DNA of 64,000 bases from Acidobacteriota bacterium (GTDB taxonomy: Bacteria; Acidobacteriota; Thermoanaerobaculia; Multivoradales; JAGPDF01). Location: positions 40,097 through 104,096 of the forward strand of contig JACTMI010000012.1 in the NCBI GenBank assembly GCA_014584695.1. Direction: 5' to 3'. The notes beneath the pieces are model-generated. The model searched no databases and was not told the DNA's origin. It saw only the letters and a list, made by a program, of their open reading frames with translations. Shown in pieces: positions 1 to 64,000 of this stretch (positions are counted from its first letter, which is position 1; each line of letters opens with the position of its first letter). Position numbers and translations under genes: made by a program.

Positions 1-66
1 AGGTGGCGATCCGGCGCGACGGCGCCCTCGTGGGCAGCGCGCGCGCGGCTTGGCGGGTGCTGCGCT

Positions 67-2442
67 GTGGCCCGTGGACGGCCGCGGGGACCGTCGATCC
101 GCCGTGACCGCGCTCGAGCCGGCGGATCACGTAGACTGCGCGCGACAGCTCGTTCCCCCATCGTCGTGAGCATCGGCCCCCCCCTCCGCCGCGTCGGCCT
201 CGCTCTGGCGCCCGCCGTCGCGCTGGTGCTGCTGGTCGCGCTGCAGGCCCGCGAGGCCGACCGGGTCAGCGGCCACCGGGTGGGCTTCGATCTCGAGCTG
301 CGCGCTGAAGGAGTCGAGATCTCGGCGCTCACCGAAGGGCTGCCGGCGGCCCGGGCGGGGCTGGCGATCGGCGACCGGTTGATCGCGGTCGCGGGGCGTC
401 CGATCGCGGTGGTGCTCGACTACGACCAGCAGGCGGAGCGCTTCGAGCGCGGCCGCCTGGTGGTGTTCACGATCGAGCGCGGCGGCGTGCGGCGGGACGT
501 CGCGGTCGAGGTCGGCGTGCCGCTGCCGCGCCTCGAGCTCGCGCTCAATGCGGTCACGGTCGCCCTGTTCTTCGCGCTCGCGCTGCTGGCGTCGTTGCGC
601 TGGTCGCACGACCTGCGCGCCCGCTTGCTCTGGGCCTACTCGCTGGCGGTGGCGCTCGAATACGCGCTGCCGATGGAGACGCTCAACGCGAGCCGGCTCG
701 GCGTCCTCACGAATCTCTCCTTCTACCTGCTGACCGGGCTCCAGATGGGGCTCGATCTCCACCTGGCGTCGCTCATCCCGGACCGACCGCGCTGGCTCGC
801 CGCCCGCCCCTGGATCGTCCGTCTCTATTACGTGGTCGGCGGCCTGCTCGGCGGCGCCGCCGCGGCGACCCTGCTGGCCGAGGTCGTCTTCCGCCGGCAT
901 CTGCCCTGGTCGCTCACCGCCGCCGAGGAGCTGCTGCTCCACTGGGGGCTGCCCCTGTGGGGCCTGGGGGTCGCCGGGCTGCTCGGGCACCGCTTCGCCA
1001 CCCATCCGGACCGCCGCGGCCGCCTGCAAGCGGGGTTCGTCCTGCTCGGGGTCTTGCCCTGGACGGCGGTCGTGGCCTTCCTCGGCGCGCGGCAGCTGCT
1101 CGGCCTGACCAATCCGGCCGTCCCCGGCAGCGTCTGGGCGCTGGTGGGGGCCGCCTATCCGATCGCGGTCTTCGTCGCCATCTTCCGCCACCATCTGTTC
1201 GACCTCGAGTGGGTCATGCGGCGCAGCGTTCTCTACGGTGCGCTCACTTCGGCCCTCGTGCTCGTCTTCTACGCCGCGCTCGGGGCCGGCGGTGCTCTCT
1301 TCGCCGGCGCGGTCGAGGGGGGGCATCGTTCGGTCTGGGTGGTCGCCGGAGCGACGCTGCTGCTCGGTCTGCTGTTCAGTCCGCTGCGCACGAGGCTCGA
1401 GGGCTGGATCGACCGCCGCTTCTTTCCGGAGCGCGGCGCGCTGCGCCGCCGCGTCATCGCGCTCGCCACCGAGCTGCCCGCCCACGGCAAGCTGGCGCGC
1501 ATGGGCGAGCACCTGGCGGCCGAGACCTGTCGAATTTTCGAAGTCGACTCGGCGACGATCTGGATCGCCGCGCCGCCGGTCGGCCAGCTGATGAACCTGG
1601 CCACCACCCGGGCCACGTCGCCCGACGCGGAGCAGACCCTGCTGATCGCTCCCGACGATCCAGGTCTGCGGCTCCTTGCCCGCTCCGGCAAGCCCCAGCC
1701 GGCCGGAACCCTCGCCCGCCAGGGCGCGGCGCTCGCCCAGCGCCTGGGCGAAGCCGGCGCCGATCTCGCGGTGCCGCTGATGGCGCGGGACCGCTTGGCG
1801 GGGGTCGTTCTGCTCGGGCCGAAACGGAGCCGGCAGCGCTTCTCGAGCGAGGAGCTCGACCTGCTCGAGCTGCTGGCGCAGCACGCTGCCACGGTGTTCG
1901 AGAACGCTCGCCTGTTCGACTCGGCGACCTACGAGGGGTTGACCGGGCTCTACCGGCGGGAGGCGATTCTGGAGGTTCTGGACCGGGAGTGGAGCCGCGC
2001 GGTCCGCTACGACCGCCCGCTGGCGGTGGCGGTCGCGGACCTCGACCGCTTCAAGGAGATCAACGACCGCCACGGTCACCTGGCGGGGGACGTGGTGCTG
2101 CAGCGGGTGGCCGGCGAGCTGCGTGGCCAGCTGCGGGAAGCCGACTTCATCGGCCGCTTCGGCGGCGAGGAGTTCCTGATCGTGCTGCCCGAGAGCGCGT
2201 CCGAGGGCGCCCGCGCGTTCGCCGAGAAGATCCGGCAGCGGATCGAGGAGCTGACGATCCCGATCGAGAGCGGTCCGACGTTGCGGCTGACGCTGTCGAT
2301 CGGCGTCGCCGGCCGCGAGAGCCTGGGCCCGGACACGCGCGCGCGGGCCCGGGCGCTGATCGCCGCCGCGGACGAGGCGCTCTACTTGGCCAAGCGCCGG
2401 GGCCGCAACCGCGTCGAAGCCGCCCCGCCACCCGGTGCCTGA
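67..2442 (+). CDS. Membrane-bound diguanylate cyclase (PDZ, multi-TM, GAF, GGDEF)
   Basis: The ORF has an N-terminal hydrophobic anchor, then a PDZ-like stretch LTEGLPAARAGLAIGDRLIAVAG, a multi-TM block, and a GAF-like region. The C-terminal GGDEF domain contains DRFKEINDRHGHLAGD and RFGGEEFLIVLPE (GGEEF encoded at nt 2161-2175). The GTG start at 67 is uncertain; GTG at 166 is an alternative. Confidence 0.85.
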   Translation: MARGRPRGPSIRRDRARAGGSRRLRATARSPIVVSIGPPLRRVGLALAPAVALVLLVALQAREADRVSGHRVGFDLELRAEGVEISALTEGLPAARAGLAIGDRLIAVAGRPIAVVLDYDQQAERFERGRLVVFTIERGGVRRDVAVEVGVPLPRLELALNAVTVALFFALALLASLRWSHDLRARLLWAYSLAVALEYALPMETLNASRLGVLTNLSFYLLTGLQMGLDLHLASLIPDRPRWLAARPWIVRLYYVVGGLLGGAAAATLLAEVVFRRHLPWSLTAAEELLLHWGLPLWGLGVAGLLGHRFATHPDRRGRLQAGFVLLGVLPWTAVVAFLGARQLLGLTNPAVPGSVWALVGAAYPIAVFVAIFRHHLFDLEWVMRRSVLYGALTSALVLVFYAALGAGGALFAGAVEGGHRSVWVVAGATLLLGLLFSPLRTRLEGWIDRRFFPERGALRRRVIALATELPAHGKLARMGEHLAAETCRIFEVDSATIWIAAPPVGQLMNLATTRATSPDAEQTLLIAPDDPGLRLLARSGKPQPAGTLARQGAALAQRLGEAGADLAVPLMARDRLAGVVLLGPKRSRQRFSSEELDLLELLAQHAATVFENARLFDSATYEGLTGLYRREAILEVLDREWSRAVRYDRPLAVAVADLDRFKEINDRHGHLAGDVVLQRVAGELRGQLREADFIGRFGGEEFLIVLPESASEGARAFAEKIRQRIEELTIPIESGPTLRLTLSIGVAGRESLGPDTRARARALIAAADEALYLAKRRGRNRVEAAPPPGA

Positions 2443-2562
2443 GCTGCCGATGGCTCGAGCCTCAGACCTCAGACCGAGGACCCTCTGGCGCCTCGACACC
2501 GGAGCGAGCCGTCAGGCGAGCGACCGCGGTGGGGTGAGGAGGCCGGATTCACTCCGGCGTCC

Positions 2563-2588
2563 GAGGGGAGGGCGCGTGCCCTCCCCTC
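2563..2588. terminator. GC-rich hairpin between convergent genes (possible bidirectional terminator)
   Basis: Perfect 11-bp stem GAGGGGAGGGC / GCCCTCCCCTC with loop GCGT. It lies between the stop of the + strand cyclase (2442) and the stop of the - strand barrel protein (2608). There is no clear U tract. Confidence 0.4.
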
Positions 2589-2607
2589 TCTGGCAACCCC
2601 CCTCCCC

Positions 2608-3234
2608 TTACCAAGAAAAAATCAAGCCGATCGACGCCATGCCCTGCGTCAGGTCGTCGCGGTCGTAGTCGTCCCAGCCGCAGCGGGAGTCGCACGAGCG
2701 CCGGCCGGTCTGGTCCAGGGCAGTCCAGAACCCGCGCCCTTCGAAGCGCAGCCCGATGTTGTCGGTGAAGAAGACCTTGACGCCGCCGCCCAGGGAGACC
2801 GAGAAGCGGGTCTCAGTGTCGGCCCCGGGCACATCCGGGTTGAGTCGCGTGGCGCCGGCGCTGGCGACGAAGAAGGGGCTTACCTCGCGGCTGCCGCCCT
2901 GGACCAGGATGCCCGCGTGCAGGTAGGTGATGTCGATGTCGGCGACGTTGAAGTTGCCACCGAACAGCCCCTCGTCGAAGCGCAACTCGGTCTTCTGCCG
3001 GCTGGCCAACAGCTCGAGCTGGAGGTTGCTCGACAAGGGGATGTCGAAGGTGAGGCCGTAGGCCGCGCTGTCATTGACGTCGAGGTCGACGGAAAACAGC
3101 GAGTTGTTCTCACTGGCCAGGGTGCCGCCGAAGCGGTACTGGGCTTGCGGAGTGAGCTCGAAGCGATAGGCGCTCTGCGCGAAGGCCGGCGAGGCGAGCG
3201 CGGCGAGCGCGACAGCGAGGGCGAAACGACGCAT
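2608..3234 (-). CDS. Outer-membrane beta-barrel protein (OmpW / OmpA-barrel-like)
   Basis: Signal peptide MRRFALAVALAALASPAFAQ, an alternating amphipathic strand pattern, and an aromatic C-terminus (...IGLIFSW). Confidence 0.7.
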   Translation of the reverse strand: MRRFALAVALAALASPAFAQSAYRFELTPQAQYRFGGTLASENNSLFSVDLDVNDSAAYGLTFDIPLSSNLQLELLASRQKTELRFDEGLFGGNFNVADIDITYLHAGILVQGGSREVSPFFVASAGATRLNPDVPGADTETRFSVSLGGGVKVFFTDNIGLRFEGRGFWTALDQTGRRSCDSRCGWDDYDRDDLTQGMASIGLIFSW

Positions 3235-3355
3235 GGCGATCTCCTTGGGATCGTGGGTCCGGATGGTTCGGTTTCGGACCGCGGATGTTCCAGAGACAGT
3301 GACAGCAAGAGCGATACCAGGGGGTGTCCCGCCGGACGGCGGATAGGATCCGGCG

Positions 3356-3679
3356 ATGGACGAGCCGATCCCGCTGGAGGTCCGCCGCCTGCCGGAGCAG
3401 CGGCGGCTCCGGCTGACCTGGAGCGACGGCCACGTCGGCGAGTACGACTACCGCTATCTGCGCGGCTGGTGCCCGTGCGCTTTCTGCCAGGGCCACGGCG
3501 CTCTCGCCCTCTCGTTCCACGAGCCGGCGGGCGAGATCGACCTCGCCGCCGTCGAGGTCGTGGGTCAGTACGCCCTGGGCTTCCGTTTCTCGGACGGTCA
3601 CGGCTCGGGGATCTACCGCTTCGACCTGCTGCGCCGCCTCTGCCCCTGCCCGCGCTGCGCCAGCGGCCCGGTCGGGTAG
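3356..3679 (+). CDS. DUF971-type small Cys-rich protein
   Basis: 107 aa. [29 protein letters not shown] and [24 protein letters not shown] resemble the DUF971 (gamma-butyrobetaine hydroxylase N-terminal-like) pattern. The call rests on recalled motifs only. Confidence 0.65.
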
Positions 3680-3764
3680 GATCCGCCGGTCCGCTGCGGA
3701 CGATGACAACCGACCGCGCTGCCCTGCCGAGCGCGGCCGCCCCACAGCCCAGGAGAGAACCGCC

Positions 3765-4346
3765 ATGAGCCCCGTCGCCCTGCTGCTCGCTGCCACGCTG
3801 TTTTCCGGCGAGCCCGCCGATTCGCCCGCTCCGACCCCCGCCGGCGACAAGCCCCGGGTCGCCTTCGAGACGACGATGGGCCGGATCGTCCTCGAGCTCG
3901 ACCCGGCCAAGGCCCCCAAGACGGTCGAGAACTTCCTCGCCAACGTCGCCTCCGGCCACTACGAGGGCACCATCTTCCACCGGGTGATCTCCGGGTTCAT
4001 GATCCAGACCGGTGGCCTGACCGCGGAGATGACCGAGAAGAAGACCGGCAACCGGATCGAGAACGAGGCCGACAACGGCTTGAAGAACCTGCGCGGCACG
4101 GTGGCGATGGCGCGCACCATGGATCCGCACTCCGCCTCGGCGCAGTTCTTCGTCAACACGGTCGACAACGGCTTCCTCGACCACACCGGCAAGAACCCCC
4201 AGGGTTGGGGCTACGCGGTGTTCGGGCGCGTCGTCGAGGGGATGGACGTGGTCGACAAGATCGCCGCGGTCAAGACCGGCAACCGCGGGCCGCACCAGAA
4301 CGTGCCGCTCGAGCCGGTGACCGTCACCAAGGCGAGCAAGCTCTGA
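3765..4346 (+). CDS. Cyclophilin-type peptidyl-prolyl cis-trans isomerase, probably exported
   Basis: Cyclophilin motifs [37 protein letters not shown] and [17 protein letters not shown]. The N-terminal hydrophobic leader is [13 protein letters not shown]. Confidence 0.9.
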
Positions 4347-4432
4347 GCGCGAGCGGCGCCGGCGATCCCGTGGACCGTCGGCGCCGGCTGGAGCCCGGGT
4401 CGGTCGCGCCGGGCCCGATGGCTGGGGAGGGT

Positions 4433-4517
<85 letters not shown>

Positions 4518-4567
4518 ATCGAGGACATTCTAACCGATCGTCGGCCCGCAACTGAGCCGACAGCGGC

Positions 4568-4951
4568 TCAGTTGGGAGCCGGCGGCTCGCTGGTCGGCGC
4601 GGCCTCCGACCCGCTCTCGGCCGGCGTCGCGGTGGTCTCCGGTGCCGCCTCGGGAGCCGCGGAGACCGGGGCGGACGTCGCCGGCGCGGTCGCCGCCGGC
4701 ACCGCTTCCATGACCGAGCTCGCCTCGGAGGTCTTGAGGAAGGCGATGACCAGGGTGGTCAACACGAAGCCGACGAAGCCGGCCACGGTCAGGCGGTGGA
4801 GCAGGTTCGTGGCGCTCCTGGCGCCGAAGGCGGCCATGGTCGAGCCGCCGCCGAAGACCGACAGGTCGGCCCCCTTGCCCTGCTGCAGCAAGACCACCAG
4901 GATGAGGAAGATGCACAGCACCACGTGCAGCGTGTACAACAGGTAGATCAC
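4568..4951 (-). CDS. secG: Preprotein translocase subunit SecG
   Basis: The N-terminus [51 protein letters not shown] matches the SecG signature (LLQxGKG...GGG). It has two TM segments plus a low-complexity Ala/Pro/Ser/Glu-rich tail, and lies in tpiA-secG synteny. Confidence 0.85.
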
Positions 4952-4972
4952 GGCGGGATCCTCGTCGCCGCG

Positions 4973-5722
4973 TCAGGCGGCGAAAGAGTGAAGGATAGCA
5001 AGGAAACGGTCCGGGTCAAGGCTGGCGCCCCCGACCAGGGCGCCGTCGAGCTCCGCCTCGGCCGCCAGGGCGGCGGCGTTATCGGGGCTGACCGAGCCGC
5101 CGTAGAGGATCCGGAGCGCCGCCGCGAAGGCCTCCCCCGCACGCTGGGCGGCGCGGGCGCGCAGAAAGGCGTGGGCCTCGCGGGCGATCTCTGGCGTCGC
5201 CGTCTGGCCGGTGCCGATCGCCCAGACGGGCTCGTAGGCGAGCACCAGCCGGGGGTCGGCCGGCAGGGCGTCGAGCTGGCGGCCGAGGACCTCGAAGGTG
5301 CGCCCCGCGGCCCGCTCCGCGGCGGTCTCGCCGACGCAGGCGACCGGCACCAGCCCGCCGGCGAGCGCCGCCGCGACCTTGCGGGCAACCAGCGCGTCGC
5401 TCTCGCCGTGGCCCTGGCGCCGCTCGCTGTGGCCGCACAGGGCCCAACCGCAGCCGGCGTCGGCGAGCTGGGCGGCCGAGACGTCACCGGTGAACGCGCC
5501 CGCCGGCTCCGGCGACAGGTCCTGCCCGCCCAGCCCGACCGGCGAGCCGTCGAGCGCGCGCGCCACGGGGGCCAGGAGCGGGTGGGAGGGGAAGATCACC
5601 ACCTCGGCCGACGGCGCGCCGTCGAAGCCGGCGAGGAGGGTTCGGCAGTAGCTCTCCGCGGCCGTCCGGTCCAGGTTCATCTTCCAGTTGGCGGCCACCA
5701 GCCGCCGGCGGACCGCGGGCAT
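4973..5722 (-). CDS. tpiA: Triosephosphate isomerase
   Basis: Motifs VAANWKMN, CGHSERR and AYEPVWAIGTG. It lies immediately downstream of pgk. Confidence 0.95.
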   Translation of the reverse strand: MPAVRRRLVAANWKMNLDRTAAESYCRTLLAGFDGAPSAEVVIFPSHPLLAPVARALDGSPVGLGGQDLSPEPAGAFTGDVSAAQLADAGCGWALCGHSERRQGHGESDALVARKVAAALAGGLVPVACVGETAAERAAGRTFEVLGRQLDALPADPRLVLAYEPVWAIGTGQTATPEIAREAHAFLRARAAQRAGEAFAAALRILYGGSVSPDNAAALAAEAELDGALVGGASLDPDRFLAILHSFAA

Positions 5723-5728
5723 CGGCTC

Positions 5729-6925
5729 TCAGCTCCGGGCGAGGGCGGCGACGCCGGGCAGCTCGCGGCCGGCGAGGAATTCGAGCGCAGCGCCACCGCC
5801 GGTCGAGACGTGCCCGATCCGGTCGGCGACCCCGGCCTGGTGGGCGGCGGCCACGGTCTCGCCGCCGCCGATCAGGGTGAAGCCGGGACAGGTGGCGAGC
5901 GCTTGGGCGACCGCGCGGGTGCCGGCGTCGAAAGGCGGACGCTCGAAGACCCCGAGCGGGCCGTTCCAGAACAGCGTGCGCGCGCGGGCGAGCGCCGCGG
6001 CGAACGCGGCGCGGCTTTCGGGTCCGACGTCGAGGGCGAGGAAACCCGCGGGCACGGCGTCGACCGCGACGGTGCGGATGTCGCGGGGCGCGTCCAGCGA
6101 ATCGGCCACCACCAGATCGGTGGGGAGCAGGACCTCGATTCCTTGCGCGGCGGCGCGGCCGAGGATCGTGGCGGCGGTCTCGAGCCGGTCGCGCTCGACC
6201 AGCGAGGCCGCGAGGTCGTGGCCCTGGGCGGCGAGGAAGGTGTTGGCCATGCCGCCGCCGACCAGCAACAGGTCGAGCCGCGGCAAGAGGTTTTCGAGCG
6301 TGTCGATCTTGCCCTCGATCTTGGCGCCGCCCAAAAGCGCCGCGAACGGCCGCTCGGGCCGCTCCAGGAGGCGCGAAAGCGCCTCGACCTCGCGCACCAT
6401 CAGGCGACCGGCGGCCCGCCGCGGCAGGTGGGCGAGCACGCCCGCGGTCGAAGCGTGGGCGCGGTGGGCGCTGCCGAAGGCGTCGTCGACATAGGCCCGC
6501 GCCGGAGCCGCCAGAGCGCGCGCGAAGTCGGGATCGTTCTTCTCCTCGCCGGCGTGGAAGCGCAGGTTCTCGAGCACCGCGACGCCGCCCTCCGGCAGCG
6601 ACTCGGCGGCGCTCGCGACCAGCTCGCCGACGCAGTCCTCGACGAACACCACCGGGGCCCGCAGCAGCTCGGACAGCCGCGCGGCCACCGGGCGCAGCGA
6701 GTACTTGGGCTTGCGCTCGCCCTTCGGCCGGCCCAGGTGCGAGCAGAGCAGCAGGCGGGCGCCGTGGCGTGCGAGCTCGCGCAGAGTCGGCAGCGCCTCC
6801 ACCAGCCGGGTGTCGTCGACGACGCGGCCGTCTTCGAGCGGCACGTTGAAATCGACGCGCACGAGGATCGCTACCCCCGCGAGCGTGGGCAGGTCGAGGT
6901 CTTCGAGCGCCAAGAGCCGGTTCAT
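5729..6925 (-). CDS. pgk: Phosphoglycerate kinase
   Basis: The start was trimmed to the ATG at 6925 ([12 protein letters not shown]...). Motifs are [27 protein letters not shown] and [11 protein letters not shown]. The track ORF 5729..7681 carries a spurious Arg-rich N-terminal extension. Confidence 0.95.
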
Positions 6926-7020
6926 CGCGAGCCCTCCCCCGGGGAGGAGTCTACCCACTCCGAGCGCGCTCTCGCGACGAACCCAATGGCGGCTTCGGGG
7001 CCGAGGTTTCCGGGCTCGGC

Positions 7021-7833
7021 TCAGTGGGACAGCGCGGCGTCGATGGCGCCCCGCAGGTCGGCGCTCGCGGTGGCGGCCGAGCCGAGCTGGGTCTGCGCCG
7101 GCTGGTAGTGGTCGGTGCGGCAGAGGTGCGTTCCCTTTTGATGGTAGAAGAGATAGCGCTGCAACGCCGTCGCGAGCTCGTCGGAGGGCGCCGCGCGCGC
7201 CGGTCCGGCGAGCAGGGCGTCGAAAGCCGCGACATAGCTCTTGCAGGCGAGGTCGACCCGCCCGGGCGCCGGCACGATGTTGCCCTGGGCATCGACGTAG
7301 CGGCCGGTGAGATCGACCACCTGGCGAGCGGCGGTGTCGACCTGCTGAAAGGCGAGGCGGTTCGCCTGCCACCAGGAGGCGACGCGGTCGCGCTCCGCCA
7401 GCCGTCGGCGCTCGCGCTCGCCCTCGGTCCGGCGCAGCCGCTCTTCGGCCTCCTGCTCGCGCAAGCGGTTGATCTTCGCCTGCTCTTCGCGCTGCTCGGC
7501 GAGCGCCTGCTCGAGGTTCTTGCCTCCGGGCGGCTTGCTGCTCGCGGCGGAGGCGGCGCCCGGGTCGCCGCCGGTGCGCTCGGCGAGCGCCCGGCGGGCG
7601 CTCGCGGCGGCGCTCCCCGCCCCCGCCGGCCCGCCATCCTCGCTTTGGTCGGCGCTCCCCGCCCCCCGCTGCGCATACCACCAGGTCCCGCCGCCGACCG
7701 CCGCGAGGACCACCACGACCAGGAACCAGAAGAGCCCGGGGCCCGGGCCCGTGGGCCCGCTCGACCGGCCGCTCCGGCGCGTGCCGAGGTCCTGCTCCAT
7801 CCGCTCGAGTTGCCGGGGATCGAACAGCGTCAT
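7021..7833 (-). CDS. Hypothetical single-pass membrane protein with a coiled-coil segment, inserted between gap and pgk
   Basis: The start ATG (7833-7831) overlaps the gap stop as ATGA. The protein has a TM segment [20 protein letters not shown], a disordered Ala/Gly/Ser region, a charged coiled coil [38 protein letters not shown], and a C-terminal globular part with 2 Cys. I recognise no domain. Confidence 0.6.
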
Positions 7834-8864
7834 CACTTCCCTCCCGAAGTGGCGGTGCCGGCTCGACCCAAGCGCGCGAGCAGCTCCGCCAAGCGGTGCG
7901 AGTAGCCCCACTCGTTGTCGTACCAGGCGACCACGCGGACCAGCCGACCGCCGACGGTCTGCAACAGCGGCAGGTCGATCACCGCCGAGCGCGGATCGCC
8001 GATGAAGTCGGAGGAGACCAGCTCCTCGTCGGTGGTGCCGAGGATGCCGGCGAGCGCGCCGCTCTCGGCCGCGCGGTAGGCCGCGGCGAGCTCCTCGCGC
8101 GACGCCTCGCGGCCGAGCAGCACGGTGGTGTCGATCAGCGAACCGGCGACGATCGGCACCCGCATCGCGAGCCCTTCGACTCTCCCCGCGAGCCCGGGCA
8201 GCACCCAGCCGATCGACGAGATGGCGTCGGAGGTGGTCGGGATGATGTTGGCCACCGCGGCCCGCGCGCGCCGCGGGTCGGCGTGCGCCATGTCGACCAG
8301 GTGCTGGCTGTTGGTGACGCAGTGGACGGTGTTCATCAGCGCCCGCTCGACGCCGAAGGCGCCGGCCAGGACGACGAGCGTCGCGGCCAGGCAGTTGGTG
8401 GTGCAGGAGGCGTTGGAGACCACCAGGTGCCGCGCCGGATCGAAGTCGCCGTCGTTGATGCCGACGCAGAACGTCGCGTCGGCGTCGGGAATCGTCGCCG
8501 AGACCACGACGCGCCGGGCGCCGCCTTCGAGATGCCGGGCGGCCGAGTCCCGGCGGCGGAAGCGGCCGGTCGCCTCGACGACGATCTCGACGCCGTGAGC
8601 CGCCCAGTCGATCGCCTCCGGATGCTCCGCCCGCGACAGCGGCAGGCGGCGCTCGCCGAATCGGAGCGCGCCGGGCTCGGCGGCGACCGGGCCCGGGAAG
8701 CGGCCGTGGATCGAGTCGTGGCGCAAGAGCGCCGCGATCTGCGACGGCTCGGCGAGGTCGTTGGCGGCCGCGAGCTCCAGCCCGAGCTCCGGCCGCTCGG
8801 AGGCGATGCGCAGCAGACCCCGACCGATGCGGCCGAGGCCGTTGATGCCGAAACGGAGAGACAT
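7833..8864 (-). CDS. gap: Glyceraldehyde-3-phosphate dehydrogenase
   Basis: The start was trimmed to the ATG at 8864 ([15 protein letters not shown]...). The active-site motif is [10 protein letters not shown], and WYDNEWGYS lies near the C-terminus. The upstream part of track ORF 7833..10613 is an artefact. Confidence 0.95.
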
Positions 8865-8899
8865 GCCGGCGAGTCTAACGCTCGGCGACGGCGACGGGC

Positions 8900-9259
8900 C
8901 TAGATCCTCTCCAGTGTCTCGCGGGTGCGCGCGTCGCGGAGGTTGCCGGTGTTGAGCGTCGTCGCCGGCTCGAACAGGACGACCTGGCAGCCCCGCGGGG
9001 AGACCGGGCGGTGCTCGACGCCGCGCGGGACGACCAGGAGCTGGCCCGGACCGAGTACGATCTCGCGGTCCCGGAGCTCCATCCGCAGCTCGCCCTCGAT
9101 CACCCAGAAGAGCTCGTCCTCGTGCTCGTGGTGGTGCCAGACGAACTCGCCCTCGAGCTTGGCCAGCTTGACCTGCTGGCCGTTCAACTCGGCGACGACG
9201 CGCGGGTTCCAGGTGTCGGCGAAGCTGGCGAATTTCTGGGCGAGATCGATCGGCTGCAC
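8900..9259 (-). CDS. Cupin domain protein
   Basis: 119 aa. Cupin motif 1 is GEFVWHHHEHEDELFWVIEG and motif 2 is GQLLVVPRGVEHRP. Confidence 0.8.
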   Translation of the reverse strand: MQPIDLAQKFASFADTWNPRVVAELNGQQVKLAKLEGEFVWHHHEHEDELFWVIEGELRMELRDREIVLGPGQLLVVPRGVEHRPVSPRGCQVVLFEPATTLNTGNLRDARTRETLERI

Positions 9260-9304
9260 GGTGGGGTCTCCTCGGATTCTCTGCCGATCCTGCCAGAAGG
9301 TGAT

Positions 9305-9955
9305 TCAGACCCCGCGGGCCGGCGCGTCGAGCAGCGCGCGCGCGAGCGCGAGATCGTCCGGGTGGATCGAATGGGGAAAGCCCGGTCTCCGGCGGACTTC
9401 GACGCGGGCGCCCAGGGCGCGGAAGTTCGCCGCGCTCTCCTCGATGCGCTGCCAGGGGACGTGCGGATCGGGCTCGCCGGCGGCGAACAGCGCGGGCGTG
9501 CCCGCGAGGTCCCCCGCGGCCTCGAAGCGGGTGCCCAGCGGCCCGATCCGTCCGCCGACGAAGGCGAACAGCCCCGCGTAGCGGCGCGGCCGCCGCGCCA
9601 CCAGCTCGGTGGCGAGGCAGGCGCCCTGAGAGAAGCCGGCGAGCGCGATCCGCTCGAGCGGGAGGCCGTCGCGCTCGAGGCTCGCGATCAGGTCGTCGAC
9701 GGCGCCGAGCGCCGAGTCGAGCCAGGGCTGGTTCGCTTCGAGCGGTGCCAGGAAGGAGAGTGGATACCAGGTGCCCCGCGCCGCCTGGGGCGCGACGAAG
9801 GCCCGGCCGGGCGCGGCGAGAGCTGGCGCGAGCTCGAGGATGCCGGCCGCCGTGGCGCCCCGGCCGTGCAGGAGCACCACGGCATCGGTGGCCTCGGCCG
9901 CAGGGGCGCCGGCGGTCGCGAGCGCACCGCCTCGGTGGAGGCCGTCGCGGCTCAT
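9305..9955 (-). CDS. Phospholipase/carboxylesterase-family alpha/beta hydrolase
   Basis: Motifs VVLLHGRGA and the nucleophile elbow GFSQGA, with a C-terminal His region (FPHSIHPDD). Its start overlaps the upstream dioxygenase stop by 4 nt (9952-9955). Confidence 0.8.
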   Translation of the reverse strand: MSRDGLHRGGALATAGAPAAEATDAVVLLHGRGATAAGILELAPALAAPGRAFVAPQAARGTWYPLSFLAPLEANQPWLDSALGAVDDLIASLERDGLPLERIALAGFSQGACLATELVARRPRRYAGLFAFVGGRIGPLGTRFEAAGDLAGTPALFAAGEPDPHVPWQRIEESAANFRALGARVEVRRRPGFPHSIHPDDLALARALLDAPARGV

Positions 9956-10923
9956 TGGCTCCGCTCCGCGGTGGCGACCGCGAGCGGCGGCAGCACGGCT
10001 TCGATCTCCGCGCGTTGCGCCTCGAGCCAGGGCGGCAGCACGAGCGATTCGCCGAGGTGGCGCGGATCTTCGTCGAGTGCGAAGCCGGGGCCGTCGGTGG
10101 CGAGCTCGAACAGCACGCCGCCCGGCTCCCGGAAGTAGACCGACCGGAACCAGAAGCGGTCGACGACCGGCGTCGGATGCGGGCCGGCGGCCTCGACTCC
10201 GGCGCGCACCGCGAGCTGATGCCGGTCGTCGTCGACGCGAAAGGCGAGGTGGTGGATGGCGCCCGTGCCCCAGGCCCCGCGCGGCGACTGCGGGCTCTCG
10301 GCAAGGTCGAGGCGCTCGCCCGAGGCGCCCGCGCCGACCCCCCAGCGGACCCAGCTCCCCTCGCGCGCCAGCTCCCGGTAGCCCATCGCCGCGGCGAGGA
10401 AGCTCTCGGTGGGCGCCAGCTGGCGCAGCCGTATCCGCGCGCCGTCGAGCCCGCGGATCTGCCGCTCGGCCGGCACCGGGCTCTCCTCCCAGGGTGTGAA
10501 CGGCCGCGTTCCCGCGCTCTCGCTCTCGACCAGGGTGACGGCGAGCCCGTGCGGATCCCGCAGCGGCAGGACCGCGTCGCCGAAGCGGCGCTCGGGGGCG
10601 CCGAGCGCGACACCGTAACGCTCGAGCCGGGCGGTCCAGAACGCGAGCGAGTCGGGCGCGACGGCGAGGGCGACCTCGGTCGCCAGCCCGTGACCGGGCC
10701 GCGCCGGCGCGAGATGGGACCAGGGGAAGAAGGTGAGGTCGGTGCCCGGCCGCCCTTCGGCGTCGGCGTAGAAGAGGTGGTAGGTCCCGGGATCGTCCTG
10801 GTTGACGCTCTTCTTGACCAGACGCAGGCCGAGCACGCCGGCGTAGAAATCGAGATTCTCTTGCGCGGGCCCCGCGATCGCGGTCACGTGATGCAGGCCC
10901 CCGGCGGCGGTCGGTGCGGTCAT
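9952..10923 (-). CDS. Ring-cleaving dioxygenase, VOC/glyoxalase superfamily (MhqA/MhqE/MhqO-like)
   Basis: The start was trimmed to the ATG at 10923 (MTAPTAAGGLHHVTAIAG...). Two VOC modules are present: LHHVTAI...NLDFYAGVLGLRLVKKSVNQDDPGTYHLFYAD and IHHLAFRVDD. The pairing with a carboxylesterase resembles the B. subtilis mhqED arrangement. Confidence 0.85.
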   Translation of the reverse strand: MTAPTAAGGLHHVTAIAGPAQENLDFYAGVLGLRLVKKSVNQDDPGTYHLFYADAEGRPGTDLTFFPWSHLAPARPGHGLATEVALAVAPDSLAFWTARLERYGVALGAPERRFGDAVLPLRDPHGLAVTLVESESAGTRPFTPWEESPVPAERQIRGLDGARIRLRQLAPTESFLAAAMGYRELAREGSWVRWGVGAGASGERLDLAESPQSPRGAWGTGAIHHLAFRVDDDRHQLAVRAGVEAAGPHPTPVVDRFWFRSVYFREPGGVLFELATDGPGFALDEDPRHLGESLVLPPWLEAQRAEIEAVLPPLAVATAERSQ

Positions 10924-10975
10924 CGGTTCCTCCTCGGGAACGGAGCGAAGGGCTCCGCTCTTGCGAGGCCCCAAC

Positions 10976-10991
10976 AATTGACTAGTCAATT
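10976..10991. promoter_or_regulatory. Perfect 16-bp AT-rich palindrome AATTGACTAGTCAATT (candidate operator overlapping a TTGACT -35-like hexamer)
   Basis: Read directly from the DNA. It is self-complementary over all 16 nt and sits in a local AT-rich patch (caattgactagtcaattattatt) about 53 nt upstream of the dioxygenase start in an otherwise very GC-rich intergenic region. Confidence 0.4.
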
Positions 10992-11027
10992 ATTATTCCC
11001 AGGGTTCCGATCGCCGTCGGCGGGTCG

Positions 11028-11086
11028 ACGGGGAGGTGCAAGCCCCTCGATCCATGAGAAACGGGGAGGTGCAAGCACCTCCCCGT
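11028..11086 (+). repeat. Direct repeat ACGGGGAGGTGCAAGC x2; the second copy forms a perfect 10-bp hairpin
   Basis: Copy 1 is at 11028-11043 and copy 2 at 11061-11076. Copy 2 continues as ACGGGGAGGT-GCAAGC-ACCTCCCCGT (11061-11086). Both lie in a 495-bp intergenic region with several further short hairpins. Confidence 0.5.
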
Positions 11087-11418
11087 GGGGCACTCCGCCG
11101 GCGGCGGGACTCCGAGATCCTCGGAACCGGTTGCCTCGAGCCGCTGGGGCGGCTGCGGGGCGCGGAGGCTAGCTCCGCGGCCGGCGGTCGGGGGGACCCT
11201 CGAAGCGCGCGAACCGGCGCCTCGAGGGCGTCTCCTGGTCCGGTGGCGTTTCCATGCCTGGCTCCTTCGGGTCGTGGACGTCTTGGTCAAAGTACGCGGC
11301 GCGCGCGCGGCTGTCAAGGTGGATTGTTCGCGCTCGGAACAGCTTTCGCGAGTCTCCTGCCACTTCGAGGTCCCAGGCGGGTTGGCCGTCGGTCTCCGGT
11401 CGGATAGCCTCGACCGCC

Positions 11419-12708
11419 ATGGCCACCCTGACCCGTCAACCGCTGGCGCCGCTCGCGCTCGATTCCCCCGCGGCCCCGCGCGAGGGTCTCGGCACTCTGG
11501 CCACCAGCCTGGTCGGTTCCGAGATCCTGCGCATCGCGGCCGAAGTGCGGCAGCTCGCGGCCGAAGGCAAGCCGGTGCTCAACCTCACGGTCGGCGACTT
11601 CTCGCCGCGCGAGTTCCGGATCCCGGCCGAGCTCGAAGCGGGCATCGCGCGCGCTCTGGCCGCCGGACAGACCAACTATCCGCCGTCGGACGGCGTCGCC
11701 GAGCTGCGAAGCGCGGTGCGCGATTTCTACGCCGAAGCGCTCGGGCTCGACTATCCGCTCGAAGCGGTGTTGGTCGCGGGCGGCGCGCGGCCGGTGATCT
11801 GGGCGGCCTACCAGGCGATCCTCGACCCGGGCGACACGGTGGTCTACCCGGTCCCGAGCTGGAACAACAACCACTACTGCCACCTGACCGGCGCGCGCGG
11901 CGTGGCGGTCGAGACGCGGCCGGAGGAGGGTTTCCTGCCGACGGCGGCGGATCTGGCGCCGCACCTGGCGGGCGCCACGCTGCTCGCCTTGAACAGCCCG
12001 CTCAACCCGGCGGGGAGCGGCTTCCGGCGCGACCAGCTGGCGGCGATTACCCACGCGGTGGTCGAGGAGAACCGGCGGCGCGGCCCGGGCGCCAAGCCGC
12101 TCTACCTGCTCTACGACCAGATCTACTGGCTGATCGCCGCGGAGCGGGCGCCCCACGCCACGCCGGTCGACCTGGTGCCGGAAGCGGCTCCCTACACGGT
12201 TTTCGTCGACGGCATCAGCAAGGCGTTCGCCGCCACCGGCCTGCGCGTCGGCTGGGCGGTGGCGCCGCCCTATCTGGTCACGCGCATGCGGGACCTGCTC
12301 GGCCACGTCGGCGCCTGGGCCCCCAAGCCGGAGCAGCTGGCGACGGCGGAGATCCTCGGCGCGCCGGGGTGCGCGCGCGCGCTCGCCGCGACGGTTCGCG
12401 ACGCCATCGACCAGCGCCTGGCGGCGCTCGACCGTGGACTCGGCGCGCTCGCGGCCGACGGCCTGCCGGTCCGTCACCTGCCGCCGGCCGGCGCGCTCTA
12501 CCTGTCGCTCCACCTCGATCTGATCGGCCGCTTCGGCTCGAACCGCGCCATCCGCCAGCACCTGCTCCACGAGGCCGGCTTCGCGATGGTGCCCTTCCAC
12601 TCCTTCGGCACCCGCGACGACAACGGCTGGTTCCGCCTCTCGGTCGGCGCGGTCGGCGTCGACGAGATCCCCCCCGCGCTCGAACGCGTCCGCGCCGCGC
12701 TCGGCTGA
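11419..12708 (+). CDS. Class I/II pyridoxal-phosphate-dependent aminotransferase (aspartate aminotransferase-like)
   Basis: The start was trimmed to the ATG at 11419 (MATLTRQPLAP...). Motifs are NLTVGDF, NSPLNPAG, and the PLP-lysine motif GISKAFAATGLRVGW. Confidence 0.9.
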   Translation: MATLTRQPLAPLALDSPAAPREGLGTLATSLVGSEILRIAAEVRQLAAEGKPVLNLTVGDFSPREFRIPAELEAGIARALAAGQTNYPPSDGVAELRSAVRDFYAEALGLDYPLEAVLVAGGARPVIWAAYQAILDPGDTVVYPVPSWNNNHYCHLTGARGVAVETRPEEGFLPTAADLAPHLAGATLLALNSPLNPAGSGFRRDQLAAITHAVVEENRRRGPGAKPLYLLYDQIYWLIAAERAPHATPVDLVPEAAPYTVFVDGISKAFAATGLRVGWAVAPPYLVTRMRDLLGHVGAWAPKPEQLATAEILGAPGCARALAATVRDAIDQRLAALDRGLGALAADGLPVRHLPPAGALYLSLHLDLIGRFGSNRAIRQHLLHEAGFAMVPFHSFGTRDDNGWFRLSVGAVGVDEIPPALERVRAALG

Positions 12709-12738
12709 GCCCGGCGCCAGGCCGAGGGGAGAGGTGGG

Positions 12739-13932
12739 CTAGGTGCGCCGCTTGGCGAAGCCGGTGACCACCCAGGTGCCGGAGCGCTGGTCCTTCTTGA
12801 GCTTGATCAGGTTGTTGCGCTCGGCGTCCTGGAGCAGCTCGGTGAAGGTCGAGTAGCCGTAGTAGCCCTCGTTGAACGAGGGCTTCTTGCGCTGCATGGT
12901 CTGCTTGATCAGCGAGCCGAACAAGACGTCCTTGTTCTCGCGCTGGAGCGCCAGCACCGAGTCGACCAGCAGGCTGAACACTTCGCCCTTCTTCTTGGTC
13001 AGACCGGTCAGCTCGGGGCCCTTCTCGCGCGAGCGCCAGACGTCCTCGTAGTAGAGGAACTCGTCGCAGTTGTCGATCAGCAGGTTCGAGGAGGAGTTCT
13101 TGACCCCGATGCCGATGACGTACTTGTTGTTCTCCTTGAGCTTGGAGACCAGCGGCGAGAAGTCCGAGTCGCCCGAGAGGAGGACGAAGGTGTCGAGGTG
13201 CTCCTTCGAGTAGGACAGATCCATCGCGTCGACGACCATCTTGATGTCGGCCGAGTTCTTGCCCGTGTAGCGGCGCTGCGGAATGTCGATCAGCTCGATC
13301 GCCGCCTCGTGGAAGGCGATCTTGAACTCGCTGTAGCGCTCCCAGTCGGCGTAGGCCCGCTTGACGATGATCTTGCCCTTCTCGAGCAGGCGCTCGAGCA
13401 CCAGGTGGATGTCGAAGCGCTTGACCTCGCTGTCGCGCACGCCGAGCGCGATGTTCTCGAGGTCGCAGAAGAGCGCGATCTTGCGCTCCTCCTCGACCGG
13501 CGCCGGCCGCGCGGCGACCGCCACCGGCAGCGAGTGCATCAGCTCGCTCGCCAGACGCTCGTAGTCGTCCTCCTCCTCGTCGTCGTCGATGCCGAGCGCG
13601 CCGTTCGACTCCTCGCCCTCGGCGTCGTCGGCTGCCGCCGAGCCGCCGCGCCCCCGCCGCCGCCGGCGCCGGCGCCGCCGCTTCTCCGCTTCGGCGGGCG
13701 CCGCCGCCGGTTCGGCGTCGTCGCGCTCCTCGGCCGGCTCGGCCTCGAGCGCGGGGCGCTCCCGCTGCGCCGTCGGCTCCGCGGCGAGAGCGCGGGCGGG
13801 CTCGAGCAGGTCGGCGATCGTGGGCGGGCTGTCGCTCTCGGCGCTCGGCTCGGGCGCCGGCAACTCCCTGTCGCTGGTGGGCGGGATCTCGTCGCTCTCT
13901 TCGCCGGGAGGGCGCAGCCACCAGGGGCTCAT
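12739..13932 (-). CDS. NYN (LabA-like PIN-fold nuclease) domain protein with a C-terminal OST-HTH/LOTUS domain
   Basis: The NYN core is IALFCDLENI...KRAYADW...NSADIKMVVDAMDL...DTFVLLSGDSDFSPLVSKLKENNKYVIGIG. The C-terminal OST-HTH-like region is SLIKQTMQRKKPSFNEGYYGYSTFTELLQDA. The N-terminus is disordered, with acidic runs and EKRRRRRRRRRGRGG. Confidence 0.85.
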   Translation of the reverse strand: MSPWWLRPPGEESDEIPPTSDRELPAPEPSAESDSPPTIADLLEPARALAAEPTAQRERPALEAEPAEERDDAEPAAAPAEAEKRRRRRRRRRGRGGSAAADDAEGEESNGALGIDDDEEEDDYERLASELMHSLPVAVAARPAPVEEERKIALFCDLENIALGVRDSEVKRFDIHLVLERLLEKGKIIVKRAYADWERYSEFKIAFHEAAIELIDIPQRRYTGKNSADIKMVVDAMDLSYSKEHLDTFVLLSGDSDFSPLVSKLKENNKYVIGIGVKNSSSNLLIDNCDEFLYYEDVWRSREKGPELTGLTKKKGEVFSLLVDSVLALQRENKDVLFGSLIKQTMQRKKPSFNEGYYGYSTFTELLQDAERNNLIKLKKDQRSGTWVVTGFAKRRT

Positions 13933-14075
13933 ACGCGGTCCTCGGATGGGGACGTCTTCTTCATGGTGCGGGACTCCGGGGTGGATCTCTGGGTGCGGGC
14001 AAGCGGGCCCGAGGCGGGCCCGGCCGACGAACCCTCATGCTACCACCGAGCGACGGCGCCTTCCGCAGCGGCGGT

Positions 14076-14762
14076 TCAATGACAAGCGGGGGGCGCGGCG
14101 CCGGCGGCCGGCGCCGCGAGCGCCCGCCAGACCAGCACACCGGCAGCCGCCAGCGGCACGGCGCGGCGCAGCCAGGTCTCGACGCGCGGATAGCGGCCGC
14201 TCCAGGTAGCGCCGAGCTGAACCGCCGCGAGGCCCGGCACGCCGCCGATGCCGAAGGCGGCCATGACCGCCGCGCCGCCGGCGGCCGAGCCGGCCGCGAC
14301 CGCGGCGAGAAAGAGGCCGTAGAGCAGCCCGCAGGGCAGCAGCGGCGTCGCGGCTCCGAGGGCGAGCGAGCGCGCGACCGGAGAGGCGCCCGCACCCAGC
14401 CGTGCGATGCGCCGGGACAGCCCGGCGATCCCCGGCAGCGGCCGCAGCCGGCGGCCCAGCTCGAGCGCGGTGGCGGCGAGCCCCACCGCCATGAGCCAGG
14501 GGAGCCAGGGCTGGATCCGCTCGGCGAGCAGCGCGGCGAAGCCGGCCCCGGCGAGCCCCAGCGCCGCGCCGACCAGCGTGTAGGCGGCCAGGCGACCCAA
14601 GTGCCAGGCCGCCATGGTCCGCCGCCGCTCGATCCCCTGCGTCCCGCCGAGGGGCGCGCAGGCGAGCGGTCCGCACATCAGCACGCAGTGCAGGCTGCCG
14701 GCCGCACCGGCCGCCAGGGCGGCTCCCGCCCCCGCCCAAAAGAGTGGGGTGCCCACCATCAT
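14076..14762 (-). CDS. Polytopic membrane protein, TauE/SafE / DsbD_2-like, of the kind often found beside ccoI
   Basis: 228 aa and highly hydrophobic (about 6-7 TM), with an N-terminal motif SLHCVLMCGPLACAP. It is divergently transcribed from the cco cluster. Confidence 0.6.
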   Translation of the reverse strand: MMVGTPLFWAGAGAALAAGAAGSLHCVLMCGPLACAPLGGTQGIERRRTMAAWHLGRLAAYTLVGAALGLAGAGFAALLAERIQPWLPWLMAVGLAATALELGRRLRPLPGIAGLSRRIARLGAGASPVARSLALGAATPLLPCGLLYGLFLAAVAAGSAAGGAAVMAAFGIGGVPGLAAVQLGATWSGRYPRVETWLRRAVPLAAAGVLVWRALAAPAAGAAPPACH

Positions 14763-14824
14763 CGTCCCCTAGGCTGCGCTCTCGATTCCCTTGGCATGAG
14801 TCGGCGGGAGTGTAGAGCGACGAC

Positions 14825-17239
14825 ATGGACGTGGAGACCACCCCGGCGGACGGGAGCCCGTGCCGCCACTGCCGGAACCCGGTTCCGGCGGGGGCGGCGA
14901 CAGCTCCCTTCTGCTGCCACGGCTGTGCCGCGGTCCACGCGCTGCTAGTCGAGGAGGGGCTCACCCGCTACTACGAGATCGCGGGCGACGCCGCGACGCC
15001 GGTGCCCGTGCCGGCGGTCGGGCGCAGCCAGAGCTGGCTCGAGCCGCTGCTCGACCCCGCCGCGGGCGCGGCGCCCGGGGAGCTCGCCGGCCTCCGTCTC
15101 GACGTCCAGGGGATCCATTGCGCCGCCTGCGTCTGGCTGCTGCAGGAGACCTTCCGGCGGCGCGGCGGAGCCGGCTCGATCGTGATCAACCCGGCGCTCG
15201 GCCAGGTCAGCCTCACTTACCGCCCCGACCGCTTCGATCCGGCGGACTGGGTGCGCGACGTCGAGGCCTTCGGCTATCGCTTCGGCCCGGCGCGCAAGCG
15301 CGCGAGCTCCTCGTCGGTCGATCTGGCCTTGCGGCTGGGGATCTCGGCGGCGCTGACCGTCAACGTGATGCTCTTCTCGGTCAGCTTCTACTTCGGCCTG
15401 GCCCCCGACGACGAGGGGCTGTTCCGGCTGTTCAGCTGGCTCTCGCTCGCGCTGTCGACCGCGGTCGTCGCGGTCGGCGGCTGGCCGTTCTTCCGCTCCT
15501 CGATCGCGGGGCTGCGCCGCGGCGTCACCCACCTCGACCTGCCGATCGCGGTCGGCATCCTGCTCGTCTTCGGGACCTCGGTGGCCCGGATGCGGGAAGG
15601 CCGCGGCGACCTCGCCTACTTCGACACGCTCGACGTCTTCATCACCCTGATGCTCTTGGGCCGCTTCCTCCAGGAGCGGCTGATCGACCGCAACCGGCGG
15701 TTCCTGCTCGAGGACGACGGCACCGAGAGCCTCTCGGTGCGGCGCGTCGAGGGGGCGCGGCTCGCCACCGTGCCGGCGGCGAGCGTCCGCTCCGGCGACC
15801 GGCTGCTGGTGGCGCCGGGCGACCTGGTGCCGGTCGAGGGGCGGCTGGCGAGCGCCGCGGCCGACATCTCGACCGATTGGATCACCGGCGAGTCCGAGCC
15901 CCGGCAGCTCGCGGCCGGGGCGGCGATCGCCGCCGGCAGCTTCAACGCCGGCGCGGTGGCCTTCGAGATCGAGGCGATCTCGAGCTTCGCCGACTCCTCG
16001 CTGACCACGCTGCTCGCGACGCCGCGGCCGCGCGGTGACCGGCCCGCCGGGCGCCGGCGGCTGTGGGACCGCCTCGGCCGCTACTGGGTGGCGGGGGTCG
16101 CGACCTGCGCCGCGGCGGGCGTCGCGATCTGGCTGCCGCAAGGCGGAGAGCGGGCGCTCGAAGTGGCGGCGGCGCTGCTGGTCGTGACCTGTCCGTGCGC
16201 GATCGGGATCGCGATCCCCCTCGCTTACGAGTTGGTGTTGTCGCGGCTGCGCCGGCGGGGCTGCTTCGTGCGCGACGAGGGGCTGCTCGATCGCCTGGTG
16301 CGGGTGCGCAAGATCCTGTTCGACAAGACCGGCACGCTGACGCTCGGCAGCCTCGAGGTGGCGCGGCCCGAGGCGCTGCGCGCGCTCGAGCCGGCGATCC
16401 GGGACGCCGCCTACGATCTGGCCGCGCGCAGCAGCCATCCGGTGGCGCGCGCCCTGGCGGCCGGCCTCGAGACCGCGGGCGCCCGCTTCGACCCCGAGGC
16501 GCGGGTGCGCGAGTTGGCCGGCCGGGGGCTCGAGCTCGAGCGCGACGGCGCCCTCTGGCGCCTGGGGCGTGGCGAGTGGGCGGCGCCCGGCCGCGGCCTG
16601 GCCGGCACCTGGCTCGCCCGCGACGGCGAGCCGGCGGCGGAGCTGCCGGTCGCCGAGACGCTGCGCCCCGACGTGGCACAGCAGGTCGAGGCGCTGGCGG
16701 GCCGGGGCTTCGAGATCTGGCTGCTCTCGGGCGACGAGCCCACGAAGGTGATGCGCCTGGCGCGGACGCTCGGCCTGCCGGCCGACCGCGCGCTGCCGGC
16801 GCTCGCTCCGGAGGCCAAGGCGGCGGCGGTGGCGCGGCTCGACGAGCAGGACACGCTCTTCCTGGGCGACGGCGTCAACGACTCGCTGGCCTTCGAGCGC
16901 GCCTTCGCCGCCGGCACGCCGGCGATCGACCGACCGGTGATGCCGGGGCGGAGCGACTTCTTCCTGGTCGGCGAAGGGCTCTCGCCGCTCACGGCGCTCG
17001 TCGACGCCGCGCGCGAGCTGCGCCGGGTGGTTCACCAACTGCTCGGCGCCGCGCTGGTCTACAACGTCGCGGTGGTCGCCGCCGCGCTGGCCGGGCTGGT
17101 GACGCCGGTGGTGGCGGCGGTGGTGATGCCTTCGAGCACCCTGTTGCTGGTGGCGCGCACCGCTTGGCGCCTGGGTCCGCGCCGCCGCGCGCGCGCCGCG
17201 GCGCCCGCGGCGACCCGGCTCGCGGAGGCGCAGCCGTGA
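14825..17239 (+). CDS. ccoI: Heavy-metal (copper) translocating P1B-type ATPase, CcoI/FixI type
   Basis: It has an N-terminal Cys-rich domain CRHCRNPV...FCCHGCAAV and an HMA-like GIHCAACVWLL. Other motifs are the TM CPC motif VVTCPCAIGIA, the phosphorylation site FDKTGTLT, and the hinge GDGVNDS. It is followed by ccoS and ccoN. Confidence 0.9.
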   Translation: MDVETTPADGSPCRHCRNPVPAGAATAPFCCHGCAAVHALLVEEGLTRYYEIAGDAATPVPVPAVGRSQSWLEPLLDPAAGAAPGELAGLRLDVQGIHCAACVWLLQETFRRRGGAGSIVINPALGQVSLTYRPDRFDPADWVRDVEAFGYRFGPARKRASSSSVDLALRLGISAALTVNVMLFSVSFYFGLAPDDEGLFRLFSWLSLALSTAVVAVGGWPFFRSSIAGLRRGVTHLDLPIAVGILLVFGTSVARMREGRGDLAYFDTLDVFITLMLLGRFLQERLIDRNRRFLLEDDGTESLSVRRVEGARLATVPAASVRSGDRLLVAPGDLVPVEGRLASAAADISTDWITGESEPRQLAAGAAIAAGSFNAGAVAFEIEAISSFADSSLTTLLATPRPRGDRPAGRRRLWDRLGRYWVAGVATCAAAGVAIWLPQGGERALEVAAALLVVTCPCAIGIAIPLAYELVLSRLRRRGCFVRDEGLLDRLVRVRKILFDKTGTLTLGSLEVARPEALRALEPAIRDAAYDLAARSSHPVARALAAGLETAGARFDPEARVRELAGRGLELERDGALWRLGRGEWAAPGRGLAGTWLARDGEPAAELPVAETLRPDVAQQVEALAGRGFEIWLLSGDEPTKVMRLARTLGLPADRALPALAPEAKAAAVARLDEQDTLFLGDGVNDSLAFERAFAAGTPAIDRPVMPGRSDFFLVGEGLSPLTALVDAARELRRVVHQLLGAALVYNVAVVAAALAGLVTPVVAAVVMPSSTLLLVARTAWRLGPRRRARAAAPAATRLAEAQP

Positions 17240-17559
17240 TCGTCCTGGTGCTCCAGATCTTCGTCAGCCTGGTCCTGGTCGCGGGCGCGGTGGCGCTGTT
17301 CGTCTACACCGTGCGCGCGCGGACGTTCGACCACGCCGACCGGCTCGCCCTCTCGCCGCTCGACGACGACAGTGCCCAACCCACGCCGCGCGGTGCCGCG
17401 GCGTCGCCGAAATCCGCGCCGCGCGAGGTCGCGGTGTCGCCGAAATCCGCGCCGCTCGAGACCGCGGCGCTGCCGAGATCCGCGCCGCGTGAAACCGCGG
17501 CGCTTCCAAATTCCGCGCCGCGTCGACCCGCGGTGCGCACCGAAGAGGAGAGAGATTGA
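17236..17559 (+). CDS. ccoS: cbb3 oxidase maturation protein CcoS/FixS with an unusual repeat-containing C-terminal extension
   Basis: The GTG start overlaps the ccoI stop (GTGA at 17236-17239). The N-terminus is a single TM plus the motif VIVLVLQIFVSLVLVAGAVALFVYTVRARTFDHADRLALSPLDDD, typical of CcoS. It is followed by 4 tandem 11-aa repeats, and its stop overlaps the ccoNO ATG. Confidence 0.75.
   Translation: MIVLVLQIFVSLVLVAGAVALFVYTVRARTFDHADRLALSPLDDDSAQPTPRGAAASPKSAPREVAVSPKSAPLETAALPRSAPRETAALPNSAPRRPAVRTEEERD
17404..17535 (+). repeat. Four tandem 33-nt repeats inside the 3' half of ccoS
   Basis: The units are tcgccgaaatccgcgccgcgcgaggtcgcggtg, tcgccgaaatccgcgccgctcgagaccgcggcg, ctgccgagatccgcgccgcgtgaaaccgcggcg and cttccaaattccgcgccgcgtcgacccgcggtg. 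Each contains an internal inverted repeat (for example GCGCCGCG-tgaaac-CGCGGCGC). They encode SPKSAPREVAV / SPKSAPLETAA / LPRSAPRETAA / LPNSAPRRPAV. Confidence 0.9.
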
Positions 17560-19895
17560 TGCGCCAGGTCCGCATCGAGTACGACGATCAGGTCGTCCGG
17601 CAGTTCGCCTTCGCCTCGATCCTGTTCGGGGCGGTCGGGCTGCTGGTCGGCGTGCTGATCGCCACCCAGCTCGCCTGGTGGCAAGCCAACGTCGCGCCCT
17701 ACTTCAGCTTCTCGCGCCTGCGGCCGCTGCACACCAATGCCGTGATCTTCGCCTTCGTCGGCAACATGATGTTCGCCGGCATCTACTACTCGACGCAGCG
17801 CCTGCTCAGGGTGCGCATGGCCTCGGACCTGCTGTCGCGGATCCACTTCTGGGGCTGGCAGGCGATCATCGTGGCGGCGGCGGTGACGCTGCCGCTCGGC
17901 ATCACCACCTCGAAGGAGTACGCCGAGCTCGAGTGGCCGATCGACATCGCGATCGCCGTGGTGTGGGTCGTCTTCGCGATCAACTTCTTCTGGACGCTGG
18001 CCAAACGCAACGAGAAGCACCTCTACGTCGCGCTCTGGTTCTACATCGCCACCATCGTCACGGTGGCGGTCCTCCACATCGTCAATTCCCTGGCGCTGCC
18101 GCTGACGCCTTGGAAGAGCTACTCGATCTTCTCGGGGGTTCAGGACGCGCTGGTGCAGTGGTGGTACGGCCACAACGCGGTCGCCTTTTTCCTGACCACG
18201 CCGATCCTCGGCATCATGTACTACTTCCTGCCCAAGGCGGCGGAGCGCCCGGTCTACTCCTACCGGCTGTCGATCGTCCACTTCTGGTCGCTGGTCTTCA
18301 TGTACATCTGGGCGGGTCCGCACCACCTGCTCTACACCGCGCTGCCGGAGTGGGCGCAATCGCTCGGCATGCTCTTCTCGCTCATGCTCTGGGCGCCCTC
18401 TTGGGGCGGCATGCTGAACGGCCTGCTCACGCTGCGCGGCGCCTGGCAGAAGGTGCGCGAGGAGCCGGTGCTCAAGTTCTTCGTCGCCGGCGTCACCTTC
18501 TACGGCATGGCGACTTTCGAGGGCCCGCTGCTGTCGATCAAGTCGGTGTCGGCGCTGGCGCACTACTCCGACTGGATCATCGGCCATGTCCACACCGGCG
18601 CCCTGGGATGGAATGGCCTGATGGCCTTCGGGCTGTTCTATTGGCTGCTGCCGCGCATCTACCGGACGCCGCTGCACTCGAAGCGGGCGGCCGACGCCCA
18701 CTTCTGGATGGCCTTGCTCGGCATCGTCGCCTACATGCTGTCGATGTGGGTGTCGGGCGTCAACCAGGGCCTGATGTGGAAGGCGACCGGCGCCGACGGC
18801 ACGCTGACCTACCCGAGCTTCGTCGAGACCCTGCTCGCGATCCGGCCGATGTACATCGTGCGCGTGCTCGGCGGCACGCTCTATCTGGCCGGTTTCGTGC
18901 TGATGATCTGGAACCTGTGGAAGACGGTGCGCGCGGGCAGCCCGGCCAACGCCGTGGTCGAGGTGGTGGTCGACGACACTCCGAAGCCCGAGGATCGGGT
19001 GAGCATCGGCACGGTGCTGGCGGGCCGGCCGCTCTGGTTCACGGTGCTCGGCTTCCTGCTCGCGACGCTGTTCGTCTTCGTCTCCGCGGTGCCGGCGGTG
19101 CTGCTCGCGGTCGCGGTGCTGGTGGTCTCCGAGATCGGCTATCTGGTCGCCAAGCGGGCCGCCGCGGCCGGAAAACCCTCCTGGTTCGGCATCATCGAGC
19201 GCCGTCCGCTCGCCTTCACCGTGCTCACCCTGGTCGCCGTGCTCGTCGGCGGCGTCGCCGAGCTGCTGCCGACCATCCTGGTCAAGCAGGCGGTGCCGCA
19301 CAGCGGTGAAGCGCAGCAGCCCTACACCGCGCTCGAGCTGCAGGGGCGCGACCTCTACGTGCGCGAGGGCTGCTACGTCTGCCACTCGCAGATGATCCGG
19401 CCGCTGCTCGCCGAGTACCAGCGCTACGGCGAGGCTTCGCGCGCCGAGGAGTTCATCTACGACCACCCCTTCCAGTGGGGCTCGAAACGGACCGGTCCGG
19501 ATCTCCATCGCCAGGGGGGCCGCTATCCGAGCCTCTGGCACTACGCCCACCTGGTCGACCCGCGCCAGACCAGCCCGGGCTCGAACATGCCGGCCTACCC
19601 GTTCCTGGCCACGCACCGGATCGACGTCGCGTTGGGCGCGCGCAAGCTCGAGCTGATGCGCCGCCTGGGCGTCCCCTACGCCGACGAGGAGATCGCCGCC
19701 GCCGCGACCTCGCAGCGCGAGCAGGCGGCGACCGTGGTCGCCGATCTCGCGGCCAACGGCGTCGAAGTGGCGTGGGACTCGGAGATGGTCGCCATGATCG
19801 CCTACCTGCAGCGGCTGGGCCGCGACCGCGGCGTGGCGCCGACCCGGACGGAGGCGGTCGCGACCGAAGGGGTCGCCGCCGGCGGGGGGCGCTGA
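17559..19895 (+). CDS. ccoN: Fused cbb3-type cytochrome c oxidase subunits I and II (CcoN-CcoO)
   Basis: The N-terminal ~470 aa form a 12-TM haem-copper oxidase (HTNAVIFAF, WWYGHNAVAFFLT, WAGPHH, GHVHTGALGWN). A two-TM linker follows, then a CcoO module with a TM anchor and the haem c site GCYVCHSQMIRP, plus DHPFQWGSKRTGPDLHRQGGRY and NMPAY. Confidence 0.9.
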   Translation: MRQVRIEYDDQVVRQFAFASILFGAVGLLVGVLIATQLAWWQANVAPYFSFSRLRPLHTNAVIFAFVGNMMFAGIYYSTQRLLRVRMASDLLSRIHFWGWQAIIVAAAVTLPLGITTSKEYAELEWPIDIAIAVVWVVFAINFFWTLAKRNEKHLYVALWFYIATIVTVAVLHIVNSLALPLTPWKSYSIFSGVQDALVQWWYGHNAVAFFLTTPILGIMYYFLPKAAERPVYSYRLSIVHFWSLVFMYIWAGPHHLLYTALPEWAQSLGMLFSLMLWAPSWGGMLNGLLTLRGAWQKVREEPVLKFFVAGVTFYGMATFEGPLLSIKSVSALAHYSDWIIGHVHTGALGWNGLMAFGLFYWLLPRIYRTPLHSKRAADAHFWMALLGIVAYMLSMWVSGVNQGLMWKATGADGTLTYPSFVETLLAIRPMYIVRVLGGTLYLAGFVLMIWNLWKTVRAGSPANAVVEVVVDDTPKPEDRVSIGTVLAGRPLWFTVLGFLLATLFVFVSAVPAVLLAVAVLVVSEIGYLVAKRAAAAGKPSWFGIIERRPLAFTVLTLVAVLVGGVAELLPTILVKQAVPHSGEAQQPYTALELQGRDLYVREGCYVCHSQMIRPLLAEYQRYGEASRAEEFIYDHPFQWGSKRTGPDLHRQGGRYPSLWHYAHLVDPRQTSPGSNMPAYPFLATHRIDVALGARKLELMRRLGVPYADEEIAAAATSQREQAATVVADLAANGVEVAWDSEMVAMIAYLQRLGRDRGVAPTRTEAVATEGVAAGGGR

Positions 19896-20086
19896 TGTAC
19901 CGCCAGTTCTTCTCCGGCCTCGAGTCCGCCGCGCTGCCGCTCGCCGCGATGGCGTTCTTCGTCCTGGCCTTCGTGCTGGTGCTGGCGCGGACCTTCTTCT
20001 GGAAGCGCAAGAGCGACTACGACCCGATCGCCTCCCTGCCGCTCGACGAGGGCGAGGGGCGGTCCCGAAACGAGGTGCAACCGTGA
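19895..20086 (+). CDS. ccoQ: Small single-TM protein, CcoQ/FixQ-like
   Basis: 63 aa, MYRQFFSGLESAALPLAAMAFFVLAFVLVLARTFFWKRKSDYD... Its ATG overlaps the ccoNO stop (19893-19897) and its stop overlaps the ccoP GTG. The call rests on position and size. Confidence 0.6.
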   Translation: MYRQFFSGLESAALPLAAMAFFVLAFVLVLARTFFWKRKSDYDPIASLPLDEGEGRSRNEVQP

Positions 20087-20640
20087 GCGCGACGAGCCCC
20101 GACGAGCGCAAGGTCGTCCACGTCTACGACGACATCGAGGAGGAGGACAACCACCTGCCGAACTGGTGGCTGGCGATCCTGATCGGATCGATCGTGTTCA
20201 GCTTCGCCTACTGGTTCGTCTACCACACCACCGGGCTCCGGCCGACGCCGCTCGCCGCCTACCGGGCCGACGTCGCGGCGCTGGTCGAGGCCCGGATCCG
20301 CGCCAACCCGACCTCGCCCGAGGCGATCCTGGCGCTCACCCGCAGCCCCGAGGCGCTGGCCGAGGGGGAGGTCGTCTGGCGCACCACCTGCGCCGCCTGT
20401 CACGGCCAGCAGGGCGAGGGGGTGATCGGCCCCAACCTGACCGATCGCTACTGGATCCACGGCCACGGCCCGGAGGACATTCTCAAGGCGATCACCGAGG
20501 GCTTCCCGACCAAGGGGATGCCGGGGTGGGGGCCGATCATCGGCCCCGAGCGCTCGGTCAAGGCCGCGGCCTACGTGGTGGCGCACGTGGTGGGCAAGGA
20601 TCTGCCGGGCCGGGCGCCGCAGGGCGAGCCGGTCGACTGA
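20083..20640 (+). CDS. ccoP: cbb3 oxidase subunit III (CcoP/FixP), monohaem form
   Basis: The N-terminal FixP_N-like motif is HVYDDIEEEDNHLPNWWLAILIGSIVFSFAYW. There is only one haem c site, CAACHGQQGEG, plus MPGWG, whereas classical CcoP has two CxxCH. Confidence 0.85.
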   Translation: MSATSPDERKVVHVYDDIEEEDNHLPNWWLAILIGSIVFSFAYWFVYHTTGLRPTPLAAYRADVAALVEARIRANPTSPEAILALTRSPEALAEGEVVWRTTCAACHGQQGEGVIGPNLTDRYWIHGHGPEDILKAITEGFPTKGMPGWGPIIGPERSVKAAAYVVAHVVGKDLPGRAPQGEPVD

Positions 20641-20645
20641 GGGCG

Positions 20646-22052
20646 ATGAGCGAACCGGCGCCGATCCTCGGTTCGATGCGGCCGGACGGCTCGCGGCTGT
20701 TCGTCCACCCGGCGGACGTGCGGGGCCGCTACCTCCGTCTCCGCCGCGCCGCGTTCGTCCTGCTGATCGCCTTCTACGTGCTCGCCCCCCTGGTGCCGGT
20801 GGGCGGCCACCCCGCCATCCAGCTCGACGTCGCCCGCCGCCGTTTCTACCTGTTCGGCCAGACCTTCAACGCCCAGGACGTCTGGCTGGTGGTGCTGATC
20901 GCGCTCACCTTCGTCTTCGGCCTGCTGTTGGTGACGGCCTGGCGCGGGCGGATCTGGTGCGGCTGGGCCTGCCCGCAGACGGTCTTCCTCGAGGGGGTCT
21001 ACCGCCCGATCGAGCGGCTGCTCGAGGGGCCGCGCGAGCGCCGTCTGCGCGACGCGGCGTCGCCCTGGACGGCTGCGCGGCTCGCCCGCCGGGCGCTCAA
21101 GCTCGGGCTCTTCCTCGCCCTCTCGCTCGCCATCGCGCACACCGCGGCAGCGCTGTTCGTCGGACCGCGCGAGCTCGCCGCGATGATCGAGCACGGCCCG
21201 GCGCGGCACCAGGTCGCCTTCGGCCTGACCATGGGCTTCACCGCCCTGCTGATGCTCAACTTCACCTGGTTCCGGGAGCAGTTCTGCGTCGTCCTCTGTC
21301 CGTACGGGCGGCTGCAGTCGGTGCTCCACGACCGCGACTCGGTCACCGTCGCCTACGACGAGCGGCGCGGCGAGCCGCGCGGCAAGGCGGTCAAGAGGGG
21401 CGCGACGGCGGCGGCCCCGCTGGGCGACTGCGTCGACTGCCACCGCTGCGTGGTGGTCTGCCCGACCGCGATCGACATCCGGCGGGGCCTGCAGATGGAG
21501 TGCCTCGCCTGCCTGCAATGCGTCGACGCCTGCGACGAGGTGATGACCAAGCTGGGGCGCGCCCGCGGGCTGATCGGCCTCTATTCGGAGCAGCGGGTCC
21601 GGGGCCTGCCGGAGCGGCGGCTGCGGCCGCGGCTGGCCGTCTACGCCGCGCTGCTGCTCGTCTCCGGCGGCACCTTGGCGGCGAGCCTCGCCGGCCGCGC
21701 GCCGATCGAGGCCAACGTCCTGCGCCCGCGCGGCGCCCTGCCGTTCCAGGTCGACGGCGACGTGGTGCGCAACGCTTTCGAGATCCACTTGGTCAACAAG
21801 CGGCCGCATCCGGCCCACTACCGGATCCGGCTCGTCCCGCCGGTGCCGGCGCAGATCGTGGTGGGGACCCCGGAGGTCGAGCTCGCTTCGCTGGCCGACG
21901 CGCGGGTGCCGATCTCGGTCTCGATCGTCCGGAGCGAGCTCGAGGCGCCGGTCGAGCTCACGGTCGAGATCGAGGATCTGACCGACGGCTCGCTGCTCGC
22001 GCGGCGCGTCCGCTTCCTGGCGCCGCCGCGCCCGCCGCCGCCCGGCGGCTGA
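20646..22052 (+). CDS. ccoG: Cytochrome c oxidase accessory protein CcoG/FixG (4Fe-4S ferredoxin-type)
   Basis: Motifs RIWCGWACPQTVFLE, FCVVLCPYGRLQS, CVDCHRCVVVCPTAIDIR and CLACLQCVDAC, with a C-terminal Ig-like region. The ATG is at 20646. Confidence 0.9.
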   Translation: MSEPAPILGSMRPDGSRLFVHPADVRGRYLRLRRAAFVLLIAFYVLAPLVPVGGHPAIQLDVARRRFYLFGQTFNAQDVWLVVLIALTFVFGLLLVTAWRGRIWCGWACPQTVFLEGVYRPIERLLEGPRERRLRDAASPWTAARLARRALKLGLFLALSLAIAHTAAALFVGPRELAAMIEHGPARHQVAFGLTMGFTALLMLNFTWFREQFCVVLCPYGRLQSVLHDRDSVTVAYDERRGEPRGKAVKRGATAAAPLGDCVDCHRCVVVCPTAIDIRRGLQMECLACLQCVDACDEVMTKLGRARGLIGLYSEQRVRGLPERRLRPRLAVYAALLLVSGGTLAASLAGRAPIEANVLRPRGALPFQVDGDVVRNAFEIHLVNKRPHPAHYRIRLVPPVPAQIVVGTPEVELASLADARVPISVSIVRSELEAPVELTVEIEDLTDGSLLARRVRFLAPPRPPPPGG

Positions 22053-22158
22053 GCGACGCCGGGCCGGCGCGGCTTGCACCCCCGGCCCGCGCGTCGTACC
22101 ATGCCGCGCGGTTCGTTCCGCACTCACCAACCGAAGGATTCGCGGGGGAGGATTCGCG

Positions 22159-24141
22159 ATGGCCGAAGCGCAGGAGAAGAGCTTCAAGCCGTTCGTTCCG
22201 GACGAGGCGAACGTCCCCGAGTTCACGATCAAGGCGATCGTGCTCGGCGCCATCTTCGGCATCCTCTTCGGTGCCGCGACCGTCTATCTCGCCCTGCGGG
22301 CGGGCCTCACGGTATCGGCGTCGATCCCGATCGCGGTGCTCGCCATCGCGGTCTTCAAGCGCTTCGGCAAGGCGACCATCCTCGAGAACAACATCGTCCA
22401 GACCATCGGCTCGGCCGGCGAATCGGTCGCGGCCGGCGTGGTGTTCACCCTGCCGGCCTTCCTCTTCCTCGCCGGCGGCGAGCAGTTCTTCAACTACTTC
22501 AACATCTTCACCCTGGCATTGGTGGGCGGCATCCTCGGCGTGCTGTTCATGATCCCGCTGCGCCGCTCGCTGATCGTCAAGGAGCACGGCAAGCTGCTCT
22601 ACCCGGAGGGCACCGCTTGCGGCGAGGTGCTGATCGCGGGCGAGAAGGGGGGCGAGATGGCCGGCCGCCTCTTCCGCGGCCTCGGGCTGGCGATCGGCTA
22701 CAAGGTGCTGATGAGCGTCCTGGGGCTGTGGAAGAGCGACCCGTCGTTCACCACCAGCAAGACCGCGCCGCTGCCCAACGCGCAGTTCAACGCCGAGATC
22801 ACGCCCGAGTACATGGGCGTCGGCTACATCATCGGGCCCAAGATCGCCGGCCAGCTGGTGGGCGGCGGCGTCCTCGCCCAGCTGGTGCTGGTGCCGCTCA
22901 TCTACTTCTTCGGCAGCGGGCTCGCCGCGGCGCTGGCGCCCGCGGCGGAGGGGTTGCACATCGCCGACATGAGCGCCGGCCAGATCCGTCTCAACTACGT
23001 CCGCTACATCGGCGCCGGCGCGGTCGCCGCGGCCGGGTTCATCACCCTGCTGCGCACCCTGCCGACCATCGTGTCGGCGTTCCGCGAGGGCTTCGCCGGC
23101 CTGCGCGGCGGCGCGGCGAAGGTGGTGCAGCGGCGCACCGAGCGCGACATCCCGATGCCCTTCGTGCTGTTCGGCTCGCTGGCGCTGATCCTGATCGTGG
23201 CGCTGCTGCCGCAGATTCCGGGCACCTTCCCCGGTTCCCTGCTGATGGGGCTGCTGGTCATCGTCTTCGGCTTCTTCTTCGTCACCGTCTCCTCGCGCAT
23301 CGTGGGCATCATCGGCTCGTCGTCGAACCCGATCTCGGGCATGACCATCGCGACGCTGATGGCCACCTGCGTCATCTTCATCGGTCTCGGCTGGACCGGC
23401 GAGTCCTACCAGGCGATGGCGCTGTGCGTCGGCGGCATCGTCTGCATCGCGGCCGCCAACGCCGGCGCCACCAGCCAGGACCTGAAGACCGGCTACATCG
23501 TCGGCGGCACGCCGATCTGGCAGCAGATCGGTCTGATCATCGGCGTCCTGGCCTCGGTGGCGGTGATCGGCTTCACGATGAACCTGCTCGACCAGTCGCT
23601 GCGCTTCGAAGGCATCGCGCACGCCATCGGCACCGACAAGTTCCCGGCGCCGCAAGGGACGCTGATGGCCACCATCATCAAGGGCCTGCTGGCGCAGGAC
23701 CTGCCTTGGGCCCTGGTCTTCGCCGGCGCCGCGATCGCCATCGTGATGGAGCTGTGCGGCGTCCACTCGCTGTCGTTCGCGGTCGGCGCCTACCTGCCGC
23801 TGTCGACCACCGCCCCGATCTGGGTCGGCGGCCTGATCCGCGCGCTGGTCGACCGGCGCCGCGGCGACGGCGAGGAGACCGAAGTCAGCTCCGGCATGCT
23901 CTATTCGACCGGCCTCGTCGCCGGCGGCTCGCTCGCGGGCGTGCTGATCGCCGGTCTCTCGGTCTACGGCGTGACCGGGCCGGACGGGCGGGAGATGTCG
24001 CTCATCCAGCGCGTGCTCGACCTGGTCGGCGTCCACGGCTGGGAGCGGCTGGGCGCGGGGGCGGACCTGATCGCGGTCGCCGCTTTCGTCGTGCTCGGCG
24101 TGATGCTGATCCGCGCGGCCGGCAAGAAGCTCGCCGCCTGA
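22159..24141 (+). CDS. OPT-family oligopeptide transporter
   Basis: 660 aa and polytopic. The N-terminus FVPDEANVPEFTIKAIVLGAIFGILFGAATVYLALRAGLTVSASIPIAV is characteristic of bacterial OPT transporters. Other motifs are GYIVGGTP and FPAPQG. Confidence 0.9.
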   Translation: MAEAQEKSFKPFVPDEANVPEFTIKAIVLGAIFGILFGAATVYLALRAGLTVSASIPIAVLAIAVFKRFGKATILENNIVQTIGSAGESVAAGVVFTLPAFLFLAGGEQFFNYFNIFTLALVGGILGVLFMIPLRRSLIVKEHGKLLYPEGTACGEVLIAGEKGGEMAGRLFRGLGLAIGYKVLMSVLGLWKSDPSFTTSKTAPLPNAQFNAEITPEYMGVGYIIGPKIAGQLVGGGVLAQLVLVPLIYFFGSGLAAALAPAAEGLHIADMSAGQIRLNYVRYIGAGAVAAAGFITLLRTLPTIVSAFREGFAGLRGGAAKVVQRRTERDIPMPFVLFGSLALILIVALLPQIPGTFPGSLLMGLLVIVFGFFFVTVSSRIVGIIGSSSNPISGMTIATLMATCVIFIGLGWTGESYQAMALCVGGIVCIAAANAGATSQDLKTGYIVGGTPIWQQIGLIIGVLASVAVIGFTMNLLDQSLRFEGIAHAIGTDKFPAPQGTLMATIIKGLLAQDLPWALVFAGAAIAIVMELCGVHSLSFAVGAYLPLSTTAPIWVGGLIRALVDRRRGDGEETEVSSGMLYSTGLVAGGSLAGVLIAGLSVYGVTGPDGREMSLIQRVLDLVGVHGWERLGAGADLIAVAAFVVLGVMLIRAAGKKLAA

Positions 24142-24163
24142 GGCGGGCGGAGCGCGAGCGGGT

Positions 24164-24191
24164 GGGCTCCGGGGGTCGCCGTCCGGAGCCC
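24164..24191 (+). terminator. Hairpin downstream of the OPT transporter gene
   Basis: GGGCTCCGG (24164-24172) pairs with CCGGAGCCC (24183-24191) across a 10-nt loop, 23 nt after the stop. There is no U tract. Confidence 0.35.
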
Positions 24192-24268
24192 GCCGGTTCC
24201 CGCTCGAGCGGCCGCGCCGGCGGCTCGCCGCGCTCGCGGTTCGGGCGCGAGCATAGGATCCTCCTCCG

Positions 24269-24871
24269 ATGTCCCGCGCGCTCGCCTTGCTCGTCACCGG
24301 CGCCTCCGGCATGCTCCTGCCGCGCCACTTCCTGGGAGTCGCCGCGCGCCACGCCGCGGTCGAGAAGATCCACCTGGTGGTCTCCAAGGGGGCGAGCCAG
24401 GTGCTCTTCCACGAGCTCGGCCGCGACCAGACGGGCGCCGAGGCCCTGGTCGAGGCGGCCGGTCTCGACGCCGCGGCGCGCGCGCGGGTGGTGATCCACC
24501 GCGACAACGAGCTCGACGCGCCGATCTCCTCGGGTTCCTACCGGCTGGCCGGGACGCTCGTCCTGCCCTGCTCCTCCGGCACCTTCGGAGCCTTCGCGGC
24601 GGGCACGGCCGCCACGCTCGTCCAGCGCGCCGGCGCGGTGGCGCTCAAGGAGCGCTGGCCGCTGGTGCTGGGGGTGCGGGAGACGCCGCTGTCGGTGGTC
24701 CACCTCGAGAACCTGGCGGCGCTCGCCTGGGCGGGGGCGATCGTGGTGCCGCCGATTCCGGCGTTCTACATCGGCGGTGAGCAGATGGCCCGCTTCCTCG
24801 ACGCCTACAGCCAGCGCCTGCTCGACCACCTCGGCCTCGGCCCCGATGGGCCCGGCCTGCGCTGGGGCTGA
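24269..24871 (+). CDS. ubiX: UbiX-family flavin prenyltransferase
   Basis: Motifs LLVTGASG, LVLPCSSGTFGAFAAGTAATLVQRAGAVALKERWPLVLGVRETPLS and PPIPAFY. Confidence 0.9.
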   Translation: MSRALALLVTGASGMLLPRHFLGVAARHAAVEKIHLVVSKGASQVLFHELGRDQTGAEALVEAAGLDAAARARVVIHRDNELDAPISSGSYRLAGTLVLPCSSGTFGAFAAGTAATLVQRAGAVALKERWPLVLGVRETPLSVVHLENLAALAWAGAIVVPPIPAFYIGGEQMARFLDAYSQRLLDHLGLGPDGPGLRWG

Positions 24872-25137
24872 GCGGCGCCGCCCCGAGACTCTCCCACCCC
24901 CCGGCTCCCGCCTTCGGCCACCCCCGCGGACCGCCCCCCCACCCGGGGAGGAGCGCCGCTCCCCGCCGCGAGAAGGGTCGCGGGCACCCTCCGAGCACGA
25001 CGTGCCGCGCAGTCCGCCGGCGCGGCGTGCCGGGCGACCGCGAGAGCGAAGCTTCCCTCCGACGACGAGGCCCGACCGTCGGATCCCAGGAGGTGGAGAG
25101 CCGAGCCGGGCCGCGGAGCCGAACGAAGGAGGTCGCC

Positions 25138-28100
25138 ATGTCCCTCACGTCCCCAGCGTCACAGCTCTCCCGGATCCGGCCGGCCCTCGCCGCGCTGCCG
25201 ATCCTCCTGCTGACCTTCGCCGTCCTCGCGACGGCCGCTCCCGTCTCGGCGGGCGAGCCGCGTGTCGTGCGCGTTCGCTCCGTCGGCGCCGAGAGCTTCG
25301 CGCCGACGACCGATGACAACGATTTCACCCGCCTGCTGCAGGCCTTCGAGGAGGTCGCGACTCTCCAGCGGTTGGCCGGGGAGTCGGTGACGCTCGAGAT
25401 CGAGGGCGTCTTCGACTGGAGCGAAGCCAACGCCTTCGAATCGTGGTGCGCCGGCAGCGATGGCGAGGAGGGCGGCGCGGACGACTGGGCGCTGACTCCG
25501 CCCATCATGGACGGCTTGCGCGTCGTCGGCGTCGGCGCGGTCGACGGCTACGGCGCCAAGATCGTCGGTCCGGGCGACCTCGAGGTCGCGGACCAGGGGA
25601 CGGTGCTGCGCTTGAGCGGCGGCCAGTTCCACGGCTGGACGATCGAGAACATCTACGTCACCGGCTTCGAGGTGGGCGTGCGCTGCGAGCCGGACGTCAA
25701 CGACCCACACCCCTGCACCGGGCTCATCCTGCGCGGCAACCGCATCGATCTGCCGGCGGACCGCGCCGACACGGTCCTCGACCCGAGCGGCAACGTTGGC
25801 GCCCTGCTCGGTTCCGGAGTGAACCAACTGATCGAGAACAACCTGTTCGTCCTCGACGGCACCGGGGCGATGGACTCGGCCAACGGCGGTCGCGCCTGGG
25901 TCGATGGTTTGCGTTTCGAGGGGGGCGACCCCGCGGCCTTCGAGGGCTTGGTCGTGCGCGACAACGTCTTCCACATCCTCGGCGTGCCGCACGAAGATCC
26001 CCAGGAGGTCGTGGCGATCCGCGACGTGGCGGGCGCCAATGCCTCGACGATCCTGATCGAAGGCAACGTCGTCATCGGGGAGGCCGGTGAGCACACTCCG
26101 GCAGACAGCATCTGGATCGGGGTCGAAGTCGGCAGCCATCCCTCCGAGGAGACCGCGGTGAGCTACCGCGGCAACCACTTCGTCGGCCTGCGCTACGGCA
26201 TGCTCTGGAGCGGCGGGGAGGACACGCTGCCGGCCCCCGGCGAGCCGGCGGCGACACTGGTCGAAGGCAACCGCTTCGAAGGCAACGACATCGGTCTCCA
26301 CGCGCGGTCGAGCTCGAGCTACCACTTCGAGCGTCTGACGCTGCGCTACAACGCCTTCGTCGGCAACGGCCTGGCCGTGTTGGGCGAACAGACCCACGTC
26401 GAGCTCCACGCCAACTGGTGGGGCTGCAACGACGGCCCCGGCGCTCCGGGCTGCGATGACCTGCAGGTCGAGAGCGGCGAACGGCCCGAGTTCGATTGGA
26501 GTTGGCTGACGCTCACCGCAAGCCTCACACCGGGGCTCCTCGAAGTGGGCCAGGGCGCCAGCCTCACCGCCTCGTTGCGGGTCGATTCGAACGGCGTCGA
26601 CCACGGCGCCATCCCCGTCGCCCAGGGCGAGCCGGTCGCCTTCACCTCGATGCGGAATTCGCTGACTCCCGCGATCGGCACCCTGGACCTGGGGCTCGCC
26701 GTGGCGAGCTTCGCGGCCATTGAAGCCGGGGTCGACCGCATCCGTGTCGAGCTCGACGGCGCGGCGATCGAGCTGATGGTGCCGGTGACGACGCTGGAGG
26801 GCGTTCTGCCGGTGGTCGCGGTCGCGGCTGAACCGGCGACGCCGACCGCCACCGACAACGATTTCACGCGCATTCAGGAGGCGCTCGCCGCGGCCATCGA
26901 CGGCCTGGTGATCGAGCTCGCCGGGACCTTCGACTGGACCGAGCCTCACGCGGCGGCCGCGCGCGCCGCCGGGCGCGACGGTCTCGCCGGCAGCGACGAC
27001 GACTTCGCGGCGGAGCCGGCGATGGCTTCCAACGTGACGCTGCGCGGCGCCACCGCGGGCGCCACGGTCCTCGGCGGTGGTGACCTCGAGGCGAGCTCGT
27101 GGGACGGCTTCCTCCGCCTGCCGGCGGCGGCGACGAGCTGGACCGTCGAGGGGCTCGAGCTGCTCGACTTCGAGATCGGCATCCTGCTCGCCGAGTGCGA
27201 TGCCGACGGCTGCGGCTCCGGGCACGTCGTGCGCGACAATCGGATCCGCGTCGCCGCCGAGCACGAGGGCGGCGACTCGCCGAACGTCGCGATCTACGCC
27301 GGCTCCGACGATCGCCTCCAGGTGCTCGACAACGAGATCGAGCTGGTGGTGAGCGAGCATGCGGTGGCGGACTATGGCGCCGCCCTGATCGGCATCTGGA
27401 CCTTCCAGGGCGACGAGGGCGAGGTGGTCGGTCCGGTGATCCGCGGCAACGCGATCCGCGTCACCGGCACGCCCGCCGAAGAGGATCCGGCGCCGGTCTA
27501 CGGCCTGCTCGAGGAGGCTTACCGGGTCGGCCTCGCAGCGGTGATCGAGAACAACACCCTGAGCGACGAGACGACGGGAGCGCTGCCCTCGGCCGGGCTC
27601 TGGATCACCTCGCAGTCGGCACCGGAAGAAACCTACCGGATCGCGGGCAACGAGATCTCCGGCTTCGCGGTCGGCGCCGGCAACTGGGAGGGCTGGCAGG
27701 AGGTGGTGGAGCCGCAGCCGATCGAGCTCGTCTCGAACCACCTGCGCGGCAACGGCCGGGCCTTCCACTTCACCTCTTCGAGCCAGCCGGTCGCCTACCG
27801 GCTCCGGTTCAACCGCATCGCCGGCAACGCCGTCGGGCTGGAAGCCGAGGGTGAAGTCACCGTCGACGCGGCGCGCAACTGGTGGGGCTGCAACGGCGGC
27901 CCGGGGGCGGTGGCGGAGGGTTGCGTCGCGAGCGGGGACAGTGCCTCCGGAGCCGACATCATCGCCCCGTGGCTTACCCTCGAGATCGCGCCCGCCTCCT
28001 TCGAGCTCGCCGCGGAAGCGACCGTGCCCTTCGCCGCGACGGTGGTGCGGGATTCCGAAGGGGGCGACACGTCGGCCCTGGGCAGCCTGGCGGACGACAC

Positions 28101-28728
28101 GGAGATCGCGCTCACCGCCACCGGTGGAACCGTCACGCCCGAGCTGGCGCTCACCTCCGGCGGCATCGCGTCGGCGAGCTACACCGCGGGCGCCGCCACC
28201 GGCAGCTACGGCATCTGGGCGACGCTCGACGGACAGACCGTGGCGGCCGCCGTGGAGGTCGCGGAGGCGTTCGCCGACCTCTCGATGTCGGCCACCACGG
28301 CGCGGCGGATCCACAACGACGGCGATCCGTTCCTGCTCGAGCTGCTGGTCGTCAACGAAGGAACGTCGACGGTCTCGGGCGGGACCGTCGAGGTGACGCT
28401 GCCGGCGGAGGTCGAGCCGGCCGGCTGGACCTGCGAGGCCTCGGCCGGCGGGTCCTGCTCCCCGCAGAGCGGCGCCGCGATCACGGACGGCGCCCTCAAC
28501 CTCCCCCCGGGCGGCATGGCGCTCTATCGCCTGACGGGGACCGTGGTCTCGAGCCAGCCGGGAACGGCCTGGGTGGTGGCGACCGCGATCCTGCCGCCGG
28601 GGATGGAGGACGGGAACCCCGACAACTCGACCGCCGAGGTCGAGCTGATCCTCGGCGGTCTGTACAGTGACGATTTCGAGTCCGGCGACACGACCGAATG
28701 GGACGCGGTCGCGGCGCCGCTCCCGTGA
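25138..28728 (+). CDS. Large exported right-handed beta-helix (NosD/pectate-lyase-fold) repeat protein with Ig-like and DUF11-like domains
   Basis: The ATG at 25138 is preceded by GAAGGAGG. The signal peptide is MSLTSPASQLSRIRPALAALPILLLTFAVLATAAPVSA. Two beta-helix modules each end in NWWGCN(D/G)GPG, followed by a DUF11-like repeat (FADLSMSATT...VVNEGTSTVSGGTVEVTLP). The C-terminal tail is LYSDDFESGDTTEWDAVAAPLP. Confidence 0.8.
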   Translation: MSLTSPASQLSRIRPALAALPILLLTFAVLATAAPVSAGEPRVVRVRSVGAESFAPTTDDNDFTRLLQAFEEVATLQRLAGESVTLEIEGVFDWSEANAFESWCAGSDGEEGGADDWALTPPIMDGLRVVGVGAVDGYGAKIVGPGDLEVADQGTVLRLSGGQFHGWTIENIYVTGFEVGVRCEPDVNDPHPCTGLILRGNRIDLPADRADTVLDPSGNVGALLGSGVNQLIENNLFVLDGTGAMDSANGGRAWVDGLRFEGGDPAAFEGLVVRDNVFHILGVPHEDPQEVVAIRDVAGANASTILIEGNVVIGEAGEHTPADSIWIGVEVGSHPSEETAVSYRGNHFVGLRYGMLWSGGEDTLPAPGEPAATLVEGNRFEGNDIGLHARSSSSYHFERLTLRYNAFVGNGLAVLGEQTHVELHANWWGCNDGPGAPGCDDLQVESGERPEFDWSWLTLTASLTPGLLEVGQGASLTASLRVDSNGVDHGAIPVAQGEPVAFTSMRNSLTPAIGTLDLGLAVASFAAIEAGVDRIRVELDGAAIELMVPVTTLEGVLPVVAVAAEPATPTATDNDFTRIQEALAAAIDGLVIELAGTFDWTEPHAAAARAAGRDGLAGSDDDFAAEPAMASNVTLRGATAGATVLGGGDLEASSWDGFLRLPAAATSWTVEGLELLDFEIGILLAECDADGCGSGHVVRDNRIRVAAEHEGGDSPNVAIYAGSDDRLQVLDNEIELVVSEHAVADYGAALIGIWTFQGDEGEVVGPVIRGNAIRVTGTPAEEDPAPVYGLLEEAYRVGLAAVIENNTLSDETTGALPSAGLWITSQSAPEETYRIAGNEISGFAVGAGNWEGWQEVVEPQPIELVSNHLRGNGRAFHFTSSSQPVAYRLRFNRIAGNAVGLEAEGEVTVDAARNWWGCNGGPGAVAEGCVASGDSASGADIIAPWLTLEIAPASFELAAEATVPFAATVVRDSEGGDTSALGSLADDTEIALTATGGTVTPELALTSGGIASASYTAGAATGSYGIWATLDGQTVAAAVEVAEAFADLSMSATTARRIHNDGDPFLLELLVVNEGTSTVSGGTVEVTLPAEVEPAGWTCEASAGGSCSPQSGAAITDGALNLPPGGMALYRLTGTVVSSQPGTAWVVATAILPPGMEDGNPDNSTAEVELILGGLYSDDFESGDTTEWDAVAAPLP

Positions 28729-28757
28729 GTCGACCTCCCTCACTCCGTGGAGCCCTC

Positions 28758-28785
28758 GGGGCCCGGCGCGCGAGCGCCGGGCCCC
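28758..28785. terminator. Strong GC hairpin terminator (possibly bidirectional)
   Basis: Perfect 12-bp stem GGGGCCCGGCGC / GCGCCGGGCCCC with loop GCGA, followed by ATCTTCGTTCG. It lies 30 nt after the beta-helix gene stop and 17 nt beyond the stop of the candidate minus-strand small ORF. Confidence 0.6.
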
Positions 28786-28801
28786 ATCTTCGTTCGGGCG
28801 A

Positions 28802-28933
28802 TCAGGCCAGCCAGAGCGCGGCGACGAGGGCGGCCGCCCCCACCCACGAGGCGACCTCGAGCCAGAACCAGCCGCCGGCGGTCCAGCCCTGCCCCCACCG
28901 CGGCGCCGTCGGAAGCTGAGCCTTTCGTCCCAT
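28802..28933 (-). CDS. Candidate 43-aa Trp-rich small membrane protein (absent from the ORF track)
   Basis: My translation of the minus strand is MGRKAQLPTAPRWGQGWTAGGWFWLEVASWVGAAALVAALWLA*. It has one TM segment and high third-position GC after the first few codons. I see no clear RBS. Confidence 0.25.
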   Translation of the reverse strand: MGRKAQLPTAPRWGQGWTAGGWFWLEVASWVGAAALVAALWLA

Positions 28934-28988
28934 CGTCGCTGAAAGACGGCCGCCGGCCAGTTCTTTCCGCGGGTTGGACCGCAGGGTC

Positions 28989-29017
28989 TTGACAATCCGT
29001 TACGCCGTGCTTATAGT
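28989..29017 (+). promoter_or_regulatory. Sigma-70-type promoter TTGACA-17 nt-TATAGT for the tetR-ABC operon
   Basis: TTGACA is at 28989-28994 and TATAGT at 29012-29017, with exactly 17 nt of spacing. The promoter lies in a local AT-rich patch about 30 nt upstream of the tetR ATG. Confidence 0.65.
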
Positions 29018-29030
29018 TAACAATGTTAAC
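29016..29030. promoter_or_regulatory. 15-bp palindromic operator GTTAACA-A-TGTTAAC overlapping the -10 and transcription start
   Basis: It has perfect 7-bp arms and overlaps the TATAGT box. This position is typical of TetR autorepression. Confidence 0.55.
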
Positions 29031-29046
29031 AAAGAGACCACCGTTC

Positions 29047-29679
29047 ATGGGCATCCAGGAGCGCCGTCAGAGGGAGCGAGAGGAGCTGCGGGGCCGGATT
29101 CTCGGCGCGGCGCGGGAGCTCTTCGCCGAGCTCGGCTACGAGGCGGTGACGATGCGCAAGATCGCCGCCCGCATCGAGTACTCGCCGACCGCCATCTACT
29201 CGCACTTCGCGGACAAGAGCGACGTGCTGCACGCTTGCTGCGAAGAGGACTTCCGCGCGCTGGCGCGCAAGTTCCAGCGCATCGCCGAGATCGCCGACCC
29301 GATCGAGCGGCTGCGCCAGGCGGGTCGCGCCTACGCCGCCTTCGCCCTCGAGCACCCGAATCACTACCGGCTGATGTTCATGACCCCGCACCCCGGAAAG
29401 CTCGAGAAGCACGGCATCGAGCGGGGCAATCCCGAGGAGGACGCCTACGCCTTCCTTAGGGGCACGGTCGGCGAGGCGATCGCCGCCGGCCGGCTCCGTC
29501 CCGAGCTCGCCGACGTCGAGCTGGTCTCCCAGGTCGTCTGGGCCGGCGTCCACGGCGTCGTGTCGCTGCGCATCGCCAAGTGCGACGACGACTGGATCGA
29601 GTGGGCGGATCCGGCGGCGACCATCGAAGCGCTGCTCGACGTCCAGCTCCACGGCCTGCTGCGCCGCCCCGAGGCCTGA
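29047..29679 (+). CDS. TetR/AcrR-family transcriptional regulator
   Basis: The HTH region is RILGAARELFAELGYEAVTMRKIAARIEYSPTAIYSHF. The start was chosen at the ATG at 29047 (MGIQERRQ...) because the track start at 29023 would lie at or inside the predicted transcription start. Confidence 0.9.
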   Translation: MGIQERRQREREELRGRILGAARELFAELGYEAVTMRKIAARIEYSPTAIYSHFADKSDVLHACCEEDFRALARKFQRIAEIADPIERLRQAGRAYAAFALEHPNHYRLMFMTPHPGKLEKHGIERGNPEEDAYAFLRGTVGEAIAAGRLRPELADVELVSQVVWAGVHGVVSLRIAKCDDDWIEWADPAATIEALLDVQLHGLLRRPEA

Positions 29680-29682
29680 GGG

Positions 29683-30810
29683 ATGCCGAACCTGGCGCTC
29701 AGGAACCTGCTCCACGACCGGCTCCGCTCGGCGATGACGGTCGCCGGCGTCGCCTTCGCGGTGACCCTGGTCTTCGTCCAGATCGGCCTCTTCCTGGGCC
29801 TGCTCGACAACGCTTCGGTGACCATCGACCGGATCGACGCCGACCTCTGGGTGACCTCGCGCAACACCCCGAACGTCGACTTCGCCCACGGCTTCCCCGA
29901 GACGCTGGTGCAGCGGGTCCGTTCGGTGCCCGGCGTCGCCCGCGCCGACAACCTGCTGGTGCAGTTCCTCAACGTCGCGCTGCCCACCGGCGCCGAGGAG
30001 GGGATGCTGGTCTACGGGCTCGAGGACTTCGCGCGTTGGGGCCTGCCTTGGAAGCTCGAGTCCGGCGATCTCGAGGACCTGCGGCGCGGTGATTTCATGA
30101 TCCTCGACGCCTCCGCCGAGCGGCGCTACGGACCCTTCGCGCCGGGCGACTACCGCGAGGTCATGGGCTACCGGCTGAAGATCCTCGGCCGCAGCCTCGA
30201 GGCCCTCTCCTTCACCACCTCGCCGATCGCCTTCATCGACTACCGGCTGGTGCAGCGGCTCGCCGGTGAGCGGATGAGTGGCCGCACGACCTACATCCTG
30301 GTCCGCGCCGAGCCGGGCGCGGATCTCGCGGCGATCCGCGCCGAGATCGGGGCGCGCCTGCCCCACAACGACGTCTACACCGCGGCCGAGTGGGCGCGGC
30401 GCTCGCGCGGCTACTGGATCGCCTCGACCGGCATCGGGCTCAACATGTACATCACGGTCTTCCTCGGCTGTCTGGTCGGCGTGGTGGTGGTCGCGCAAAC
30501 GCTCTACACCTCGACCATGGAGCACCTCAAGGAGTTCGGCACGGTCAAGGCGATCGGCGGCTCGAACCTCGACATCTACCGGATCCTGGGCCTCCAGGCG
30601 CTCCTGGCCGCGGTGGTCGGCTTCGCCTTCGGCGGTGGCATCTCGGCGGCGCTCGCCCCGGCGATGGCCAGCATCGGCCTCAAGCTGATCGTCCCCACCG
30701 GGCTCACGGCGGCGGTTTTCGCCGGCACCCTGCTGCTCTGCCTCGCCGCTTCCTTCGTTTCGTTCCGCAAGGTCGCCGCGATCGACCCGGCGCTGGTCTT
30801 TCGCGCCTGA
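29683..30810 (+). CDS. ABC transporter permease, FtsX/MacB/DevC-like
   Basis: The N-terminus MPNLALRNLLHDRLRSAMTVAGVAFAVTLVF is a typical FtsX-family start. A large extracytoplasmic loop follows, then a C-terminal 3-TM FtsX domain (LKEFGTVKAIGGSNLDIYRILGLQALL). Confidence 0.85.
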   Translation: MPNLALRNLLHDRLRSAMTVAGVAFAVTLVFVQIGLFLGLLDNASVTIDRIDADLWVTSRNTPNVDFAHGFPETLVQRVRSVPGVARADNLLVQFLNVALPTGAEEGMLVYGLEDFARWGLPWKLESGDLEDLRRGDFMILDASAERRYGPFAPGDYREVMGYRLKILGRSLEALSFTTSPIAFIDYRLVQRLAGERMSGRTTYILVRAEPGADLAAIRAEIGARLPHNDVYTAAEWARRSRGYWIASTGIGLNMYITVFLGCLVGVVVVAQTLYTSTMEHLKEFGTVKAIGGSNLDIYRILGLQALLAAVVGFAFGGGISAALAPAMASIGLKLIVPTGLTAAVFAGTLLLCLAASFVSFRKVAAIDPALVFRA

Positions 30811-30836
30811 TCCTTACAGCCCCGAGGTCTCGACCG

Positions 30837-31589
30837 ATGCCCACCGCCCTACCGCTCGCGCTCGCCCCACCGTCGCCCGCGGTCGCCTCGTCGCGGCCGG
30901 TCCTGCTCGCCGAGCGGGTCACCAAGAGCTTTCGCGACGGGCGCGAGGAGGTGCCGGTCCTCTCCGGCGTCGACCTCGCGCTCGCGCCCGGCGAGATCGT
31001 CGCGCTCGAGGGTCCGTCGGGCTCGGGCAAGACCACCTTGCTGTCGATCCTCGGCTGCATCCTGACCCCGACCTCCGGACGCGTGGTGGTCGACGGCGAG
31101 GAGGTCGATCCGCGGCGCCCGGGCCGGCTGCCCGAGATCCGCAAGCGCTCGCTCGGCTTCGTCTTCCAGCAGTACAACCTCTTCCCCGCGCTCAGCGCGC
31201 GCGAGAACGTCGAGTACGCACTCCAGGTCAAGGGCCAGCGCGGCGGCCGCGCGCGCGACGCCGCGGCGCGGTCGCTCGCGGCGGTCGGCCTGACCGACCG
31301 CGCCGATTTCCTGCCGCGCGACCTGTCGGGTGGCCAGAAGCAGCGGGTCGCCATCGCGCGCGCGATTGCCGCCGAGCCGCCGGTGCTGCTCGCCGACGAG
31401 CCGACGGCGAACCTCGACACGCGCGCCGGCGCCCAGGTGCTCGACCTCTTCCGCGACCTGGTGCGCGCGCGCGGGAGCGCGCTCGTGATCGTCACCCACG
31501 ACGCCAACGTCCGTCGCATCGCCGATCGCGTGATCGGCATCCGCGATGGCCGCATCGTCGCGCCCCCCCCTGCGGAGAACCCGACATGA
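30837..31589 (+). CDS. ABC transporter ATP-binding protein
   Basis: Walker A GPSGSGKTT, Q-loop FVFQQYNL, signature LSGGQKQRVAIARA, Walker B VLLADEPT and H-loop VTHD. Confidence 0.9.
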   Translation: MPTALPLALAPPSPAVASSRPVLLAERVTKSFRDGREEVPVLSGVDLALAPGEIVALEGPSGSGKTTLLSILGCILTPTSGRVVVDGEEVDPRRPGRLPEIRKRSLGFVFQQYNLFPALSARENVEYALQVKGQRGGRARDAAARSLAAVGLTDRADFLPRDLSGGQKQRVAIARAIAAEPPVLLADEPTANLDTRAGAQVLDLFRDLVRARGSALVIVTHDANVRRIADRVIGIRDGRIVAPPPAENPT

Positions 31590-32461
31590 AGATCCCGCGC
31601 CCCGCCCTCGTCTGGCCGCTCGCCGGCTTGGCGCTGCTCACTCTCAGCGTCGCCCTCGGTCGCGCGGCCGGCGGCTCCCAGCCCCCGGCTGTGGGTGGTC
31701 GCGCGCCCGCAGCGCCCGACCGGGTCGTCGCCGAAGGCCGGCTGGTCGCCTACCCGGGGGCCGAGATCACCCTCGCGGCCGAAGTCGCGGGCACGCTGGT
31801 CGAGCTGCCGGTCGAGGAGCGGCAGCGCCTGCGCCGCGGCCAGCTCGTGGCCCGCCTCCGCGCCGACGAGATCGCGGCCGAGCTCGCCGAAGCGACGGCG
31901 CGGCTGGCCGAGGTCGAGGCCGAGATCCGCTGGGCCGCGGGCGAGCTCGCCCGCTCGGAGAACCTGCTCGCCAAGCAGGTCGACACCGAGACCCGCCGCG
32001 ACCGCGCGCGGCGGGACCTCGACGTCGCCAGCGCGCGGCGGGACACCGCGACGGCGGCGATCGAGCGGCTCGGCGCCGAGCTCGCCAAGCGTCGGCTGGT
32101 GGCTCCGATCGACGGGGTGGTCGTCGTCCGCGCGGCCGATCCGGGCGAAACGGTGGAAGCGCGGGCGCCGATCGTGACCCTGGCCGATCTCGCCCGCGTC
32201 CGCATCGAAGCCGAGGTCGACGAGTTCGACGCCGGGCGCCTGCGCCTCGGCGCGCCGGTGGTGGTCACCGCCGACGGCTACCGCGGCGAGCGCTGGACCG
32301 GCACCGTCGAGGAGATTCCCGACGCGGTCGCCGGCCGCCGCTTGAAGCCGCAGGACCCGGGCCGCCCGTCCGACACCCGCGTCCTGCTGGTCAAGGTGCG
32401 GCTCGACGCGCCGACTCCGCTCAAGCTCGGCCAGCGCGTCGAGGTCGCGATCGGGGGATAG
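31586..32461 (+). CDS. Periplasmic adaptor (HlyD/MFP family) of the efflux system
   Basis: Its ATG overlaps the ATPase stop (ATGA). It has a signal or anchor MKIPRPALVWPLAGLALL, a coiled-coil hairpin (AELAEATARLAEVEAEIRWAAGELARSENLL), and a beta-barrel motif APIDGVVVVR. Confidence 0.85.
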   Translation: MKIPRPALVWPLAGLALLTLSVALGRAAGGSQPPAVGGRAPAAPDRVVAEGRLVAYPGAEITLAAEVAGTLVELPVEERQRLRRGQLVARLRADEIAAELAEATARLAEVEAEIRWAAGELARSENLLAKQVDTETRRDRARRDLDVASARRDTATAAIERLGAELAKRRLVAPIDGVVVVRAADPGETVEARAPIVTLADLARVRIEAEVDEFDAGRLRLGAPVVVTADGYRGERWTGTVEEIPDAVAGRRLKPQDPGRPSDTRVLLVKVRLDAPTPLKLGQRVEVAIGG

Positions 32462-32509
32462 AGCGCGCCGCCGCGGCGGCGAGGCTCGTCCGAGATCTCC
32501 GCCGCCAGG

Positions 32510-33850
32510 CTAGCGGTGCCCCGTTTCGGACGCCGTCTCGCCCAGGCCGAGCTCGCGGCGCAGCACCGCGGCGAGCCAGGCGAGCTCGTCCGGGGTCCGC
32601 TCGCGCAGCAGGCCGCGCACCTCACCGCCGGCCAAGTGGAGCTCGAGCTGCAGGACGGGGCGGTTGTTGATCCGAACGCCGGTGGGGCCGACGGCGACGG
32701 CGCGCAGCCGGGAGAGGTCGAGCTCCTCCGCACGGCGCTGGCCCAGCGCCACCGACTCCCAGCGCAACTGTGGCGGCGCGACTGTCATCGTCGTCCGGCG
32801 GGTTCCGAGGCGGGCGCTGAAGTAGAGCATCGCGACGCCGATGGCGACGAAGAACAGAACGAACGGGATCGCCACGAGCGCCCCCTGGTCGTCATCGCGG
32901 CCGCCGCCGAGCGTGGCCGCGATGACCGCGACCGCGAAGGCGACGGAGATCGCGGCCCAGATCGCGCCCATGAGAAAGAGGCCGTGACTGCCGCGGAGGA
33001 GCCCCGGCGGTGGCACTTGGACGACCAGACCGCCGCCACCACGCTCGACCGTGATCGCGGTGCCGGGCGGGGGAGTCGCCGCGCGCTCGGCGTCGGCGGC
33101 GCGCTCGACCGCCGCGCGCTCGGCGGCGGCCGCCTCCGGCGTGGCCGTGGCGACGCCGGGCCGCGAAGCAGCGTCGCGCCGTTCGACCGCGGGAGCGTTG
33201 GCGAGCAGCCCGCCGCGCAGACCCGCGGCCGACGGAAACCGCTGCGCGAGGTCGCGCGCCACCGCATCGAGCTCGGCGGCTGGGTAACCGGTGGCGAGCG
33301 CCACGTGCCGGCCGCGGCCGGTCCAGGCCTCGAGGCGCGCCGGCGGCGGCGCCGCCTCGGCGTCGCGTGCGCGCGACCAGGCCTCGCCCTGGCCGGTGAG
33401 CGCGTCGACGATGCGCAGGACGACGACGTCGCCGGCGGCGAGCGATCGCGACCGGGAGAGGCCACCCACCCGCTCGCTGCCGGTGATCCGCCCGCGGGCG
33501 AGCCGGATCTCGCTGTGGCCGGCCAGGACGAAGAGCCCGAACCGGGCGATGCGCAGCGCCACCAGGAGCGCGAGCAGCCCGATCAGCACCGCCCCCGCGA
33601 GGACGATCGCTTCGAGCGGCACGCCGGACGAGGAGCTTTCCGGCGCGGCCTCGGCAGGCAGGGTGCTCGGCAGGAACCGGTCGGCGAAAGAAGCGACCTG
33701 TGAGATCACCGTGATCGCCAAGCCGAGCCCGACCGCGATCGGGATCCAGCCGAAGTGGCGGACGGCGCCGAGCTCGCGTGGCGCGAACAGGTAGCGTGCG
33801 CCCTCGGCCTCGGGCAGCACCTGGACTCTCGCCGTCAGGTACGCAGCCAT
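32510..33850 (-). CDS. Hypothetical membrane protein with an internal duplication (2 TM plus a soluble beta-rich module, twice)
   Basis: 446 aa with two TM hairpins: IPIAVGLGLAITVISQVA / AIVLAGAVLIGLLALLVALRI, and LFLMGAIWAAISVAFAVAVIAA / LVAIPFVLFFVAIGVAMLYF. Each hairpin is followed by a ~100-aa module ending in an (AA/PD)EL(D/A)xxAxxLxxxF/L helix. The layout resembles bacterial PH (YdbS/YdbT-like) topology; this is an inference. Confidence 0.55.
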   Translation of the reverse strand: MAAYLTARVQVLPEAEGARYLFAPRELGAVRHFGWIPIAVGLGLAITVISQVASFADRFLPSTLPAEAAPESSSSGVPLEAIVLAGAVLIGLLALLVALRIARFGLFVLAGHSEIRLARGRITGSERVGGLSRSRSLAAGDVVVLRIVDALTGQGEAWSRARDAEAAPPPARLEAWTGRGRHVALATGYPAAELDAVARDLAQRFPSAAGLRGGLLANAPAVERRDAASRPGVATATPEAAAAERAAVERAADAERAATPPPGTAITVERGGGGLVVQVPPPGLLRGSHGLFLMGAIWAAISVAFAVAVIAATLGGGRDDDQGALVAIPFVLFFVAIGVAMLYFSARLGTRRTTMTVAPPQLRWESVALGQRRAEELDLSRLRAVAVGPTGVRINNRPVLQLELHLAGGEVRGLLRERTPDELAWLAAVLRRELGLGETASETGHR

Positions 33851-33929
33851 CCTCGGAACGCTCCGACGCGAGGATAGCGCGCTCGCCGGAGCGCACCGTC
33901 ACCGCGGGCCACCGACGTGGGCGGCGAGC

Positions 33930-36641
33930 TCAGGGCGCCGCGACCTCCTCGTCCCAGCGCGAGACGTCGCCGCTCTCGAAGCCGTCGGCGAACAGCAGAC
34001 CGGGGCCACAGGCGGTGGGGTGGAAGATCCGGACATCGTCGACGTACCAGCCGGTGTCGCCGATCGAGCCGTCGGCGCCGAAGCGCCAGCGCCAGCGTAG
34101 CGTCTGGCCGGCGAAGTCCTCGAGGTCGACCAGGACGCGGACGAAGCTCGCGATGTCGCCGTGCCAGGCCGGGCGCCCGGCGAGCGGGTTGGTGCCCGTG
34201 CCGTTGAGGGCGCCGGTGTAGCCGCCGGTCAGGAAACGGGCCGCATTGCCGGCGAGCACGTCCGACCACACCGCGCCGTCGGGCGAGCTCTCGAGCACGC
34301 CGCCGTCCCAGTTCGACTCGGTGTTGTAGCGATGCCAGAACTCGAGCCGCGCAGCGGTCGGAGCTCCGGGCAGCGCGACCCCGGCGGCCAGCGCGAGCCA
34401 GCGGTCCGAGGTGCTCGACGGATCGTTCGTGAACCAGGCGTGGCTGGGCGAGTGGCTGGCCGCGGCCGAGACCGCGAAGTTCGAGCCGGCGCCGGTACCG
34501 CCGACGACCCAGGCCGCGGCCGGCCCCTCGACGTCGTCGTGGAACAGATCGGCGTCCGGCCCGCCCGGAGCGGCGCTGCGCCGGACGACGTTCGCCTCCT
34601 CGTTGCCGGCGTCGCAGGGCCCGCCGCCGAAGCCGGTCTCGTCCTCGGCGCGCACGACGTAGTGGTAAGCGGTGCCGTGAACCGGTGTCGGATCCTGGTA
34701 GTGGGTCACGGCGAGGCAGCTCGCGAGCAGGTTCGCCGGCCCGGGCACGAAAGCCGGGTCGGTCGAGCGGTAGACGTTGTAGACCACGCCGCCGCCGCAG
34801 GAGGAGCTGCCCGCGCTCCAGGCGAGGTCGACGCCGCAGGCGCTCGCCCCGACCGACTGCGCCGAGGCGAGACCGGCGAACGCCGGGGCCAGCAGACAGA
34901 CGCCGGTGGTCGAGGCGTCGTCGCAGAGGCTGCGCGCCGACTCGCAGTCGTCGTCGTCCTCGTCGATGGCCGAGACGCGGTAGGCGTAGGTGACGCCGCC
35001 GGAGACCGCGGTGTCGCTGAAGCTGGTGGCCGCGGTCTCGACGAGTGGCGTCGCGCCGCTGCCGGGGCAGGCGCCGAGGGCGCGGTAGATCCGATAGCGC
35101 TCGGCGCCGGCGACGGCGTCCCAGGCGAGGTCGATCCGGTTGTCGCCGTTGGGCGTCGCGGAGAGGTTCTGCGGCACCGCGGGGGCGGTGCAGGCGTCGC
35201 GCCCGTCGACGGTGGTGGCGCCGGAGGCGAGCGGGTCGAGCCAGTCGGCGGCACGGGTGTCGGGCGTCGTGCCGCCGTCCCAGCTCCGATGGAGGAAGCC
35301 GTAGTAGTCGGAGAGCCGGTTGCCGACCTCGCCGCACGCCGAAGTGCCGCCGTGGAGCTGGCCGACGAAGCGCCGCTCGCGGTTGTAGACCGGCGAGCCC
35401 GACGAGCCCGGCTCGGTGACCTGGGGCGGGATCGGCGGCTGGATCGTCGGGTTGGGGGGAAAGACCGGATCCGGGTCCCACTTGACCCACAGGTGCGAGC
35501 CGTCGTTGCCCGGCGGCGGCACGGTGCCGCCACCGTAGACCGAGGGGACCATCGGGTCCTGCGAGAAGGTGATCCGCTTCTCGTCGACGCCTGGGTGGTG
35601 GATGCCGGCGCACAGGGAGCCCTCCGAGCAGAGGAAGCAGGGGACGCCCGCGCAGTCGCCGTCGCCGGCCGTGCGGTCCCAGCCCGCCCAGTGGAGGTTC
35701 CAGAGCGGGTCGACGGTGCCGAGGAACTCGATCAGCGTGAAGTCCGACGCCGAGCGGGCGGCGCGGAAGGTCCAGCCGCTCGCGAACTGGGTGCGCTGGC
35801 CGTCGCCGGCGCCGCCCGATGCGGCGCTGCCCGGAATCCGGCAGGAGGAGTTCTCGAAGTTCCAGTAGACGACCACGGTGGCGGCGTTGCCGGAGTTGAT
35901 GCCACAGTGATTGGCGGTCATGAACAGCACCCGGCGGTCCTCGGCGGTGTTGTTCAACAGCGAACCCGAGCAAGTGTCGATGCCGTTGCGGGTGATCGCC
36001 CCCGAGGCCCGCACGGTGGCGCGCCAGGGGTCGCTGGCGAGCAGACACTCGACGTCCATGTTGCAGGCGCCCGACTCGGGGGCTTCCGGCAACCCGAACC
36101 GGGTGTAGCCCTGCCCGACCTGGACCAGCTCGAGCTCGAGCTCACCCAGACGGTCGCGCGGGATCGTCACTTCGAGTATCGCGTCGCCGCCGGCGATGAG
36201 GGGCGTCCAGAGTTGGCCGCCCGCGGTGTTGTCCGCGGCGGTGAACGGGCGAACAAGCTCCGACAGGTCGGTGGCGTGGACCAGCAGCTGCCCCCCCGGC
36301 GGCATGCGGAAGCGGCCGAAGCCGAAGTTGAGCGAGGTCGCGTCCGCGGCGCGCACGCGCAGGCGCCAGAGCAGGCGGCCGTCGGCCAGGTCCTCCCAGG
36401 TGCCGCGCGCGGCGGGCGTGAGCGCGAGCGGCCGCGCCACGGCGAAGCGCAGCGGCAGCCCGGCCTCCTGGCGCGCGGCATCCTCGACCGCCAGCGCGGC
36501 CAGGTCGAGGGCTTCGAAGTCGAGCGTGTCGAGCGCTTCGATGTCGATCAGCGAGTGCAGCAGGGCGGTGGGAACGGGCGGCTCCTGCGCGAGCGCGACC
36601 GCCGCCGTGAGCGCGACGAGGAGAGCGAAACGGACTGTCAT
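33930..36641 (-). CDS. Exported lysyl endopeptidase-like S1 serine protease (Achromobacter protease I family) with FN3 and C-terminal beta-sandwich domains
   Basis: The signal peptide is MTVRFALLVALTAAVALAQ. The catalytic region closely parallels Achromobacter protease I as I recall it: CSGSLLNNTAEDRRVLFMTANHCGI, VVVYWNFENSSCR, SDFTLIEF, WAGWDR, TEPGSSGSPVY, GQLHGG and DWLDP. It is followed by FN3-like LSATPNGDNRIDLAWDAVAGAERYRIYR. The C-terminal tail is LLFADGFESGDVSRWDEEVAAP. Confidence 0.85.
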   Translation of the reverse strand: MTVRFALLVALTAAVALAQEPPVPTALLHSLIDIEALDTLDFEALDLAALAVEDAARQEAGLPLRFAVARPLALTPAARGTWEDLADGRLLWRLRVRAADATSLNFGFGRFRMPPGGQLLVHATDLSELVRPFTAADNTAGGQLWTPLIAGGDAILEVTIPRDRLGELELELVQVGQGYTRFGLPEAPESGACNMDVECLLASDPWRATVRASGAITRNGIDTCSGSLLNNTAEDRRVLFMTANHCGINSGNAATVVVYWNFENSSCRIPGSAASGGAGDGQRTQFASGWTFRAARSASDFTLIEFLGTVDPLWNLHWAGWDRTAGDGDCAGVPCFLCSEGSLCAGIHHPGVDEKRITFSQDPMVPSVYGGGTVPPPGNDGSHLWVKWDPDPVFPPNPTIQPPIPPQVTEPGSSGSPVYNRERRFVGQLHGGTSACGEVGNRLSDYYGFLHRSWDGGTTPDTRAADWLDPLASGATTVDGRDACTAPAVPQNLSATPNGDNRIDLAWDAVAGAERYRIYRALGACPGSGATPLVETAATSFSDTAVSGGVTYAYRVSAIDEDDDDCESARSLCDDASTTGVCLLAPAFAGLASAQSVGASACGVDLAWSAGSSSCGGGVVYNVYRSTDPAFVPGPANLLASCLAVTHYQDPTPVHGTAYHYVVRAEDETGFGGGPCDAGNEEANVVRRSAAPGGPDADLFHDDVEGPAAAWVVGGTGAGSNFAVSAAASHSPSHAWFTNDPSSTSDRWLALAAGVALPGAPTAARLEFWHRYNTESNWDGGVLESSPDGAVWSDVLAGNAARFLTGGYTGALNGTGTNPLAGRPAWHGDIASFVRVLVDLEDFAGQTLRWRWRFGADGSIGDTGWYVDDVRIFHPTACGPGLLFADGFESGDVSRWDEEVAAP

Positions 36642-36739
36642 GGAGAGCCTCCTGGGACACCCTGGACGAACTCTCCGAAGGTACCACCGGCGCGCCGCGC
36701 GGGGCGCCGCGCCGGCGGGTGGGCCCGACCGCTGAGCTA

Positions 36740-36941
36740 GCCTGGACTTCTCACCAGCCTTCTACTGCGGGTCCGGATCTGCCTGGGTCTGCGGCGCTGT
36801 GCCCCCCGCTGTATGGGGGGTTGCGCTCGGTCGGGCTCCTCGACGGACCGCAAGGGTCCGCCTGCGGGGCCCTCGGTCGCGCGCCTTGCAGCCCCAGGTA
36901 GCTCCGGCCCCTCGCGACGAACGCTGGTGAGAAGTCCAGGC
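36740..36941. other. 202-nt rod-like inverted-repeat element (candidate structured ncRNA or MITE)
   Basis: A perfect 19-bp terminal inverted repeat, GCCTGGACTTCTCACCAGC (36740-36758) / GCTGGTGAGAAGTCCAGGC (36923-36941), encloses 164 nt. The interior continues as imperfect pairing (gggtccggatctgcctggg vs ccccaggtagctccggccc; ctgcggcgc vs gcgcgccttgcag) with internal hairpins CCCCCC-gctgtat-GGGGGG and GGACC-gcaag-GGTCC. It lies in the 313-nt gap between two minus-strand peptidase genes. Confidence 0.4.
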
Positions 36942-36954
36942 CAGGCGGCGCCGG

Positions 36955-39030
36955 TCACCAGACCGCGCACTTCTCGCGCGGGTTCATCGGCGTGCCGGCC
37001 GCGCAGGCGAAGGAGGGGGCGAAGCCCGGGTGGTTGACCAGCGGGCCGACGACGCGGAACTTCGACGGCGAGTGGGGATCGGTCTGGACCTGCAGCCGCT
37101 CCGACTCCGGGGTCGACTCGGTGCACCAGACCTGGGCCGCGGCGACGAAGAAGAGCTGGTCCTCGGTGAGCCCCGCCACCCGGGGCCCCTCGCCGCGCTC
37201 GGCCTGCCGCCGCTGGAGCACGGCCCAGGCCTGCTTGAGGCCGCCGTTGTCGGCGATGTTCTCGCCCAGGGTCAGCCCGCCGTTGACCGCCACCCCCGGC
37301 TCGACCTCGTAGCGGCCGTATTGCTCGCGGATGCAGCTGGCGCGCTGGTCGAAGCCCGCCACGGAGGCCTCGCTCCACCAGTCCCTGAGCGCCCCCCGGG
37401 CGTCGAACTTGCGCCCCTGGTCGTCGAAACCGTGGGTCAGCTCGTGGCCCATGACGTAGCCGATCCCCCCCAGGTTCATCGCCAGCGGGAAGTCCTTGTG
37501 GAAGAAGGGGGGCTGGAGGATGCCGGCCGGATAGGTGAAGGTGTTCTGGAGCGGGTTGTAGCTGGCGTTGACCGTCTGCGCGTTCATCGGCCACTCCTTG
37601 CGGTCCACCGGCTGGCCGACCTGCGCCAGCCGGCGCGCCGTCTCGTGCCGCCGGGCCGCGACGGCGTTGGCAAAGTGGCTCTGGCGTGCGAGGTCGAGCG
37701 CGGAATAGTCCCGCCAGCCGTCCGGGTAGCCGATCTTCATCGCCAGCGTCCCCATCTTGATCTGCGCGGCCTGGCGGGTCGGCTCGTCCATCCAGTCGAG
37801 CCCGGCGAGGGAGGCGGCAAAAGCGTCCGCGATGTCGCCGATCATCGCGGTGGCGATCTGCTTAGACTGGCCGGTGAACCGCTGCGCGACGTAGAGCTTG
37901 CCGATCGCCTCCCCCAGCGCCTGCTCGGTCGCCCCGATGCAGCGCTTCCAGCGCGGTTGCGGCTCCTGCTGGCCGGCCAGCGTGCGGCCCTGGAAGTCGA
38001 AGTGCTGGTCGTAGATTCGCCGTGGCAGCAGGGTCGCCGTGGCCGCCAGCAGGTGGTAGCGCAGGTAGGCGCGCAGGGTCTCGACCGGCGCCGCGCGGAC
38101 CTCGCGCTCCAAGGTGACGAAGAACTCGGGCGTCAGCAGGTTGATGGTCGTCAGGTCGGGCCGGCCGAGAGCCCGAAAATAGCGCTCCCAGGGCAGCAGC
38201 GGCGCGAGCTGGGCGAGCCCAGCGGCGTCGAGGCGGTGGTGGAGCTCCTCGACCTGGCGCATCTGCTCGATGGTCCGCGAGCCGCGCGCGAGGGCGGTCT
38301 CGAAGGCGAGGACCGCGGGCGCCCGCTCGGCCGCGACCGCCGCGTCGAGGCCGGACAGCTCCAGCATGCGCGCGACGTGGGTCTGATACTTGGCGCGCAG
38401 CTCCCGCTTCTCCTGGCTGTCGGAGAGGTAGTAGTCGCGTTCGGGCAGGCCGAGACCGCCCTGGGAGAAGTGGGCGACCTGGGTGTCGGGGTCTTTCAGA
38501 TCGGCGAAGACGTCGAGGTCGAAGAAGGGCGCGGACTCGAGGGTCGCGAGCTCACCGCCGAGCGCGAACAGGTCGGCTGCGGTCGTCGCGACGTCGAGCC
38601 GGGCGAGCCAGGGGGCGAGCGGGGCGAGATCGGCCCGCTCGATCGCGGCTTCGTCCATGCAGGCGCCGTAGAAGTGGCCGACCCGAAGGCGGTCCGGGTC
38701 GTCGCCCGGCTGGCGCGCGGCTTCCTCGACGAGCTTGCGCAGCAGCTCGCGATTGCGCTCGTGAATGACCGAGAAGGAGCGCACCCACTCGGACTGATCG
38801 GCTGGCAGCTCGACCTGGTCGAGCCAGCCACCGCAGGCGTAGCGGTAGAAGTCGACGCACGGGTCGGCAGCAGGGTCCATCGACGCGGTGACGGCGGCGG
38901 CGATCGCGTCGAGGGTGAGGTCGGCGCCCGCGGGGGCGTCACCGGGGACTTTGGGCCGGGCAGCGAGCGGTGCCGTCCCGGCGACGGCCAGGAGAGCGAG
39001 AGCGACGGGGAAGGTGGGCCTGCGCATCAT
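36955..39030 (-). CDS. M13-family zinc metallopeptidase (PepO / endothelin-converting-enzyme-like), exported
   Basis: The signal peptide is MMRRPTFPVALALLAVAGTAPLAA. Motifs are the N-terminal DPCVDFYRYACGGW, the zinc site GHELTHGFD, ENIADNGG, and the C-terminus REKCAVW. Confidence 0.9.
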   Translation of the reverse strand: MMRRPTFPVALALLAVAGTAPLAARPKVPGDAPAGADLTLDAIAAAVTASMDPAADPCVDFYRYACGGWLDQVELPADQSEWVRSFSVIHERNRELLRKLVEEAARQPGDDPDRLRVGHFYGACMDEAAIERADLAPLAPWLARLDVATTAADLFALGGELATLESAPFFDLDVFADLKDPDTQVAHFSQGGLGLPERDYYLSDSQEKRELRAKYQTHVARMLELSGLDAAVAAERAPAVLAFETALARGSRTIEQMRQVEELHHRLDAAGLAQLAPLLPWERYFRALGRPDLTTINLLTPEFFVTLEREVRAAPVETLRAYLRYHLLAATATLLPRRIYDQHFDFQGRTLAGQQEPQPRWKRCIGATEQALGEAIGKLYVAQRFTGQSKQIATAMIGDIADAFAASLAGLDWMDEPTRQAAQIKMGTLAMKIGYPDGWRDYSALDLARQSHFANAVAARRHETARRLAQVGQPVDRKEWPMNAQTVNASYNPLQNTFTYPAGILQPPFFHKDFPLAMNLGGIGYVMGHELTHGFDDQGRKFDARGALRDWWSEASVAGFDQRASCIREQYGRYEVEPGVAVNGGLTLGENIADNGGLKQAWAVLQRRQAERGEGPRVAGLTEDQLFFVAAAQVWCTESTPESERLQVQTDPHSPSKFRVVGPLVNHPGFAPSFACAAGTPMNPREKCAVW

Positions 39031-39168
39031 CTCCTCCGTGGGGGGGCTGCTCGGGTCGGGCAGCGCCCGGGCACGGACGATCTTCCGGGTTCACCACCGC
39101 CGCGGACAACGCCTCCGGGACGAACTGCTCCGGCGACGGGACGTCTCGCGCCCGGCTCGCGGCCGGGG

Positions 39169-39651
39169 TCAGCGTCCGGAGGTCATCTCGCGCAGGACCT
39201 CGAGCTCGGCGAGGGCTTCGAGATCCTTGGGCCGGCCGGCTGCCCGCTTCGTCTCGATCAGCTTGTCGAGGTTCAGGCAGCGGATCGCGCGGCCGAAGAG
39301 CTCGAGCTCGAAGCTGTGCGGCACCAGCTCCTCGTAGCGGCCTCCGCCCGTGATCTCGCCGAGCAGATCGAGGTCACCGAGCGATGTCTCGAGGGTGAAG
39401 TTCGAACCGTGTCCGAGCGTGGCGGCGCTCCAGCGGAATGGGAGGCCGGGGGGCGCGCCGCGCAGGTAGGGCTGCCGGTCCGCCAGCGCCGCCGCCAGCC
39501 GCTCGAGGTTGCGCGGATGGCGCGCGTAGACGATGTCGACGTCTTGAGTCAGGCGCGCGGAGCCGTGGGCGACCGCTGCCAGGCCGCCGACCAAGACGAA
39601 CTCGACTCCGCCGTCGACGAGGGCTTCGAGCAGCGCCCGGAAGTTGGTCAC
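39169..39651 (-). CDS. Small nucleotidyltransferase-fold protein (minimal NTase; toxin-antitoxin-like module component)
   Basis: The GTG start at 39651 overlaps the upstream stop (GTGA). The NTase signature is VLVGGLAAVAHGSARLTQDVDIV (GG-x6-HGS-x5-DVD), and the C-terminus contains KRAAGRPKDLEALAELE. Confidence 0.65.
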   Translation of the reverse strand: MTNFRALLEALVDGGVEFVLVGGLAAVAHGSARLTQDVDIVYARHPRNLERLAAALADRQPYLRGAPPGLPFRWSAATLGHGSNFTLETSLGDLDLLGEITGGGRYEELVPHSFELELFGRAIRCLNLDKLIETKRAAGRPKDLEALAELEVLREMTSGR

Positions 39652-39842
39652 GGCCGTCGCCGTGCCCGACGGCCGGCCCGGCGCACCTCCTCGGCCAGCC
39701 GCTGAAGCTCCATCGCCGCCAGGATGCGCTGCTCGGGGGTCAGGCGCAGATTCTTCGCGAGGAGCGTCCGGTCGATCCCGCTCCGGTACGCCTCGGTGAC
39801 GGGATCTCGCCACGGTTCACGAGCCATCGCATCCCGAGCCAT
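39648..39842 (-). CDS. Small (about 64 aa) partner protein of the nucleotidyltransferase
   Basis: MARDAMAREPWRDPVTEAYRSGIDRTLLAKNLRLTPEQRILAAMELQRLAEEVRRAGRRARRRP. It overlaps the NTase gene by 4 nt. A TATATT -10-like box (complement of 39854-39859) lies 11 nt upstream of the ATG. The start at 39827 is also possible. Confidence 0.5.
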   Translation of the reverse strand: MARDAMAREPWRDPVTEAYRSGIDRTLLAKNLRLTPEQRILAAMELQRLAEEVRRAGRRARRRP

Positions 39843-39929
39843 CGCTCGGCAACAATATACGAACGGGAGCGCGCACGAGGCAGCGGAGAGTTCCTGGCGA
39901 GCCCGCCGGAGGCCCGGGCTCCGGCCCGC

Positions 39930-39935
39930 TAGAAT
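39930..39935 (+). promoter_or_regulatory. TAGAAT -10-like hexamer 9 nt upstream of the yjbQ-like ATG (near-leaderless transcript?)
   Basis: It reads cgcTAGAATcggcgcgccATG. I see no convincing -35 element or Shine-Dalgarno sequence. Confidence 0.3.
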
Positions 39936-39944
39936 CGGCGCGCC

Positions 39945-40379
39945 ATGAAGAGCCATCGCCAGGAGCTCTGGTTCGAGGTCCCCGGCCGCCGGGCGTTCGT
40001 CAACATCACCCACGAGGTCGAACGGGCCCTCACAGCGAGCGGCATCCGCGAGGGGCTCTGCCTGGTCAACGCCATGCACATCACGGCCTCGGTGTTCATC
40101 AACGACGACGAGAGCGGGTTGCACGAGGACTACGAGCGCTGGCTCGAGCAGCTCGCCCCGTTCGACGCCGGCAGCGATCCGAAGCGGGGCGGCTACCGGC
40201 ACAATCGGACCGGTGAGGACAACGCCGACGCCCACCTCAAGCGTCAGGTCATGGGGCGCGAAGTGGTGGTCGCGGTGACCGCGGGCAAGCTCGACTTCGG
40301 GCCGTGGGAGCAGATCTTCTACGGCGAGTTCGACGGCGGCCGTCGCAAGCGGGTGTTGGTCAAGATCCTCGGCGAGTGA
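39945..40379 (+). CDS. YjbQ/UPF0047 family protein (secondary thiamine-phosphate synthase-like)
   Basis: Motifs [56 protein letters not shown] and [13 protein letters not shown]. Confidence 0.85.
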
Positions 40380-40401
40380 GGCCGCGGCCTCGGGAGGCGC
40401 G

Positions 40402-40638
40402 ATGAAGATCACGGTCAGGGACAACGGGTCGCTGCGCGTCGAAGTCGGAGCCGGCGAGACGCTCGAAGTGCTCGACGCGCAGGGCAACGGCTTCGGGCTC
40501 GGCGGCCGCCAGGTCATCTCGCTCTGCCGCTGCGGCCAGTCGGAGTCGAAGCCCTTCTGCGACGGCAGCCACAACCGGTGCGGGTTCGACTCGGTGGTGG
40601 TCGCCCGCGACCTGCCGCCGGTGCCTCCGAAGGCCTGA
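40402..40638 (+). CDS. CDGSH-type iron-sulfur domain protein
   Basis: 78 aa with LCRCGQSESKPFCDGSHNRCGF, the CxC-x9-CDGSH motif. Confidence 0.85.
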   Translation: MKITVRDNGSLRVEVGAGETLEVLDAQGNGFGLGGRQVISLCRCGQSESKPFCDGSHNRCGFDSVVVARDLPPVPPKA

Positions 40639-40726
40639 CCCGCTCTGCCGCCGCCGGGCGGAACAGTTCACGGCGCCGGCGCGGCCGGGGTGGCAGGATC
40701 GCGCCCTCGATTGCGAGGGAGGGGGT

Positions 40727-43700
40727 ATGACGACGCTCCACCTAGAGCGCCGCCCGGGGACATCGGCCCGCTCGGGCCTCCGGACCCTGGCCGCGCTGGC
40801 GCTCGGGTTCACCGCCGCCGCCGCGCCGGCCCAGGTCGGCCCGCCCGTCGTGCCCGGGTTCCCGAACGTGCCCCAGACCGCGGGCGCGATCCTGTCCGGC
40901 CTCAACGCTCCGCAGCAGGGGCGGACCGCGATCCTCGCCTACCACAACGGCGTTCTGTTCACCGTGCCCGAGCTGCCGGCGAGCCAGCCGGGCTCGGACT
41001 TCCAGGTGCGCACCTGGAGCTTGGTCAACCCCGCCGCGCCGGTCGAGCTCGCGACCTGGGGAATCTCGCCGATGCCGATCAACGCCCACGGCTACTTCCA
41101 GAGCGGCGAGTACCTGATCCTGGGCAGCAACTGGCCCCCCGAGGCCCCCTGGTCGTTCCGCGCCCAGGGCGTCCACGGCCTCCAGCGCACCGAGTTCCCC
41201 GGCCTGCTCTGCGCGGGGGTGCGCGGCTGCCTGTTCCAGCCCTGGTTCGTCGGCGACACCTGGTGGAGCTACGGCGCGATCTCGGGTCTGGCGACGATCT
41301 CGCGCGGCAATTTCAACCCGATCGCGCAGTGGGACCATCTCGGTCTGACCGGCGTCGTCGGCCACCCCTTCCTGATCGGCGACCTGCTGATCTTCGCCTC
41401 GGATCAGAGCCGCACCGGGGTGGCCACCTACGACGTCTCGAATCCCGCCCAGCCGGTCCTGCTCGACGTGCTAACCACCGGCGGACCGGGCGGCTACTGG
41501 CCCGAGATCTGGGGCGGCGACGGCAAGCTCTACGTCGTCTTCCCCTATCGCGAGAACGGCAACGGCATGCGCGTGGTCGACGCCACCGACCCGTCCAACC
41601 TCGCCCTCGTCGCCGACGTTTCGCTGCCCGGCGACGAGGCGATGTACGCGCAGTTCCAGGACGAGTACGCCTTCATCGGCAGCCACAAAGTCGACCTGCG
41701 CACCTTCCAGTCGGTGCTCAACCTGAACGGCGCGACCACCGTACGCCCCAACGACGGCGGCGTCGGCATCGACACCAGCCAGTTCGCGCTGCCGCTCGGC
41801 AACCTGCTGGTCACCGGCGGCGTCGGGCCGCACCAGGGGATGGCGATCTGGGCCCACCAGGCCGAGCCCGACACGCGCGGGCCCTCGGTCGGCTTCCACA
41901 TCCCCCAGGCCGGGCGGACCCATTACCCGGTCGGGGCGCCGATCACGCTGCTGATCCACGAGACGCTCGAGACCTTCACCATCGTCAACGGCGAAACCTT
42001 CATCGTCCGGCCGCTCGGCGGCGCGCCGATCGCCGGCCGGCTCACCTTCGCCTTCGACGACGTGCTCACCTTCACGCCCAACCAGCCGCTCGCGCCGGAC
42101 ACCACCTACGAGGTCGTGATCCCCGCCGGCGGGATCAAGGACGCGGCCGGCAACGGCATCGCCGGCACCGCCTGGACCTTCTCGACCGGGGGCAGCGTCG
42201 GCGGCAACGCGGCCCCGGCGGTGAATCTGTTCGACGCCGGCCCTTACCCGGCGGCCCCCGGGGAGTCGGTCACTTTCACGGCCGCGGCCACCGACCCCGA
42301 GGGGCAGCCGCTCGAGTATCGGTTCGATTTCGGCGACGGCAGCCCCAAGACCGCCTGGAGCGCGGCGAGCGGGGCGGCTCGCGCCTACGCCGCCTCCGGC
42401 CACTACCGCGCCACCGTCCAGGTGCGCGATCCGGCCGGCGCCATCGCCTCGCGCAGCCGGACGGTGACCGTGGTCGTCCCCCCGGCCGCGGCGCGCCCGA
42501 CGCAGAGCGCGCAGGTCGTCTGCGACGCCGCCGCGCGCACGGTCTGGACGGTCAACCGCGACGCCGGCACGGTGGCGCGCGTCGACGTCGACACGCTCGC
42601 GGTGGACTTCGAAGTGCCGGCCTGCGCCGACCCGCGCGCCGTCGCTCTCGCCGCGACCGGCGAGCTGTGGGTCGCCTGCGCCGGCGACGACCGGCTGCGC
42701 GTCCTCGACGGCACCACCGGGGCGCCGCTCGCCTCGATCTCGACCGGCTACGGCTCGGCGCCGGTGGGCGTCGCCGCCTCGCCCTCCGGGGCGACGCTCT
42801 ACGTCACCCTCTCCGGGCCGGGCGAGCTGCGGCGCTTCGACGCCGCCTCGCGCGCGCAGACCGGCGTCGTCGCCGTCGGGCCCTGGCCGCGCGCCATCGC
42901 CGTCACCCCGGACGGCGCGCGCATCCTGGTCACCCGCTTCCTCTCACCCCGCGACTGGGCCGAGGTCTACGAAGTGGCCGCCGGGCCCTTCACCCTGACC
43001 CGCACCTTCCGGCTGCACAAGCTGGGCGGCGACGCCAACCGCGACACGACCGCGGCCGGGCGCGGCACGCCGAACTTCCTGGCCGACATTGCGGTCTCAC
43101 CCGACGGCTCGCAGGCCTGGGTGGCGGCGACCAAGCCGAACGTCGAGCGGGGGCTGCTGATCGGGCCCGACCTCGACTCCGACAACACCGTCCGCTCGAC
43201 GCTGGTGGCGCTCGACCTGACCACCAACCAGGTCGGCGACACGATCGACGTCGACAACAGCGACTCGCCCGCGGCGCTCGCCTATTCGCCGCTCGGTGAC
43301 TACCTCTTCGTCGCCCTGCAGGGCAACGACCAGCTGGTGGTGCTCGACGCCCTCGCCTTCGGCACCAGCACCGGGCTGGGCGCGCAGGTGACGCGCCTCG
43401 CCACCGGCGCGGCGCCGCAGGGCATCTGCGCCGACGCCGTGACCCATCGACTCTTCAGCGCCGACTTCCTCGGCCGAACGCTGACCGCGATCGAGGCGGC
43501 GCCGCTCTTTCTCGCCGGCGAGAAGAACCTCGCCGCCACGGCGATCGCCACCCAGGCGGTCGAGCCGTTGCCGCCGACGGTGCTCGCCGGCAAGCGGATC
43601 TTCTACTTCGCCTCGGATCCGCGGATGAGCCCGGAGGGCTACCTCTCCTGCGCCACCTGCCACGTCGACGGCGGCACCGACGGCCGCGTCTGGGACTTCA

Positions 43701-44860
43701 CCGGCCGCGGCGAGGGGTTGCGCCGCACGGCTTCGCTGCAGGGCCGCGGCGGCATGGCGCAGGGCAACGTCCACTGGAGCGGCAACTTCGACGAGATCCA
43801 GGACTTCGAGAACGACATCCGCTTCGCCTTCGGCGGCACCGGCTTCATGGCCGAGAGCGATTTCGTCGCCACCGAACACCCGCTGGGCCCCCCCAAGGCC
43901 GGTCTCTCGGCGGCGCTCGACGCGCTCGCCGACTACGTCACTTCGCTGGTCGCGAGCTTCCTGCCGCGCAGCCCGCATCGCCAGAGCGACGGCGCGATGA
44001 CGGCGCAGGCGGTCGCCGGCCGGGCGCACTTCGTCGCGCTCGGCTGCGGCTCCTGCCACGCGCCTCCCGGCTTCACCGACTCGACGGTGGGCGCGGCGAC
44101 CCTGCACGACGTCGGCACCCTCCGCTCGACTTCGGGCGGGCGGCTGGGCGGACCGCTGCCGGGCATCGACACGCCGACGCTCGCCGGGTCGTGGGCGGCG
44201 GCGCCGTACTTCCACGACGGCTCGGCGGCGACGCTCGAGGAGGTCTTCCGCGTCGCCGGCGGCGAGGTCGTTCCGGCCGAGAGCGGCACGCCCTCGTTCG
44301 GCGCCCAGATCGTCGCCCAGTACGTCGATCTCAACAACGACGACACCGTGCGCGGCCGCGCCTACGTCGAGCTCGACCAGACCGGCGAGCGGGTGACCTT
44401 CTCGGGCGTCGACGGCGGCGCGGGTGGCACCGGCGCCTTCGAGCTGCGCTACAGCAGCGGCAACGGCGCGACTCCGATCGAGGTGCGGGTCAACGGCGTC
44501 GTCCACAGCGCCTCGCTGCCTTCGGCGCAGAACTCGACCTCGTGGTGGCACCGCAACTGGCGCCAGGCGCGCCTCGAGGGGATCACCTGGAACGCCGGCG
44601 CGGCCAACACGGTCGAGGTGCGCGTGACCGGTCAGTTCCCCAGCCTGTCGCTCGACGAGGTGCTGGTTTCGACCGCCGACGATCTGGCGGCCGCGGCCCC
44701 CCACCGCGCCGCCCTCGCGCTCACGCCCACCCAGCGCAGCGAGCTGATCGCCTTCCTGCGCCAGCTCGACGGCACCCCCGGCGAGCATCCCGACGCCCCC
44801 CTGTTCGCCGACGGCTTCGAGAGCGGTGACTCGGGCGCCTGGTCGGTGCAGGTGCCCTGA
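40727..44860 (+). CDS. 1377-aa exported multidomain protein: LVIVD-like propeller, Ig-like, PKD, YVTN-type beta-propeller, di-haem cytochrome c peroxidase (CCP/MauG-like), and a CBM-like domain
   Basis: The signal peptide is ...LRTLAALALGFTAAAAPAQ. LVIVD-like repeats include MRVVDATDPSNLALVADV. The PKD domain is YRFDFGDGSPKTAW...GHYRATVQVRDPAG. Propeller repeats include LYVTLSGPGELRRFD and ILVTRF. The haem sites are CATCH (nt 43649-43663) and CGSCH (nt 44045-44059), with the CCP-like APYFHDGSAATLEEV. The C-terminal tail is LFADGFESGDSGAWSVQVP. Confidence 0.85.
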   Translation: MTTLHLERRPGTSARSGLRTLAALALGFTAAAAPAQVGPPVVPGFPNVPQTAGAILSGLNAPQQGRTAILAYHNGVLFTVPELPASQPGSDFQVRTWSLVNPAAPVELATWGISPMPINAHGYFQSGEYLILGSNWPPEAPWSFRAQGVHGLQRTEFPGLLCAGVRGCLFQPWFVGDTWWSYGAISGLATISRGNFNPIAQWDHLGLTGVVGHPFLIGDLLIFASDQSRTGVATYDVSNPAQPVLLDVLTTGGPGGYWPEIWGGDGKLYVVFPYRENGNGMRVVDATDPSNLALVADVSLPGDEAMYAQFQDEYAFIGSHKVDLRTFQSVLNLNGATTVRPNDGGVGIDTSQFALPLGNLLVTGGVGPHQGMAIWAHQAEPDTRGPSVGFHIPQAGRTHYPVGAPITLLIHETLETFTIVNGETFIVRPLGGAPIAGRLTFAFDDVLTFTPNQPLAPDTTYEVVIPAGGIKDAAGNGIAGTAWTFSTGGSVGGNAAPAVNLFDAGPYPAAPGESVTFTAAATDPEGQPLEYRFDFGDGSPKTAWSAASGAARAYAASGHYRATVQVRDPAGAIASRSRTVTVVVPPAAARPTQSAQVVCDAAARTVWTVNRDAGTVARVDVDTLAVDFEVPACADPRAVALAATGELWVACAGDDRLRVLDGTTGAPLASISTGYGSAPVGVAASPSGATLYVTLSGPGELRRFDAASRAQTGVVAVGPWPRAIAVTPDGARILVTRFLSPRDWAEVYEVAAGPFTLTRTFRLHKLGGDANRDTTAAGRGTPNFLADIAVSPDGSQAWVAATKPNVERGLLIGPDLDSDNTVRSTLVALDLTTNQVGDTIDVDNSDSPAALAYSPLGDYLFVALQGNDQLVVLDALAFGTSTGLGAQVTRLATGAAPQGICADAVTHRLFSADFLGRTLTAIEAAPLFLAGEKNLAATAIATQAVEPLPPTVLAGKRIFYFASDPRMSPEGYLSCATCHVDGGTDGRVWDFTGRGEGLRRTASLQGRGGMAQGNVHWSGNFDEIQDFENDIRFAFGGTGFMAESDFVATEHPLGPPKAGLSAALDALADYVTSLVASFLPRSPHRQSDGAMTAQAVAGRAHFVALGCGSCHAPPGFTDSTVGAATLHDVGTLRSTSGGRLGGPLPGIDTPTLAGSWAAAPYFHDGSAATLEEVFRVAGGEVVPAESGTPSFGAQIVAQYVDLNNDDTVRGRAYVELDQTGERVTFSGVDGGAGGTGAFELRYSSGNGATPIEVRVNGVVHSASLPSAQNSTSWWHRNWRQARLEGITWNAGAANTVEVRVTGQFPSLSLDEVLVSTADDLAAAAPHRAALALTPTQRSELIAFLRQLDGTPGEHPDAPLFADGFESGDSGAWSVQVP

Positions 44861-44891
44861 CGCGCGGCCGGAGGGAGCGGGTGCCGTCCGC

Positions 44892-46421
44892 TCACGGCGC
44901 GCCGGCGCGCCACCAGGCCAGGAAGCGCGCGCGGTCGAAACCCGCCGGGTCAGGAAACCGCCGTTGGAGGTCGGGGCGGAATCGGTGGAGGAGCAGCGCG
45001 GCGCGCGGGAGCGCGGACGCGCCGGTCTCCACGCGGCCGACCGGCTCGCCGAGCAGCGCCGCCGTCGGCGCTTCGGGCATGCGCGCGAGGGCCATCCAGA
45101 GGGCCGCGCGCGGGTCGCGGCGCTCGGGAGCGGCCCGGCGCGCCTCTTCCGGCGCGGCCGGGGCGATCTCCGCAGGGGGCGGTCCCACCCCGACAGCGCC
45201 GAGCAGGCGGGAGTCGAAACCAGCGTCGGCAGCCCCGCCGTGGTCGAGCAGCCAGGCGACGAACCCCGGCAGGTCCCGGCCGCAGGGATCGGGGAAGGCG
45301 TCGATCAGGTCCGTGCGGCTCTCCCAGAGCGCGAGAGCGGCACGCACCAGCGTGCCGCTGGGAAAGGCGAGCGGCTCGGTGAGCCAGGAGAGACACGAGC
45401 TTGCGCCCACCGGCTCGTAGGGATCGGGCCAACGTTCGCCGAGCGGATCGACCGCGGCCACCAATCGTCGGCAAGCCAGGGGGATCGAGAGATCCGTGCC
45501 GCGGAAGCGCGCGAGCCCGGGGTCGGGGGCCACCGCGCCCAGCCGCCCCGTTGCGGCTCGGACTCTGCGGCCATAGTCCTGGAGCAGGGGCCCGAGAGGC
45601 TCGGCGAAGCGTTCGTGCTCGGCAGCCAGATGGCGCGAAGGTCGTTCCGGTCGTGAGGGGTCGAAACCGGTGGCGTGGAGCAGTCCGACCGGGCGGCCGC
45701 CGTGGAACCAACCTTGCGGGCGCCGTTCGAGCGCCGCCTCGCCGACGTTCCAGTAGCCGAGGTGTGCCGCGGTCTCGCGCACGAAAGCCACCTCGTCGAC
45801 GAAGCTCGGCGCGAAGTCGAACCAGCTCTGGTCGTGCACCAATCCGAGCCAGGGGTCGAAGGTGCAGGCGCGCTCGAGCTGGCGCCGCCAGAAGGCCAGG
45901 AAGCGACGGCTCGACGGCTCGAAGCGGATGCCGAAGCAACCGGCCGAGAGCAGACCGGTGCGGCGCAGGAGGCCCTCCGGCGAGACGACCGGGGTCACCG
46001 GTGGAGCGCCGAGGATCGGGTTGACCGCCATGGCGTGCCGGTCGAGGGGCGCGAGAAACGGATCCAGGCGCCCGAGCGCGAGCGTGTCGGCGTCGAAGTA
46101 GAGCGCGCGCGAGCAGCCGAAGCCGGCATCCACCGCCTCGAGCAGGTGCGGCTTGAGCGCCGAAGCGAGCGCCATGGCGTCGTACCGGAAGGTCATCGCC
46201 GGTGACGGCGGATGAGGGAGATCTGCCAGCCCGAGCGCCCGGAAGGGCAGCTCGCCGGCCGGCGGCATGCGGGCGAGCCCGACCAGCAGCGCCACGATCT
46301 CCAGCTCGGGGTGCGCCGCGCGAATCGACTCGGCGGCCACCACCGCCCGGGCCAGGTATCTCGCGTCGGCGACGGTGCAGGCGACCGTCCGTCCGTTCAG
46401 CTTCAAGTCCTTCGACTCCAC
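44892..46421 (-). CDS. Glycosyltransferase (GT8-like nucleotide-diphospho-sugar transferase fold) with a long C-terminal extension
   Basis: This is the C-terminal 509 aa of track ORF 44892..47726. The protein begins VESKDLKLNGRTVACTVADARYLARAVVAAESIRAAHP... and carries a DxD-type motif, LYFDADTLAL. A GTG start at 46421 is assumed (19-nt overlap with the upstream GT1 gene), so the start is uncertain. Confidence 0.6.
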   Translation of the reverse strand: MESKDLKLNGRTVACTVADARYLARAVVAAESIRAAHPELEIVALLVGLARMPPAGELPFRALGLADLPHPPSPAMTFRYDAMALASALKPHLLEAVDAGFGCSRALYFDADTLALGRLDPFLAPLDRHAMAVNPILGAPPVTPVVSPEGLLRRTGLLSAGCFGIRFEPSSRRFLAFWRRQLERACTFDPWLGLVHDQSWFDFAPSFVDEVAFVRETAAHLGYWNVGEAALERRPQGWFHGGRPVGLLHATGFDPSRPERPSRHLAAEHERFAEPLGPLLQDYGRRVRAATGRLGAVAPDPGLARFRGTDLSIPLACRRLVAAVDPLGERWPDPYEPVGASSCLSWLTEPLAFPSGTLVRAALALWESRTDLIDAFPDPCGRDLPGFVAWLLDHGGAADAGFDSRLLGAVGVGPPPAEIAPAAPEEARRAAPERRDPRAALWMALARMPEAPTAALLGEPVGRVETGASALPRAALLLHRFRPDLQRRFPDPAGFDRARFLAWWRAGAP

Positions 46422-47686
46422 GGTCCTACGGCAGAGAAAGGAGAGACCGCGACCGCGGCGTCGACCGCGGCGCGCCAGTCGTGCTCGCGTTCGACCCGGA
46501 GACGGGCGGCGCACGCCATCGTCTCGCGGCGATCCGGCAGCGCGCGGAGGCGCTCGATCTCCGCGGGCCACTGCTCCAATTCGGCGACCGCCACTTCGGC
46601 GTCGGGCTCGAAACCGAGCCCGCGCAGACCGTGCGGTGTGGTGAGGACCGGCAACCCGGAGGCGGCGTACTCGAGCACCTTGAGCTGTGAGCCGGTGCCG
46701 GAGCACATCGGCGCCACGCCGAGGTCGGCGGTGGCGAGCTCGAACAGTTTGCAGGCCTCGCTCACCTCCCCGAGGGCCCGCACGCCGGAGCCGGAATCGT
46801 GGTCGCGGTCCGCGTGAGCCCGTCCCGCGGCGCCGAGCAGGCGCAGTTCGCAGCCGGTGAGCTCCCGCGCGTGGCGCCGCAGCCATTCGACGGCCTCGAG
46901 GTTGGGACCATGGTGCGTGCCGACGAAGAGCAGCACGAACGGGGGCGTCGAGCCCCGGGCCGCGCCGCCGTGGCGGTGGGCGCGCTCGGACGGCGGGGTG
47001 AACGGGATCGCGCCGGCATCGACGCCGTTGGCGAGCAGGGCCCATCGCTCCGCATCGCGACCGGAGCGGGCGGCGAGCGTCCGACCGTCCAGCGTGCTCG
47101 CCGCGGTGACCCAGGCGGCTGCGCGCCACGCTTCCGCCTCGAGCGCCGACAGGCGGTCGACCAGCGCCGCAACGAAGGGTCCGGGCGGCAGGAGCGAGCG
47201 CTTGAGCGCGCTCTCGTGGTCGGGGGCGTCGAGCCAGACCGGCGCCGAGCCGATGGCGGCCAGGGCTGGGTAGGCGTAGACGTGCGAAGCGAGGAGCAGA
47301 TCGGCCCGCCGGGCGGCGTCGGCCAGGGCCTCGAGGTACTCCGGCGCCAGGTCGAGCTCGAACGCCATCGCCAGGTCGCCCGCCGGCACGCCGCCCAGGC
47401 GATCTTCGAGCCGCCGCTGCGCGGCCTCGAAGCGCGAGCCCTTCGGCACGCACCGTTCGATCAGCCCCGGGGCGAGCTCGACGCGACTGGCGCGGCCGCC
47501 TGCCGGCGCCAGGCTCACGACCTCGACGTCGATCCGGGCGGCGAGCGCCCGGGCGACCTCGCGCAGGCGACGCCTGCCGCCGTCGCGGGGATCGGCGACC
47601 GGCGCCGGTGAGGCCGCCACCAAGCGCGGTCTGCCGTGCGCGCCGAGGCGAGCCCGGGGGGCGGAGGAGGTCGTCTCGAGCGTCAC
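46403..47686 (-). CDS. Glycosyltransferase family 1 (GT-B fold)
   Basis: 427 aa with a GTG start. The C-terminal half, FVLLFVGTHHGPNLEAV...KVLEYAASGLPVLTTPHGLRGL, is a typical GT1/GT4 nucleotide-sugar binding region. Confidence 0.75.
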   Translation of the reverse strand: MTLETTSSAPRARLGAHGRPRLVAASPAPVADPRDGGRRRLREVARALAARIDVEVVSLAPAGGRASRVELAPGLIERCVPKGSRFEAAQRRLEDRLGGVPAGDLAMAFELDLAPEYLEALADAARRADLLLASHVYAYPALAAIGSAPVWLDAPDHESALKRSLLPPGPFVAALVDRLSALEAEAWRAAAWVTAASTLDGRTLAARSGRDAERWALLANGVDAGAIPFTPPSERAHRHGGAARGSTPPFVLLFVGTHHGPNLEAVEWLRRHARELTGCELRLLGAAGRAHADRDHDSGSGVRALGEVSEACKLFELATADLGVAPMCSGTGSQLKVLEYAASGLPVLTTPHGLRGLGFEPDAEVAVAELEQWPAEIERLRALPDRRETMACAARLRVEREHDWRAAVDAAVAVSPFSAVGPWSRRT

Positions 47687-47831
47687 GGGGCGACAGCAAT
47701 CCTACGCGGTTCGTGCGCGGTGCCACGGGACCGGTGGGGCCAGCGCCGCCGACATCTCCAGCCGGCGATCCGCCGCCGCCGTTGCGTGATCTCTCACCCG
47801 CCGCCGTTATGGAGAGCGGAGGGAGACCGGA

Positions 47832-48470
47832 ATGGAGTCATCGACGCCGCCGCGACGCACCAGGGCAGGGTGGACGATCCGAGGTGCGGGAGCGCTGGCG
47901 CTGGTCGCGGCCCTCGGCGGCGCCGCGCCGCCGGCCGGGGCGACGGCGTCGCAGCTCGACCTCGAGATCGAGGCGGCGCTCGCCGAGCTGCCGCCCGAGC
48001 GTTGGGCCGAGACGATCCGCTTCCTCCTGGAGGCCCACCTCGGCACCCCGGGCGTTCACGCCGTCTCGCCGGGAAGCCTCTGGGACCGCGACGCGGCCTT
48101 GGACGAGCAGGCCTTTCCGGTGAGCCAGGGCTGCTTCCTGTCGGATGGAGGCTTCGGCGGCTGCGCCTACGCGCCGCTCCGATTCCGGCAGGGGTCGACG
48201 GTCACCGGACTCGTGATGCTCTTCGTCGACAACTGGAATGGCGAGGACTATCTGGTCGAGGTCCGCCGCAAGCGGACCGGGACCAACGACGCCTCGCAGG
48301 TCATGGCCTCGGCGGCGTCGAGCGGAGCCAGCCCGAGCCACCGGATCGCCACGGACCTGACCATCGACCACGCCCTGATCGACAACAGCCTCTACGCCTA
48401 CTTCGTCCGGCTCTGTCGCCCCTTCTTCGGCTCCCAGCTGCACGGCCTCTACCTGACCTACAGCCAGTGA
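47832..48470 (+). CDS. Exported hypothetical protein carrying one copy of an unrecognised ~120-aa domain
   Basis: The ATG is preceded by GGAGGGAG. The N-terminus PPRRTRAGWTIRGAGALALVAALGGAAPPAGA is signal-like, possibly Tat-like. The C-terminal domain GCFLSDGG...LRFRQGSTVTGLVMLFVDN...YLVEVRRKR...SSGASP...IDNSLYAYFVRL...LHGLYLTY is paralogous to both halves of the next gene. Confidence 0.6.
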   Translation: MESSTPPRRTRAGWTIRGAGALALVAALGGAAPPAGATASQLDLEIEAALAELPPERWAETIRFLLEAHLGTPGVHAVSPGSLWDRDAALDEQAFPVSQGCFLSDGGFGGCAYAPLRFRQGSTVTGLVMLFVDNWNGEDYLVEVRRKRTGTNDASQVMASAASSGASPSHRIATDLTIDHALIDNSLYAYFVRLCRPFFGSQLHGLYLTYSQ

Positions 48471-48481
48471 TCGAGAACCCC

Positions 48482-49467
48482 ATGCCCCGTCGTCTGGCCC
48501 TGCTTGCCACCCTCTCCCTGTTCGTGGCGTTCGGTTCCACTCCGCTCGCCGGCGAGCAGCTCGTCGTCGGCGCCGCGGACTTCCACTCGCGGATCCCGGA
48601 GGGTCACGTCTTCGACTCCGTCGCCGGCTGGATCGGAGGCGCCCTCACTACCGGCGGCGGCTGCCTGGTGGCGAGCGCCCCCCTGCCCCACCGCGCCCAG
48701 GTGAAGCAGCTGATCCTCCAAGTCTACGACAACCACGCGGCGCAGGATTTCCGCATCGAGCTCAAGCGGAAGCGGCGTGGCAACTCGGTGGTCGCCCAGA
48801 CGCTCGCCGGCGCCTCGACCTCGGGGGCGACGACCGCGGCGAGGGAGATCAACGTCGTGCTGCCCGACGGCGGCCATCTCGTCAGCGACGCCTTCGTCTA
48901 CTACCTCTCGACCGACGCGGACTGCCTCGATGGCACCAGCCATCGCATCCATGCGGTTCGGATCGACTACGTGCTACCGCTCTTCGCGGACGACTTCGAG
49001 TCCGGCGACACCTCGGCCTGGGGCGCGCCGCCCCAGACCCTGCACCACTACTGGGTGTCGGGCATCGACTTCAAGAACCTCCAGGGCTGGCCGTGGACGA
49101 TCGACACGACACTCGCCACCTTCTGGCTCGAAAACGCCATCAACTCGCCAGCGCCTTGCGCTCTGGCGCGCCTCGAGCTGCCGCACGGAGCGACCGTCGG
49201 CGGCATCCTCGCCAACCTGTGGGACGTGCGCAGCGACCGCAACCTGACGCTGAGTCTGCGCCGTTCGACGATGGCGAGCGCGGTGGTGCCCGCGGTTCTG
49301 ACCAGCGTGTCGACCTCCGGTCAGAACGGCTGGCAGCTCCAACTGAGCTTCACCGTCGCCAACGCGGTGATCGACAACGACACCTACTGGTACTGGCTCG
49401 ACGCCTGCATCACGGGTGGCAACCAGGTCGAATCGGCGCAGCTCGGTGTTCAGGCGGTGCAGGTCTT

Positions 49468-49483
<16 letters not shown>
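48482..49483 (+). CDS. Exported hypothetical protein with two copies of the same unrecognised domain, joined by an LFADDFESGDTSAW linker
   Basis: The signal peptide is MPRRLALLATLSLFVAFGSTPLAG. Copy 1 is GGCLVASAPLPHRAQVKQLILQVYDN...FRIELKRKR...STSGATT...SDAFVYYLS...IHAVRIDYV. Copy 2 is PCALARLELPHGATVGGILANLWDV...LTLSLRRST...STSGQNG...DNDTYWYWLD...VQAVQVFYS. Its 3' end overlaps the convergent kinase gene by 16 nt. Confidence 0.65.
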
Positions 49484-52199
<2,716 letters not shown>

Positions 52200-52203
<4 letters not shown>

Positions 52204-52784
52204 CCCGGGCCCAGCTCCAGCCAGAGCCAGGCGCGCGCCTTGCGCCACTCGGAGCTGACCGTGCGCACCGAAACACCGAGCGCCTCGGCGATCTCGGGCT
52301 CGGTCAGCCCGCCGAAGAACTTGAGCTCGACCACCCGGCCGGCGCGCTCGCTCTGCGCCGCGAGCCGGGCGAGCGCGTCGTCGACGGCGAGCACCAGCTC
52401 GCCGCGGTCGTCGACGGGAATCGCGCCCTCCTCGAGCTCGACCCGCAGGGCGCCACCGCCCCGCTTCTCCGCCACGCCGGCGCGGAAGTGGTCGACCAGC
52501 ACCTGCCGCATCACGCGCGCGGAGAGCGCCAGAAAGTGGGCGCGGTCGGTCGCCGTCAGCTCCGAGGCGTCGCAGAGCTTGAGGTAGGCCTCGTGCACGA
52601 GCTCGGTCGTCTGCAGCGCGCCGCCGCCGCTGCGGCGTCGCAGTTGCCGTCCGGCCAGCTCGCGCAGGGCGCCGTAGAGGCGCTCGAACAGCGCCACCCG
52701 GGCCGGCTCGTCACCGCCGCGCGCCTCGAGCAGCAGCTGCGTCGTGTCGCGTCGACCGTCGCCCTCCACCTGGATCGGGCTCAC
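52200..52784 (-). CDS. ECF-type RNA polymerase sigma factor of the kinase-associated class (TIGR02999 / ECF43-like)
   Basis: The N-terminus TQLLLEARGGDEPARVALFERLYGALRELA plus ELVHEAYLKL is typical of this subgroup. Region 4 is FGGLTEPEIAEALGVSVRTVSSEWRKARAWL. There is no adjacent anti-sigma gene; instead it is translationally coupled to a Ser/Thr kinase. Confidence 0.9.
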
Positions 52785-52852
52785 CGCCAGACCCTATCGC
52801 AGCGCCCGCGGAGGTCAGCGCGCGCGCCGGCTCGCGTCGCCGATCGCATAGA

Positions 52853-53728
52853 GTGAGCAGCCCGATGGGCCCCCCTGGCAAGCTCCGCGTCGTGCTCGAG
52901 ATGATCAAGTTCGAGCACACGCTGTTCGCGCTGCCCTTCGCGCTCGTCGGCATGGTGCTGGCGGCGCAGGGCTGGCCGGAGGCGCGGACGGTGGGCTGGA
53001 TCGTGGCGGCGATGGTCGGAGCGCGCTCGGCGGCGATGGGGTGGAACCGGCTGGTCGACCGCGACGTCGACGCCGCCAACCCGCGGACGCGGCAGCGCGC
53101 GCTGCCGGCGGGCCTGGTGACGCCGCGCTTCGTGGCGCTGTTCGTCGCCGCGAGCCTGGCGCTGCTGGTGCTCGCCGCCTGGCGGCTCAACCCGCTCTGC
53201 CTGGCGCTCTCGCCGCTCGCGATCCTGGTGCTCCTGGGCTACAGCCACGCCAAGCGGTTCACCTGGCTCGCCCATCCGCTGCTCGGCCTGGCCCTCGGCG
53301 GCGCGCCGCTCGGCGCCTGGATCGCGGTGCGCGGCGACGTCGCCGCGCCGCCGCTGCTGCTCGCGGGCGTGGTCGTCTGCTGGGTCGCCGGCTTCGACGT
53401 CCTCTACGCCCTCCAGGACGAGGAGTTCGACCGCCGCGCCGGCCTGTTCTCGATCCCGGCGCGCTTCGGTACCGTGGCTTCGCTCTGGATCTCGGGCGCC
53501 CTCCACCTGGGCGCGCTCGCCGGCCTGGCCGCGCTGCCGTTCGTCTACCCGCCCGGTCTGGGGGCGATCTACTGGGTCGGCGTCGGCGGCTGCGCGGCGT
53601 TGCTCGCCTACCAGCACGCCATCGTCCGGCCGAGCGATCTGTCACGGCTCGACGCGGCCTTCTTCACCGCCAACGGCCTGCTCGCCCTCTGGCTGTTCGC
53701 CGCCGTGGCGGCTGACCGGCTGGCCTGA
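52853..53728 (+). CDS. UbiA-family aromatic prenyltransferase (4-hydroxybenzoate polyprenyltransferase-like)
   Basis: Motifs MIKFEHTLFALPFAL, NRLVDRDVDAANPRT (NxxxDxxxD) and DVLYALQDEEFD. It has about 8-9 TM segments. The start may instead be the ATG at 52865. Confidence 0.85.
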   Translation: MSSPMGPPGKLRVVLEMIKFEHTLFALPFALVGMVLAAQGWPEARTVGWIVAAMVGARSAAMGWNRLVDRDVDAANPRTRQRALPAGLVTPRFVALFVAASLALLVLAAWRLNPLCLALSPLAILVLLGYSHAKRFTWLAHPLLGLALGGAPLGAWIAVRGDVAAPPLLLAGVVVCWVAGFDVLYALQDEEFDRRAGLFSIPARFGTVASLWISGALHLGALAGLAALPFVYPPGLGAIYWVGVGGCAALLAYQHAIVRPSDLSRLDAAFFTANGLLALWLFAAVAADRLA

Positions 53729-53738
53729 GCGCGCCCGC

Positions 53739-54788
53739 TCAGCGCTTCAGGTGGCGGCCGAGAAAGGCGTAGATCTCGCGCCGGCTCTCGCGCGCGAGCG
53801 CGGTGTCGATGCGGTTGAAGCTGTGGCCGCCGGGCGCGTCGTCGTAGATCTTGTGGCTGAAATCCTTGTCCGCCGCCCGGAGCGCGGCGATCAGGCTCTC
53901 GACCTCGACCACGTGGACGTCGCGGTCGTTGGTGGTCGAGTGGACGAGCAGCGGGCGGGTGAGCTTCTGGACGTTCCACACCGGCGAGCGCCGCCGGTAC
54001 TCGGCGACGTCGTCGACCGGCGCCTTGCCGATGTGGTAGTCGGCGGAGAAGAGCGCGAGGTAGCTCGAGTCGTGATAGCCGAGCCGCTGGATCAGGTCGG
54101 AGACCGGCACGCCCGCGTAGCCGGCCTGGAACTTGTCGGGGTGGTCGAAGAGAGCGAGCAGCGCGATCATGCCGCCGTGGCTCCAGCCCAGGATGCCGAC
54201 CCGGGAGCCGTCGATGAAGGGGAGCATCTCGACCGCCCAGTCGCGGCCGGCGACGACGTCGTCGACCTCCAGGCCGCCGTAGTCGATCGCCTCGTAGAAA
54301 CCGCGGCCGTAGCCGGTCGAGCCCCGGTACTCCGGCGCCACGACGACGTAGCCCAGGGCGACGAGCTCGCGCACGATATGGACGTAGTAGGTGGTGAAGT
54401 CGCCGTGGACGCCACCGTGGGGCAGCACCAGCAGCGGGTGCTTGCGGCCGCGGTCGAGCCCCTTGGGCACGAAGACGTACTGGTGGACCTTGAACGGATG
54501 GCGCTCGTTGGCGATGCCGAAGGTCGCCTCGCCGCGCGGGTTCGGCGGCCCCACGAAGGTCACCTTGTCGACCTCGGCGACGTCGCCCAGGCGCTGGAAC
54601 CAGAAGACGTCGTCGACCGCTTTGCGCACCTGGTCGAGCTCGAAAGAGAGCGCGGCGAGCTGGCGCTCGAGCGCGGCGACGGCGGGCTCAGCCTCGGCGG
54701 CGGCGGCGGCGGCGGCGAGCGGGGCGGCGAGCCCCACGGCGAGCGCGAGGGCGGCAAGCGAAGCGAAGCGTCGGGTGAGCATCGGCAC
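53739..54788 (-). CDS. Exported S9-family serine peptidase / alpha/beta hydrolase
   Basis: The signal peptide is MPMLTRRFASLAALALAVGLAAPLAAAAA. Motifs are VLPHGG, the nucleophile GWSHGG, and the C-terminal GGHSF. Confidence 0.85.
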   Translation of the reverse strand: MPMLTRRFASLAALALAVGLAAPLAAAAAAAEAEPAVAALERQLAALSFELDQVRKAVDDVFWFQRLGDVAEVDKVTFVGPPNPRGEATFGIANERHPFKVHQYVFVPKGLDRGRKHPLLVLPHGGVHGDFTTYYVHIVRELVALGYVVVAPEYRGSTGYGRGFYEAIDYGGLEVDDVVAGRDWAVEMLPFIDGSRVGILGWSHGGMIALLALFDHPDKFQAGYAGVPVSDLIQRLGYHDSSYLALFSADYHIGKAPVDDVAEYRRRSPVWNVQKLTRPLLVHSTTNDRDVHVVEVESLIAALRAADKDFSHKIYDDAPGGHSFNRIDTALARESRREIYAFLGRHLKR

Positions 54789-54976
54789 CTCCTGAGGACC
54801 GGTTCCATCTTAGGCGAGCCGAGGGGCCCGGGCTTGAGGGGGTCAACCGCGCAGGGGCTGGAGCTGTTGCGCGGCTCGGTTCCGGTGCGATGAGGGTGAC
54901 GCCGGCGATGGTCCTTTCCGCAGGGTGTATCGTGGCGACGAGACCCGTTCAGCCGGAGTCCGCCGCCCGTCAGGCC

Positions 54977-55004
54977 GAGAAGAGGAAGAAGAGGAAGAGG
55001 AAAG
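54977..55004 (+). repeat. 28-nt uninterrupted polypurine tract
   Basis: gagaagaggaagaagaggaagaggaaag contains only purines on the + strand. It lies about 24 nt upstream of the probable ATG (55028) of the island gene and is highly unusual in this GC-rich context. Confidence 0.9.
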
Positions 55005-55027
55005 TGGCGAGTATCCATACTTCGCCG

Positions 55028-57346
55028 ATGAGACAGCCCATCGCTGTTTCGACAATGGTGGCGTCTTCTCGACGAATTCCCGCCAGTGCCAGATCACGGT
55101 CGGCCGCAGCGGCGCCGCCGAAGGCCGCTGAATTCTCCGCGGTGGCGCTGGCGCTGACCCTGGTTTCGCCGGTCTGCGCGCAGCACTTCGCCACGGGCGC
55201 GATGGAGCAGGTCCCTGACGACGAGCGAAGTGGCTCTGTCGAGGTGGTGGCGTACGCCCCCTCGCCCATCGCCACTCGCCTGAGTCTGGACGGTGCAGTT
55301 GGAGTGCGGTCGATGCGTCTCGCAGCCGCCGCCGTGGAAGGCGAAAGGCAGCGCTACTCGCTCGAGTTTCGCAGTCTCGGTGTTCGGTACCTCAGAGCCG
55401 AGACCCCTGCGGAGCAAGGTCTGGAATTGCCGGCAGTACCGATCCGAGGTCGCGTGCTCCTGCCCCCGATCCCACGCGCGACCGCTTCGGTCGTCGAGCT
55501 TGCTTTCGACGAAGCGTGGCTCGGGGTCGGGGGTAACGGAATCCTCGCATCGTCTCTGGCTCGGGAAGGCGGGGACTCGTGTCGACCAGGTTGGTCGACC
55601 CTGCCGGTCTGGCACACGTTTTCGCTTCGTCCGACGGTCAGGATCGAGAGGGTGCCAGCCGCCCTCGAGCTGTGGTTCTTTCATCCAGCAACGGGAGCCA
55701 TCCGCCTCGGGCCGAATTTCGCGCTGCCCTCGGTCGATCCTCGACCGGCCACGATCCAAAGAGACTTCCAGCTCGTCTCGAGCGAACCAACCGAGAGCCT
55801 CCAAGGGGTGGTCACTTGGGGGAAACAGCGCGTTCCCATCGCCAGGGTGGGCGCTTCCGGTCGCTTCAGCGTGGTGGGGCCACCGGGCCCCTGGGAGCTT
55901 TCCGTCTTCACTTTCGATGGCAACGAGGTCTCGTGGACCACGAACGTAACCGAAGCCGCTCTCGACATCGTGACCGTCCCCCTCCCGGGGCGCGCTCGCC
56001 TTGCTGGCCAGCTTCTGACACCAGCGGGCGAGCCCGTGGGCGGGGCTTTGATCTGGAGAGCGGGTGAAGCCAACTGGCAAGTCGTGACGCGGCGAGATGG
56101 TTCCTTTGGACTGCGCGATCTGCCCACCCAGCGGTCGCTTCGCCTCTGCATCCAGCTCGAAAGCGGCCAGCTCTTCTCGCAGGAAGCAGAAGGCCTGCCG
56201 GCGGGTGTGAGCTCGCTTCAGATCGTGGTGCCGACCGAAGCGGCGACGCCGGCCCCGGAGCTGGCCTCGGTCTCCGGCCGAGCCGTCAACGAATCCGGAG
56301 AGCCTCTTTCGGGCATCAAACTCCGACTGGTGCGCGATCAGGGCTCCAGAGAAGTGATTCGAGCCATGGTGCGCCCGCGCTCCGGCTCCGCGTTGGCGAA
56401 CGCGACCAGTGATGTCTTGGGGGTCTTCGAGCTCTCGAGCGCACTGGAACCGGGACGCTACAGGGTCGTCGCTGATAGCTCTGATTACGCGCCGACGAGC
56501 TCGGAGCCGATCGAGATCTTTGCCCCGGGCGATCGTGTCGACCTCGGAGATCTCGTGCTGAAGCACGGGGCGGTAGTGCGTGGCAAGGTCTTGACGGCAC
56601 GAGGCGAACCGAGCCCAGGCATGAAAGTGACCGTTGCGGTCGGCGTCGACGGTGCCTGGCTCCAGCTGGCTTCGCATGCGATCACGTCGGAGCGAGGTGA
56701 GTTCGAGATCGACGGCATTCCGGAGAGCGTGGCGCTGGAGGTCAGGGCTGAGCGGGACGGAGGAGAGGCGGTCGCGAAGCGGCTATCCGAGACAGATGAT
56801 CCTCTAAACCTCACTCTCGTCCTGGGCCCCAGCAGATCGATCGCAGTGGTGGCGTGGGACTCGGACGGCTTGCCGGTCGAGGGCGCCGACGTCAGCTTGC
56901 GCTCGCCGACGGGGCGGGCGCGCGACGCGGCTCTTCCTGGGAGAATTTGGCGTGGCACGACCGACCCATCTGGAACGACTCGTCTGGAGGGTGTGGATTG
57001 CGGCCCGCAGAATCTGATCGCCGATGCCAAGGGGTTTCTGAGGTTCGCCGCGGAGCTTCCCGCATCGGAATGCTCCTCGAAAGCGAGCTCGCCCGTGATC
57101 GTCACGCTCGCACGTGGGGTGGAGATCTCGGGCCGCGTCTTGGCAGCTGACGGCTCGGCAGTGCCAGGCGCATGGGTGATGCTGGATGGAACCGGCGTGA
57201 CGACCGATCCGGCTGGCTGGTATCGGCTCCGTTGCGCCACTGGTGAGCTGGTTCGGCTGCGCTACAGCGACAATGGACGGGACTGGATCGCGATCGAGCT
57301 TGCGGTCGGCATGGAAGACGTGCGGCGGGACCTGATTCTGCCTTAG
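55028..57346 (+). CDS. Exported protein built from multiple carboxypeptidase-regulatory-like (CarboxypepD_reg) beta-sandwich domains, on a lower-GC island
   Basis: Recurrent modules are LAGQLLTPAGEPVGGALIW, VSGRAVNESGEPLSGIKLRLV, VRGKVLTARGEPSPGMKVTV and ISGRVLAADGSAVPGAWVML. The signal-like region is AEFSAVALALTLVSPVCAQ. The start is uncertain (ATG at 55028 or 55055); the track start at 54890 would translate the polypurine tract as KRKKRKRK. Confidence 0.7.
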   Translation: MRQPIAVSTMVASSRRIPASARSRSAAAAPPKAAEFSAVALALTLVSPVCAQHFATGAMEQVPDDERSGSVEVVAYAPSPIATRLSLDGAVGVRSMRLAAAAVEGERQRYSLEFRSLGVRYLRAETPAEQGLELPAVPIRGRVLLPPIPRATASVVELAFDEAWLGVGGNGILASSLAREGGDSCRPGWSTLPVWHTFSLRPTVRIERVPAALELWFFHPATGAIRLGPNFALPSVDPRPATIQRDFQLVSSEPTESLQGVVTWGKQRVPIARVGASGRFSVVGPPGPWELSVFTFDGNEVSWTTNVTEAALDIVTVPLPGRARLAGQLLTPAGEPVGGALIWRAGEANWQVVTRRDGSFGLRDLPTQRSLRLCIQLESGQLFSQEAEGLPAGVSSLQIVVPTEAATPAPELASVSGRAVNESGEPLSGIKLRLVRDQGSREVIRAMVRPRSGSALANATSDVLGVFELSSALEPGRYRVVADSSDYAPTSSEPIEIFAPGDRVDLGDLVLKHGAVVRGKVLTARGEPSPGMKVTVAVGVDGAWLQLASHAITSERGEFEIDGIPESVALEVRAERDGGEAVAKRLSETDDPLNLTLVLGPSRSIAVVAWDSDGLPVEGADVSLRSPTGRARDAALPGRIWRGTTDPSGTTRLEGVDCGPQNLIADAKGFLRFAAELPASECSSKASSPVIVTLARGVEISGRVLAADGSAVPGAWVMLDGTGVTTDPAGWYRLRCATGELVRLRYSDNGRDWIAIELAVGMEDVRRDLILP

Positions 57347-57418
57347 CCGCATCGGTCCGCGCGGCGTCGGGGCGGGCCGATCCTTCCGGCCCTCGGGCGA
57401 GCTAAGCTCGGGGTGCCG

Positions 57419-58756
57419 ATGAGCACCGATCCGAATCTGTTCGGCCGCCTCGCGGTCCACTACAAGCTGGTGAGCCCCGACCAGCTCGCCGAGGCGACCC
57501 GCCGGCAGGCCAAGGAGGAGGAGCCGCGGCCGCTCGGCGACTACCTGGTCGAGATGGGGCTGCTCACCCGGGCGCACGTCGAGAAGCTGCTCGCGGTGCA
57601 GCGCGACCTGGCGGCCAAGCAGGCCGCGGCGACGGCGGCGGCGCCCGCGCCGGTTCCGGCGGCCGCGCCACGCGTCGCGGCGCCGCCTCCGGAGCCGGCG
57701 GGCTCGGGCCGGCGGATCGACCGCATTCTCGACTTCGCCTTCCGCCAGGGCGCGAGCGATCTCCACCTGCGCGCCGACGAGCGCGTCCTGCTGCGCACCG
57801 GGGGGCGCCTGGCGGTGGCCGGCGACTCGCCGCTGCCGGCCGACCAGGTCCGCCGGCTCGCCGAGGAGCTGCTCGGCCCGGCGGCGCGCCTGCGGCTGGA
57901 GCGCGAGGGCCAGGTCGATTTCGCCTACAGCTTGGCCGGCGTGGCACGCTTCCGCGGCAACGCCTACCGCCACCAGCACGGGCTGGCGCTGGTGCTGCGG
58001 GCGATTCCGGCCGAGGTGCCGACGCTCGCCGACCTCGGCCTGCCCTCGACGCTCGCCAAACTGACCAACCACCACCAGGGGCTGGTGCTGCTCACCGGCC
58101 CGGCCGGCTGCGGCAAGAGCTCGACCCTGGCGGCGCTGGTGCGTCTCATCAACGAGGAGCGGCGCGATCACGTCGTCACCATCGAGGACCCAATCGAGTA
58201 CCTCCACCCGCCGCTGCGCTGCGTCGTCAACCAGCGCCAGGTCGGGCGGGACACGGCGAGCTTCTCGCGCGCCCTCAAGGCGGCGCTGCGCGAGGATCCC
58301 GACGTCATCGCGATCGGCGAGCTGCGGGACCTCGAGACCATCTCGCTGGCGCTCACCGCCGCCGAGACCGGGCACCTGGTGCTCGCCACCCTCCACACCG
58401 GCAACGCGGTGCGCACGATCGACCGGCTGGTGGGCGCGTTTCCGCCCATCCAGCAGGGGCAGGTGCGCGCCATGGTCTCGGAGTCGCTGCGCGCCGTGGT
58501 GTCGCAGCGGCTGGTCAATCGCGCCGACGGCCGGGGGCGCGTGCCGGCGCTCGAGGTGCTGCTCGGGACGCGCGCGGTCGCCAATCTGATCCGCGAGTCG
58601 AAGACCTTCCAGCTCCGCTCGCTGATGCAGACCGGCCTGGCGCAGGGGATGGCGCTGCTCGATCTCTCGCTGGCGCAGCTGGTGCGGGAGGGGACCGTCA
58701 GCCGCGAGGAGGCGCTCGTCCACGCCGAGGATCCGCGCGCGATTCCGGGAGCCTGA
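57419..58756 (+). CDS. PilT-family type IV pilus retraction-type ATPase with an N-terminal MshEN-like (T2SSE_N) domain
   Basis: The N-domain is LFGRLAVHYKLVSPDQLAEATRRQ ... PLGDYLVEMGLLTRAHVEKLLAVQ, followed by an Ala/Pro linker. The PilT core has DLHL, Walker A GPAGCGKSST, DPIEY, ALREDPDVIAIGELRD and TGHLVLATLHT. GTG at 57413 is an alternative start. Confidence 0.85.
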   Translation: MSTDPNLFGRLAVHYKLVSPDQLAEATRRQAKEEEPRPLGDYLVEMGLLTRAHVEKLLAVQRDLAAKQAAATAAAPAPVPAAAPRVAAPPPEPAGSGRRIDRILDFAFRQGASDLHLRADERVLLRTGGRLAVAGDSPLPADQVRRLAEELLGPAARLRLEREGQVDFAYSLAGVARFRGNAYRHQHGLALVLRAIPAEVPTLADLGLPSTLAKLTNHHQGLVLLTGPAGCGKSSTLAALVRLINEERRDHVVTIEDPIEYLHPPLRCVVNQRQVGRDTASFSRALKAALREDPDVIAIGELRDLETISLALTAAETGHLVLATLHTGNAVRTIDRLVGAFPPIQQGQVRAMVSESLRAVVSQRLVNRADGRGRVPALEVLLGTRAVANLIRESKTFQLRSLMQTGLAQGMALLDLSLAQLVREGTVSREEALVHAEDPRAIPGA

Positions 58757-58758
58757 CC

Positions 58759-59823
58759 ATGCCGCGCCTCCACGAGCTGCTCCGACACACCCGACAGCGG
58801 GAGGGTTCCGATCTCCACCTGGCGACCGGCATGGAGCCGCGCTGCCGGCGGCACGGTGCGCTCGAGCCGGTCCCGGGCTGGCCCGCCCTGCCCGCCGCGG
58901 AGCTCGAGAGCCTCCTGCGCGAAGTCGTCTCGGAGACCCAGTGGCGGGAGTTCACCGCCAGCGGCGACCTCGACTTCGCCCTCTCGCTCGCCGGCGTGGC
59001 GCGCTTCCGCGGCAACTTCCTGCGCCAGGAGCACGGCCCGTCGGCGGTCTTTCGGACGATTCCGGAGCGGATCGCGACCGCCGAGGAGCTGGGGCTGCCC
59101 GCCGCGGTGGCCAGGCTCGCCGAGCTCGCCACCGGGCTGGTGCTGGTGACCGGGCCGACCGGCTCGGGCAAGTCGACCACCCTTGCCGCCATCGTCGACC
59201 GCATCAACCGCGCCGCGGCGCGCCACATCGTGACCATCGAGGAGCCGGTCGAGTTCCTCCACGCGCCGGTCCGCTCGGTCTTCTCGCAGCGCGAGGTCGG
59301 CACCGACACGGACTCCTTCGCCGCCGCCCTGCGCGGGGCCATCCGCCAGGACGCCGACGTCGTCCTGGTCGGCGAGCTGCGCGATCTCGAGACGATCGCG
59401 CTGGCGCTGCGTGCCGCCGAGATGGGGATGCTGGTGTTCGGCACGCTCCACACCAACAGCGCCGCCAAGACCATCGACCGCCTGATCGACGCCTTTCCGG
59501 CCGAGGAGCAGGCGCAGGTGCGCATCTCGCTCTCGGAGTCACTCGCCGCGATCGTCGCTCAGCTGCTGCTGCCGAGGGCCGACGGCACCGGGCGGGTGGC
59601 GGCGATCGAGCTGCTGCTGCGCACCTCGGCGCTGCCCGGCATCATCCGCGAAGGCAATCTGCCGATGCTCCAGACCGTCATGCAAGGCGGCCGCGGGCTC
59701 GGCATGCAGCTGATGGACGACGCGCTCCAGGCGCTGCTCGACGCCGGCACGGTGAGCGCGCGCGAGGCCTACCTCAAGGCCCACGACAAGTCCCGCTTCG
59801 AGCGTCTGCTCGAGTCTGAGTAG
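58759..59823 (+). CDS. pilT: Type IV pilus twitching-motility ATPase PilT
   Basis: 354 aa. Motifs are GSDLHL, Walker A GPTGSGKSTT, EEPVEFLH, AIRQDADVVLVGELRD, GMLVFGTLHT and the C-terminal IIREGN. Confidence 0.9.
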   Translation: MPRLHELLRHTRQREGSDLHLATGMEPRCRRHGALEPVPGWPALPAAELESLLREVVSETQWREFTASGDLDFALSLAGVARFRGNFLRQEHGPSAVFRTIPERIATAEELGLPAAVARLAELATGLVLVTGPTGSGKSTTLAAIVDRINRAAARHIVTIEEPVEFLHAPVRSVFSQREVGTDTDSFAAALRGAIRQDADVVLVGELRDLETIALALRAAEMGMLVFGTLHTNSAAKTIDRLIDAFPAEEQAQVRISLSESLAAIVAQLLLPRADGTGRVAAIELLLRTSALPGIIREGNLPMLQTVMQGGRGLGMQLMDDALQALLDAGTVSAREAYLKAHDKSRFERLLESE

Positions 59824-59848
59824 CGCTGCCGCGCTCACCGCGCCGGCG

Positions 59849-61426
59849 TCAATCGTTCCAGTTGCCGACGCCGCCGCTCTCGAAGCCGTCCGCGAAGAGC
59901 GCGCCGTAGAGGAGCTGAACCGCCCCGGCGTCCGCGTGCGGTCCGCCGGCATCCGACACCGAGCGCCCCGGAATGCCGACCGCGAGGTCGCCGTGGCCAT
60001 CGCCGTCGAAATCGGCGATGGCGTGCGCCCAGCCCCAGAAATCCTGGGCTGCCGGTGCTGCGGCCGCGAAGCCGGCGCGGGCCTCCAGGAACTGCGCCCG
60101 CGCCGGGTCGACCAGGGCCGCGCCGCCGCCGAAGACGACCCAGGAGACGCCCCCGTTGTCGGCCGTCCGGTCGCGGAACGGCTCACCGATGACGAGCTCG
60201 TCACGGCCGTCACCGTCGAGATCGCCGGTCGCGAGCGAGTGGCCGAAGCTCGCGAAGGCCTGCGCGGCGAGCCCGAGCGTCGCGGCGGAGAGGTGTTGCG
60301 CCTGCGCCGGGCGCAGCCCCGAGCCGCTCGAGCCGGGCAGTAGGACGACGGCGCCGGCGCCCCCGGTCTGCGCGGTGAAGCCCTCGCCCGGGACTCCGAT
60401 CGCGAGATCCGCGAAGCCGTCGCCGTTGAAGTCACCGGCCGCGAGGCTCGCGCCCATCAGGTCCGCGGCCTCGGCGGCGCTCGCGGGCAGGTCGTCGCCA
60501 TCGAGGAAGAGCCGGGCGACGTCGCTCAGGCCCTGGCTCTCGCCGCGCAGGACGAGCACCTTGCCCGTGTCGAGGACGAAGGCGGGAAAGGTGAGATCGA
60601 AGTGCGAGATGCCGATGGCGAGGTCGTCGCGGCCGTCGCCGTCGAAGTCCCCGGCCGCCAGGGCGGTGCCGAAGCGGTCCTGCGCGGTGGGCAGCCCGGG
60701 GAGATTGCCCTCGCCGAGCGCGAACAGCTGATTGCGGCTGGCCGAGAGCCCGTTCGCCGATCCGTAGAGCACCTGCACGACCCCCGAGTTCTGGGCGAAG
60801 GACGACTCCCCGGGCACCCCGATCGCGAGGTCGTCGCGGCCATCGCCGTCGAAGTCCCCGACCGCGAGGGCCCAGCCGAAGGCGTCGTCGGCGTGCGCGG
60901 CGCCCAGGATGCCGGGCGAGTCCTGGTGAAACGGGGTCGACTCCCACGTGGTCGGAGAGACCTGATCCCAGATTCGCACGCGGCCCGCGCGGGCCCGGTT
61001 GCTGATCGTCGCGTCGGGCTCGCCGACCGCGATCTCGAGGTCACCGTCGCCGTCGAAGTCTCCGAGCGCGATGGCCGATCCCGCGGCCGCGGGCCCCGGC
61101 GCGCCGGAGAGGCTCACGCCGCGCACGACTCCGCGGCCGGGGAGGAAGTGAAAGAGGGTGACGCTGCCCGCAGCGGTGCCCGCGGCGCCGGCGGCGGGGT
61201 CGCTCCATCCCGGATCGCCGACCACCAGCTCGGGACGGCCGTCGCCGTCGAGGTCACCGGCGGCGAGCGCGAAACCGCTGAACACCGAGGACTGGAGCTG
61301 GGCGGAGCTCACCAGCAGGCGGTTGCCGACCTCGAACAGCTGCGCTCCGGAGGGAGCAGCGGCGAGGTGAAGAAGTAGCGTCGCCGCGAGCGGCGACAGC
61401 GGAGTGAAGCGATCTCGGGATGCCAT
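59849..61426 (-). CDS. Exported FG-GAP/VCBS repeat (integrin-alpha-like beta-propeller) protein
   Basis: The signal peptide is ...LAATLLLHLAAAPSGAQ. It has about 7 repeats of FG...GD(F/L)(D/N)GDG(R/H/F)x(D/E)L(A/V)(I/V)G. The C-terminal tail is ALFADGFESGGVGNWND. Confidence 0.85.
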   Translation of the reverse strand: MASRDRFTPLSPLAATLLLHLAAAPSGAQLFEVGNRLLVSSAQLQSSVFSGFALAAGDLDGDGRPELVVGDPGWSDPAAGAAGTAAGSVTLFHFLPGRGVVRGVSLSGAPGPAAAGSAIALGDFDGDGDLEIAVGEPDATISNRARAGRVRIWDQVSPTTWESTPFHQDSPGILGAAHADDAFGWALAVGDFDGDGRDDLAIGVPGESSFAQNSGVVQVLYGSANGLSASRNQLFALGEGNLPGLPTAQDRFGTALAAGDFDGDGRDDLAIGISHFDLTFPAFVLDTGKVLVLRGESQGLSDVARLFLDGDDLPASAAEAADLMGASLAAGDFNGDGFADLAIGVPGEGFTAQTGGAGAVVLLPGSSGSGLRPAQAQHLSAATLGLAAQAFASFGHSLATGDLDGDGRDELVIGEPFRDRTADNGGVSWVVFGGGAALVDPARAQFLEARAGFAAAAPAAQDFWGWAHAIADFDGDGHGDLAVGIPGRSVSDAGGPHADAGAVQLLYGALFADGFESGGVGNWND

Positions 61427-61644
61427 GAGCGAGACTCCTCGAAAGAGAGAGCGATGGGAGGGAGCGATCCGCGGCCGGGCCGGCGCTGCGCGAAGTGCGG
61501 ACCCGGAAGCGCCGGGACCGGCAACCGGACCGCGCTGCGTGCCGAAGGCATCTCATCAGCGCGAGAGCGAGCGGGCGACCCGCTCGAGCGAGGGCCGGGC
61601 GCTGACCTTGGTGTGGGGAGCGCCCGTTGGCGCTCAGAGAAGAG

Positions 61645-62463
61645 TCAGAGCGGGCGTCGCAGCTCGGCGTCGCGCCGCGTCAGGCGCGCGACCCAGAAGA
61701 GCGCCAGCGCGGCCGCCGCCACGGCGGTCGCCGCGCGCAGGGCATAGAACTCCGGCGCGCTCGCGGCGTAGGTGGCGGCGGGCGCCCAGGCGGCGAGGCG
61801 GTCGCCGAGCACCAGCGCCTCGAGGCCGGCGATGGCGCCGCGGAAGGTGCCCGACAGCAGCACGCCGGCCCGCCGGTAGAGCGCCACGGCGGCGATCTCC
61901 CGGGCGGCCAGACAGGTGAGCGCCGCCACGACGAAGGCGCGGTCGGCGAGGCGGAAGCCCGGCACCACGGCCGCCGCCGCGAGCGCCACGCCAGCCAGAA
62001 CCGCGGCGGCGGCGCCGGTCCGCGGCCGGCCGAGCGCCGCCCAGGCGGCGTAGAGCCGCGCCCGCAGCGCCCATTCGCTGCCGATCACGGCGACGAACAT
62101 CACCGCCGGCAGCGCCAGCACCCCGACGGCCAAGCGCAGCGGCGACAGCGCCGCGCCGGCCGGCGAGAAGCTGACCCAGCCGAGCGCGTGGCCGAGCCCG
62201 AGCGCGGCGCCGTCGATGAGGATCAGCGCCACCACCATCGGCGCATGGGGCAGCGTCGGCACCTGCACCTCGGCGCGGGCGCTGGGGCGCCGCCAGGGGC
62301 GGACCAGCGCCGTGCCGAGCGCCCCGGCGATGAGCGGCACCAGGAAGAGCGCGCCCCAGGCGGCGGGCCCGCGCAGGCTCGCAGGCACCGCGCCGGCGAG
62401 GAGGATCGCGACGATCCCCAGCGCGAGCAGGGCGGCGAAAAGAGAGAGCGGGGCGCGGCGCAC
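61645..62463 (-). CDS. Hypothetical polytopic (about 8 TM) membrane protein immediately downstream of the sorting-signal cytochrome
   Basis: The GTG start at 62463 (VRRAPLSLFAALLALGIVAILLAG...) avoids overlap with the upstream gene. The protein is Ala/Leu-rich and has one ExxxR element after TM4 (GSEWALRAR). I recognise no family motif. Confidence 0.5.
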   Translation of the reverse strand: MRRAPLSLFAALLALGIVAILLAGAVPASLRGPAAWGALFLVPLIAGALGTALVRPWRRPSARAEVQVPTLPHAPMVVALILIDGAALGLGHALGWVSFSPAGAALSPLRLAVGVLALPAVMFVAVIGSEWALRARLYAAWAALGRPRTGAAAAVLAGVALAAAAVVPGFRLADRAFVVAALTCLAAREIAAVALYRRAGVLLSGTFRGAIAGLEALVLGDRLAAWAPAATYAASAPEFYALRAATAVAAAALALFWVARLTRRDAELRRPL

Positions 62464-62497
62464 GGGCTTCGACGATCTCCGGCGGCGCGCCGCCGTG

Positions 62498-64000
62498 TCA
62501 AGCGCCGGCGGTGGGACGGCGCCGGCGGCGCAGCCGCGCGAGACCGAACGCGCCGAGCGCCAGCGCGAGGGCGGCGAGCCCCGCGGCGCCGGCCGCCGGG
62601 ATCTCGAAGGGGGTGCCACCGACCACCGGCACGGCGAGCTCGACGCGGTGGACCTCGATCTCGATCGGTCCGCCGCGCGGATCGGTGGTCCACCCCTTGG
62701 TGACCGCGAGCGCGCGGAAGGCCCGCCGCCAGAGCAGACGGACGGTGACGTCGACCTCGGCGCCGGGGGCGAGCGGCCCCGGCAGCGCGAACTCGACCGT
62801 GGTCACGTCGAGCGCCCCCGACGGGATCAGCGTGTCGGAGTCGACCGCCTCGGCGTCGATGAAGAGCACCGGCCGGACCACCGGCCCCTGGCCGTTGATC
62901 CGCCCCGAGAGCACCTTGGCGAAGCCCTTCCCCGGCAGCCCCGAGAGGTCCCCGGGTTGGGTGCCGGGCACCTCGTCGTCGGCCCACCAGGGGATGGTGG
63001 GGCCGGCGACCTGGGCGAGCGGCTGGCCGTCGAGCGCCGCCTCGATCCAGAGGATCGCGTTGCGCGCCGACAGACCGGTCGGGAAGGAGTGGCCGGCGCC
63101 GAAGTTGTCGACCGTCGCGCTCACCTGCAGCCGGCCGGCGACCTCGACCGCCGAGGCGGTGAGCGCCAGGTTCGCCGCCAGTGTTTCGGGGGTGGTGCCG
63201 ATGAAGGTGTGGCGGCGGCGGTCCCCGGGCGGGCGCTCGATGCCGCCGAAGGCGCAGATCGTGCCGCTCTCGCCGGCCGGCGGCATGTGACAGTCCTGGC
63301 AGGTGCGAAAGCCCGGGCCGGGCTGGGCGAACGGCGAGGCGAGCCACTCGCCGTAAGTGTTCTGGCCCGGCGCGCCGGTGCTCGGATTGGCGTACTGGTG
63401 GCAAGAGGCGCAGAGCAGCGACTGGCGGTGGAGCGTCGAGTGCGAGGCCCGCATGCCGCCGAAGGTGACGTCGTCGAGCGGACCCCAGACGAACGTGTAG
63501 GTGTCGCCGCCGTCCGAATCGGGGAATCGATAGGTCGCCTTGCCGAGGTGATGGAGGGCGTTCAGGTTGCCGGCGTCGACGCTGTCCATCTGGTGGCAGG
63601 TGACGCAGTTGACCCCTTCGGCGCCGTAGGCGGGCAGCGTCGGGTCGTCGAGCATCAGGTTGCCGCCGAGCTCGCGGTCGCGCATCGGCGCGTGACAGGT
63701 GGCGCAGAAGCCGCTGTCGCCCGGGTCGTGGGTGTTCTTGAACACGTAGCCGGCGGCGCCACCCGGCGTGCCGTCGCCGGAGAAGAGGTCGCGCACCCAG
63801 GCGTTCGAGGCGGTGAAGGCGTGGTGCGAAGTCTGCCAGTCGGCGGCCTGGCCGTTGTGGCAGCCGCTGCACACCAGGTAGGAGGCCGGCTCGTAGCCCG
63901 GATCGTCCGTCGAGGGCAGCGGCTCGAGGCGGATCTCGGCGTCGGTCTGGCCGTTGAGCGCGAAGGCGCCGCCGGTCAGGAAGTTCTCGGCGGCGCCGCG
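62498..64000 (-). CDS. Multihaem cytochrome c (at least 5 CxxCH) with a C-terminal tripartite sorting signal; 5' end lies outside the window
   Basis: The frame stays open to nt 64000; my translation upstream of the track start reads ...EPASYLVCSGCH. The haem sites are CSGCH, CATCH, CVTCH, CASCH and CQDCH. The C-terminus is FEIPAAGAAGLAALALALGAFGLARLRRRRRPTAGA, that is, a short motif, a TM helix and an Arg cluster. Confidence 0.8.
   Translation of the reverse strand, partial: RGAAENFLTGGAFALNGQTDAEIRLEPLPSTDDPGYEPASYLVCSGCHNGQAADWQTSHHAFTASNAWVRDLFSGDGTPGGAAGYVFKNTHDPGDSGFCATCHAPMRDRELGGNLMLDDPTLPAYGAEGVNCVTCHQMDSVDAGNLNALHHLGKATYRFPDSDGGDTYTFVWGPLDDVTFGGMRASHSTLHRQSLLCASCHQYANPSTGAPGQNTYGEWLASPFAQPGPGFRTCQDCHMPPAGESGTICAFGGIERPPGDRRRHTFIGTTPETLAANLALTASAVEVAGRLQVSATVDNFGAGHSFPTGLSARNAILWIEAALDGQPLAQVAGPTIPWWADDEVPGTQPGDLSGLPGKGFAKVLSGRINGQGPVVRPVLFIDAEAVDSDTLIPSGALDVTTVEFALPGPLAPGAEVDVTVRLLWRRAFRALAVTKGWTTDPRGGPIEIEVHRVELAVPVVGGTPFEIPAAGAAGLAALALALGAFGLARLRRRRRPTAGA

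Follow-up and report, generated by a model that had tools for sequence, protein, structure and literature searches.

The 64-kb stretch of DNA analysed here (the window) harbours five genes whose products share a short peptide motif, [LY][FY][AS]D[GD]FESG[DG]xxxW, at the C-terminus in four cases and as an interdomain linker in the fifth. Protein A (25138–28728, plus strand; 1196 aa) is composed of a signal peptide, two beta-helix/NosD-like regions, DUF11 and the tag LYSDDFESGDTTEWDAVAAPLP, located at 28660–28725 on the plus strand; the protein ends in GGLYSDDFESGDTTEWDAVAAPLP, and a 1196-aa gene call for it is found in L128. Protein B (33930–36641, minus strand; 903 aa) combines a signal peptide, a lysyl-endopeptidase-type serine protease, two Fn3 domains and an InhA-like MAM domain with the tag LLFADGFESGDVSRWDEEVAAP at 33933–33998 on the minus strand, its last residues being GLLFADGFESGDVSRWDEEVAAP. 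Protein C (40727–44860, plus strand; 1377 aa), for which the gene call was confirmed in public contigs, carries a signal peptide, Big_5 and PKD domains, a YVTN/LVIVD beta-propeller, a di-haem CCP/MauG-like peroxidase, a CBM6-like domain and the tag LFADGFESGDSGAWSVQVP at 44801–44857 on the plus strand; it terminates in APLFADGFESGDSGAWSVQVP, followed by the stop codon at 44858–44860. Protein E (59849–61426, minus strand; 525 aa) has a signal peptide, seven FG-GAP repeats and the tag ALFADGFESGGVGNWND at 59852–59902 on the minus strand, with GALFADGFESGGVGNWND as its end. The library representative P0042 (525 aa; profile match at residues 495–525) is taken to be protein E, by its length alone. 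The internal copy is found in protein D (48482–49483, plus strand; 333 aa), which consists of a signal peptide, jelly roll 1 (residues 25–164), the motif, and jelly roll 2 (residues 188–331). The motif LFADDFESGDTSAW occupies residues 167–180 between the two jelly rolls (48980–49021, plus strand; context LPLFADDFESGDTSAWGAPP).

A sequence-only reading of this DNA had placed five copies at these positions, and coordinates as well as reading frames were confirmed for all of them. Its description of an N-terminal signal peptide on each protein also stands, the peptides being clear by eye in all five, and the unrelated domain content that it reported is borne out by domain searches, which gave different architectures for A, B, C, D and E. 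The invariant Trp, said to lie 2–8 residues before the stop, was found 8, 7, 5 and 2 residues from it in A, B, C and E. Counted from the D of D[GD]FESG, the stop follows within 13–19 residues in the four terminal copies, all on unrelated signal-peptide proteins. Chance occurrence of five copies had been considered unlikely, and the numbers agree. In a six-frame translation of the window (72.7% GC) the loose core [DNE][GDNSEA]FE[STGAND]G would be expected 0.076 times, D[GD]FESG 0.0025 times and the complete pattern 2e-8 times, while 30 mononucleotide shuffles gave on average 0.07 loose-core matches against 5 in the real window. At the DNA level the copies resemble each other only in the motif codons, and these differ synonymously (Ser TCC/AGC, Ala GCC/GCG, Gly GGC/GGT). 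This indicates selection on the peptide, and a DNA repeat or terminator artefact was ruled out for the same reason.

The distribution of the tag beyond the window was analyzed by scanning GTDB species genomes with degenerate codons for in-frame FADGFE[ST]GD. This yielded 127 sites, 113 of which (89%) lie at most 35 aa from a stop codon. The length of the tail shows a clear mode at 18 aa, with 57 tails ending exactly there (FADGFESGDTSAWSxxVP and stop). Of the 113 terminal tails, 67 end in Pro and 10 in Trp. The Trp is followed by 0 to ~15, mostly polar, residues, and the tag is usually preceded by two to six small or flexible ones. Five positions of the tag (F, D, F, E and W) vary little or not at all, and its conserved residues include three acidic and three aromatic ones. 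Terminal copies were found at 105 loci, which belong mostly to Thermoanaerobaculia and other Acidobacteriota MAGs. A profile search against 1.84 billion representatives returned 1559 matches at E ≤ 1e-3; among the best 150 of these, the motif was terminal in 53 of the 62 single-copy ones. Furthermore, 20 more terminal tags were found in 0.757 Mb of DNA flanking the seed matches (~26 per Mb), and single MAGs showed three to six tags in the sampled 8-kb pieces. Tandem double tags with a spacing of 20–25 aa were seen as well (P0014-16, P0021 and others).

The carriers of these tails are highly diverse and of a kind that acts outside the cytoplasm. Single-linkage clustering divided 104 tagged proteins into 52 clusters, and 78 Pfam families are represented in their last 430 aa, among which S8, FG-GAP, MAM, beta-helix, BNR, CarboxypepD_reg, PKD and M14. 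Signal peptides, called by a strict home-made heuristic, were found on 41 of 84 tagged proteins (49%), on 27 of 133 untagged coding ORFs (20%) and in 3 of 368 shadow frames (1%), an enrichment on tagged proteins with a Fisher p of 2e-5; an earlier heuristic (69% vs 49%) was dropped as too permissive. The proposed C-terminal enrichment on unrelated, signal-peptide-enriched proteins was thus recovered in the GTDB scan. The broader proposal of a C-terminal tag holds in part: the motif is strongly terminal on unrelated exported proteins, but it is internal in other phyla and in the protein D family (see below).

The family of protein B, gathered independently of the motif, showed that the tail is under constraint. 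In 91 homologues F888 is invariant and F884 and G887 are at least 90% conserved. The AlphaFold model of B (mean pLDDT 88.8) has a pLDDT of about 50 and no secondary structure at residues 881–903, and the tag is unpacked both against the MAM domain of B and against either jelly roll of D. The tail is therefore predicted to be conserved yet unstructured. That it might be a last beta-strand, an alternative raised in the sequence-only reading, is argued against by a tail left unpacked on the preceding domain in the models. In the 120 top-ranking homologues of B, the position after a conserved Cys is taken by one of five alternatives, namely the long tag, a short IFA[DN]GFE tail running directly into the stop, a domain of ~110 aa, FG-GAP repeats or SLH domains. 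The short tail is present in homologues from Tahibacter, Dokdonella and Pseudomarimonas; inspection of the Tahibacter amnicola locus added nothing further on the tag. Three SLH domains are located at the tag position in the B orthologues P0256, P0263, P0264 and P0267.

The internal copy of protein D is not a decayed tag. In the D family (27 proteins) the motif is the most conserved segment, which indicates that it can work without a free C-terminus. In the model of D, the fold of which resembles tandem CBM22, the motif has a pLDDT of 53–76 with no strand assigned, the lowest in the two-domain body and comparable only to the signal-peptide region. A further internal copy is found in L064. These internal copies, together with the variable number of residues after the Trp, indicate that the motif does not depend on a free carboxyl end at a set distance. 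In Actinobacteria- and Chloroflexi-type proteins the motif is internal and provides strand one of a jelly-roll domain that is ~190 aa long and repeated, so the sequence is not unique to C-termini. Indeed, the N-terminal strand of ConA-like jelly rolls (PF14099 Polysacc_lyase, PF02018 CBM_4_9 and NF033675 NTTRR-F1) has the same sequence, Phi-F-x-D-G-F-E-x-G-x-x-x-x-W. The motif aligns with profile positions 1-2 of PF14099 and PF02018 and with positions 4-22 of NF033675, in all cases below the curated cut-offs. In these jelly rolls ~170 more residues follow the motif, whereas in the window and its relatives they are absent and a stop codon is found instead. An HMM of the domain body detected no such body in the window; it matched only where the motif is internal (at no locus labelled Thermoanaerobaculia), and in addition one complete domain in L067. 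No significant match among PDB sequences was obtained, either with a jelly-roll domain or with the tail profile as the query.

The tail had not been recognised as a named domain, and neither Pfam nor NCBIfam gave a match for it, in the whole proteins or as isolated tails. Named sorting models (PEP-CTERM, IPTL-CTERM, MYXO-CTERM, GlyGly-CTERM, Por_Secre_tail and others) did not match seven tail peptides at E ≤ 10. As a positive control, the tail of a cytochrome encoded in the window matched TIGR04174 IPTL_CTERM over positions 1-27 of 27 with 19.5 bits, against a cut-off of 20.5 bits. Literature string searches on the motif returned irrelevant papers only, and the tail is undescribed among the papers searched.

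Eight attributes of C-terminal sorting signals have been listed (Haft, bioRxiv 10.1101/2023.06.07.544157, section 5), of which the tag shares numbers 1, 2, 3, 6, 7 and 8 and lacks numbers 4 and 5. It sits at the extreme C-terminus (attribute 1: 113 of 127 sites, four of the five window copies), it occurs many times per genome (attribute 2: four terminal copies in 64 kb and ~26 extra per Mb of flanking DNA) and it has invariant signature residues, also within the B and D families (attribute 3). An N-terminal signal peptide, expected on most members under attribute 6, is seen by eye on all five window proteins and was called by the heuristic on 49% of tagged against 20% of untagged proteins. Many pairs of proteins share only the signal (attribute 7: 52 clusters among 104 proteins, 78 Pfam families), and homologues exist in which the signal is exchanged (attribute 8: B orthologues carrying other C-terminal modules). 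A hydrophobic transmembrane segment after the motif (attribute 4) is lacking, as is a terminal basic cluster (attribute 5): the 113 tails contain no hydrophobic run and no Arg/Lys cluster, and Pro is the last residue in 67. The dissimilarity to PEP-CTERM, IPTL and LPXTG signals noted earlier, based on the lack of a transmembrane helix and a basic cluster, thus applies to the whole set.

A comparison with known systems places the tag apart from each of them. The signals of PEP-CTERM/exosortase, IPTL-CTERM, MYXO-CTERM/myxosortase, GlyGly-CTERM/rhombosortase and LPXTG/sortase have in common with it a terminal site, many copies, invariant residues and unrelated carriers with signal peptides. These tripartite signals, however, have a transmembrane segment and an Arg/Lys cluster; the tag has neither and matches none of the HMMs, and an intramembrane sorting protease therefore cannot be its reader. 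The C-terminal domain (CTD) of the T9SS (Por_Secre_tail, TIGR04183/PF18962) is likewise a C-terminal, non-membrane element on diverse Sec-exported proteases, adhesins and glycosidases. The T9SS CTD is a folded beta-sandwich of 70–100 aa that occurs in Bacteroidota, whereas the present tail, found mainly in Acidobacteriota, matches no model and is predicted to lack structure; with 13–30 aa it is, as was claimed, far too short for a T9SS C-terminal domain. Dockerins (in dockerin-cohesin systems) and SLH domains also are modular C-terminal appendages on diverse exoenzymes, occasionally in tandem. Both are folded modules, dockerins of ~60–70 aa with two Ca2+ loops and SLH domains of ~55 aa each, whereas the tag is a peptide of ~18 aa. 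The chaperone-usher donor strand and SpyTag/SpyCatcher share with it the concept of a beta-sandwich strand that acts as a free peptide to complete the fold of a partner; this is pure analogy, and the tag differs in having neither isopeptide chemistry nor a pilin fold. The tails do not resemble the beta-signal of outer-membrane proteins, a terminal aromatic residue on a beta-barrel: only 10 of the 113 end in Trp, and the carriers are soluble multidomain proteins. Type I secretion of the RTX type, the substrates of which have no Sec signal peptide and carry their signal within roughly the last 50 aa, behind Gly-rich repeats, does not fit either: the carriers have signal peptides, and the Pfam results contain no RTX repeats.

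Clustering of neighbouring genes (120 loci, 8-kb pieces) gave no candidate for a sorting enzyme or other partner. Only a Ser/Thr kinase-TPR family (16 loci) and an ECF sigma factor family (7 loci) recurred beside tagged genes, which by a rough estimate, with an assumed number of paralogues, is about what chance would give for such abundant paralogue families. A 446-aa membrane protein encoded just downstream of B (32510–33850, minus strand) was rejected as a partner; it has no Pfam match and is absent beside the orthologue P0157. A receptor jelly roll deficient in one strand was searched for with the domain-body HMM in 0.9 Mb of related DNA, in which complete domains only were detected.

The tail qualifies well as a candidate sorting or tethering tag of a new type, with a presumed role in export, processing or attachment. 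We tentatively favour the explanation that it is an exposed linear motif that is read in trans and sorts or tethers exported proteins, to which we assign a probability of roughly 0.45. The motif, with the consensus spacer-[I/L/V]-F-A-D-G-F-E-S-G-D-x-x-x-W-S-x-x-V-P-COOH and a minimal core Phi-F-x-[D/N]-G-F-E, would directly follow the final folded domain of proteins exported by Sec and would not fold onto its carrier. A putative shared partner in the cell envelope would read it in trans, and this reading would sort the protein, which would be held at, or handed on to, the cell surface or the outer-membrane compartment. In function the tag may thus be likened to the T9SS CTD, dockerin or SLH, unlike a membrane-anchored tripartite signal. 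Because its sequence reproduces the opening beta-strand or hairpin of ConA-like jelly rolls, beta-strand augmentation or complementation on the partner appears the most likely mode of recognition, in which the two Phe and the Trp would serve as hydrophobic anchors; Asp/Glu/Asp of the tag possibly bind Ca2+. The tandem double tags suit avidity or a docking ligand. Tandem duplication, however, is not expected for a pure translocation signal, and that a free carboxyl end at a fixed distance is not needed is unusual for secretion signals; both speak against sorting in trans. A more elaborate version can be formulated, in which the tag would be the address label of a new envelope pathway, used by Thermoanaerobaculia and allied Acidobacteriota for some 100 cargo proteins per genome; Xanthomonadales-like gammaproteobacteria would carry a short form of the tag. 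It would then be the first short, hydrophilic C-terminal signal without a transmembrane segment on Sec-exported proteins of diderms, and a receptor or translocon would capture the peptide by completing a jelly roll, a natural split-domain tag-and-catcher. We regard this version as conceivable but doubtful.

The tail might instead act in cis, as a generic capping strand or rigid linker for the last domain without a partner in trans, the terminal copies being linkers with nothing after them. That the same sequence is the first jelly-roll strand in other phyla and an interdomain linker in protein D, and that small or flexible residues usually precede it, is in agreement with such a role. Nevertheless, a peptide that comes after members of 78 or more Pfam families cannot belong to the fold of all of them as an integral strand, and the AlphaFold models show no packing on the MAM domain of B or the jelly rolls of D. 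A passive linker, moreover, is not as a rule the best-conserved part of a protein family, nor does it have a preferred end length or a preferred terminal Pro, and we consider a role purely in cis unlikely. The likeness to jelly-roll domains elsewhere, which begin with the motif, would also be explained if the tails were functionless stumps of C-terminal jelly rolls that have been lost. This was already very unlikely, given that the same residues are kept in more than 100 independent carriers and across 91 orthologues of B, that an 18-aa length and a terminal Pro are preferred, and that synonymous codon variation shows purifying selection on the peptide.

A site that is conserved, C-terminal and predicted to be exposed and unstructured could also be one that is recognised or cut by a periplasmic or extracellular protease, either as a C-terminal degron or in a maturation of the pro-peptide kind. 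Proteases are numerous among the carriers (S8, M14, lysyl endopeptidase), and the copy in D lies between two paralogous domains, where cleavage would release two single-domain proteins. We judge such a processing or turnover signal improbable, since neighbour clustering linked no protease gene consistently to the tag, tandem double tags have no obvious role in cleavage, and tail-specific proteases recognise non-polar tails while the present tail is acidic and aromatic. Quite improbable, too, is direct binding of a ligand, by which the D/E/D and F/F/W residues would bind Ca2+, the surface of a mineral or a glycan (LPS or EPS) and stick exoproteins to the envelope or matrix without a protein receptor. 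The three conserved acidic and three aromatic residues, the resemblance to the N-terminus of CBM_4_9 and polysaccharide-lyase-type jelly rolls, the avidity that tandem copies would add and the SLH domains found in place of the tag in orthologues are all compatible with it. In CBMs, however, these 13–18 residues constitute a framework strand only and not the binding site, and independent binding finds no support in any solved structure or family model.

The Thermoanaerobaculia and related Acidobacteriota are abundant bacteria of which hardly any have been cultured, and their biology is known from genomes alone. A large part of their exoproteome seems to bear the tag, with proteases, haem enzymes, glycan-binding proteins and repeat proteins of an adhesin-like type among the carriers. 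Should the peptide prove to be no more than a cap or linker, it would still be useful as a very common marker of domain boundaries. If the preferred explanation of a sorting or tethering tag is correct, an HMM would let annotators flag surface and secreted cargo, and phylogenetic profiling could point to the unknown reader or secretion component. A natural peptide of ~18 aa that docks by strand complementation would in addition be of interest for protein engineering. As a sorting or tethering tag, it would join the tripartite transmembrane type and the folded T9SS CTD as a third architecture among the C-terminal sorting signals of bacteria.

The pattern [LY][FY][AS]D[GD]FESG[DG]xxxW is present in five in-frame copies in the translations of the window (72.7% GC), at the positions reported in the sequence-only reading. 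Four copies end a protein: the β-helix protein (A), the lysyl-endopeptidase-type protease with a MAM domain (B), the propeller/peroxidase protein (C) and the FG-GAP protein (E), with 8, 7, 5 and 2 residues from Trp to stop, respectively, as in the 2-8 residues noticed earlier. The fifth lies inside D, a 333-aa tandem jelly-roll protein (48482-49483, + strand). Five copies had been judged unlikely by chance; six-frame translation of the window is expected to give 0.076 matches to a loose six-residue core and 2e-8 to the full pattern, and shuffled window sequence gave 0.07 matches. Each of the five begins with an obvious signal peptide, and their domain content is mutually unrelated, as had been claimed. 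In DNA alignments of the copies, identity is confined to the motif codons, with synonymous differences, indicating that the repeat is maintained at the peptide level.

The motif signature is real and widespread. A scan of one genome per GTDB species with a degenerate back-translation of FADGFE[ST]GD matched at least 120 loci. Among the matches listed, 113 of 127 in-frame sites (89%) lie at most 35 residues from the stop and 57 exactly 18 residues from it; the 18-residue tails have the consensus [ILV]-FADGFESGD-(T)(S)(A)-W-S-x-x-V-P-stop, and Pro is the final residue in 67 of the 113 terminal tails listed. A profile of the five window tails, run against 1.84 billion representative proteins, retrieved 1559 at E<=1e-3, and in the best 150 of these, 53 of 62 single-copy matches are terminal. 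Terminal copies were found in 105 loci among the matches listed, of which 87 are labelled Thermoanaerobaculia (including Multivoradales and Sulfomarinibacteraceae), 'Holophagae' or unclassified Acidobacteriota, 12 unclassified bacteria and 6 other phyla (Polyangiaceae, 'Deltaproteobacteria', Kangiella, Gemmatimonadota), proportions that depend on scan order, with other phyla interspersed through a list not sorted by taxon. Another 20 terminal tags with variant spellings were found in the 0.757 Mb flanking seed hits (~26 per Mb). Taken with the window's 4 in 64 kb, this density points to a number of the order of 100 tagged proteins in each genome, an extrapolation that clustering may inflate.

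After removal of the tail, the 104 complete tagged proteins among the matches listed formed 52 single-linkage clusters. Their last 430 residues matched 78 Pfam families, among which subtilases, FG-GAP, InhA-like MAM, beta-helix, BNR, CarboxypepD_reg, LVIVD, LamG, PKD, M14, PA and GSDH, the same kind of cargo as that of PEP-CTERM or T9SS signals. With a strict, home-made signal-peptide test, 49% of tagged proteins were positive; for untagged coding ORFs the rate was 20% and for shadow frames 1% (p = 2e-5). P0019 of the representative library appears to be a read-through fusion, in which a tagged protein (...IFQDGFESGDLSNWSSTMP) runs into what resembles the signal peptide of the next gene; a second tag ends the product.

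That the motif is no named domain held up against Pfam and NCBIfam: no model matched the tail region, in whole proteins or isolated tails, even at E<=10. As a control, the C-terminus of a multihaem c-type cytochrome-like protein (62498-64000, - strand, continuing beyond the window end; weak match to NF040886, ExtKL-like) was compared. It ends in ...GGTPFEIPAAGAAGLAALALALGAFGLARLRRRRRPTAGA, a classical TM-plus-Arg-cluster sorting tail, and covered all 27 positions of IPTL-CTERM (TIGR04174) at 19.5 bits, just below the 20.5-bit cut-off. The method is thus able to see short sorting domains, and this tail indicates that the genome uses a tripartite sorting system as well. The motif strings had no relevant context in the literature searched and a PDB search returned no matching solved structure; the motif is not described in the libraries searched. 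C-terminal sorting signals have been defined by eight attributes (bioRxiv 10.1101/2023.06.07.544157, section 5). The tag has attributes 1, 2, 3, 6, 7 and 8 and lacks 4 (TM helix) and 5 (basic cluster), in agreement with the sequence-only reading, so that it does not belong with the tripartite signals, and a reader of the intramembrane sortase type is ruled out. Membership comparison also rejected a T9SS CTD, OMP beta-signal, T1SS signal or dockerin.

What follows the conserved MAM-terminal Cys in the 120 best homologues of B is the long tag, a short tail, a ~110-aa domain, an FG-GAP/VCBS domain or SLH domains. SLH is an accepted cell-surface anchoring module. The homologues with other C-terminal modules provide the eighth attribute (bioRxiv 10.1101/2023.06.07.544157). 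Short tails stop at or just after GFE, within 5 residues of it (IFANGFE, IFADGFEG, IFANGFEP, each followed by the stop), and these variants reduce the core to Phi-F-x-[D/N]-G-F-E. They occur in P0167-P0257 and others, gammaproteobacterial orthologues including cultured Tahibacter aquaticus, T. amnicola and Pseudomarimonas species, plus a Dokdonella MAG. The last residues of the unannotated ~110-aa domain, (I/V)DVNGYFE before the stop (P0176, P0186, P0188, P0189, P0204, P0209, P0244 and others), resemble the short tag (xDGFE), possibly by coincidence. Two tandem tags, 20-25 residues apart, end small secreted proteins of about 130-215 aa (P0014, P0015, P0016, P0021, P0034, P0038, P0061, P0070 and P0136; e.g. 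...IFNDGFETGDTSAWASSVPDRIFADGFESGDVSRWGAP).

The AlphaFold model of B (91-sequence alignment) has a mean pLDDT of 88.8. The last strand of its MAM domain spans residues 862-875, and residues 881-903 have a pLDDT of about 50 and no secondary structure; in the family, F888 never varies, and conservation is >=90% at F884 and G887. D is predicted to fold as two jelly rolls (residues 25-164 and 188-331), with a CBM22-CBM22 tandem as best PDB match. The motif (residues 167-180) is the linker between them; its pLDDT of 53-76 is the lowest in the two-domain body, with comparably low values only in the signal-peptide region. Among 27 D homologues, which keep the two-domain architecture, it is the most conserved segment, down to 25% identity. 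A segment so conserved yet not predicted to pack, seen in two unrelated contexts, is in these models the signature expected of a linear motif read in trans. The unannotated jelly-roll domain (about 140 aa, CBM22-like fold) occurs in three tandem copies, one in a 212-aa protein without the motif (47832-48470, +) and two in D, with the motif as joint.

The top-scoring representatives carry 2-6 internal copies, 190-295 residues apart, the last usually about 185-205 residues from the protein end; their matching genome loci are labelled Actinomycetota, Chloroflexota, Dormiibacterota and similar. Here a domain of about 190 aa is repeated, with the motif as its N-terminal strand; the domain has weak matches to PF14099 (Polysacc_lyase) and PF02018 (CBM_4_9), starting at profile positions 1-2. 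A double tag matches positions 4-22 of NF033675 (NTTRR-F1). An HMM of the domain body matched only internal-motif loci (labels other than Thermoanaerobaculia) and one complete domain in a further locus (L067), and found no body in the window. Since the motif heads a jelly roll elsewhere and the body is missing here, the tag appears to be what opens a ConA-like jelly roll, its first strand or hairpin, used alone.

No partner of the tag was found; neighbour clustering over at least 120 loci returned kinase and ECF-sigma families only. In the window a Ser/Thr kinase with TPR repeats (49468-52200) and an ECF sigma factor (PF07638; 52200-52784) are paired on the - strand. They recur in 16 and 7, respectively, of 120 related loci (at least 120 matched), by rough estimate about the rate expected of abundant paralogues. 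A 446-aa protein (32510-33850, -) is encoded just downstream of B in the same orientation, at a distance of about 80 bp by gene calls; it shows several hydrophobic, TM-like segments by eye and had no Pfam match. It was rejected as partner, being absent beside the B orthologue P0157 (locus L126). Between A and B a run of four genes (29023-32461, +) encodes a TetR regulator, a MacB/FtsX-type ABC permease, an ABC ATPase and an HlyD-family adaptor, and has the appearance of an operon for MacAB-like efflux or export. The Pfam check covered the TetR and HlyD genes, and the other two names come from precomputed Pfam matches on an identical contig. An 818-aa CarboxypepD_reg-repeat protein (54890-57346) is followed downstream by a T2SSE-family (PF00437) secretion or pilus ATPase (57413-58756, +), which is located about 1.1 kb from the gene for E; further genes of a secretion system were not seen near it. 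From the translation, 14825-19895 (+) would encode a heavy-metal P-type ATPase (CcoI-like) and then an apparent fused cbb3-type oxidase CcoN-CcoO protein.

The tail may be an exposed linear motif on exported proteins that a shared envelope partner would bind, probably by beta-strand augmentation mimicking the role of the motif in jelly rolls, with sorting or tethering at the cell surface as outcome. As the neighbours are limited to kinase and ECF-sigma families, with no partner among them, and the 446-aa membrane protein next to B is not conserved, this function is one we infer, at a probability of roughly 45%. A linker or cap acting in cis, the position of the motif in D, is unlikely next to the predicted lack of packing in both B and D. 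A processing or degradation site is less probable again; it would suit the unstructured tail of B and the copy between the two domains of D. Direct binding of Ca2+ or a glycan, which the CBM-like matches of the jelly rolls bring to mind, is slightly more doubtful still for a tail used without the domain body. A functionless relic of such a domain is very improbable for a repeat maintained at the peptide level.

For the envelope-partner reading, a docking ligand accounts for the double tags in tandem (P0014-16, P0021) and for the conserved linker in D better than a signal for translocation only would. The endings after Trp differ by lineage and in length, WSxxVP in some MAGs and a stop at W in others, which is compatible with a lineage-specific reader. 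The hedged sorting-tag proposal stands in part: the motif has the character of a C-terminal tag for sorting or docking whose architecture is new, with a putative role, and in other phyla the same sequence is a strand of a domain.
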